A stretch of DNA of 37,983 nucleotides from Acutalibacteraceae bacterium (GTDB lineage: Bacteria > Bacillota > Clostridia > Oscillospirales > Acutalibacteraceae), in assembly GCA_036310785.1 (NCBI GenBank), contig JAXJRE010000289.1, positions 1 to 37,983 of the forward strand, read 5' to 3'. The notes under the pieces were generated by a model, which searched no databases, had not been told where the DNA came from, and was given only the letters and a program-made list of their open reading frames with translations. The translations under genes and the position numbers were made by a program. Within the stretch, counting starts at the first letter, position 1; each line of letters opens with the position of its first letter. Below are positions 1-37,983 of this stretch, piece after piece.

Positions 1-11
1 ACAATCCCTCA

Positions 12-45
12 GTCAGCTTCGCTGACAGCTCCCTTGCAAGGGAGC
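12..45. repeat. Pair of GC-rich hairpins: GTCAGC-ttc-GCTGAC at 12-26 and a perfect 18-bp palindrome GCTCCCTTGCAAGGGAGC at 28-45. This is a REP-like extragenic element or the tail of a feature lying left of the window.
   Basis: Read directly from the sequence. It is followed by an A-run (47-52), not a T-run, so it is not a canonical + strand intrinsic terminator. Confidence 0.5.
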
Positions 46-78
46 CAAAAAATTTCAGCAAGATTTGAAATGATACGG

Positions 79-188
79 TCTAAAATCTAACATCTAAAAT
101 CTAATGTCTGCTTTTGCACCTCATCCGCCTCGTCCCTCGGCACCTTCCCCAAATTAGATATTAGATTTTAGACGTTAGACCTTAGACG
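79..188. repeat. Inverted arrays of 7-bp-period repeats. TCTAAnn x4 starts at 79, 86, 93 and 100, with a degenerate TCTG at 107. TTAGAnn x5 starts at 154, 161, 168, 175 and 182. They flank a 43-nt GC-rich spacer (111-153).
   Basis: Direct reading. The reverse complement of the right arm matches the left arm at about 28 of 33 positions. The function is unknown. Confidence 0.8.
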
Positions 189-253
189 TGGAACTTTTAA
201 AGCTTGAAAAATCAGAAATCATTTTTTAGAAAATCTCAAAATCCTCTTTTCCC

Positions 254-281
254 TTGCAACATTTTTTATTTGTGATATAAT
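254..281 (+). promoter_or_regulatory. Sigma-A-type promoter: TTGCAA (254-259), 16-nt spacer, TG-extended TATAAT (276-281)
   Basis: Hexamer match and spacing. The -10 overlaps the first ATG of the tracked ORF (280), which argues for the downstream start at 310. Confidence 0.5.
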
Positions 282-309
282 GGTTGAAAATGTTTTTTCG
301 GAGGATTTT

Positions 310-1008
310 ATGTCGGGCAAAAAAATTACACTTCATTCGGAATTTACATATGCCGCATCAATTATTCTGCTGTCCTTTGCTGTCGCGATGGTAAGCGCCG
401 CCGATTTCGGCGTTTCAATGATTGTTGCGCCGGCTTACATAATCAGCCAAAAGCTGAGCTTTCTGTCGTTCGGTCAGGGTGAATATCTTGTTCAAAGCAT
501 ATTGTTTATTGTTTTCTGCATACTGATGAAAAAGGTGAAGCTTGTTTATTTCAGCTCGTTTGCAACCTGTCTTATTTACGGAGCTGTGCTTGACCTGTGG
601 CGAAAGGTGATTCCCGTTCTTAATCCGGAGCTTACGGCTCCCGGTTCAATGGCAATGTGGCTTCGCATAGTTCTCTTTGCCGTAGGAATGTTGCTGACCT
701 CGTTTTCCGTTATGCTCTGCTACAAGACCTATCTGTATCCGCAGGTGTACGATTTCTTTGTTAAAGGAGTAAGTGAAAAATACAACAGAGACAGGACTAA
801 GTTCAAGATTGCCTTTGATTTCAGCTGTCTTGCCCTGTCATGCATACTCACCTTTGCTTTTTTCAGGAAATTGGTGGGAGTTGGAGTCGGCACACTCATT
901 ATGACGGCTCTCAACGGATTTATTATCGGCTTTTTCGACAGGCTTTTTGATAAATATGTTGATCTCAAGCCTCTTTTTCCGAAATTTGCCGCAAAGTTTG
1001 ATTTATAA
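310..1008 (+). CDS. Polytopic integral membrane protein, YczE/YitT-like (DUF6198-like); function unknown
   Basis: ORF 280..1008 is very hydrophobic with multiple predicted TM helices. I chose the start at ATG 310 because GGAGG (299-303) lies 6 nt upstream and the promoter -10 covers ATG 280. Confidence 0.6.
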   Translation: MSGKKITLHSEFTYAASIILLSFAVAMVSAADFGVSMIVAPAYIISQKLSFLSFGQGEYLVQSILFIVFCILMKKVKLVYFSSFATCLIYGAVLDLWRKVIPVLNPELTAPGSMAMWLRIVLFAVGMLLTSFSVMLCYKTYLYPQVYDFFVKGVSEKYNRDRTKFKIAFDFSCLALSCILTFAFFRKLVGVGVGTLIMTALNGFIIGFFDRLFDKYVDLKPLFPKFAAKFDL

Positions 1009-1130
1009 AATCGTTATAAAGAATTAACAAATAATTCACTTGAAATTACGGCTGAAATGTTGTATGCTTATATCACAGGGAAATGATGATTATGAATTGT
1101 TTTCTCAGATACATACGGAGGTATAATACT

Positions 1131-2042
1131 ATGAAAAAAGGTTTATGTATAGTTCTTTCGGCACTTATGATTGCCGTTTCCTTTGCCGCCTGCGGTAAAA
1201 AGATTGTCAACGAAAACACTACTACCAAGGTTGATGAAAACGGCTCTGCTTACGTCGAGGTCACCGATAAGGACGGAAAAACAGTTACCTCAGTCCTTTC
1301 CGATAAGGAAAAATCAGAGGTCGAAAAGCAGGCTGAAAAGAGCAACGCAAAGACAACGACGATGGCTGCTTCCGAAGCTATGTCGAAAATCGAGCAGGAG
1401 ATGTCCGGTCTGACCGACTTCAGCGAGGACGACCTCAAATCCAACGAGGAGGATCTTGTTGACAAGGGTACGGAAATCAAGAAAACAACCCTGCGTGACG
1501 ATGTAATCGTCAAGGCATTGGAGTCCGGAAAGTTCACCCTTAATATGACGCTTAAAGCGGCTTCAAATGCCGACACACCGGTTGTACTTGTCAGCAACGG
1601 CAAAAAAATTGCCGCAGATATGACGATGAACGGCTCTAAAGTCCGAATGATTATTGATGATGACGGAGTATATGTTGTTCTCCCGACCGCAAAAATGTAT
1701 GTTAAGATGTCCTCCGACGAGATCGGCAATATGGATGAGCTGAAAAATATTGCAAGCTCCGACGGAACATATGTCGGCTCAACAAAGGTTAAGATCAACG
1801 GTGAGGATCACACCTGCGAGGAATACAAATCCTCAGACGGAACTGTAATCAAATATTATTTCAACAGCAAAAATGAGTGGAAGCGTATGGAGGTTATCAC
1901 CGAGGACGAGGTTGCGATCTATGAGATTTCTTCTTTCTCCAACAAGGCTGACGAGAGCATTTTCTCACTCAAGGGCTATACAGATATATCGCCTCTGCTC
2001 GGACAGCTCGATACGGTAACAACAACCACTAAGAAAAAGTAA
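1131..2042 (+). CDS. Secreted lipoprotein of unknown function
   Basis: The signal peptide MKKGLCIVLSALMIAVSFAACGKK has a lipobox Cys. GGAGG lies about 10 nt upstream of ATG 1131. The tracked start at 1083 adds an implausible N-terminal extension. Confidence 0.7.
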   Translation: MKKGLCIVLSALMIAVSFAACGKKIVNENTTTKVDENGSAYVEVTDKDGKTVTSVLSDKEKSEVEKQAEKSNAKTTTMAASEAMSKIEQEMSGLTDFSEDDLKSNEEDLVDKGTEIKKTTLRDDVIVKALESGKFTLNMTLKAASNADTPVVLVSNGKKIAADMTMNGSKVRMIIDDDGVYVVLPTAKMYVKMSSDEIGNMDELKNIASSDGTYVGSTKVKINGEDHTCEEYKSSDGTVIKYYFNSKNEWKRMEVITEDEVAIYEISSFSNKADESIFSLKGYTDISPLLGQLDTVTTTTKKK

Positions 2043-2770
2043 TGAGAAACGTACTTATAACAGGCTCTGCGAGGGGTATCGGCGCACAGACGGCGAAGCT
2101 CTTTGCCGCAGAGGGATATAATGTAATCGTAAATTACAACACAAGTGAAAAAGAGGCCGCTGAGACTTGTCGTGAGATAAGGCTCGGCGGCGGCAATTCT
2201 GTAATGATACAGGCGGATGTTTCCAAGCGAAGCGAAGCAGAAAGACTTTTTGCCGAAGCTAAGAGGGAGTTCGGAGCGATTGATACGCTTGTGAATAATG
2301 CAGGCATAGCGCAGATCAAGCTTTTCACCGATGTCACCGATGATGACTACGACAGAATGTTTGACTGCAATGTCAGGAGTGTTTTTAACTGCTGTCAGCT
2401 TGCTCTGCCCGATATGATACACAATAAATTCGGCAGGATAATCAACGTGTCCTCTATGTGGGGATTTGCGGGAGCGTCCTGCGAGGTTATCTATTCGGCG
2501 TCAAAATCGGCGGTAATCGGCTTTACCAAGGCTTTGGCAAGGGAGGTTGCTCCGTCGGGAATTACGGTGAATGCGGTCGCACCCGGAGTTATCGACACCC
2601 CGATGAACGGCGGCTTTGACAGAGAAACTGTAAACACGCTCGTGGAGGAAACTCCCGTGGGCAGGCTCGGCACACCCGAAGATGTGGCAAGGGCGATTTT
2701 TTTCATTGCCGATGAAAAATCGGGATTTATCACCGCCCAAACGCTGGGCATTGACGGAGGATTTATTTAA
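2042..2770 (+). CDS. Short-chain dehydrogenase/reductase (FabG-like SDR oxidoreductase)
   Basis: Motifs TGSARGIG (cofactor binding), NNAG and the catalytic YSASK. The ATG overlaps the TAA stop of the lipoprotein gene by 1 nt. Confidence 0.85.
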   Translation: MRNVLITGSARGIGAQTAKLFAAEGYNVIVNYNTSEKEAAETCREIRLGGGNSVMIQADVSKRSEAERLFAEAKREFGAIDTLVNNAGIAQIKLFTDVTDDDYDRMFDCNVRSVFNCCQLALPDMIHNKFGRIINVSSMWGFAGASCEVIYSASKSAVIGFTKALAREVAPSGITVNAVAPGVIDTPMNGGFDRETVNTLVEETPVGRLGTPEDVARAIFFIADEKSGFITAQTLGIDGGFI

Positions 2771-2805
2771 GTTTACGTTTTTATACATTTTGTAGAAAAA
2801 GATTC

Positions 2806-2834
2806 TTGATTTTATTGTTAATATGTGTTAGAAT
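2806..2834 (+). promoter_or_regulatory. Sigma-A-type promoter: TTGATT, 17-nt spacer, TG-extended TAGAAT
   Basis: Hexamers at 2806-2811 and 2829-2834, with TGT immediately upstream of the -10. The promoter lies 30 nt upstream of the start at 2864, which is preceded by GGGAGG. Confidence 0.55.
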
Positions 2835-2863
2835 ATCCCATATACTAAAAGGGAGGAATCCTA

Positions 2864-3694
2864 ATGGCTGTTTGTCCTAAATGCGGCAGAAAACTTAAAC
2901 TCACCGATATCAAGCCGACTTGTCCGGGCTGCGGTGTTAATTTGCTTTATTACAAGATTGAAGAAAGACTTGAGGTTGACGCTATCAACGCTGAGCTGGA
3001 GCACGCAAAAACTCAGAAAAGAGTTGACCGTGCCAAGGATGCGATTTTCGGAACACCTCTTGCAATAGTCAGAATGGTGCTTCTTGTGCTCGTTGTCGGA
3101 ATGTTCTTTGTTCCGCTTGCAACGTTCCATGCGGTAGGCCCTTATTTTGACAATACTTCAACTTTGAACGCACTTGAGATTTACAATGCTGTTTCTTCGA
3201 TCGACTTTGACGGTATGATGGTGCTTGCAGGCTCTCCCGTACTTAAATCAAGTATGATGTTCCTTGCAATCTCCGGTGTAACAATCATTGTTTCCGTGTT
3301 CTGCGCTCTGCTTGAGCTGATCTTCAGCTTCCTTTCAAGCTCGCCTCACGGTTTTTCGAGAAACATTATCTTAGCTTCTCTCGGAATCGTATCCGCAGTT
3401 GCTTCTCTCATTACATACAACAAGTTCCTTGCAAGTATTCAGGAGGCTCTCGGCGGACTTGTAACAGGCTCTGTTAAGGTCGGTATTTACCTTGTTATTG
3501 CGGCATTTGTGCTTTGCATTGTTATTAACATTATCATCAAGGTAAAGAAATCTCCCGTTAAGTACACCCAGTCATATGTTGACAGCGTTCCCTATGAGGA
3601 GTTTGTCGAGCACTTCGGTGACAAGAAGTACGATATGGCGTCTCTTGAGGCAATCAAGGATGAAATGCAGAAGTACAAGGTTGTGGAGGAATAA
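2864..3694 (+). CDS. Membrane protein with an N-terminal zinc ribbon (CPKCG...CPGCG); function unknown
   Basis: Two CxxC pairs lie in the first 25 aa, followed by about 5 hydrophobic helices and an acidic C-terminal tail. Confidence 0.6.
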   Translation: MAVCPKCGRKLKLTDIKPTCPGCGVNLLYYKIEERLEVDAINAELEHAKTQKRVDRAKDAIFGTPLAIVRMVLLVLVVGMFFVPLATFHAVGPYFDNTSTLNALEIYNAVSSIDFDGMMVLAGSPVLKSSMMFLAISGVTIIVSVFCALLELIFSFLSSSPHGFSRNIILASLGIVSAVASLITYNKFLASIQEALGGLVTGSVKVGIYLVIAAFVLCIVINIIIKVKKSPVKYTQSYVDSVPYEEFVEHFGDKKYDMASLEAIKDEMQKYKVVEE

Positions 3695-3723
3695 TCCTTC
3701 CGCTTTCCTAAAAGCATAAAAAT

Positions 3724-3779
3724 AACGGTTATAAAGTTTCCAAGCGTTTTGCTTCGGACTTTATAACCGTTTTTGTTTT
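3724..3779. terminator. Bidirectional intrinsic terminator between convergent genes
   Basis: A 14-bp perfect stem, AACGGTTATAAAGT (3724-3737) / ACTTTATAACCGTT (3758-3771), has a T-run on the + strand (3771-3779) and an A-run upstream. Confidence 0.75.
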
Positions 3780-4653
3780 ATTTCTTGAGCTTTACAAGGT
3801 CACGGTAGCTGATAAGCTTAATGTTGTGCTCGTCAAATGCCTTGTAAATATCGGGATCCTTCATTATGAGATATTCCCAGTAGCGTCTTTCCCATCTGCC
3901 TGTAATCGCTTTCATCTCGTCGGTCGGGAGGGCAGGGTGTATGTAAGTCTCGCAGAAGCCGTCGGGAATGGCGGTGAGGTAGTCGATGAAGTTCTTTTTA
4001 AACTCATCGTATGAGTCGCCGCTCTCGATGCTTTCGGGGAAGATCAGGTAGTCGGGCATTATAACATTGTTAATCTTGCCGAACATACCCGAGAAAATGC
4101 AGGCCGCCTTGAAAAGCCACATAGGTGTACCCTTTGGACACTGAGATTCAAGCGGCTTTGAAAACATACGGAAAGGATAACCCTTCTTGCCGCAGATGGC
4201 AAGCGTTTTCGGAAGCATTTTCAGCTTGCCGTTAAGTCCGTAAAGTGCGCCCATGTGTGAATCAACGTGCGAGGGCTTCATGCCCTTTTTCTCGCAGTAT
4301 TCGATCTGAGCCAAGGTCTCGGCACAGGCTTCGTCGTATGTGCAGTGAGCTTCAAAATCCTCGCTTTCGGGCCACATTCTGCCCTCGGGAGTTCTGATGC
4401 TCTTGCCGTCCGTGAGAGGTCCCCACGGGAAACGGTCCTTCCACTCGTTGGTGTGTGTCAGGTGTACGCCGATTGCGTATTGCGGATGATTTTTTGCAAA
4501 TTCGATTGCTTCGTCTGCGCCGGGGCAGGGAGTCATGATTGTAGAGGAAAGAAGATTTCCGCTTTCAAAAAGCTCCATGCAGGCTTCGTTTGCCGAATGG
4601 CAAAGTCCGAAGTCGTCGGCGTTTATAATAAGATATTTACTGATAATTATCAC
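3778..4653 (-). CDS. ChbG/YdjC-family carbohydrate deacetylase
   Basis: The N-terminal IINADDFGL motif and conserved His residues are typical of the YdjC family. The exact start is uncertain because AGGAG overlaps the tracked GTG (see findings). Confidence 0.8.
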   Translation of the reverse strand: MIIISKYLIINADDFGLCHSANEACMELFESGNLLSSTIMTPCPGADEAIEFAKNHPQYAIGVHLTHTNEWKDRFPWGPLTDGKSIRTPEGRMWPESEDFEAHCTYDEACAETLAQIEYCEKKGMKPSHVDSHMGALYGLNGKLKMLPKTLAICGKKGYPFRMFSKPLESQCPKGTPMWLFKAACIFSGMFGKINNVIMPDYLIFPESIESGDSYDEFKKNFIDYLTAIPDGFCETYIHPALPTDEMKAITGRWERRYWEYLIMKDPDIYKAFDEHNIKLISYRDLVKLKK

Positions 4654-4746
4654 TCCTGTTTTTTATCCGCAGAAACGGATTACGTGGATACATATATATT
4701 ACTATATCGTACCGAAAAAAGCAAGCACTTTAAATATACAAACTGC

Positions 4747-4775
4747 TTGAAAAATACAAACTCTTAATATATAAT
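4747..4775 (+). promoter_or_regulatory. Sigma-A-type promoter: TTGAAA, 17-nt spacer, TATAAT
   Basis: Hexamers at 4747-4752 and 4770-4775. Confidence 0.6.
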
Positions 4776-4799
4776 TTTAATATAGAAAGGGTGGTTACC

Positions 4800-5723
4800 G
4801 TGAAAAAATATGATATCACCGCCCTCGGTGAAATTCTGATAGATTTCGTACCGGACGGGACGGACGCAGACGGGGATATGCGCTTTATCCGAAAAGCGGG
4901 CGGTGCTCCGCTTAACTTCCTTGCAACGGCGGCAAAGGCAGGGCTGAACACCGCATTTATCGGCAGAGTCGGCAACGATCTTTTGGGTGATTTTCTGATT
5001 GAAACGGTAAGAAAATGCGGAGTTGAGGACGCTTATATTCAAAGGGACGGTCTGCATAACACCACGCTTGCCTTTGTCGAGCTTGACAAAAAGGGTGACC
5101 GTAATTTCAGCTTTTACAGGACGTTCGGAGCGGACAGATTTATTTCTGCCGAGGATATTGACGTAAGCCTTATCGGAAATTCAAGGGTTTTCCATTTCGG
5201 CTCTCTTTCCTTGACAGACGAGCCGTCCTATTCCGCAACAAAGCTTGCCGTCAGAACAGCAAAGGAAAAGGGCTGTACCGTTACATATGATCCCAATTAC
5301 AGACCGCCCTTGTGGAAAAATTCCGAAACGGCGGAGGAACGAATGGCGGAGCTGATTCCCTTTGCCGATATTGTCAAGCTTTCCGTTGAGGAGCTTGAAA
5401 TCATAACGGACGGCGGAGGAGCCGACAGCCTTTTTGAAAGGGGAGTAAGGCTTGCTCTTGTCACCGACGGCGAAAAGGGCGCAGACGTTTTCTTCAAGGG
5501 TGAACATTGTCACATTCCGTCCGTTGAGACGAAAACCGTTGATACAACGGGAGCAGGTGATATCTTCTTCGGCACATTTGTCAGCGAGTTTGTCAAAAGC
5601 GGAAAAAGTCTTGGTGAGCTGACATTTGAAAATGCCGTGGATTTCACTAAAAAAGCAGTATTGATATCGGGTAAAAGCACGGAAAAACACGGTGCAATAG
5701 CTTCTATCCCGGATATGATCTGA
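4800..5723 (+). CDS. PfkB-family carbohydrate kinase, fructokinase-like
   Basis: N-terminal ALGEILIDF and C-terminal DTTGAGD motifs of the ribokinase/PfkB family. I prefer GTG 4800 over GTG 4791 because AAGGGTGG (4787-4794) would then serve as the RBS. Confidence 0.8.
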   Translation: MKKYDITALGEILIDFVPDGTDADGDMRFIRKAGGAPLNFLATAAKAGLNTAFIGRVGNDLLGDFLIETVRKCGVEDAYIQRDGLHNTTLAFVELDKKGDRNFSFYRTFGADRFISAEDIDVSLIGNSRVFHFGSLSLTDEPSYSATKLAVRTAKEKGCTVTYDPNYRPPLWKNSETAEERMAELIPFADIVKLSVEELEIITDGGGADSLFERGVRLALVTDGEKGADVFFKGEHCHIPSVETKTVDTTGAGDIFFGTFVSEFVKSGKSLGELTFENAVDFTKKAVLISGKSTEKHGAIASIPDMI

Positions 5724-5816
5724 TTATTTTATATGCAAAATGAATGTTCCGTCAGGGGTATATCGATAAATGCAATACCGATATGAGAAAGAGGCAATTC
5801 CCAAAACGAGAAAACT

Positions 5817-5834
5817 TTGATAAAATAATAACAA
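5817..5834 (+). promoter_or_regulatory. Candidate Rex operator TTGATAA-AATA-ATAACAA overlapping a TG-extended -10 (TAAAAT, 5821-5826)
   Basis: It matches 12 of 14 positions of the clostridial Rex consensus TTGTTAA-N4-TTAACAA. It lies 37 nt upstream of the rex start. Confidence 0.5.
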
Positions 5835-5870
5835 TCAAAGGAACGGAATGCGTTCACGGGAGGTGTCATC

Positions 5871-6485
5871 TTGAAAGAGACGGAGATATCACGGCCGGCA
5901 CTCGGCAGGATACCGATGTATCTGAGGTTTCTCAAAGGTCTGCCGCCGAGTATGCAGAATATTTCCTCGACGGTGATCGCCAAGGAGCTGGGACTCGGAG
6001 AGGTTCAGGTGCGAAAGGATCTCGGTGCTCTGTGCGGTTCGGGCAAACCGAAAGTCGGATATCAGCGCAGTGAGCTTATTGAAAGCCTGCAAACCTTTAT
6101 GACGGGCGAAAAGGTAAACGCAGTCATCGTCGGTGCAGGCAGGCTCGGAAAGGCTCTGCTTGATTACACCGGGTTTGAGGATTTCGGTATTTCGGTGCTC
6201 TCGGCTTTTGACGAGAAAATCCATGAGGACAACCTGTCCGAGGGAGGAAAACCGATATTGCCGATGACGGAATTTTCCGAATTTTGCAGTAAAAACAATG
6301 TCGGAATCGGAATTATCGCCGTCCCGTCGGAGGTCGCTCAGTCGGTGTGCAACATTCTCTATGAGAACGGTATTCGCCTGATGTGGTGCTTTGCACCGTG
6401 TCAGCTTTATAAGCCGGCAGACGCAGTTATACAGTATGAAAACCTTGCGCTGTCGCTTGCACATTTGAAAATGCAGATAAAATAA
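5871..6485 (+). CDS. rex: Redox-sensing transcriptional repressor Rex
   Basis: A winged-helix N-terminus (RIPMYLRFL, ISSTVIAKELG) plus a Rossmann GAGRLG motif. It has a TTG start with GGGAGG upstream. Confidence 0.9.
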   Translation: MKETEISRPALGRIPMYLRFLKGLPPSMQNISSTVIAKELGLGEVQVRKDLGALCGSGKPKVGYQRSELIESLQTFMTGEKVNAVIVGAGRLGKALLDYTGFEDFGISVLSAFDEKIHEDNLSEGGKPILPMTEFSEFCSKNNVGIGIIAVPSEVAQSVCNILYENGIRLMWCFAPCQLYKPADAVIQYENLALSLAHLKMQIK

Positions 6486-6514
6486 TCAGTAATTAGAAAC
6501 CGGGAGGTTAAGAT

Positions 6515-9232
6515 ATGGAAACAACAGAAAGAAAAATCGTGGACAGTGTAGAGGCGCTTGAGGAAGCTCTTGTGCGTGTCAGGGAAGCTCAGAAGAAGTT
6601 TTCCGCCTACACTCAGGAACAGGTAGACAAAATCTTCTTTGCTGCGGCTTCGGCGGCAAACAAGGCAAGAATCCCTCTTGCAAAGCAGGCAGTTGCCGAG
6701 ACAGGCATGGGCGTTGTTGAGGACAAGGTTATAAAGAACAACTACGCTTCGGAGTATATTTACAACGCTTACAAGGACACCAAGACCTGCGGAGTTATCG
6801 AGGAGGACAAGGCTTTCGGACTGAAAAAGATCGCTGAGCCTATCGGCGTTATCGCCGCTGTTATCCCGACAACAAACCCGACTTCAACGGCAATATTTAA
6901 GTGCCTTATCGCTCTTAAAACCCGTAATGCTATCGTCATCAGCCCTCACCCGAGAGCAAAGCAGTCAACTATCGAGGCCGCAAGAATTGTTCTTGAAGCC
7001 GCAGTTAAGGCAGGCGCACCCGAGGGAATTATCGACTGGATCGACATTCCGAGCCTTGAGATGACAAACCTTGTTATGAAAGAGGCCGATATCATCCTCG
7101 CAACAGGCGGCCCCGGAATGGTTAAGGCGGCATACTCATCGGGCAAGCCGGCACTCGGCGTTGGCGCAGGTAACACTCCTGCAATCATTGACGAGACAGC
7201 GGACATCGTTCTTGCCGTCAGCTCGATCATTCACTCAAAGACCTTTGATAACGGTATGATCTGCGCTTCGGAGCAGTCGGTTATCGTTCATCAGAATATA
7301 TATGACGCAGTTAAGGCTGAGTTTACGGACAGAGGCTGTTACTTCCTCAATCCCGAGGAGACCGAAAAGGTCAGAAAGACTATCATCATCAACGGTGCTC
7401 TCAATGCAAAGATCGTAGGTCAGCCTGCCGCTAAGATCGCCGCACTTGCAGGCGTAACCGTTCCGTCAGGAACAAAGATCATCATCGGCGAGGTTGAAAG
7501 CGTGGATATCAGCGAGGAATTTGCTCACGAGAAGCTTTCTCCCGTCCTTGCAATGTATAAGGCGACCGACATTCACGACGCTTTCAGCAAGGCTGAACAG
7601 CTTATCGCAGACGGCGGCTACGGTCACACATCATCTATCTATCTCAACGAGGTTACGGAGACCGAAAAGCTCAACGAGTTCGTTGAGAGAATGAAGACCT
7701 GCCGTATCCTTGTCAACACTCCCTCCTCTCACGGCGGTATCGGAGATCTTTACAACTTCAAGCTTGCTCCGTCGCTCACACTCGGCTGCGGCTCATGGGG
7801 CGGCAACAGCGTCAGCGAAAACGTAGGCGTAAAGCATCTTATCAATATCAAGTCCGTAGCGGAAAGGAGACAGAATATGTTGTGGTTCAGAGCGCCTGAA
7901 AAGGTATATATCAAGAAGGGCTGTCTTCCCGTTGCACTTGACGAGCTCAAGCACGTTATGGGCAAGAAGAGAGCGTTCATTGTAACGGACAGCTTCCTTT
8001 ATCATAACGGCTACACAAAGCCGATCACAGACAAGCTTGACGAGATGGGCATCGTTCACACAACGTTCTTCAACGTTGCTCCCGATCCGACACTTGCAAG
8101 CGCAAAAGAGGGCGCAGAGCAGATGAAGGCATTCCAGCCCGACTGCATTATCGCACTCGGCGGCGGCTCGGCAATGGACGCCGGCAAGATCATGTGGGTG
8201 CTTTACGAGCATCCGGAAGCAGACTTTATGGATATGGCAATGCGCTTCATTGATATCCGTAAGCGTGTTTACACCTTCCCGAAGATGGGCGAGAAGGCAT
8301 ACTTCATCGCAATTCCGACTTCGGCAGGTACGGGCTCGGAGGTTACTCCGTTCGCAGTTATCACGGACGAAAAGACAGGCGTTAAGTATCCGCTTGCCGA
8401 CTATCAGCTTCTGCCGAATATGGCTATCATCGACACGGACTTCCATATGAGCGCACCCAAGGGACTTACAGCCGCTTCAGGTATCGACGCTGTAACCCAC
8501 GCTCTTGAGGCTTACGCTTCAATGATGGCAACGGATTACACCGACGGTCTTGCTCTCAAAGCTCTCAAGACAATATTTGAATATCTGCCCCGTGCATACG
8601 ATAACGGTCAGACCGATATCGAGGCTCGTGAGAAGATGGCAAACGCCGCAACAATGGCAGGTATGGCATTCGCAAACGCATTCCTCGGCGTATGTCACTC
8701 AATGGCTCATAAGCTCGGCGCATTCCACCACCTGCCGCATGGCGTTGCAAACGCTCTGATGATTGAAGAGGTTCTTCGCTTCAACGCTTCCGAGGCTCCT
8801 GCAAAGATGGGTACGTTCTCACAGTACGATCATCCGCACACCCTTGCACGTTACGCTGAGGTTGCCGAGTATCTCGGCTTCGGCGGAAAGAACGACAAGG
8901 AAAGCCTTGAAAACCTTATTGCAGGTATCAATGCTCTCAAGGAGAAAGTTGGAATTAAGGCAACGATCCGTGACTACGGCATTGACGAGAAGGACTTCCT
9001 TGTCCGACTTGACGATATGGTTGAGCAGGCATTTGACGATCAGTGCACAGGTGCTAACCCCCGTTATCCGCTCATGAGCGAGATCAAGCAGATGTATCTC
9101 AACGCCTACTACGGCGACAAGCATTTTACCGAAGAAGAGAAACCCACATCAGCCGATTTTGCGGCGGAAAGCGACAAGCACGACTTTAAGAAAGCCTATC
9201 GCAGAGCCGAAAACGGCAAGAGCAAAGCATAA
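6515..9232 (+). CDS. adhE: Bifunctional acetaldehyde-CoA/alcohol dehydrogenase AdhE
   Basis: A 905-aa fusion of an ALDH domain and an iron-ADH domain (GGGSAMDAGK and His-rich metal site motifs). It carries a ~35-aa charged C-terminal tail beyond the usual end. Confidence 0.95.
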   Translation: METTERKIVDSVEALEEALVRVREAQKKFSAYTQEQVDKIFFAAASAANKARIPLAKQAVAETGMGVVEDKVIKNNYASEYIYNAYKDTKTCGVIEEDKAFGLKKIAEPIGVIAAVIPTTNPTSTAIFKCLIALKTRNAIVISPHPRAKQSTIEAARIVLEAAVKAGAPEGIIDWIDIPSLEMTNLVMKEADIILATGGPGMVKAAYSSGKPALGVGAGNTPAIIDETADIVLAVSSIIHSKTFDNGMICASEQSVIVHQNIYDAVKAEFTDRGCYFLNPEETEKVRKTIIINGALNAKIVGQPAAKIAALAGVTVPSGTKIIIGEVESVDISEEFAHEKLSPVLAMYKATDIHDAFSKAEQLIADGGYGHTSSIYLNEVTETEKLNEFVERMKTCRILVNTPSSHGGIGDLYNFKLAPSLTLGCGSWGGNSVSENVGVKHLINIKSVAERRQNMLWFRAPEKVYIKKGCLPVALDELKHVMGKKRAFIVTDSFLYHNGYTKPITDKLDEMGIVHTTFFNVAPDPTLASAKEGAEQMKAFQPDCIIALGGGSAMDAGKIMWVLYEHPEADFMDMAMRFIDIRKRVYTFPKMGEKAYFIAIPTSAGTGSEVTPFAVITDEKTGVKYPLADYQLLPNMAIIDTDFHMSAPKGLTAASGIDAVTHALEAYASMMATDYTDGLALKALKTIFEYLPRAYDNGQTDIEAREKMANAATMAGMAFANAFLGVCHSMAHKLGAFHHLPHGVANALMIEEVLRFNASEAPAKMGTFSQYDHPHTLARYAEVAEYLGFGGKNDKESLENLIAGINALKEKVGIKATIRDYGIDEKDFLVRLDDMVEQAFDDQCTGANPRYPLMSEIKQMYLNAYYGDKHFTEEEKPTSADFAAESDKHDFKKAYRRAENGKSKA

Positions 9233-9246
9233 AGGAGGACGAAACT

Positions 9247-9996
9247 ATGAATTTAGACAGAATTATTGCGGTCAGAACCGACAAAACCGTTTACCGTGAC
9301 GGCGATCGCTGTCTCAAGGTCTTCAACGAGGATTATTCCAAGGCGGACGTTCTCAACGAGGCTCTCAATCAGGCTCGTATCGAGGAGACGGGACTTAATA
9401 TCCCGAAGATCCTTGAGGTCACCGTCATCGACGGCAAGTGGACAATCGTATCCGAGTTCATCAAGGGCAAGACTCTTGCCAGACTGATGGAAGAAAATCC
9501 CGACAAGAAAGACGAGTATCTCAGCCTTTTCGTCGATCTCCAGCTTCAGATGCACAGCAAGACCTGCAAGGGACTTACAAAGCTCAAGGACAAGATGAAC
9601 AGAAAGATCAGCGAGACCGACCTTTCGGCAACCGTTCGTTACGACCTCCACACACGTCTTGAGGCTATGCCCAAGCACAACAAGGTTTGCCACGGCGATT
9701 TCAACCCGACAAACATTATCATCACGGACGACGGCACACCGTATATCCTTGACTGGTCGCACGCAACTCAGGGCAACGCTTCCGCAGACGTTGCAAGAAC
9801 CTATCTTCTTTTCTGGCTCAACGGCGATATCGACGGAGCAAAGAAATACCTTGATATGTTCTGCGAGAGAAGCAACACGGCAAAGCAGTATGTTCAGAAG
9901 TGGATGCCGATCGTAGCGGCCTCCCAGACGGTTAAGGGCAACGAGGCGGAGCGTGAGTTCCTGCACTCCTGGATCGACGTTGTCGATTACGAATAA
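9247..9996 (+). CDS. APH/choline-kinase-fold phosphotransferase (putative protein kinase of the HydS module)
   Basis: Brenner-type catalytic loop HGDFNPTN, the following ILDWSHA, and the Lys in CLKVF. It lies 14 nt after adhE and has a GGAGG RBS. Confidence 0.7.
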   Translation: MNLDRIIAVRTDKTVYRDGDRCLKVFNEDYSKADVLNEALNQARIEETGLNIPKILEVTVIDGKWTIVSEFIKGKTLARLMEENPDKKDEYLSLFVDLQLQMHSKTCKGLTKLKDKMNRKISETDLSATVRYDLHTRLEAMPKHNKVCHGDFNPTNIIITDDGTPYILDWSHATQGNASADVARTYLLFWLNGDIDGAKKYLDMFCERSNTAKQYVQKWMPIVAASQTVKGNEAEREFLHSWIDVVDYE

Positions 9997-10016
9997 TTTA
10001 TAAACAGATCAGTTCA

Positions 10017-10060
10017 GCGGCGTATTTCCCGGCAAAAAAATAGGCAGAGAAATACACCGC
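10017..10060 (+). other. Imperfect RNA hairpin in the kinase-ferredoxin intergenic gap, with no U-tract
   Basis: The arms GCGGCGTATTTC / GAAATACACCGC pair at 11 of 12 positions with a 20-nt loop. It is not followed by a T-run. Confidence 0.35.
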
Positions 10061-10106
10061 CTACTGTTCAACGGATAAAAAGTATAAAAAATAGGAGGAT
10101 TATTCA

Positions 10107-10346
10107 ATGAAGATCACAGTATGTATCGGCTCATCCTGCCACATCAAAGGCTCAAGACAGGTTGTAGAGCAGCTCCAGTATCTCATCCATGAGAACAATC
10201 TCGGCGACAAGGTCGAGCTTGGCGGAACCTTCTGCATGGGCAAGTGCCAGCAGGGCGTTTGCGTCACGGTTGACGACAAGTTTTTCTCAGTTTCACCCGA
10301 GACCGTAAAGGAATTCTTTAACGAGAACGTTCTTGCAAAGGTGTGA
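10107..10346 (+). CDS. Thioredoxin-like [2Fe-2S] ferredoxin (NuoE/HydC-like small protein), copy 1
   Basis: CIGSSC (Cx4C) plus FCMGKC (Cx3C) provide four Cys ligands. A GGAGG RBS is present. Confidence 0.75.
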   Translation: MKITVCIGSSCHIKGSRQVVEQLQYLIHENNLGDKVELGGTFCMGKCQQGVCVTVDDKFFSVSPETVKEFFNENVLAKV

Positions 10347-10351
10347 AAAAT

Positions 10352-10612
10352 ATGATCGTTCAGATTTGTGTAGGTTCTTCCTGCCATTTGAAAGGGTCTG
10401 AAAAATTGGTTGAGCTTTTCCAAAAGGCTATAGCCGACAACAAGCTTGATGATGAGGTTACACTTGCCGGCAGCTTCTGCACCGGCAAGTGCAATCGCGT
10501 AGGTGTGACCGTGACGGTGGACGACGATGTCTTTACCGGAGTTACGCCTGAAAATTTCAGCGGCTTTTTCAATGACAAGGTACTTAATAAAATAAACGAA
10601 GAAAGGAAATAA
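10352..10612 (+). CDS. Thioredoxin-like [2Fe-2S] ferredoxin, copy 2 (paralogue of copy 1)
   Basis: CVGSSC plus FCTGKC. I chose ATG 10352 because MIVQICVGSSCH aligns with MKITVCIGSSCH of copy 1 and AAGGTG lies 8 nt upstream. The alternative is GTG 10343. Confidence 0.75.
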   Translation: MIVQICVGSSCHLKGSEKLVELFQKAIADNKLDDEVTLAGSFCTGKCNRVGVTVTVDDDVFTGVTPENFSGFFNDKVLNKINEERK

Positions 10613-10616
10613 CGGT

Positions 10617-12290
10617 ATGGAATGTCTGACTCTGAAAAAATCCAACTGTAAAAACTGTTACAAGTGTATTCGTCACTGTCCGGTCAAATCCATCCGTTTT
10701 TCCGGCAATCAGGCATATATCATCGGCAACGAGTGCATAATGTGCGGTCAGTGCTTCGTAGTCTGTCCGCAGGACGCAAAGCAGATCGTTGACGAGACCG
10801 AAAAGGTCAAGGTGCTTTTGCAGAGCGGCGATCCCGTTGTTGTCAGCCTTGCTCCGTCATTTGTTGCAAACTATGAGGGTGTTGGCATCGGAGCAATGAG
10901 AGAGGCTCTTAAACAGCTCGGTTTTTACGATGTTGAAGAAACGGCGATCGGCGCAACGATCGTTAAAAAGGAATATGAAAGAATGGTAGGGGAGAAGACG
11001 CACGACATAATCATCTCCTCCTGTTGTCATTCTATTAACCTGCTTATACAGAAGTATTTCCCGGCAGAGCTGCCCTACCTTGCCGATGTTCTTTCACCGA
11101 TGCAGGCGCACTGCAGGGACATCAAGAACAGGATGCCGAACGCAAAGACCGTATTTATCGGCCCCTGCGTTGCGAAGAAGGACGAGGCTCAGTATTATGA
11201 GGGCATAGTTGACGCCGTTCTCACCTTTGACGAGCTGACAAACTGGCTCAAGTCTCAGAATATCGAGCTGAAGCAGGAAATGGATCACGACGAAAACACC
11301 CGTGCAAGGTTCTTCCCGACAACGGGCGGTATTCTCAAGACGATGGAAACCGACGATCCCGACTACACCTATATGGCGATTGACGGAACGGAAAACTGCA
11401 TTGCCGCCCTGCGTGAAATTGAAAACGGCAAGCTTCACAGATGCTTTATCGAGATGTCCGCCTGCGTAGGAAGCTGTGTCGGCGGTCCAGTTATGGAAAA
11501 ATTCCACCGCTCTCCCGTTAAGGATTATGTTGCGGTGTCGAAATTCGCAGGCAAAAACGACTTCCCGGTTGAGGAAGCCGATCCCGTTACCGTCAGGAAG
11601 AATTTTACGTTTATCGAAAGAAAGCTGCAGCAACCGTCCGAGACGGAGATTCGCGACACTCTGCGTCAGATGGGCAAGATGAAGCCCTCCGACGAGCTGA
11701 ACTGCGGTTCCTGCGGCTACAATACCTGCCGTGAAAAGGCGATCGCAATTCTCCAGGGCAAGGCGGAGATTTCAATGTGCTTGCCGTACCTCAAGGATAA
11801 GGCTGAGAGCTTCTCCGACACGATCGTCAGGAACACTCCGAACGGACTTATTGTTCTCAACGAAAAGTTAGAGGTTCAGCAGATCAATCAGGCGGCGCTG
11901 AAGATAATCAACGTCCGCAACGCTTCGGTAATTCTCGGCGATCAGGTCGTCAGAATACTTGATCCGACCGATTTCCTCAGCGTTCTCAATTCGGGCAAGA
12001 GTATTCACAACAAGAGAACCTACCTTGCGGAGTATGAAAAATATGTCGAGGAGTCCATTCTCTACGATAAGGAATACCGTCTGCTTGTTTGTATTCTGCG
12101 TGATGTTACCGAGGAAGAAAATCAGCGTGAGAAGAAAGAAAAGATCAGCCACCAGACCGTTGAAATTGCCGACCGAGTTGTTGACAATCAGATGAGAATT
12201 GTTCAGGAGATTGCATCGCTTCTCGGTGAAACTGCGGCTGAAACAAAAATTGCGCTTACTAAATTAAAGGAGTCGATCAGCGATGAATAA
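10617..12290 (+). CDS. hydS: Sensor-type [FeFe]-hydrogenase homologue (HydS, group C-like): two [4Fe-4S] motifs, an H-domain, a Cx2Cx4Cx16C motif and a PAS domain
   Basis: It has two CxxCxxCxxxCP motifs. The H-cluster motifs are altered: SSCCH, FIGPCVAKKDE and EMSACVGSCVGGP. CGSCGYNTC-x16-C follows, then a PAS-like C-terminus. Confidence 0.8.
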   Translation: MECLTLKKSNCKNCYKCIRHCPVKSIRFSGNQAYIIGNECIMCGQCFVVCPQDAKQIVDETEKVKVLLQSGDPVVVSLAPSFVANYEGVGIGAMREALKQLGFYDVEETAIGATIVKKEYERMVGEKTHDIIISSCCHSINLLIQKYFPAELPYLADVLSPMQAHCRDIKNRMPNAKTVFIGPCVAKKDEAQYYEGIVDAVLTFDELTNWLKSQNIELKQEMDHDENTRARFFPTTGGILKTMETDDPDYTYMAIDGTENCIAALREIENGKLHRCFIEMSACVGSCVGGPVMEKFHRSPVKDYVAVSKFAGKNDFPVEEADPVTVRKNFTFIERKLQQPSETEIRDTLRQMGKMKPSDELNCGSCGYNTCREKAIAILQGKAEISMCLPYLKDKAESFSDTIVRNTPNGLIVLNEKLEVQQINQAALKIINVRNASVILGDQVVRILDPTDFLSVLNSGKSIHNKRTYLAEYEKYVEESILYDKEYRLLVCILRDVTEEENQREKKEKISHQTVEIADRVVDNQMRIVQEIASLLGETAAETKIALTKLKESISDE

Positions 12291-13455
12291 TCTGTGTGCT
12301 GACATCGGCTGGAAAAGTATAAATCACGAGGGCGAACAGCTCTGCGGCGACCATGTGGATATTGTCGAGCAGAGCGAAAACTCCACCGTTATCGTGCTTG
12401 CGGACGGTCTCGGAAGCGGAGTAAAGGCGAGTATTCTTTCAACTCTCACTTCCAAGATTATTTCAACGATGATGGCTGAGGGACTTTCGCTTGAGGAGTG
12501 TGTTTCCACCATTGCCGCAACGCTTCCGATCTGTTCGGTCAGGGGAGTGGCTTACTCCACCTTTACGATCATTCACCTGATAAATAATGAGACAGCCGAA
12601 CTCATCCAGTACGACAATCCTCACGTTATACTTCTGCGCAACGGCAAGAACTATGACTATCCCAAAAATGAGCTGAATATTAACGGCAAGCAGATTTATA
12701 AGTCCGTTATCAGCCTGCAGGAAAACGATATTTTCATCGCCATGAGCGACGGTTGTCCTCATGCCGGAATAGGTCTTGCCTACAACTTCGGCTGGAAGCG
12801 TGACGATATAATCGACTTTATGGAGACCTTTGCCGATATCGGATATACGGCGAAAACTCTTTCGACCATGCTAATTGACGAGTGTAACAAGCAGTACGGC
12901 TTTCATCCCGGTGACGATGCGACAGCCTGCGTTGTCCGTATCAGAAAGAGAGAGCCGATGAACCTGCTCTTCGGTCCTCCGAGAAACAGGGACGACTGCG
13001 ACAGAATGATGTCGCTGTTCTTCTCCAAGGAGGGCAAGCACATTGTCTGCGGCGGAACGACCTCATCGATCGCCGCAAAGTACCTCGGCAAGCCGATTAG
13101 GGCGACGCTCAACTTTGAGCAGAGCGACGTGCCTCCGATAGCCGAGATTGAGGGAGTCGATCTCGTCACCGAGGGTGTTATCACGATCAACAAGGTTATC
13201 GAATATGCAAGAGACGCCCTTGACAAAAATGAGCTTTACGATCAGTGGAGCATCAAGCAGGACGGAGCTTCAAAGATATGCCGTCTGCTGTTTGAGGAAG
13301 CTACGGATATCAACTTCTATGTCGGCAGGGCGGTCAATCCCGCTCATCAGAATCCCGATCTGCCGATCAACTTTAACATCAAAATGAATCTTGTCGAGGA
13401 GCTTTCGGACTGTCTGAAGCAGATGGGCAAGAGAATAAAGGTAAGCTATTTTTAA
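12283..13455 (+). CDS. PP2C/SpoIIE-family Ser/Thr protein phosphatase with an uncharacterised ~170-aa C-terminal domain
   Basis: PPM motifs GDHVD, ADGLGSGVKAS, SDG and DDATA. It overlaps the hydS stop by 8 nt. Confidence 0.8.
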   Translation: MNNLCADIGWKSINHEGEQLCGDHVDIVEQSENSTVIVLADGLGSGVKASILSTLTSKIISTMMAEGLSLEECVSTIAATLPICSVRGVAYSTFTIIHLINNETAELIQYDNPHVILLRNGKNYDYPKNELNINGKQIYKSVISLQENDIFIAMSDGCPHAGIGLAYNFGWKRDDIIDFMETFADIGYTAKTLSTMLIDECNKQYGFHPGDDATACVVRIRKREPMNLLFGPPRNRDDCDRMMSLFFSKEGKHIVCGGTTSSIAAKYLGKPIRATLNFEQSDVPPIAEIEGVDLVTEGVITINKVIEYARDALDKNELYDQWSIKQDGASKICRLLFEEATDINFYVGRAVNPAHQNPDLPINFNIKMNLVEELSDCLKQMGKRIKVSYF

Positions 13456-13510
13456 TCCCCGTCTGTCAAGACGGTGCATTGATTGACACGGTTACCAAAG
13501 GAGGAAGAAA

Positions 13511-14938
13511 ATGCTATATAAATTTGACACAAAGGTACAGTATCTTAAATATAAAGTTCTCCGTGAAGTAGCCCGCCATGCGTGGAACGACACCTTGCTG
13601 GACAATATTCTTGAAATTCCCAAGACTATTGTTCCCGGCAACACACCGACAATGAGATGCTGTGTTTATAAGGAACGTGCAATTCTCGGAGAGCGTGTTA
13701 AGCTTGCAATGGGCGGAGACAAGACAAATCCGAATGTTATCGAGGTTATCGAAACCGCCTGTGACGAGTGCCCTATGGGCGGATACGAGGTAACGAATGC
13801 GTGCAGAGGCTGTCTTGCACACCGCTGTATGGACGCCTGTCGTTTCGGAGCTATCACGTTCGACAGCAACCACGTTGCACATATCGACAAAAATCTCTGC
13901 AAGGAGTGCGGTGCCTGTTCGAGAGTTTGTCCCTATACCGCTATCATCAGCCGTAAGCGCCCCTGCGAGAACGCCTGCAAGATCAAGGCTATCTCAATGA
14001 ACGAGAACAAGGCGGCAGCTATCAATAATGACAAGTGTATCGCCTGCGGTGCCTGTGTTTATCAGTGCCCGTTCGGCGCAATCACGGACAAATCCTTTAT
14101 CCTTGACGTTATCGACATCATCAAAAAGAGCGAGAACAATGCGAAGTACAAGGTTTATGCCGTTGTTGCTCCGACGATTTCGAGCCAGTTCAAGTATGCA
14201 AAGCTCGGTCAGGTCATAACGGGACTTAAAAAGCTCGGTTTCCATACCGTTATTGAAGCGGCTCTCGGAGCTGATATGGTTGCTTTTGCAGAGTCGAAAG
14301 AGCTTGCGGAAAAAGGATTTTTGACAAGCTCCTGCTGTCCTGCTTTTGTCAGCTATATTGAAAAATCCTTCCCTCAGCTTTTACCATATGTTTCGCACAA
14401 TCTTTCTCCTATGGGTGCAATATCAAAGTATATCAAGGATACTGAGGAAAATTGTAGGGTTATTTTCATCGGACCCTGCACGGCGAAGAAGGCCGAGGTT
14501 CAGAAAGACTCTGTTCGTCCGTATGTTGACGCCGCATTGACATTTGAGGAGCTTCAGGCTCTCTTTGACAGCCGTGATATTGATATCACAGAGCTTGAGG
14601 AGGGTATGCTTGACAACGCATCTTATTACGGAAGAATTTTCGCACGCTGCGGAGGACTTTCCGACGCTGTTGCCGAGGGTCTCAAGGAGCACGGTATAGA
14701 TGACTTTGAGCTTAATGCCTGTTCCTGCGACGGAATTGAGGCTTGCCGCACCGCCCTGCTCAAAAAGAGCAAGGATAAGCTTGACGCAAACTTCATCGAG
14801 GGTATGGCTTGTATCGGCGGCTGTATCGGCGGCGCAGGCTGTCTGACTCACGGTGAGAGAAACAAGGCGGAGGTTGACAAATACGGCAGAGAAGCCTACG
14901 AAAAGACCATTACCGACGCTATTTCGATGCTGAAATAA
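13511..14938 (+). CDS. hydA: Monomeric catalytic-type [FeFe]-hydrogenase (HydA2/group B-like) with a Cys-rich N-terminus and two ferredoxin-type [4Fe-4S] motifs
   Basis: H-cluster motifs TSSCCPAFV, FIGPCTAKKAE and EGMACIGGCIGGAG, plus CKECGACSRVCP and CIACGACVYQCP. A GGAGG RBS is present. Confidence 0.85.
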   Translation: MLYKFDTKVQYLKYKVLREVARHAWNDTLLDNILEIPKTIVPGNTPTMRCCVYKERAILGERVKLAMGGDKTNPNVIEVIETACDECPMGGYEVTNACRGCLAHRCMDACRFGAITFDSNHVAHIDKNLCKECGACSRVCPYTAIISRKRPCENACKIKAISMNENKAAAINNDKCIACGACVYQCPFGAITDKSFILDVIDIIKKSENNAKYKVYAVVAPTISSQFKYAKLGQVITGLKKLGFHTVIEAALGADMVAFAESKELAEKGFLTSSCCPAFVSYIEKSFPQLLPYVSHNLSPMGAISKYIKDTEENCRVIFIGPCTAKKAEVQKDSVRPYVDAALTFEELQALFDSRDIDITELEEGMLDNASYYGRIFARCGGLSDAVAEGLKEHGIDDFELNACSCDGIEACRTALLKKSKDKLDANFIEGMACIGGCIGGAGCLTHGERNKAEVDKYGREAYEKTITDAISMLK

Positions 14939-14954
14939 GTTACCGAAAAAAATA

Positions 14955-14983
14955 AATGGGACTGTTAGTGAGACAGTCCCATT
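14955..14983. terminator. Bidirectional intrinsic terminator between convergent hydA and the PLC-like gene
   Basis: An 11-bp perfect stem, AATGGGACTGT / ACAGTCCCATT, with a 7-nt loop. It has an A-run upstream and a T-rich run downstream. Confidence 0.75.
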
Positions 14984-14989
14984 ATTATT

Positions 14990-15892
14990 TTATGTACAGG
15001 TTTTAAGCCTGTTCTTATATTCCGTTCGCTTACTTTCGATGACGTTGTTCTTGTTCAGGTTCAGGTTGAGAATTTCCCTGACCTTGAAGAAGTCTTCCGT
15101 CATAAAGTCGCCTGCGATAATATTGGCTCTTGCAAGACATTTTGGCGTGTTGGCAATGGTATTTATCAAAGCCTTGAAATGCCAGCGCAGAGCCTTATCA
15201 AGCTTCCTCGGAAAGACAACGCCGATATCTGTGCCGAGATTAGGTGTCTGCTGAGTCTGAAACCAGTAAAAGCCGTTCGTGTCGTTCGTGTCGAAGAAAT
15301 CCGTTGCCTCGGTGACGAACTCAAAAGCGTGCTTGCCGTGACGCTTCTTTTCCCACGGGAGAATGTGCGGACAGTTTACGCTGTATTTGTATTCCTCGCA
15401 GTAGTTTATCATAATAAACCGTTTGCCAGATTTTCTCATATCGCCCATTGTGACATCACCGATGTTGTCAAAATCGGTGAAGGCATATTTGGACGGCTCA
15501 AGACATCTTTCGAGAATTTCATCAACCTTTTTCGGATCGGCATGGAAGTTCAGCTCGATCGGGCCGAAACGCTGAGGCTGATATTCCCTGATATCAAGAA
15601 TGAAAAATTCGGACGGGTGCTCGTCTATGACCTTGCGGAATTTCATCAGCTCCGGCTCAAAGGGCAAGCCCTTTGTTATTCCGTGGCAGAAAACGATCTG
15701 ACCGTTTTTATCCGTGTCAAGTCTGACGCAGAAATGACGGATACCGTATTCAAACTGCTGAACGAGGTCACCGTCCTGACAGCAGGCAATGGGCTTCATC
15801 TTGAAGCTTCCTGCGTTGTGTGCGCTGGGCATTACGACATTGCAAAGCTTTACATCATCCTTGATGTAGGACATCCATTCGGAGTAAATCAT
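14990..15892 (-). CDS. PI-PLC X-domain-like phosphodiesterase, with no signal peptide
   Basis: EWM...MPSAHNAGS...GIRHFCVRLD...FCHG...HPSEFFILDIRE parallels the bacterial PI-PLC pattern W..IPGTHDSG..GIR..D.R..HHG..HP.E.I...K.E. Confidence 0.55.
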   Translation of the reverse strand: MIYSEWMSYIKDDVKLCNVVMPSAHNAGSFKMKPIACCQDGDLVQQFEYGIRHFCVRLDTDKNGQIVFCHGITKGLPFEPELMKFRKVIDEHPSEFFILDIREYQPQRFGPIELNFHADPKKVDEILERCLEPSKYAFTDFDNIGDVTMGDMRKSGKRFIMINYCEEYKYSVNCPHILPWEKKRHGKHAFEFVTEATDFFDTNDTNGFYWFQTQQTPNLGTDIGVVFPRKLDKALRWHFKALINTIANTPKCLARANIIAGDFMTEDFFKVREILNLNLNKNNVIESKRTEYKNRLKTCT

Positions 15893-15906
15893 ATTCTTTC
15901 ACATCC

Positions 15907-16743
15907 TTAAATGTTGTAGCAAATACTGATCTTGTGCCTGAGTACCTCTTTTATACAGTCAATCGCTCCACGCATATAAATCTTGGGATCATAGACTTCG
16001 GGATCTTTGGCAAACTCGGCCTTGATGCCGTTTGTATAAGCCTGACGAAGCTCGGTTGCAAAGTTTATTTTGGTGATACCTGCCGCTATGCAGTCCCTCA
16101 GCACCTCATCGGAAAGACCTGAAGCGCCGTGAAGCACAAGCGGAGTTTCAATAGCGGAGTGGATTTCCTTAATGCGGTCAATGTTGATGTGCGGCGTTCC
16201 CTTGTATACGCCGTGAGCCGTGCCGACTCCGATAGCAAGGGTGCTGACATTGGTTCGTCTGACAAATTCCTCCGCTTCGCTGACCTTTGTGTAGCTGGAT
16301 TCAAGCTCCGTGTCGCCCTCCTCCTTGCCGCCGATCGTGCCCAACTCACCCTCGACGGAAACGTCCATCGGCAGGGCAAAGTCCGTGACCTCTTTTGTAA
16401 ATTTAATGTTGTCCTCAAACGGCATTGCGCTTCCGTCAAACATAACGGACGAAAAACCGCCGGCAACGCATTTCTTTGCAAGGCTGAGGCTACTGCCGTG
16501 GTCAAGGTGCAGAGCATAGTCAACGGGACAGTCCGCCATAAGCTCACGCATCATTGCAGGATAAATTGCTATTCCGCCATAGTTGAGAGTTCTCGGAATC
16601 ATCTGAACGATGACGGGAGTTCTCATTTCGTGCATTATCTCGGAAACCGCCATAGCGGATTCAAGATTGTCAATGTTGAATGCCGGAATGGCATAGCTTT
16701 CTTTTGCGGCTCTTTTCATAAGCCTTGCGGAAGAAACCACCAT
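15907..16743 (-). CDS. fba: Class II fructose/tagatose-bisphosphate aldolase
   Basis: AIPAFNI, HLDHG and GTAHG motifs. The RBS is GAAGGTG. Confidence 0.85.
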   Translation of the reverse strand: MVVSSARLMKRAAKESYAIPAFNIDNLESAMAVSEIMHEMRTPVIVQMIPRTLNYGGIAIYPAMMRELMADCPVDYALHLDHGSSLSLAKKCVAGGFSSVMFDGSAMPFEDNIKFTKEVTDFALPMDVSVEGELGTIGGKEEGDTELESSYTKVSEAEEFVRRTNVSTLAIGVGTAHGVYKGTPHINIDRIKEIHSAIETPLVLHGASGLSDEVLRDCIAAGITKINFATELRQAYTNGIKAEFAKDPEVYDPKIYMRGAIDCIKEVLRHKISICYNI

Positions 16744-16767
16744 AATAACACCTTCGTTCTGAAAAAA

Positions 16768-17325
16768 TCAGTCTTTAAAATTTATCATTTTCCAACCGTT
16801 TGCCATATATACGGCTCCTGAAACTACTGAAATAACCGCCGTGACACCCATAAGGATATTGGATATCAGGCTCATATTGAAGCCGAGTGAAAAAACTTCG
16901 GAAATCTCGAAAAGCACCATAACGGCAATGAAAGAAACCATTTGGGCAACGGTTTTTATTTTGCCGCCGATGTTTGCCGGGATAACAAGATTTTGCGCTG
17001 CCGCTATCATTCTCAGCGAGGTTACGGCAAAGTCCCTTGTCAGTATTATCATAACGATCCAGATACTGCAAAGTCCGTCTTTCATAAAGGCAAGCAAGCC
17101 TGCCGTTACAAGCATTTTGTCAGCGATCGGATCAAGAAGCTTGCCGAAATTCGTGACAATATTATTTTTCCTTGCAATGCTGCCGTCAAGAGCGTCGGTA
17201 ATTGCACCGAGGGCAAAGATGATTGCGGAAAAAAGAAATTTATGTTCGATGCCGGCAAGATATATCGCAAGAAAAATCGGAGCGATAAACATCCTGCCGA
17301 GCGTGATTTTATTGGGTAAATTCAT
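16768..17325 (-). CDS. pgsA: CDP-diacylglycerol--glycerol-3-phosphate 3-phosphatidyltransferase
   Basis: CDP-alcohol phosphotransferase motif DALDGSIAR...G...DPIADK. It overlaps rimO through an ATGA junction. Confidence 0.9.
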   Translation of the reverse strand: MNLPNKITLGRMFIAPIFLAIYLAGIEHKFLFSAIIFALGAITDALDGSIARKNNIVTNFGKLLDPIADKMLVTAGLLAFMKDGLCSIWIVMIILTRDFAVTSLRMIAAAQNLVIPANIGGKIKTVAQMVSFIAVMVLFEISEVFSLGFNMSLISNILMGVTAVISVVSGAVYMANGWKMINFKD

Positions 17326-18653
17326 TGTTTTACCTCTCCGATAAGATCGTAGTCCTCAACATCGAAGATCTCTACCTCTGCAAAATCGCCGATATCAAGA
17401 TCCCTGTCGGAGGTGAATCTGACAAGACCGTCAATTTCGGGAGCGTCCATATATGTCCTGCCCGTGTAGCTGTCGGAATATCCGTCATAGTCCTCAACGA
17501 TGACCTTGTAGGTCTTTCCTATCTTCTCGTTGTTCTTTTCCTCCATTATGCTGTACTGATCCTGCATAATGATCTCGCCGCGGCGTGTCTTGACGTCCTC
17601 CTCAACCTGATCCTCCATATCGTAAGCGGGAGTTCCCTCCTGAGCGGAGAATGTGAAAACACCGAGACGGTCAAATTCAATCTCGTTGACAAAAACAGCA
17701 AGATTTTCAAACTCGTCCTCGCCCTCGCCGGGGAAACCGACGATAAAGGTCGTTCTGATTACAACATCGGGAATTTCCGTTCTGAGCTTTTCAATCACAT
17801 TGCGGATCATTGCCTGATCGCCTCTGCGGTTCATCGCCTTGAGGATTTTATCGTCGGCGTGCTGGAGCGGAAGATCAATATAGTTTACGACCTTATCCTG
17901 CTTTTTCATTGTTTCGATAAGCTCGTCGGTTATTCTGTCAGGGTAGCAGTAAAGAAGTCTGATCCATTCAATCGAGTCGATTTTGCAAAGCTCGTTGAGA
18001 AGCTCAGGCAATTTTAATTCACCGTAAAGGTCAAGTCCGTAGCTTGTTGTGTCCTGAGCGATGAGGATAAGCTCTTTAACTCCCGACTCGGCAAGCTGTT
18101 TAGCTTCCTCGATAACGTTTTCCATACTGCGGCTTCTCATATTTCCTCTGATCGAGGGAATGGTGCAGTAGGTGCATCTGTTTGAGCAACCCTCTCCGAT
18201 TTTGAGGTATGCCCAGTACTGCGGAGTGGTGAGTATTCTCTGTCCCTCAAGAGGCAGGTCAATTCTCGGCGGATACTTTTCTATCGTGTCAACGCCGGAC
18301 ATAACCTCCTCAATCGTCTTGACAATATCGCCGTTTGCGCCGATTCCGACAACGGCGTCAACCTCAGGGATCTCCGTAACGATCTCGTCCTTATATCGCT
18401 GAGCAAGACAGCCCGTGACAATTATCTTGCTGATAATTCCCTCTTTTTTCAGCTCGACCATATCGAGGATATTTTCGATCGCCTCTTTCTTTGCATCGTC
18501 GATAAAGCCGCAGGTGTTGACAATAACAACATCACAGCCGTTAACGTAATCGACAATCTCACAGCCGGCGGCGTCGATAAGAGCCAGCATATGCTCGGCG
18601 TCAACCTGATTTTTCGGACAGCCGAGAGAGATCATTCCAACCTTGTATTCCAT
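17322..18653 (-). CDS. rimO: Ribosomal protein S12 methylthiotransferase RimO
   Basis: MTTase N-domain (ISLGCPKNQVD), radical-SAM motif CSNRCTYC and a C-terminal TRAM domain. I set the start at ATG 18653 because AAGGTGG lies 5 nt upstream. Confidence 0.9.
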   Translation of the reverse strand: MEYKVGMISLGCPKNQVDAEHMLALIDAAGCEIVDYVNGCDVVIVNTCGFIDDAKKEAIENILDMVELKKEGIISKIIVTGCLAQRYKDEIVTEIPEVDAVVGIGANGDIVKTIEEVMSGVDTIEKYPPRIDLPLEGQRILTTPQYWAYLKIGEGCSNRCTYCTIPSIRGNMRSRSMENVIEEAKQLAESGVKELILIAQDTTSYGLDLYGELKLPELLNELCKIDSIEWIRLLYCYPDRITDELIETMKKQDKVVNYIDLPLQHADDKILKAMNRRGDQAMIRNVIEKLRTEIPDVVIRTTFIVGFPGEGEDEFENLAVFVNEIEFDRLGVFTFSAQEGTPAYDMEDQVEEDVKTRRGEIIMQDQYSIMEEKNNEKIGKTYKVIVEDYDGYSDSYTGRTYMDAPEIDGLVRFTSDRDLDIGDFAEVEIFDVEDYDLIGEVKQ

Positions 18654-18663
18654 AGAATCCACC

Positions 18664-19296
18664 TTAGTATTCCTCATAGTATTCGTCGTCGGAAAATTCG
18701 CTCATCGCTTCACGGATATCCGAAAAAGTGTAACCCATTCGTTGCAGAGCGGAAAAGACCTTTTTTCTTCCGACTTCGTCATTCATTCTATTATAATATT
18801 TTTTTTCAATAATATCAACTATTCTTTGAATATTATCGGGTTCTTCATCCTCAAAAAGTGAATTAACAGCCTCAGAAGCGATATCCGAAGCAATTCCTTT
18901 TGCGATAAGCTCGGATTTTATGCGGATTTTACCGAATTTTTTGTGTTCAAAAAGCTCACGGGCATAGTTTTCGGCGTATCGCTCATCGTTAATCAGGTCA
19001 AGCTCTATCAGCTTTTCGACAGCCTCGTCAACATATTCCGCACCGTGCTTTCTTTTTAACTTCGCCCTGATCTCCTTTTCGGAATGATCGCGGTAGTCCA
19101 GACTGTTCAAAGCGCTGTTAAAAGCACGGCGAGAGCCTGCCGCCTCCTCAAAGGCAGTAAGCTCCTCCTCGTTTATTTCATCGCCGGAGACATATCCGCA
19201 GGAAAACCAGAATATTTCGTCCACGGTCAGCCTATATTCTCCGTCAATATATATATGAATTTTGTCCTTTCGTCCGCTTTTCGCCGTGATCTTCAT
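18664..19296 (-). CDS. recX: RecA regulator RecX
   Basis: The position immediately after recA (TGATG overlap), the size, and the helical repeat pattern typical of RecX. Confidence 0.8.
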   Translation of the reverse strand: MKITAKSGRKDKIHIYIDGEYRLTVDEIFWFSCGYVSGDEINEEELTAFEEAAGSRRAFNSALNSLDYRDHSEKEIRAKLKRKHGAEYVDEAVEKLIELDLINDERYAENYARELFEHKKFGKIRIKSELIAKGIASDIASEAVNSLFEDEEPDNIQRIVDIIEKKYYNRMNDEVGRKKVFSALQRMGYTFSDIREAMSEFSDDEYYEEY

Positions 19297-20411
19297 CAGT
19301 CGTCATCAACCGCTATGTCAAGCTTTGCCTTTGCGGAAACAGGATCGGCAGGTGTGCTTTCCGACGCCGGAGCGACAGGCTTAACCTTGCCTTTTTTGCC
19401 CGTTGCGGACTTGCAGGCCTGAAGCATTGCGTCCTTGTTGGCATGGATCTTGTTTTTAATCTCCTCGCACAGATCGGGATCGTTTTTGAGAAGCTCCTTG
19501 ACGTTTTCTCTGCCCTGACCGAGACGTGTATCGCCGTAGGAGAACCATGCGCCGCTCTTGTGGATAACGTCCATGGAAACTGCGATGTCGAGGATTTCGC
19601 CGACCTTGGAGATGCCCTCGCCGTATATTATATCAAACTCGGCCTCCTTGAACGGGGGAGCGACCTTGTTCTTTACAATTTTAACCTTTGTTCTTGAGCC
19701 GACAAATTCTCCGTTTGCACCCTTGAGGGTTTCCGCCTTTCTGACATCAAGACGCATTGAAGCGTAGAATTTCAGCGCACGTCCGCCCGTCGTGGTTTCG
19801 GGATTGCCGTACATTACTCCGATTTTTTCACGGAGCTGATTTATGAAAATGATAATCGTATTCGATTTGTTGATTGCACCCGCAAGCTTTCTCAAAGCCT
19901 GCGACATAAGTCTTGCGTGCTGACCGACATGGGATTCGCCCATTTCACCCTCGATCTCCGAACGGGGAACAAGAGCGGCAACCGAGTCAACTACAACGAT
20001 GTCGATAGCTCCGGAACGAACGAGAGCTTCGGCAATTTCAAGAGCCTGCTCGCCGTTATCGGGCTGAGAAACAAGCAGGGAGTCAACGTCAACGCCGAGA
20101 TTTGCGGCGTAAACGGGATCAAGTGCGTGCTCCGCATCAATGAATGCGGCTTCACCGCCGGCTTTCTGCGCCTCGGCGACAGCGTGCAGAGCGAGAGTTG
20201 TTTTACCGGAGGATTCCGGTCCGTATATTTCCACGATTCTGCCCTTGGGAAGTCCGCCGATACCCGTTGCGGCGTCGAGAGCCAACGATCCTGTTGAGAT
20301 AGCCTCAACGTTCATGGCGACATTCTGTCCCAAACGCATAACCGTTCCTTTACCGTATTGTTTTTCAAGCTGAGCAATAGCTGTTTCCAAAGCCTTCTGT
20401 TTATCAGCCAA
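19296..20411 (-). CDS. recA: Recombinase RecA
   Basis: Walker [10 protein letters not shown] and a canonical RecA core. I set the start at TTG 20411 because GGAGGG lies 6 nt upstream and gives MADKQKALE. The tracked 42-codon extension covers the promoter and SOS box. Confidence 0.95.
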
Positions 20412-20428
20412 AATAATCCCTCCGTATC

Positions 20429-20442
20429 CGTACAAATGTTCG
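20429..20442 (-). promoter_or_regulatory. LexA (SOS/Cheo) box: CGAACATTTGTACG on the - strand
   Basis: It matches 13 of 14 positions of the Firmicute consensus CGAAC-N4-GTTCG. It lies between the recA -10 and the RBS. Confidence 0.75.
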
Positions 20443-20451
20443 ATTGCAGAT

Positions 20452-20480
20452 ATTATACTATAAAATAAGAAAAAATGCAA
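20452..20480 (-). promoter_or_regulatory. recA promoter: TTGCAT, 17-nt spacer, TATAAT
   Basis: On the + strand the hexamers read ATGCAA (20475-20480) and ATTATA (20452-20457). Confidence 0.65.
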
Positions 20481-20618
20481 TATGTTTTGAATATTTTTAA
20501 GAAAAAATTCACAGACGGCAGTTTGGAAAAAACTCAAAGCTTTATGCTGATAATGCTATTGAAAAAAATCCGTTTTGTGTTATACTGATACAAAGTCGGA
20601 ATGAACGGAGGTCGGCGT

Positions 20619-21554
20619 ATGAATTTACTGCATATGAAATATGCCGTTGAAATCGCTGAAACAAAATCCATCAACAAGACCGCCGAAAAGCTTTTTGTCG
20701 GTCAGTCGGCACTGAGCCGTGCTATCAAGGAGCTTGAAGCGAGTCTCGGCGTGACATTGTTTGAACGAAGCGCAAAGGGTATGTTTCTTACCCCGGACGG
20801 CGAGGTATTCGTCCGCTATGCAAAAAATGTTCTCAAACAGGTTGATGTTATTGAAAATATGTTCAGCGAGGGGAATGCCGCAAAAAAGCAGTTTTCTGTC
20901 TCCGTGCCGAGGGCGAGCTATATTGCAGATGCCTTTGCTCAGTTTTCCAAACTGATTGAAGATGGGACTGAGGCGGAGCTTTTCTATAAGGAAACCAACG
21001 CAATGCGTGCCATAAAAAATATACTGAACGATGAATTTAAACTCGGAATAATCCGCTATGCGGAAAGCTATGACAAGTATTATAAGGAAATGATGGACGA
21101 AAAAGGGCTTGAATATGAGCTGATAACCGAGTTCAGATATATGCTTCTTATGAACAGGGAAAGTCCTCTTGCGAAAAAGGAAAAGATAACCTATGAGGAT
21201 CTGAGAGAGCTTGTCATGATAGCTCATGCCGATCCCTATGTACCGTCACTTCCGCTTGCTCAGGTCAAGAAAGAGGAGCTTCCCGACAACTCGGACAGGA
21301 AGATTTTTATTTTTGAGAGGGCGAGTCAGTTTGAACTGCTTGCCGAGAATCATGACACCTTTATGTGGTCGTCACCGATTCCTCAATCGCTCCTTGACCG
21401 CTACGGACTTGTTCAGCGTTACTGTGACGAAAACAAGCGCATGTATAAGGATATCCTGATACACCGCCGTGACTATACTCTTTCCGAGCTTGACAATATG
21501 TTTGTCAGCGAGCTTGTGAAAGCGAAAAGAAGAACTATGGGGGAGGAAACCTGA
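20619..21554 (+). CDS. LysR-family transcriptional regulator
   Basis: N-terminal HTH region MNLLHMKYAVEIAETKSINKTAEKLFVGQSALSRAIKELE. ATG 20619 is preceded by GGAGG. Confidence 0.85.
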   Translation: MNLLHMKYAVEIAETKSINKTAEKLFVGQSALSRAIKELEASLGVTLFERSAKGMFLTPDGEVFVRYAKNVLKQVDVIENMFSEGNAAKKQFSVSVPRASYIADAFAQFSKLIEDGTEAELFYKETNAMRAIKNILNDEFKLGIIRYAESYDKYYKEMMDEKGLEYELITEFRYMLLMNRESPLAKKEKITYEDLRELVMIAHADPYVPSLPLAQVKKEELPDNSDRKIFIFERASQFELLAENHDTFMWSSPIPQSLLDRYGLVQRYCDENKRMYKDILIHRRDYTLSELDNMFVSELVKAKRRTMGEET

Positions 21555-21555
21555 A

Positions 21556-22098
21556 ATGAAATGGCTGATAGCGTCCGATATTCACGGCAGTGCGTACTGG
21601 TGCCGCCGTCTGCTTGAAAAATATGCAGAGGAAAAGGCGGACAGGCTGATCCTGCTCGGCGACGTTCTTTATCACGGACCGAGGAACGACCTGCCCGATG
21701 AGTATGCGCCGAAAAAAGTTATCGAAATGCTCAACGGTATGAGCGACAGCATTCTTTGCGTCAGGGGAAACTGTGACACCGAGGTGGATCAGATGGTGCT
21801 GAATTTCCCCGTGCTTGCGGACTATGCTCTGCTTGACCTCGGCGAAAGAATGATTTATCTTACGCACGGACATATTTACAATGAGAACAACCTGCCTCCG
21901 CTTCGTGAGGGCGACATTCTTCTCCACGGACATACCCATGTTTCGAAATGTGTCGATCACGGGAAATATGTATATATGAATCCCGGCTCGGTTTCAATAC
22001 CAAAGGAGAACACACCACACGGATATATGACGCTTGAAAACGGAACATTTCTTTGGAAATCGCTTGACGGAGAAAAAATCAGGGCATATACATTATAA
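21556..22098 (+). CDS. yfcE: YfcE-type metallophosphoesterase (MJ0936 family phosphodiesterase)
   Basis: DIHGS, LGDVLYHGPRN, VRGNCD, THGH and GHTH motifs are collinear with E. coli YfcE. Confidence 0.85.
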   Translation: MKWLIASDIHGSAYWCRRLLEKYAEEKADRLILLGDVLYHGPRNDLPDEYAPKKVIEMLNGMSDSILCVRGNCDTEVDQMVLNFPVLADYALLDLGERMIYLTHGHIYNENNLPPLREGDILLHGHTHVSKCVDHGKYVYMNPGSVSIPKENTPHGYMTLENGTFLWKSLDGEKIRAYTL

Positions 22099-22103
22099 AA
22101 AAG

Positions 22104-22173
22104 ACGGAGATCATTTTTATTTCCGTGTGAATTAAAACTAAAAGCAGACGGAGCGTTAAGTTCCATCTGCTTT
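22104..22173. terminator. Double-hairpin bidirectional terminator module between convergent yfcE and groEL. It is repeat copy 1; the other copy is at 31448-31518.
   Basis: Hairpin ACGGAGAT/ATTTCCGT spans 22104-22126. Hairpin AAAGCAGACGGA-N9-TCCATCTGCTTT spans 22141-22173. T-runs follow on the - strand. Confidence 0.7.
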
Positions 22174-22211
22174 AGTTTATCTATGAAATGATATTGACTT
22201 GATGTCTTTTA

Positions 22212-23864
<1,653 letters not shown>

Positions 23865-23867
23865 CTA

Positions 23868-24216
<349 letters not shown>

Positions 24217-24220
24217 TTAT

Positions 24221-24248
24221 ATTATAGCCACTTTATTTTAAAAATCAA
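24221..24248 (-). promoter_or_regulatory. groESL promoter: TTGATT, 16-nt spacer, TATAAT
   Basis: On the + strand the hexamers read AATCAA (24243-24248) and ATTATA (24221-24226). Confidence 0.65.
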
Positions 24249-24361
24249 GTCTTTTTGAAAAAATTCACAATTTGATAATATTTTCCTTAAATACTGTCTC
24301 AAAAGTCTTTACCCGAAGTAAATATAGTGCTAAAATGATATAAGAAAAGGCAGGTGTTCAA

Positions 24362-25135
24362 ATGAATTTCGGTGTTTCCTCCTCGTGCTTCTATCCGTCG
24401 CTGATTGAGGAGTCGTTGAAATCGGTCGGCAGATCGGGTGCAAAAACTGCGGAGATCTTTTTTAACTCCCTCTCAGAGCTGAGCGGAGATGTTTTTAATG
24501 AGCTTTGCAGAATCAAGGAATACTATAATATAGAGGTGCGCTCTATCCACCCTTTCACCTCGGCGTTTGAGCCGATTATGTTCTTCAGCGGCTATGAAAG
24601 ACGGACGAACGACAGCGTTGAATTTTACAAGCATTACTTCGACGCCGCAAACCGTCTCGGCGCAGAGCTTGTTGTTCTGCACGGAGGTAAGCTCAGAAAA
24701 GGCTACACACCTGAAATATATGCCGAAAGCTATTTCAAATTGCATACCGCCGCAAGAAAAGAGGGCGTTTTTATTGCCCACGAAAACGTCAACAACTGCC
24801 TTTGTTCCGATCCCGAATATATGAAGCGTGTCGCCGATCTGATCGGTGATGAGTTTCGTGCCGTGCTTGATGTCAAGCAATGCCGCAGGTCGGGACAGAA
24901 TGAATTTCAATTCATCGAGCTTCTCGGGGATAAAATTGCTCAGGTTCATCTGAGTGACGGAACAGCGGAGATGGACTGTCTTGCTCCGGGCAAGGGTGAA
25001 TATGACTTTAAAAAGCTTTTTGACGCATTAAAAGCTCACGGATATGACAAGACTGCCGTCATTGAGCTTTACCGTGACAATTTCGGAAAAGAGGAAGAAA
25101 TAAAGCAGGCGCTTGAATATTTAAAATCGTTATAA
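24362..25135 (+). CDS. Sugar phosphate isomerase/epimerase (xylose-isomerase-like TIM barrel)
   Basis: The size and pattern (VLHGG, HENV and HLSD metal-ligand-like motifs) are typical of AP-endonuclease-2/XylA-like TIM barrels. Confidence 0.6.
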   Translation: MNFGVSSSCFYPSLIEESLKSVGRSGAKTAEIFFNSLSELSGDVFNELCRIKEYYNIEVRSIHPFTSAFEPIMFFSGYERRTNDSVEFYKHYFDAANRLGAELVVLHGGKLRKGYTPEIYAESYFKLHTAARKEGVFIAHENVNNCLCSDPEYMKRVADLIGDEFRAVLDVKQCRRSGQNEFQFIELLGDKIAQVHLSDGTAEMDCLAPGKGEYDFKKLFDALKAHGYDKTAVIELYRDNFGKEEEIKQALEYLKSL

Positions 25136-25150
25136 ATAGGTAATATAGTT

Positions 25151-25185
25151 AAAAGCACAGGGGCAGATAACCTCTGTGCTTTTTT
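25151..25185. terminator. Bidirectional intrinsic terminator
   Basis: A 10-bp stem, AGCACAGGGG / CCTCTGTGCT (one G-U pair), with a 7-nt loop. It is flanked by AAA and TTTTT. Confidence 0.7.
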
Positions 25186-25187
25186 AA

Positions 25188-25550
25188 CTAAAACCAAATT
25201 GCTTTTACAATCAATAAAATGATAACAAGCCAGAAAACAACTATCGGAACCGCATAATACCACTTTTTCGGTTTTCCGTCCTTCCACATATTCTCCGACT
25301 CCTCACAGCAGGTCTTCCACACCTCTTTCGGAACGCATTTGACCGTCAGGGAAACAAGCAGAGGCAGGATTAAAAGATCGTCGAGATATCCGAGCAACGG
25401 AATAAAATCAGGAATCAGATCAATCGGAGACAGAGCATATGCCACCGTTATCGCCGCAAAAAGCTTCGCATACCACGGAGTTTAGGGATTTTTCATTGCA
25501 AGAAAAGCCGCAGGCACATATGTTTTCAGTTTTTTCAGCTTTTCTTTCAC
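25188..25550 (-). pseudogene. DUF1232/YkvA-family membrane protein gene interrupted by one in-frame TAA (25482-25484)
   Basis: The frame from GTG 25550 reads [57 protein letters not shown]. The tracked ORF (25188..25445) is only the distal part. Confidence 0.7.
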
Positions 25551-25567
25551 AATGATTTCACTTCCGT

Positions 25568-25606
25568 AAAAAGATTGCCGCATCAAGAAAAATCTCATTG
25601 CGGCAA
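25568..25606 (-). terminator. Intrinsic terminator of the ABC operon
   Basis: On the - strand the stem TTGCCGCA...TGCGGCAA is followed by TCTTTTT. It lies 10 nt after the permease stop. Confidence 0.65.
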
Positions 25607-25615
25607 CCCGGTCTG

Positions 25616-28600
25616 TTATTCAATTTCCTTGAGCGTCTGCGCCATATCTATCCTGTCGATCTTAAACCTGATCGGCAAGGCGGAGATCAGAGAAATCAGC
25701 ACAATTATTGCGATTGTAACAATATAGCTCCACCAAGATATCGAGCTTCCGTAAACGATATTATCAACTGAAATGAATCCCATAAGCACGCTGTGCAGGA
25801 AGATTCCCGCAATAAGGCCTATCACCGTACCGAGCACAGTTGAAATAATATTTTCACGGATAACATATATCAGCACCTCGTGATCGCTCAAGCCGATAAC
25901 CTTGATGTTAGCTATCTCTCTCGTTCTCTCGCTGAGATTTACGTTGGAGTTGGTATACATCACTATCATCGCCAGCAAGCACGCCGAAATAACAAAGAGC
26001 ATAACAACAGACAATATTCTGCCGATCGAAACGTCTACCGAGCCTGCCATATCAGACGCTGTTGAAGCACCCGTGACAATATCCTCTTTGAGGAAGGTTG
26101 AGGCGAGATTTTCGATATCCTTTTTCTCAACATAGGATTTTGTGGATACAATTATATATTTATACTGCGGTTCAGCGCCAAAGACCTCGGAATAGGTGTC
26201 CTCTGCCATATAGACGTAGTGATTTGTGTAATTCTTCACTATTCCGCTGACTATTGCATATTTCGGAGCCGAGTCGGAGGACGTCAGCCACACATTATCG
26301 CCGACCGATATTCCGAGATCATCCGCCATCTTGTCCGTAATTACCGCACTGCCGTAACTGAGATCAAAATCGCCGTCCGTCACCTCTATATTGACATAGT
26401 TTGGAAATTCCTCGCTGTTTTTAACCGAAATGACGTTAACGGATCTTTTTGCCGCAGTATCTTTATTTTCAGCCGCCGCATATGCGCTTCTCTTTGAGAA
26501 AAGAGCTGCGTTTTCCGTTCGCTGATCCTCCCGAATATCTTTAAGTATCTGAGTGTCCTCTTGCTGAGGAGTTTTCAGGACAAACATTATGTCATACTTG
26601 AATATACCGTCCTCGTTGTACTGTGCGCCCGACACGGCGGTCGTTGAATTAATAAGTCCGAGAGATGAAAGTATGAGCGCAGTACAGCAGGCTATGCCGA
26701 GAGTTCCGATAAAGACTCTTTCACGGCTTCTTGATATCGTTCTTGCCACGATAACCATACCATAGCTCATCTTGCCCCAGAGGGCAGGTATTTTTTCAAG
26801 AAGGTTTCTGCGGTTATAATTGATGTTCTGCGGACGCATCAGGGTTGCCGAATCGTTTCTCAGCTCTTTCAGCACCGCAAATACAGCCGCCGCAACCGTC
26901 ATAACAAAAGAAAGCGCAATTCCGAAGAAAACATATTCGGAAAGGAAAACCGTTCCGACATTCGGCACGCTGTAGGTTTCATTATATATGGAGCATACAA
27001 CAAAAGGCAGAACGCAGGTTCCCATTACGGCACCGATAAACGCTCCTATTGTCCACGCCAATATAGCATAAATCAGGAATTTTCCGATAATTGCCGAGTT
27101 TGAATATCCGAAAGCCTTGAATAAACCGATCTCTTTTCTTTCTTCCTCTACGTTCTTAACCATAATCACGAAGCAGGCAAGCATTGCTGTAATGAAGAAC
27201 ACCATCGGGAAAAATTTCGCAACGGATTTAATATTCTCAAGGCTTACCGAGAAGCTGTCGATTCCTGCAAAGCTGTTTCTCGGCGTTGCCGTCCATCTGA
27301 GATTTGTGAGATTTCCGAGGGTGGTTTCGTAGCTTTTCAGATCATTGTTCAGCGTTTGAAGCTTACCTTCGATTTCATTTTTAAGCTGAGTATATTCGTC
27401 ATCGACCGTATCATAACGGCTTTTTGCAACCTTGAGGTCATACTCCGCCTTTTCGATCGCAACAGAGCTGTTACGGCTTGCAAGCGTATAGCTTATCTGA
27501 GCCTCGGTCACTCTTATTTTCAGGCTTTCAAGCTCCTTCTGCTCCGCTTCGGTCTGAGCGATAAGCTTTGTGAGGCTTGACTGACCTTTTGTAAGCTCGT
27601 TCATCGAGGTCATATATTTTGAAAGCGTTGCCGAGTCTGCGTCATAGGATTTTTTTGCGGAATTATAGTTGGTTTCCGCATTTTTAAATTCAGTCTGCAA
27701 AACCTCTCTCTGAGACTTCGCCGTTGCAAGCGCAGTTCTTTCGCTCGAAAGCGATGAGGAAGCCTGAGATTTTTTACTTTCTTTTTTTGTCTTGCTTGAC
27801 TGAGCCGAAGAAAGCTGTGACTGAAGATTTTTCAGCTCGTTGTTTCTTGAAGTCAGTTCAGTCTGAGCCACGGTCAGGTCATTGTTCAGCTTTGTTTTTT
27901 CGCTGATGGCGGCAAGCTTTTCCGCATTTGTGTACTCGCCGTTGATTATTGCGTTTTGCTTTTGAATATCGCTGTTGATGCTGCTTATCAAAGCATTCTG
28001 AGTTTTAATCTTTTCGTTCTGCTCCGAAATTTTCGTGTTCAGACTGCTTATCGTTCTTTCAAGCTCGCTGATCTCCGAGGTGAGTTTTTCGATTTTGGAT
28101 TGATAATCGGATATCTTCTGTTCACGCTCGCTGATCTCTTTATTCTTCGAATCAAGCTCGCTCTTTTTCTTCTGATAAGTACCCTCAAGCGCATCAAGAT
28201 TGGCTTTATCCGCTGTGTGTTTGGCGTTCAGATCGTCATAAAGCTTTTTCAGTTCGCTGTAGCCCTTTATCTCCGAGCTTTGGCTGTCCCTGAGCTTAAC
28301 GTGACTTTCATAGCTTGAATTAAGGTTTGTAAGCTGTTTTTCGAGGCTGCTGAGTGTCGAGGACGCACTTTTGACCTTATCCTCGTTTTCCTCTTTCAGA
28401 GCCTGGAGAATTTTGTCCTCATTGTCAACGTACTGCTTAAACTCCTTGATCGAAGCTTCCTTTTCCTTGAGCTGAGTGTCGCTGAGCAGAGTATATTCAA
28501 TAATCTCGGATTTTTTATCCTCGATTTTGTTGTTGTATTCGGTTTTGAGATCCGAAAGCTTTGAATCTATCGCCGCTTCGGAAACCTTATTTATCTCCTC

Positions 28601-29383
28601 TGCAAGGGCTATTGCTCTGTCTGTATATTTCTCGGAAAAGCTGTCCAGATATTCGGAATAATTCATCTTCACGAAAAGCTCGTTGATTTTATCTGTCGCA
28701 AAATCCGATTTCAGAACATAGATACATGAATCAAGGCTTCCCGATCCGAGCTTCGTCTGACCTTTGTCGGCAGAGATGTACTCGGGAGAAGCAACGATTC
28801 CCACGATTGCGAATTTATTGTTTTTAAGGCTGATTCCCGAGCTTCCGTCGGTTTCGGAAATGTTGAAAACCTTGCCGATCTCAATGTCGGGATAAAGCTC
28901 GGCGGATTTTTCGTCAACAACACATTCTCCGCTTTTTTCGGGAAGTCTGCCTTCTTTGAGGTCAAGTCGGTTTATATATGTGGGATCCTCCTCGCCGTCC
29001 AGAAATTTCTGCGCCTTATCGGCGTCAATCAGGCTTATTCGGCAGGTAAGCTCCGTACCGTTTTTGTTGACGAAGGCTTCCTTGCCCAGGGCGGCATAAC
29101 CGTCAACATAGCACGATCCCACAACCTGTGAAACCATTTCAACATTTGCTATCCTTTTGATATCTTCGTCTGAAAACGGAATCGGCGAAGTGACATGAAC
29201 ATCCATAAGATTGTTATTGACAAAAAATTCATTCGCCTCGTATTGCATCGCAGGCGAAGCCGATTTTATTCCGACAAAGAAGCTCATTCCAAGCGCAACG
29301 ATAACGGCGATTGAAAGAAATCTGAGCTTGTTTGCGGTAATGGAACGAAGAGTATCTTTAATGAGAGCTTTTGTCATTACCAC
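25616..29383 (-). CDS. Fused double FtsX/MacB-type ABC permease (1255 aa) with a ~440-aa coiled-coil insert in the first extracytoplasmic domain
   Basis: An N-terminal TM is followed by a MacB-like periplasmic domain, a long heptad-rich Ser/Lys/Glu/Asn/Gln segment (nt ~27300-28620), an FtsX 3-TM bundle, a second extracytoplasmic domain and a second FtsX bundle. The start may be GTG 29383 or ATG 29377. Confidence 0.8.
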   Translation of the reverse strand: MVMTKALIKDTLRSITANKLRFLSIAVIVALGMSFFVGIKSASPAMQYEANEFFVNNNLMDVHVTSPIPFSDEDIKRIANVEMVSQVVGSCYVDGYAALGKEAFVNKNGTELTCRISLIDADKAQKFLDGEEDPTYINRLDLKEGRLPEKSGECVVDEKSAELYPDIEIGKVFNISETDGSSGISLKNNKFAIVGIVASPEYISADKGQTKLGSGSLDSCIYVLKSDFATDKINELFVKMNYSEYLDSFSEKYTDRAIALAEEINKVSEAAIDSKLSDLKTEYNNKIEDKKSEIIEYTLLSDTQLKEKEASIKEFKQYVDNEDKILQALKEENEDKVKSASSTLSSLEKQLTNLNSSYESHVKLRDSQSSEIKGYSELKKLYDDLNAKHTADKANLDALEGTYQKKKSELDSKNKEISEREQKISDYQSKIEKLTSEISELERTISSLNTKISEQNEKIKTQNALISSINSDIQKQNAIINGEYTNAEKLAAISEKTKLNNDLTVAQTELTSRNNELKNLQSQLSSAQSSKTKKESKKSQASSSLSSERTALATAKSQREVLQTEFKNAETNYNSAKKSYDADSATLSKYMTSMNELTKGQSSLTKLIAQTEAEQKELESLKIRVTEAQISYTLASRNSSVAIEKAEYDLKVAKSRYDTVDDEYTQLKNEIEGKLQTLNNDLKSYETTLGNLTNLRWTATPRNSFAGIDSFSVSLENIKSVAKFFPMVFFITAMLACFVIMVKNVEEERKEIGLFKAFGYSNSAIIGKFLIYAILAWTIGAFIGAVMGTCVLPFVVCSIYNETYSVPNVGTVFLSEYVFFGIALSFVMTVAAAVFAVLKELRNDSATLMRPQNINYNRRNLLEKIPALWGKMSYGMVIVARTISRSRERVFIGTLGIACCTALILSSLGLINSTTAVSGAQYNEDGIFKYDIMFVLKTPQQEDTQILKDIREDQRTENAALFSKRSAYAAAENKDTAAKRSVNVISVKNSEEFPNYVNIEVTDGDFDLSYGSAVITDKMADDLGISVGDNVWLTSSDSAPKYAIVSGIVKNYTNHYVYMAEDTYSEVFGAEPQYKYIIVSTKSYVEKKDIENLASTFLKEDIVTGASTASDMAGSVDVSIGRILSVVMLFVISACLLAMIVMYTNSNVNLSERTREIANIKVIGLSDHEVLIYVIRENIISTVLGTVIGLIAGIFLHSVLMGFISVDNIVYGSSISWWSYIVTIAIIVLISLISALPIRFKIDRIDMAQTLKEIE

Positions 29384-30078
29384 TCTATCCTTTCAATCGG
29401 CATCGGCGTCTCGTTAATTTCAATTTTACTGATCTTTCCGCTTTTCATCGTCAGCACACGGTCCGCAATAGGCGCAATCGCACTGTTATGCGTGATGATC
29501 AATACGGTCATTTTCATTATCTCCGAAACCTTTTTTATAAGTTTAAGTACCTGTATTCCCGTTTCATAGTCCAAGGCTCCCGTAGGCTCGTCGCAAAGAA
29601 GCAGCTTAGGCTTCTTTACCAAAGCTCTCGCAATGGCAACCCTCTGCTGTTCGCCGCCCGAAAGCTGTGACGGAAAAAGTGTAGCCCTGTCCTCAAGTCC
29701 GACAAGACGAAGCAGTGCCATACAGTCAACTGCCTTATCGCTGAGATTTGCGACAAGCTCCAGATTTTCAACCGCAGTGAGATTGGGTACAAGGTTGTAG
29801 GACTGAAAAATAAAACCTACCTCCTGCCTGCGGTAAAGCATGAGCATACGCTTGTTGAAATCGGTTATGATCTTGTCATCAACGGCTATCTGACCATCCG
29901 AGCATCTGTCCATTCCTCCGAGAACATTCAGAAGAGTGGTCTTTCCCGCTCCGCTCGGCCCGACGACAACGCAAAGCTCTCCCTGCTCGACGGTGAAGCT
30001 TACTCCGTCAAGTGCCTTTACACTTTCCGATCCGGATTTATATATCTTATAAACATCTGCAAATTCAATATATCCCAT
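29377..30078 (-). CDS. ABC transporter ATP-binding protein (MacB/LolD-type)
   Basis: Walker [10 protein letters not shown], signature LSGGEQQR and Walker B LLLCDEP. It overlaps the permease start. Confidence 0.92.
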
Positions 30079-30245
30079 ATTGCACCGCCTTTTTCGGGCA
30101 TTTTATAAAAAATATTATACAACATATTGCTTCTCTTTGCAAGGTTATGCTGACAGATTTAGTATAGAAATTTATACAAATTATTGCGTATGCACAGTAT
30201 CGGACAATTTATATGCAACATCGACATAGGTTTTGAAAATTTTCC

Positions 30246-30274
30246 TTGATTTTCCGCAGTAAATAAACTATAAT
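30246..30274 (+). promoter_or_regulatory. Sigma-A-type promoter: TTGATT, 17-nt spacer, TATAAT
   Basis: Hexamers at 30246-30251 and 30269-30274, upstream of the lipoprotein gene. Confidence 0.6.
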
Positions 30275-30320
30275 GTAAATATAATTTCACAAATGTATAA
30301 TTCTCTAAGGAGGACTCTTA

Positions 30321-31433
30321 ATGAAAACATTCAAAAAAGTCTTGGCTCTTGTGCTCGCCGCAGTGCTCTGCCTTTCGCTTGCATCGTGCAGTATCGTGGA
30401 CGACACGGATATCACTAAGGACAATATCAAGATCGGCGTTATTCTGCCCGGTCAGTGTGAGGATTCCGACGAATACATCCGTGACCTTTCAACACTTCAA
30501 TGTATCTCGTCAATCAACGATATGCTCTCTTTCGGCGCAGGTATCGGCAGCGACAGATTCCAGTATATCGAAAATGTAGATCCCTCCGACGAGCAGGCAT
30601 CTTACGACGCTATTCACTCTCTTATAAACCGTGAGTGCTCCATCATCTTCCTTGCCGATCCCGGCTATATGGCCGCTGTTGAAAAATATGTCGGCTCGGC
30701 AGACGCAAACGACGATTCTTCCGCAGGAAGCACAAAGGTTCAGTACATAGTTTATAAAGGAACGGACAACGGAAAGAATATCCATTCCTATACAGCAGAT
30801 ATTGCCGACTCGGTTTACCTCAGCGGCGTTGTGGCAGGTCTCAAGGCAAAGGAGCTTAAAGTTCCCAAGATCGGCTATCTTCTTCAGTCGGCCGACGATC
30901 TTTCTCTCCTCAATGCTTTCGCTCTCGGCGCACAGTCCGTTTATTCCGAGGTTAAGATTGATGCAAGAGTATGCACCGATATCGCAACCGACTGTCACAC
31001 TCTCGTTTCAAACGGTGACGTTGTTATTGCTTCCGATTTTTACAGCGCAGAAATCGCAGAAAACCGTGAAGACGCTTTCTTCTGCGGTTTCGGTACAACG
31101 AACGCAGTTGTAGATAACGAGGGCTTCCTCTGCGCTCCCGTTTATGATTTCTCCCAGTATTATTTCAACACGATTGCCGCAGTTCTTGACTACGACGATG
31201 TTGAATATGACGAGAACGGCAAGGAGATCGACAAATCCGACGCTCTGCCCGACATCAAGCCCTTTGAGGGAGAGTACAAGGACGGCTCAACCTACCTTTC
31301 CAAGTTCGGCGCAGGTGTTGCCGAGGGAACAAAGGCGGCTGTTGACAATGCCGAGACTATGATCCTCAGCGCACAGCTCACTCAGAAGGTCAGCTCGACA
31401 GTTCCCATTGCAGGTGTTACCGTAACAAAGTAA
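30321..31433 (+). CDS. BMP-family (PnrA/Med-like) substrate-binding lipoprotein
   Basis: Lipoprotein signal LSLASCS. Internal segments (KIGVILPG, YLSGVVAGLK) resemble BMP-family binding proteins. No cognate permease or ATPase is adjacent. Confidence 0.55.
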   Translation: MKTFKKVLALVLAAVLCLSLASCSIVDDTDITKDNIKIGVILPGQCEDSDEYIRDLSTLQCISSINDMLSFGAGIGSDRFQYIENVDPSDEQASYDAIHSLINRECSIIFLADPGYMAAVEKYVGSADANDDSSAGSTKVQYIVYKGTDNGKNIHSYTADIADSVYLSGVVAGLKAKELKVPKIGYLLQSADDLSLLNAFALGAQSVYSEVKIDARVCTDIATDCHTLVSNGDVVIASDFYSAEIAENREDAFFCGFGTTNAVVDNEGFLCAPVYDFSQYYFNTIAAVLDYDDVEYDENGKEIDKSDALPDIKPFEGEYKDGSTYLSKFGAGVAEGTKAAVDNAETMILSAQLTQKVSSTVPIAGVTVTK

Positions 31434-31447
31434 TAAAACAGAATAAT

Positions 31448-31518
31448 TCAGGCGGAGATCGAAATGATCTCCGCCTGAAATTTAAAGCAGATGGAACTCA
31501 ACCCTCCATCTGCTTTTT
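31448..31518. terminator. Double-hairpin bidirectional terminator module between convergent genes. It is repeat copy 2; the other copy is at 22104-22173.
   Basis: A 13-bp perfect hairpin, TCAGGCGGAGATC-gaaat-GATCTCCGCCTGA, spans 31448-31478. It is followed by AAAGCAGATGGA-N9-TCCATCTGCTTTTT (31484-31518). Confidence 0.75.
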
Positions 31519-31619
31519 AGTTTTTAGTATATAGGGTAATTTAATAGGTAATTAGAATAAATTGGTTTTGCACTCAATTGCTTTAGAAATTCGAAAAATA
31601 GAATACTTTTTGGAAATAA

Positions 31620-32453
31620 TTACACTTTAAAAAGATTGACACCTTGTTCGGTTTTCCATTCATTTTTTCCATTGGATGACCGACCTAAAACGACAGAGGA
31701 AGCTGCGGAAGGTGCGCTGAATTCGTAGTTCTTTTTAAAGAAACCATCAACAATAGTTCCGTCTGCCTCGAGTTTCTTTCGTAATTCATAATATGATTTT
31801 GCGCCGTTTTGAAATGACGCCGCAAGATGATCAGATACTTTTGAGCCTTCCATAACAGTAAATCCGCCGGGGCTTATAAACCCTTTTGCTTCAGCTTGGC
31901 CGCTCTTGCAATACAAGTATACAGTATTGATGGTAGGTGTGGGAATAGGTACTAAAATTTTATATCCCATTGCATTTAATAAAACGGAAAGGTTGCTTAT
32001 AAATTCATCCATACTGGCACGATGAGATTCTTTTATTACGGTATTTTTATAAGTGCTTTTTGTTAATATATTATATCTGTTACATTCTTTTGCAATTTCA
32101 ACAAGTCTGTTTTCAACATAGCGAATCAATGCTTTGTTTAGATCGCGTCCGACAAAAGAAATTGCGGTATTCCAATAATATGTTTCTTTTCCGGACTTAT
32201 AATCATAAATATGTTGACAAAGTCTTTCGTAAACATTTTCAGCTTCGCCAATATAAACAGAATCGGTTCCGTCATCTTCTTGACATAGTAAAAAATATAC
32301 ACCTGTTCCACATATATCTTTCCGCTGACAAGAAAGCAATTCGGTTCTTGGGATTTTTATCCCTTTACCATTCCAGTTGGAGAGCTCAGCGGTAATTATT
32401 CCGTCAGATGTTCCGTTTACCCAAAATAGTTCAATTGATTTTCCAAAGCACAT
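31620..32453 (-). CDS. GIY-YIG nuclease-family protein with a DUF4357-like C-terminal domain
   Basis: GVYFLL...SVYIGEAENVYERL matches the GIY-YIG pattern. The C-terminus (FSAPSAASSVVLGRSSNGKNEWK) resembles DUF4357. The gene is AT-rich relative to its neighbours. Confidence 0.65.
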   Translation of the reverse strand: MCFGKSIELFWVNGTSDGIITAELSNWNGKGIKIPRTELLSCQRKDICGTGVYFLLCQEDDGTDSVYIGEAENVYERLCQHIYDYKSGKETYYWNTAISFVGRDLNKALIRYVENRLVEIAKECNRYNILTKSTYKNTVIKESHRASMDEFISNLSVLLNAMGYKILVPIPTPTINTVYLYCKSGQAEAKGFISPGGFTVMEGSKVSDHLAASFQNGAKSYYELRKKLEADGTIVDGFFKKNYEFSAPSAASSVVLGRSSNGKNEWKTEQGVNLFKV

Positions 32454-32483
32454 GTTTCTACCCCTTGTTTTATAATTTGCAAA

Positions 32484-34034
32484 TTATTCCCACTCCACGG
32501 TGCCGGGGGGTTTGGAGGTGATGTCGTAGACTATGCGGTTGACTCCGTCAACCTCGTTGGTGATGCGGTTGGAGACGGTGGCAAGGATATCGTAGGGGAT
32601 TCTTGCCCAGTCGGCTGTCATAAAGTCGTCCGTTGTGACGGCACGGATTGCGATGACATTTTCATACGTTCTGTGATCGCCCATAACTCCGACCGATTTC
32701 GATCCTGTGTAAACGCAGAAGAACTGGCTGAGGTTTCTTTCGTAGCCGTTCTTTGACATCTCGTCTCTGAGTACGAAGTCTGCGTCCTGAAGTATTCTGA
32801 CCTTTTCCGCTGTAATCTCTCCGATTATTCTGACGCCGAGTCCCGGGCCGGGGAAAGGCTGACGCCATACAAGCTCATGAGGAATACCGAGCATTTCGCC
32901 GACCTTGCGTACCTCGTCCTTGAAAAGATCCTGAAGCGGTTCTATCGTGCCGAGGAATTCAATATCCTTCGGCTTTTCAACCATATTGTGATGAGTTTTG
33001 ATAACGGCTGTGTTCGCCTTATCCTTGCTCTTGCCCTTGCCGGACTCTATTCTGTCGGGATAGATCGTACCCTGTGCGAAGAAGCCGTCCTTTGCCTGCT
33101 TTCTGACCTCGTTCCAGAATACTTTATAAAACTCCTCACCGATGATCTTTCTTTTCTTTTCGGGATCGACTACTCCCTTGAGCATCGAGAGGAAGTGATC
33201 ACCGCAGTTGACACGGACAAAGTTCATATCAAAAAGAGAGGTGAAGGTCTTTTCAACAAAATCGCCCTCGTCCTTTCTCATAAGTCCCTGATCGACGAAA
33301 ACGCAGGTAAGCTGTTTGCCGACTGCACGGCTGAGGAGAGCCGCCGCAACCGAGCTGTCAACTCCGCCCGAAAGACCGAGAACAACCTTTTTGTCGCCGA
33401 TCTTTTCACGAAGCTTTTCGACCGTGGTGTCGATGAAGCTGTCCATCTGCCAGTCGCCCGAACAGCCGCAGACATTGAAAACAAAGTTTTTGAGCATCTG
33501 ATTGCCGTATTCGGAGTGCGTTACCTCCGGGTGGAACTGAACGGCATAGAGCTTTTTGTCAACGTTCTGCATTGCGGCGCAGGGACAGTTATCCGTCTTT
33601 GCGATTATCTCAAAGCCCTTGGGAGGCTCTGCGATATAGTCAGTATGGCTCATCCATACAACGTTGATCTTCGGAACTTTTTTAAAAAGCAGGCTATCCC
33701 TTGATATTTCAAGGTGAATTTTTCCGTACTCGGAAACGGGAGCTGTGGCAACCTTGCCGTCACCCATCCAAGCCATAAGCTGACAGCCGTAGCAAATTCC
33801 GAGAACGGGAACGCCGATGTCAAGAATATCCTTGGTGTAATGAGGCGACTCCATATCGAAAACAGAGTTCGGACCGCCTGTGAAGATGATACCCTTGTAG
33901 CCTGCCGCTTTGATTGTTTCAAGGTCGGTGGTGTAGGGGAGAATCTCAGCGTAAACGTTGAAATCACGGACTCTGCGGGCGATGAGCTGATTGTACTGTC
34001 CGCCGAAATCGAGGACAAGTATTTTTTCGTTCAT
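32484..34034 (-). CDS. guaA: GMP synthase (glutamine-hydrolysing)
   Basis: GATase domain (GICYGCQLM), ATP-PPase motif SGGVDSS and the conserved C-terminal dimerisation domain ending TVEWE. Confidence 0.97.
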
Positions 34035-34114
34035 TCTATTCGTCCTTTCGTTAAAGATAGGGACTGCCGTGTTTGAAAAGACGTTTTGCCTTATCGCGAC
34101 ACGACAGTTTTATT

Positions 34115-35389
34115 TTATCTGTAAATAATTTCTTCTCTCTTGGGACCGTTGGAAACCATTGTGATCGGCTTGCCTATCTCTTTTTCAATGAAGAGAACAT
34201 AGTCCTGAGCCTCTTTCGGGAGCTTGTCAAATTCCTTGATGCCCCTGATGTTGCACTTGAAGCCGGGAAGTGTTACAAGAACAGGCTTTGCCTTCTTGAG
34301 CATATGAGTGTTCGGGAAGTCCTTGACGATCTTGCCGTCGATCTCGTAAGCCGTGCAGACCTTGATCTCGTCGAGATAATCAAGACAGTCGAGAGCGGTC
34401 AGGCAAACCTGAGTTGCGCCCTGAACCTCAACACCGTAACGTGTTGCAACACAGTCAAACCAACCCATACGACGGGGACGTCCCGTTGTTGCGCCGTATT
34501 CGCCTGCGTCACCGCCGTGATTACGCATCTTGTCGGCTTCCTCGCCAAAGATCTCGCTGACAAATTCGCCTGCGCCGACTGCCGAGGAATAAGCCTTTGT
34601 AACGGTGATGATATCCTTGATCTCATGCGCCGGAATACCTGCGCCGACTGCGCCGTAGCCTGCAAGAGTTGAGGAAGAAGTAACCATCGGATAGATACCG
34701 AAATCGGGATCCTTGAGCGAACCGAGCTGACCTTCAAGAAGGATCTCCTTGCCGTCCTTGATAGCCTGACGGATAAATGCGCCTGTGTCCGCAACGTAGG
34801 GAGCGATCATTTCCTTGTACTCCATAAGAGTGTTGAACAGCTCGTCCACATCAAGCAGAGGCTTGTGGTAAACATGCTCAAGCAGGAGGTTCTTTACCTC
34901 GCAAACGTTCTTGAGCTTTTCTTTAAGCTCGTCGGGATAGAAAAGGTCGCAGACCTGGAAACCGATCTTTGCATATTTATCGGAATAGAAAGGAGCGATA
35001 CCCGATTTTGTCGAGCCGAACTTTTTGTCCGCAAGACGCTCCTCCTCGTATGTGTCAAGAAGAACGTGGTAGGGCATCATGATCTGAGCCCTGTCGGAAA
35101 CGAGAAGCTTGGGCTGGGGAACGCCCTTTGACATAACGTCGTTGATTTCCTTAACCAGCTTGGGAATATCAAGCGCAACGCCGTTGCCGATGATGTTTGT
35201 GATCTCGGGATGGCATACGCCCGACGGAAGAAGATGCAAAGCAAACTTTCCGTAATCGTTGATGATAGTGTGACCTGCGTTTGCGCCGCCCTGGAAACGG
35301 ATAACAACATCCGCCTTTGACGCAAACATATCTGTGATTTTGCCCTTACCTTCGTCGCCCCAGTTAGCGCCGACTATTGCTCTTACCAA
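34115..35389 (-). CDS. purA: Adenylosuccinate synthase
   Basis: GANWGDEGKGK P-loop and a full-length match. I set the start at TTG 35389 because GGAGG lies 8 nt upstream, whereas the tracked TTG 35404 sits inside that RBS. Confidence 0.95.
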   Translation of the reverse strand: MVRAIVGANWGDEGKGKITDMFASKADVVIRFQGGANAGHTIINDYGKFALHLLPSGVCHPEITNIIGNGVALDIPKLVKEINDVMSKGVPQPKLLVSDRAQIMMPYHVLLDTYEEERLADKKFGSTKSGIAPFYSDKYAKIGFQVCDLFYPDELKEKLKNVCEVKNLLLEHVYHKPLLDVDELFNTLMEYKEMIAPYVADTGAFIRQAIKDGKEILLEGQLGSLKDPDFGIYPMVTSSSTLAGYGAVGAGIPAHEIKDIITVTKAYSSAVGAGEFVSEIFGEEADKMRNHGGDAGEYGATTGRPRRMGWFDCVATRYGVEVQGATQVCLTALDCLDYLDEIKVCTAYEIDGKIVKDFPNTHMLKKAKPVLVTLPGFKCNIRGIKEFDKLPKEAQDYVLFIEKEIGKPITMVSNGPKREEIIYR

Positions 35390-35437
35390 TGAAAGCACCT
35401 CCAAATGAGATATGGAAACAATGTTCCAAACATAGTA

Positions 35438-35466
35438 ATTATAATAGTTTTAGGATGTAATGTCAA
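35438..35466 (-). promoter_or_regulatory. purA promoter: TTGACA, 17-nt spacer, TATAAT (consensus hexamers)
   Basis: On the + strand the hexamers read TGTCAA (35461-35466) and ATTATA (35438-35443). Confidence 0.7.
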
Positions 35467-35548
35467 TGAGAATGACGAAGTTTTTATATGTAAGGAGATT
35501 TTTTGCCGATAAAAGTCGATGGATACTGAGTTTGATATCCAAATTAGA

Positions 35549-35577
35549 TTGACTGCGGTGTATATTGCTGATATAAT
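35549..35577 (+). promoter_or_regulatory. Sigma-A-type promoter: TTGACT, 17-nt spacer, TATAAT
   Basis: Hexamers at 35549-35554 and 35572-35577, 30 nt upstream of ATG 35608. Confidence 0.7.
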
Positions 35578-35607
35578 AAATAGGAATAAGTTTAACCCGG
35601 TGATAAA

Positions 35608-36837
35608 ATGAGTATGAGAAAAGAGATCAAATTCAATAACGGACATTTGAAGGTTCTGCAAATTTCCGACTTGCAGGATAACCGCTTCACCTGTGTTGAT
35701 ACGCTCCGTTTTATGGAGTCCGCAGTTGAGAGCATTAAGCCCGATCTGATCGTGTTCACGGGAGATCAGCTTGATGTTGCGGATTTATGGGGCAAGGGCG
35801 AAAGGTGCCGCCGAAACGTCGAAAAGGCGATAAATGATCTTTTCAGCGTTTTTGAAAAATACGACATTCCCTTTGTGCTTACATTCGGCAATCACGACCG
35901 TGAGACGGGCATTGCAAATGAGGAGCAGGCTAAAGTTTACGCAAGGATGAAAAACTGCATCTGCTTTGACGGTTTTAACGACGGGAGACCTGACGCAGGC
36001 ACATTCAATGTACCTGTTCTTTCCTCGGACGGAAGTAAAACGGCGATGAACATTTATGTTGTTGATACGGGTACGAAGATCAAAGGAAAGTATCAGGGTG
36101 TGCGAAAGGAACAGCTTGAATGGCTTGACAGAACAAGCCGTGAGGTAAATGCGGATTCCATCGTGTTCCAGCACATTCCCGTTGACGAGATATATGAGCT
36201 TCTTGAAAAGGTGCCGAAAGGTACAAAGGGCGCTTACCCTGCCTACGGAACAAGAAAGGGCGGATTTTACAAGCTCAGAGAAGACATAAAGTATAAGGGC
36301 GATTACGGCGAAACTCCTGCGGCTCTGCCCCGTGAATGCGGCGAGTTTGAACAGCTTAAAAAGCAGGGCGATGTCTTTGCCGTTTACTGCGGACACGATC
36401 ATTTTGACAGCTTTATCGGAACGGTTGACGGGATCGACCTCGGCTACTGTCCGGGAGCCGGCTACAATTCCTACGGTAATATTCAGCGAGGCGTCAGAGT
36501 TTTTGAGTTCGATGAAAATGATGTAAGAAACTACAAGACCTACATCGTCAAATACGGCGACGTGTGCAAGAAACCGCTTGCCGAACCGGTCAAGACATTT
36601 ATTTACAGCGTCGGCCCGTCATCTCCGGGAGACGTTCCCGTATTTGCGGCAAAGTGTGCGGTAGGATTGGCGGTGGCTATTCTGGCACTTATCCTGCTTG
36701 CAAAGCTGATAAGTGTGCGGGCGGTAGTGACGGCTCTGCTTTCCGTTTTCGGAATAGCGGCGGTATATTTCATCGGTGCGCTGATATATAATGCGGTTAC
36801 AAGGAAGAAACTGATAAGGAAGTTTTTGAAAAAATAA
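35608..36837 (+). CDS. Calcineurin-like metallophosphoesterase with two C-terminal transmembrane helices
   Basis: SDLQD, GDQL, GNHD and GHDH motifs. The C-terminal ~70 aa are hydrophobic and end in a KK-rich tail. Confidence 0.75.
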   Translation: MSMRKEIKFNNGHLKVLQISDLQDNRFTCVDTLRFMESAVESIKPDLIVFTGDQLDVADLWGKGERCRRNVEKAINDLFSVFEKYDIPFVLTFGNHDRETGIANEEQAKVYARMKNCICFDGFNDGRPDAGTFNVPVLSSDGSKTAMNIYVVDTGTKIKGKYQGVRKEQLEWLDRTSREVNADSIVFQHIPVDEIYELLEKVPKGTKGAYPAYGTRKGGFYKLREDIKYKGDYGETPAALPRECGEFEQLKKQGDVFAVYCGHDHFDSFIGTVDGIDLGYCPGAGYNSYGNIQRGVRVFEFDENDVRNYKTYIVKYGDVCKKPLAEPVKTFIYSVGPSSPGDVPVFAAKCAVGLAVAILALILLAKLISVRAVVTALLSVFGIAAVYFIGALIYNAVTRKKLIRKFLKK

Positions 36838-36839
36838 GT

Positions 36840-37523
36840 TTGTGGAATATGAAAGATTGTGTTTTAAGTTTGTTAAACAAAATAAAAATGGAAAAAACGA
36901 ATGAACATAGGTGGATCGATCTTGAAAATAAGGCACTTTATGGAAATTATGAGGAAAAATTAAGAATTAGTGAGTCACTTGCTGATTATCACTGTGCACA
37001 AAGTGAGAGAATACTCGTTGAAATGCTTAAAGATAAAGAAAGAATTATACGAGCTTCTGCTTGTGATTCTCTTTGTTTTAGTGATTCTTTGAATGTGTTT
37101 AACCACTTGATTCGGATGACATCAGATACAACGGTTTTGGTTAGGGGATATGCTATTTTAAGTTTAGGAGATGTATATTGCAATATGGTAAGCACAGAAA
37201 ATACATTTTCAAATTTAAATTGCTTAGTTATGAAGATGTTTGATAAAGAGCAAAGTGAGTGGCTTAAAATATGTATAGCAAGGACTGCCTATTTAATCGG
37301 TAATCTTAATTTTTTATATTATTTAATTGATTCTATAAATAGTAAATTTTATAAGAATCGATGTTTAGCAGTTAATCTATTAAAAGATTTGGAATTGTCA
37401 CCAGAAGATAAATTGAAGTTGATATCTTTACTGAAGCGTCGCCAAAATATAGAAAAGGTTTATGCAGTAAGTGAATGTATTAAGAGTTATTTGGAAACCA
37501 CAGAAAGGAATGATTTGAAATGA
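36840..37523 (+). CDS. HEAT/ARM-like repeat protein of unknown function; very AT-rich
   Basis: There are about four helical repeats with a recurring hydrophobic-Arg-x-x-Ala/Cys pattern: IIRASACDSL, VLVRGYAILSLG, LKICIARTAYLIG and YKNRCLAVNLL. The start is ambiguous (TTG 36840, ATG 36849 or ATG 36888) and no clear RBS is visible. Confidence 0.5.
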   Translation: MWNMKDCVLSLLNKIKMEKTNEHRWIDLENKALYGNYEEKLRISESLADYHCAQSERILVEMLKDKERIIRASACDSLCFSDSLNVFNHLIRMTSDTTVLVRGYAILSLGDVYCNMVSTENTFSNLNCLVMKMFDKEQSEWLKICIARTAYLIGNLNFLYYLIDSINSKFYKNRCLAVNLLKDLELSPEDKLKLISLLKRRQNIEKVYAVSECIKSYLETTERNDLK

Positions 37524-37983
37524 ACGAAGTAATGAAAACAATACTCGAACGTCAGACGATCAGATCATATAAACCCGATCAGATCACAGACGAACAGCTT
37601 GATATGCTCATCAAGGCGGCAAAGCAGGCTCCGAGCGGAAGAAATATGCAGCCCTGTCATGTCCGTTTCGTTCAGAACAGGGAAATGCTTGAACAGATGA
37701 ACAAGGATTTCAAGGAGCTTGTCGGTTATGACACACCTGCCTACACACGCTGGGACGTCAATCCGGTCTATCACAACGCCCCGACCTTCGCCGTGCTTTT
37801 CGCTGAAGACGAGAGCTATATGGACGGCGGAATTATGTGTGAAAATATCTGCATTGCAGCACAGGGTCTCGGACTCGGAACATGTATAATCGCAAGCGTG
37901 GGTGCGCTCTTTGCCGACGGTAACGAGCAGGGCAACAAGTGGAAAAAGGCTTGGGATATTCCCGAAAACTACAAGTTCCTGAT
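37520..37983 (+). CDS. Nitroreductase-family protein, 3'-truncated by the window edge
   Basis: My own translation from ATG 37520 gives MNEVMKTILERQTIRSYKPDQITDEQLDMLIKAAKQAPSGRNMQPCHVRFV..., which is typical of the nitroreductase fold. The ATG overlaps the TGA stop of the preceding gene (ATGA). The ORF is open to the end of the window. Confidence 0.8.
   Translation, partial: MNEVMKTILERQTIRSYKPDQITDEQLDMLIKAAKQAPSGRNMQPCHVRFVQNREMLEQMNKDFKELVGYDTPAYTRWDVNPVYHNAPTFAVLFAEDESYMDGGIMCENICIAAQGLGLGTCIIASVGALFADGNEQGNKWKKAWDIPENYKFL

Follow-up and report, generated by a model that had tools for sequence, protein, structure and literature searches.

The stretch of DNA analysed here (the window; 37,983 nt from an Acutalibacteraceae bacterium) carries, between positions 5817 and 14938, eight genes that all run in one direction on the plus strand, in the order rex, adhE, APH-fold kinase, fdx1, fdx2, hydS, PP2C and hydA. 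ORF calling returned the coordinates and gaps first reported for them (gaps of 29, 14, 110, 5, 4, −8 and 55 nt along the series), and family profile matches uphold all eight gene identities proposed in an earlier note on this DNA. A bidirectional intrinsic terminator (14955–14983; 12-bp stem with five GC pairs, T runs on both strands) closes the operon and is common to a convergent ORF (14990–15892). The earlier note had described a single promoter region carrying a Rex-like box, as well as this closing terminator, and both lie where it had placed them. On strong evidence, the eight genes are a tightly packed single unit, with one conserved control region on the 5′ side and a strong terminator on the 3′ side. 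The cluster is chromosomal (recA, groEL, fba, guaA and purA flank it). Since the arrangement recurs in Ruminococcus albus 7 and dozens of other species, it is far beyond chance.

The control region upstream of rex contains a conserved inverted repeat, a putative operator (PAL, TATATCGATAAATGCAATACCGATAT, 5759–5784, plus strand; arms 5760–5768 and 5776–5784), whose centre lies ∼61 nt 5′ of the predicted transcription start and which is single in the window at zero mismatches. The earlier note passed over this element, which cross-species comparison identified as a conserved palindrome 5′ of the promoter. A search of 1.37 Mb of loci for its strict form, ATCGATA-N7-TATCGAT with at most one mismatch, returned 25 sites, of which 20 lie 95–136 nt 5′ of rex; a relaxed form is found in 21/30 rex-first and 6/10 adhE-first clusters, versus ∼1% of shuffles. 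PAL is also present 5′ of rex in R. albus 7. Its binding protein is uncertain, because the strict CG-core form tracks the presence of rex and not the adjacency of a LysR-type gene (see below). Downstream of PAL, the conserved box AATTCCCAAA (5796–5805, plus strand) includes a −35-like hexamer, TTCCCA (5798–5803, promoter scan). In many species its distance from PAL stays at 37 nt, and it occurs with at most one mismatch in 18/30 rex-first loci, versus 1.4% of shuffles.

A Rex-box-like palindrome, TTGATAAAATAATAACAA (5817–5834, plus strand), lies over the extended −10 TGaTAAAAT (5818–5826) and differs from the Rex consensus of clostridia, TTGTTAANNNNTTAACAA, at two positions. Alone, this box is not significant (three matches in the window at ≤ 3 mismatches versus 2.6 expected). 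At the same position and with ≤ 2 mismatches it is found in 9/10 adhE-first and 5/30 rex-first clusters, the figure for shuffles being 0.6%. In R. albus, the 300 nt that precede rex hold no comparable Rex box, the best match having five mismatches. As in clostridial Rex regulons, where TTGTTAANNNNTTAACAA boxes serve adhE, ldh and hydrogenase genes, the box covers the −10 of an adhE-containing operon, and boxes are well kept in the adhE-first variants of this cluster. Here, however, the regulated operon opens with rex itself, and most rex-first variants lack the full box and carry ATCGATA-N7-TATCGAT instead.

rex (5871–6485, plus strand) encodes an NADH/NAD+ redox-sensing repressor of 204 aa from a TTG start, with GGGAGGTG standing 6 nt 5′ of that codon. 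The protein matches NF003994 at 198 bits (cut-off 130) together with PF06971 and PF02629; its VRKDL recognition-helix motif shows no variation among the 34 Rex proteins encoded in such clusters. adhE (6515–9232, plus strand) encodes a bifunctional acetaldehyde-CoA/alcohol dehydrogenase of 905 aa (NF010378, 1393 bits versus a cut-off of 951), 76% identical to R. albus AdhE. The third gene (9247–9996, plus strand) encodes a phosphotransferase of the APH/eukaryotic-like-kinase fold (249 aa; 74% identity to Rumal_3402), for which PF01636 (APH) gives 53.7 bits (cut-off 23.2) and RIO1 and Pkinase match more weakly. Of its catalytic residues, K24, E38, N155 and D168 are the same in all 60 orthologues compared, and D150 is retained in at least 90% of them.

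Two thioredoxin-like [2Fe-2S] ferredoxins follow, the HfsA-like fdx1 (10107–10346, plus strand; 79 aa; PF01257, 34.1 versus 24.8 bits) and fdx2 (10352–10612, plus strand; 86 aa; PF01257, 35.5 bits), the latter starting at ATG although its mechanical ORF opens at GTG 10343. The next gene, hydS (10617–12290, plus strand; 557 aa), encodes a putative H2-sensing [FeFe]-hydrogenase of M2f/group C architecture that is HfsB-like: two N-terminal [4Fe-4S] motifs, an H domain (Fe_hyd_lg_C), PF04060, a Cx2Cx4Cx16C motif (CGSCGYNTCREKAIAILQGKAEISMC) and a PAS domain. The PAS match is under the Pfam cut-off (PAS_9, 19.9 versus 27 bits); the R. albus and Monoglobus orthologues pass. HydS stays under the profile cut-offs for group A (98.6 versus 406) and group B1 (201 versus 450), has G and S at the equivalents of CpI M353 and M497, and is changed at the proton-path positions E279, R286 and S319. 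Architecture, active-site substitutions and profile scores agree with the earlier classification of HydS as sensor-type. The group C/M2f prototype, Thermotoga maritima HydS, has the same two N-terminal [4Fe-4S] motifs, H domain, Cx2Cx4Cx16C cluster and PAS domain, and identical M353 to G and M497 to S substitutions. Unlike the Thermotoga gene, hydS in the window overlaps a downstream PP2C gene. Both cysteines of the TSCCP motif are kept in HydS (SSCCH), as in all 77 orthologues, and so is the cysteine equivalent to CpI C299, which is Ala in the Thermotoga protein and Cys in merely 17% of sensory hydrogenases; because this residue is kept, HydS could be catalytically competent. HydDB subgroup C3 is ‘phosphatase-linked’. 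The last gene, hydA (13511–14938, plus strand; 475 aa), encodes a monomeric ferredoxin-dependent group B [FeFe]-hydrogenase, HydA2/HfsD-like and 75% identical to R. albus HydA2, with the motifs SSCCPA, GPCTAKKAE and EGMACxGGCIGG. Its match to TIGR04105 (‘FeFe_hydrog_B1’, 565 bits, cut-off 450) bears out the view of HydA as a catalytic-type monomeric enzyme.

The phosphatase gene (12283–13455, plus strand) overlaps hydS by 8 nt, an overlap seen in 77/78 loci that persists at 34–43% identity. The product is an HfsC-like PP2C phosphatase of the SpoIIE/RsbU type (PF07228, 52 versus 25 bits), with phosphatase residues 1–223 fused to a conserved α/β C-terminal domain (residues 224–390); its metal-binding Asp residues are invariant in 95 diverse homologues. 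An AF2 model (pLDDT 93, pTM 0.91) matched SpoIIE (5mqh) in Foldseek with an E-value of 7e-15. A structure search of the PDB with the C-terminal domain gave no significant match; its non-significant likenesses are to methylglyoxal synthase (E = 0.034) and, by sequence, to a SIS domain (E = 0.07). By Pfam and fold, the phosphatase shares its PP2C subfamily with the partner-switching enzymes SpoIIE, RsbU and RsbP, which are likewise controlled by a sensor domain or partner, as we propose for this cluster. In contrast to those systems, the cluster encodes an APH-fold kinase, and the C-terminal domain of its phosphatase is absent from their proteins. Pfam and NCBIfam scans of the eight proteins found neither a STAS anti-anti-sigma substrate nor a HATPase-type anti-sigma kinase, in line with the earlier note, which listed no STAS or anti-sigma partner.

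About 80 related species were compared, with presence counted on 53 informative loci. HydS–PP2C is the sole invariant core; fdx1 is present in 53/53 loci, fdx2 in 49/53, and the accessory genes for the kinase, AdhE and Rex in 45/53, 30/53 and 26/53, so that the ‘self-contained module’ of the earlier note is not a fixed one. HydA comes after PP2C in 64/69 loci. The kinase is absent from 8/53 loci, as well as from Monoglobus and more distant clusters, so PP2C has no need of it in cis. The claim that there is no DNA-binding output except Rex holds inside 5817–14938 and fails beyond it, where a conserved LysR-type transcriptional regulator is encoded (20619–21554, plus strand; PF00126, 70.8 bits; probable start ATG 20619, preceded by GGAGG). 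The regulator has 58% identity with R. albus RUMAL_RS17345 and 68% with its counterpart at locus L041; its nearest named relatives, CidR, GltC, AlsR and CcpC, all fall under the cut-off. Its gene is the immediate upstream neighbour of the cluster in about 38/62 loci and also in R. albus 7, and in the window is displaced 5.7 kb downstream. In loci L034 and L045 just 29–40 nt separate it from the cluster, and the two are therefore probably co-transcribed there. A YfcE-family metallophosphoesterase gene (21556–22098, plus strand; NF006988, 227 versus 117 bits) travels with the LysR gene; the pair lies directly 5′ of the cluster in L010 and L046, and gaps of equal size are found in L042, L070 and L059.

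Judged by protein sequence and gene order, the cluster is already known: it is the orthologue of Rumal_3400–3407 on pRUMAL01 of R. albus 7 (Zheng et al., 2014; Greening et al., 2019), where the eight genes (rex–adhE–phosphotransferase–2xFdx–hydS–SpoIIE–hydA2) have identical order and orientation. The proteins are 70–78% identical, except Rex (46%, to Rumal_3400), and the upstream palindrome and the hydS/PP2C overlap are the same. The R. albus cluster is on a megaplasmid whereas that in the window is chromosomal; LysR is adjacent there, the −10 of the window carries the Rex-like box that R. albus rex lacks, and the kinase–fdx1 gap is 17 nt versus 110 nt. In co-culture with Wolinella the fold changes of Rumal_3400–3407 are −130, −121, −114, −109, −107, −122, −101 and −90; all eight genes drop together, about 100-fold, once the H2 consumer removes H2, which bears out the co-regulation cited in the earlier note. 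The R. albus authors describe the genes as an eight-gene cluster and propose that HydS senses H2 (Zheng et al., 2014; Greening et al., 2019).

We consider it likely that this region of an uncultured gut bacterium (Acutalibacteraceae/Oscillospiraceae) is the chromosomal orthologue of the R. albus ‘high-H2 fermentation mode’ operon and that it works as follows. Transcription would start a few nucleotides past the extended −10 (5818–5826), and Rex bound to the box over this −10 would repress at low NADH/NAD+. PAL, near −61, and the −35 box AATTCCCAAA may be bound by an activator, for which the conserved LysR-type regulator is the most likely candidate. The H-cluster of HydS is predicted to bind or slowly oxidize H2 and to exchange electrons with the two [2Fe-2S] ferredoxins; the state of HydS would pass through its C-terminal [4Fe-4S]/PAS/helical tail to PP2C, which appears translationally coupled to HydS and is probably bound to it. 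PP2C would strip phosphate added by the APH-fold kinase or by a kinase encoded elsewhere, candidate targets being the group B HydA, which would then be controlled post-translationally, the LysR-type regulator and Rex. As a net effect, AdhE (an ethanol sink) and a ferredoxin-only hydrogenase would be switched on when H2 and NADH are both high. As the earlier note had said, the signalling path and phospho-substrate are undescribed, and this still holds in papers of 2025–2026; up to these, the literature demonstrates no phospho-relay step in any organism. Counting against the mechanism are the full Rex box in just 5/30 rex-first clusters and the two mismatches in that of the window, and also the C299-equivalent Cys of HydS, the sub-threshold PAS match and the non-adjacent LysR gene. 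The logic resembles that of HoxBC–HoxJ–HoxA in Cupriavidus/Ralstonia, where a low-activity hydrogenase senses H2 and a phosphorylation switch controls hydrogenase expression, but the proteins are unrelated ([NiFe] sensor, histidine kinase and response regulator versus [FeFe] sensor, PP2C and APH-fold kinase).

APH-fold enzymes are often small-molecule kinases. The kinase of the cluster might be one too, the partner kinase of PP2C being encoded elsewhere; the phosphorylated compound that it makes may be a metabolite, may act as co-inducer for the LysR-type regulator or may bind to the C-terminal domain of PP2C as a ligand. The best-matching families are APH/ChoK-like, with Pkinase under its cut-off (21 versus 31.7 bits), and the nearest relatives of known structure include choline kinase and antibiotic kinases (E = 0.003 or weaker). 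In many genomes PP2C comes without this kinase, small ligands normally drive LysR-type regulators, and the C-terminal domain of PP2C weakly resembles phosphate-ligand-binding α/β folds. However, these structural likenesses are not significant, RIO1 and Bud32-like matches nearly equal the APH match, and APH-fold protein kinases exist; the kinase also adjoins the sensor core in 45/53 loci and is co-regulated with PP2C in R. albus. We regard this reading as possible but doubtful.

The Thermoanaerobacterium counterpart of the cluster, hfsABCD of T. saccharolyticum and related thermophiles (Shaw, 2009; Eminoglu, 2017), has a common core of a ferredoxin-like HfsA, a PAS-containing [FeFe]-hydrogenase (HfsB), a PP2C (HfsC) and a hydrogenase (HfsD), and is likewise linked to adhE, through a genetic tie to adhE expression and ethanol yield. 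The published operon has four genes and lacks rex, adhE and the APH-fold kinase; homology rests on published statements that HfsB and HfsD correspond to R. albus HydS and HydA2. In T. saccharolyticum, adhE expression and ethanol yield both rise when hfsA or hfsB is deleted, provided that hfsC and hfsD are present; this counts for the mechanism proposed above and agrees with the effect of hfs mutations cited in the earlier note. In a rival reading, that of an Hfs-type catalytic complex, the two ferredoxins, HydS, PP2C and HydA might make up all or part of a single ferredoxin-linked hydrogenase system, where HydS serves as a working subunit and not as a dedicated sensor, PP2C and a kinase tune enzyme activity post-translationally, and effects on adhE transcription are indirect, through redox balance and Rex. 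The conserved TSCCP cysteines of HydS and the frequent PP2C–HydA adjacency would fit, T. saccharolyticum was found to evolve H2 mainly through the hfsABCD hydrogenase, later work suggests that HfsABC may function without HfsD, and the high-ethanol phenotype of the hfsB deletion, which requires hfsC and hfsD, is now explained by hydrogen cycling. Against it stand the group C hallmarks of HydS (C-terminal cluster, PAS, M353G, M497S and the E279/R286/S319 changes), the occurrence of HydS–PP2C without adjacent HydA or ferredoxin in L083 and 5/69 close loci, and the 100-fold switch in R. albus, which requires transcriptional input; we think it unlikely.

That adhE–rex and the hydrogenase genes are independent chance neighbours, served by an internal promoter in the 110-nt kinase–fdx1 gap, is highly improbable: the gap holds an imperfect hairpin (10019–10028 and 10049–10061), and Rex, AdhE and the kinase vary between species, but a scan of the gap found no promoter-like site, the spacer is not conserved (just 17–25 nt in most species, including R. 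albus) and all eight R. albus orthologues shift by the same factor of roughly 100.

In our preferred reading, that of an H2-responsive operon orthologous to the R. albus cluster, a putative H2 sensor, a phosphatase and a kinase are tied to the disposal of surplus electrons as ethanol or hydrogen, and the comparison of ∼80 genomes provides the LysR-type regulator and the upstream palindrome as candidates for the missing output of the sensor.

Eight co-directional genes (rex, adhE, a kinase gene, fdx1, fdx2, hydS, a PP2C gene and hydA) lie on the plus strand within 5817–14938. The ORF map reproduces all of them together with every gap reported in the earlier note, and curated Pfam and NCBIfam models agree with the names proposed there for all eight proteins. 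The first gene, rex (5871–6485), has a TTG start with GGGAGGTG 6 nt upstream and encodes a winged helix (PF06971) and a Rossmann NAD(H) domain (PF02629); the protein scores 198 bits against NF003994 (cut-off 130), and its GAGRLG and VRKDL motifs are conserved. It is followed by adhE (6515–9232; NF010378, 1393 bits versus 951), the APH-fold kinase gene (9247–9996; PF01636, 53.7 versus 23.2) and the two PF01257 ferredoxin genes fdx1 (10107–10346) and fdx2 (10352–10612). The product of hydS (10617–12290) matches Fe_hyd_lg_C with 172 bits and PF04060 with 42 bits, and the SpoIIE-type PP2C gene (12283–13455; PF07228, 52 versus 25) overlaps hydS by 8 nt. HydA, encoded at 13511–14938, matches TIGR04105, ‘monomeric [FeFe] hydrogenase, B1’, over residues 5–447 (565.5 bits versus 450). 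The cluster is closed, as had been proposed, by a bidirectional terminator at 14955–14983, with a 12-bp stem and T runs on both strands. The same terminator serves a convergent minus-strand ORF at 14990–15892 (300 aa), for which Pfam and NCBIfam gave no match.

The spacing of the genes, the presence of one conserved control region and the terminator suggest a single transcript in the window with H2-dependent expression. The top-scoring promoter-like match, TTGACA-18-GAAAAT at 13483–13512, was rejected: it cannot serve hydA because its −10 overlaps the hydA start codon. An imperfect hairpin at 10019–10061 (GGCGTATTTC ... GAAATACaCCGCC, 20-nt loop) lies inside the kinase–fdx1 spacer, which at 110 nt is unusually long compared with the 17–25 nt of most relatives; neither spacer nor hairpin is conserved among relatives, and both were discarded as regulatory elements. 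A scan of the whole window against Rfam returned zero RNA families. The flanks are chromosomal housekeeping genes (a pfkB kinase, fba, pgsA-like, MiaB-like radical SAM, recX, recA, groEL, guaA and purA). Pfam gave no match for the ORFs at 1083–2042 and 2864–3694, and the minus strand at 25616–30078 encodes a large permease of the FtsX/MacB type (1255 aa) together with its ABC ATPase, unrelated to the cluster.

Both hydrogenases were classified by domain architecture, motifs and NCBIfam cut-offs. HydS falls outside the catalytic groups (TIGR02512, group A, 98.6 versus 406; TIGR04105, B1, 201 versus 450), HydA inside B1. The H-cluster motifs of HydS, SSCCH, GPCVAKKDE and EMSACVGSCVGG, line up with TSCCP, MPCxxKxxE and ExMACxxGC in hydrogenases of known structure. 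Fer4-family matches over residues 7–54 cover two [4Fe-4S] motifs at the N-terminus (CKNCYKCIRHCP...CIMCGQCFVVCP), and the C-terminal Cx2Cx4Cx16C (CGSCGYNTCREKAIAILQGKAEISMC), matched by PF04060, is also found in the orthologues. The region beyond it scores below threshold for PAS in the window (PAS_9 19.9, cut-off 27; PAS_8 18.7, cut-off 21.8; PAS 16.5, cut-off 22.6) and above it in orthologous HydS proteins (R. albus, PAS 22.7; Monoglobus, PAS 23.4 and PAS_8 22.9); it is probably a true PAS domain. A PAS domain after the C-terminal cluster distinguishes group C (M2f) from group D (M2e), and for this reason HydS would not belong to group D. The assignment thus fits group C, putative sensory, in line with the sensor-type label of the earlier note.

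Alignment to 8a6t and to CpI-type motifs places Gly at the CpI position M353, Ser at M497, Lys at E279, Gly at R286 and Ala at S319, the last three being proton-path positions; the Thermotoga maritima sensor has the same Gly at M353 and Ser at M497. The Cys equivalent to C299 is kept in HydS (SSCCH) and in all 77 orthologues examined, and published statistics give a Cys at this position in 17% of sensory-group (group C) sequences. Its retention fits group C membership yet leaves room for real catalytic turnover. The H-cluster motifs of HydA are intact (SSCCPA, GPCTAKKAE and EGMACIGGCIGG). Naming in the literature is inconsistent: the R. albus orthologue Rumal_3407 is ‘group A1’ in Greening et al. 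(2019), whereas the NCBIfam model assigns both it and the window HydA to monomeric group B1.

Searching plasmids for near-identical copies of the cluster gave no match; only in distant mode did a DNA search retrieve pRUMAL01 of Ruminococcus albus 7, with 98% coverage and 70% identity. Its annotation lists these eight genes with order and strand unchanged, preceded by a LysR-family regulator, and the proteins are 70–78% identical to those of the window with the exception of Rex (46%). The two differ in location, plasmid in R. albus 7 and chromosomal flanks in the window. Cluster-encoded Rex diverges much faster in general (43–85% identity among species, compared with 82–95% for PP2C and 83–93% for AdhE), and its VRKDL recognition motif is invariant nonetheless. 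In the co-culture transcriptome of Greening et al. (2019), what they describe as ‘a putative eight-gene cluster’ showed the largest fold change; their supplementary table gives −130, −121, −114, −109, −107, −122, −101 and −90-fold for Rumal_3400 to Rumal_3407. The unit is co-regulated there, on at high H2 and off once H2 is removed, and R. albus 7 is the only organism in which co-transcription and H2-dependent expression of this cluster type have been demonstrated. Zheng et al. (2014), as quoted in other papers, proposed that HydS senses H2 and signals via PAS to the kinase and phosphatase encoded next to it. In Thermoanaerobacterium, hfsABCD is recognised as the counterpart of the Fdx-HydS-PP2C-HydA core, and hfs mutations there alter adhE expression and ethanol yield. 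The literature background of the earlier note, R. albus co-regulation and hfs ethanol effects alike, is therefore correct, and so is its view that the signalling path is undescribed; that gap belongs to a system already known and does not make the system new. The cluster and its H2-sensing hypothesis are already published; what the window contributes is a further, chromosomal member, found in an abundant gut lineage that is uncultured and is named Acutalibacteraceae, Oscillospiraceae or Ruminococcaceae depending on the source. Identical or near-identical PP2C proteins are present on many metagenomic contigs.

To compare relatives, species-representative genomes were scanned with a three-sequence PP2C alignment, which gave 80 loci with PP2C identities of 82–95%, and the eight window proteins were mapped onto them. 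The 8-nt hydS/PP2C overlap (12283–12290 in the window) is found in 77 of 78 loci, and HydA follows PP2C in 64 of 69. Fifty-three loci extend 4.7 kb or more upstream of hydS; all of them have Fdx1 and 49 have Fdx2, and the numbers then fall to 45 for the kinase, 30 for AdhE and 26 for Rex. The full eight-gene architecture accounts for 19 of these loci, Kin-Fdx-... for 10, AdhE-Kin-... for nine and Rex-Kin-... for five. More distantly, a 43%-identical PP2C lies in Rex-Fdx-HydS-PP2C-HydA, a 34%-identical one beside HydS alone, again with the 8-nt overlap, and Monoglobus has Fdx-HydS-PP2C-HydA. The overlap persists between proteins that are just 34–43% identical, as in L083 and L085. It implies translational coupling of hydS and PP2C, probably with a fixed stoichiometry. 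Judged by this gene order, HydS-PP2C is an invariant unit, which AdhE, Rex and the kinase often join without being indispensable. The neighbourhood survey thus upholds a conserved HydS-PP2C core and finds Rex, AdhE and the kinase variably present; the cluster is not the fixed, self-contained module that had been envisaged, because these three are dispensable across loci.

The first PP2C homologue search returned just proteins at least 95% identical, and diversity was taken from the search of representatives; the HfsC-type family comprises 2090 representative clusters at E ≤ 1e-3. The two-domain architecture of ∼ 390 residues is kept down to ∼ 34% identity. An AlphaFold2 model built with 95 diverse homologues (pLDDT 93, pTM 0.91) has residues 1–223 matching SpoIIE/RsbU-type PP2C structures (Foldseek, 5mqh 7e-15 and 3pu9 2e-14). 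Across the 95 homologues, down to 31% identity, the metal-binding residues D23, D41 and D212 never vary, and D156 and D211 hardly do. In the model, residues 224–390 (12952–13455) fold into a compact domain of alpha/beta type, whose conserved features include a GGTT(S/A) loop and the motifs GPP...CGGTTS...DLVTEG...NPAHQ. This domain has no Pfam, PDB sequence-profile or significant Foldseek match; its best non-significant ones are methylglyoxal synthase (E 0.034, TM 0.4–0.5) and a SIS-domain protein (E 0.07). A ligand-binding role for it would be speculative. A hidden STAS domain was considered and rejected, as no significant STAS match was found. Sixty orthologues of the kinase conserve K24, E38, HGDFNPTN (148–155) and D168, and its family matches fall partly on small-molecule kinases (APH, ChoK) and partly on minimal protein kinases (RIO, Bud32, Pkinase).

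Upstream of rex, the window carries a Rex-like box, TTGATAAAATAATAACAA, at 5817–5834 on the plus strand, with two mismatches to the clostridial consensus; it overlaps the extended −10 TGaTAAAAT, and 5817, the start coordinate given in the earlier note, is its first base. A canonical box (up to two mismatches) precedes 9 of 10 adhE-first but 5 of 30 rex-first clusters, the lineage of the window being among the latter five; the box is kept in close relatives and adhE-first clusters, and most rex-first clusters are without it, the reverse of what is seen for the strict palindrome described next. A second Rex-box-like sequence, TTTTGAAAAAATTCACAA at 24253–24270 (three mismatches), lies ∼ 92 nt upstream of ORF 24362–25135, which encodes a xylose-isomerase-like TIM-barrel protein, and is within chance expectation at three mismatches.

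Further upstream, at 5759–5784 on the plus strand, lies a palindrome, TATATCGATAAATGCAATACCGATAT, with arms at 5760–5768 and 5776–5784, which occurs once in the window. Its strict form, ATCGATA-N7-TATCGAT with at most one mismatch, has 25 sites in 1.37 Mb of loci, 20 of them 95–136 nt upstream of rex (R. albus 7 included) and two before adhE in a single locus; the remaining three precede an ldh gene, an Fe-alcohol dehydrogenase gene and, by 287 nt, rex in L067. The first two sites lie ∼ 75 nt ahead of a gene resembling L-lactate/malate dehydrogenase (L030, 950–970) and ∼ 113 nt ahead of the Fe-alcohol dehydrogenase gene (L041, 2210–2230), a hint that electron-sink genes may form a small regulon. 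The palindrome is also seen at 3563–3583 of L001 and in 20 other loci, ∼ 100–135 nt upstream of rex, and two or three hexamers at 15-nt spacing occur in L033, L036, L041, L053 and L063. A relaxed form (TATATC-N9-AWTAC-N3-TAT, up to two mismatches; ∼ 1% in shuffled sequences) is present in 21 of 30 rex-first and 6 of 10 adhE-first clusters. Kinase-first clusters have it in 4 of 8 cases with an adjacent LysR gene and in 1 of 12 without, Fdx-first clusters in 0 of 11. The offset between the palindrome and a conserved AATTCCCAAA box is constant at 37 nt; this box holds a −35-like hexamer and is followed by the extended −10. Assuming a start a few nucleotides past the −10, the palindrome would be centred near −61.

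The earlier note saw no DNA-binding output in the cluster but Rex. In ∼ 38 of the 62 loci with enough sequence upstream for this count, an orthologue of the R. albus LysR protein (39–69% identical) is encoded immediately ahead of the cluster and co-directional with it, irrespective of which cluster gene comes first, and in L034 and L045 just 29–40 nt separate LysR and kinase genes. Some loci have a YfcE-family phosphodiesterase gene between the LysR gene and the cluster, and two have an Fe-alcohol dehydrogenase gene there instead. In the window the pair, a LysR-type gene (20619–21554) and a YfcE-family gene (21556–22098, plus strand), lies past the housekeeping block, 5.7 kb downstream of the cluster and divergent from recA. 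The statement on Rex holds only inside 5817–14938. The LysR-type product matches HTH_1 with 70.8 bits; LysR_substrate gave no match at E ≤ 1e-4, and NCBIfam LTTR models align to residues 7–210 with scores below their cut-offs.

Classic LysR-type activators use a 4-N7-4 dyad near −61 to −66 and a second contact near −35; CcpC at citB is said to be an example. Because the dyad near −61 and the −35 box match this layout, we favour a LysR-type protein as the candidate binder. Against it, the strict CG-core form goes with the presence of rex (among LysR-adjacent loci, 12 of 20 versus 1 of 18), and its extra sites precede typical Rex-regulon genes. Rex itself is the less likely binder: its VRKDL recognition helix is invariant, and the 4-N7-4 geometry of the palindrome is unlike that of Rex boxes. 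Among the rows examined of the R. albus differential-expression table Rumal_3399 is absent, as might be expected if the regulator were produced constitutively. Searching the literature for papers that tie a LysR regulator to the cluster returned nothing relevant, an absence that is weak evidence.

These elements can be arranged in a model. Rex over the −10 would provide NADH-dependent derepression, and an activator at the palindrome, probably a LysR-type protein, the large induction. HydS and its ferredoxins would report H2 to the tightly coupled PP2C, which with a kinase would set the phosphorylation state of a target. At its smallest, the kinase-containing cluster runs Kin-Fdx-Fdx-HydS-PP2C-HydA, lacking Rex and AdhE and often accompanied by LysR, so that the cis-encoded target candidates are HydA, the LysR-type protein, HydS and PP2C itself. 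Rex or AdhE can be targets only in lineages that have them, and the target may also be encoded elsewhere. In its most specific version the model is a promoter switch: a LysR-type protein (less likely Rex) would switch the operon on by binding the palindrome at about −61, while PP2C, under the control of HydS, and the kinase would govern how active that regulator is. The C-terminal domain of PP2C would add a metabolite input, and the palindromes at ldh and Fe-alcohol dehydrogenase genes of related genomes would make up a small H2-controlled ‘electron-sink’ regulon. We put this forward tentatively and, taken as a whole, consider it unlikely. Post-translational control of HydA instead of a purely transcriptional output is a serious alternative, since in Thermoanaerobacterium the hfsB deletion phenotype requires hfsC and hfsD and is attributed to hydrogen cycling. 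An RsbU/SpoIIE-type partner-switching module can be set aside: in agreement with the earlier note, Pfam and NCBIfam find no STAS or HATPase_c domain in the eight cluster proteins, and Pfam at stricter thresholds listed none in the larger flanking ORFs, so that the adjacent STAS substrate and HATPase_c anti-sigma kinase are absent.

What is added here to the published cluster is its modular phylogenetic pattern, the HydS-PP2C core, the LysR(-YfcE) partner, the promoter architecture of palindrome, −35 box and Rex box, and the uncharacterised C-terminal domain of PP2C. How [FeFe] sensory hydrogenases pass from sensor to output is a standing question in the hydrogenase field, and the LysR-type regulator, the palindrome and the C-terminal domain of PP2C are testable candidates for that output; if true, the promoter-proximal switch would be the missing, previously undescribed output of an [FeFe] H2 sensor. 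The hfs version is an engineering target for ethanol yield, and the cluster is widespread in abundant uncultured Clostridia of the human and animal gut. In gut and rumen fermenters H2 partial pressure sets the choice between acetate plus H2 and ethanol, a choice that feeds methanogenesis and shapes gut H2 cycling.
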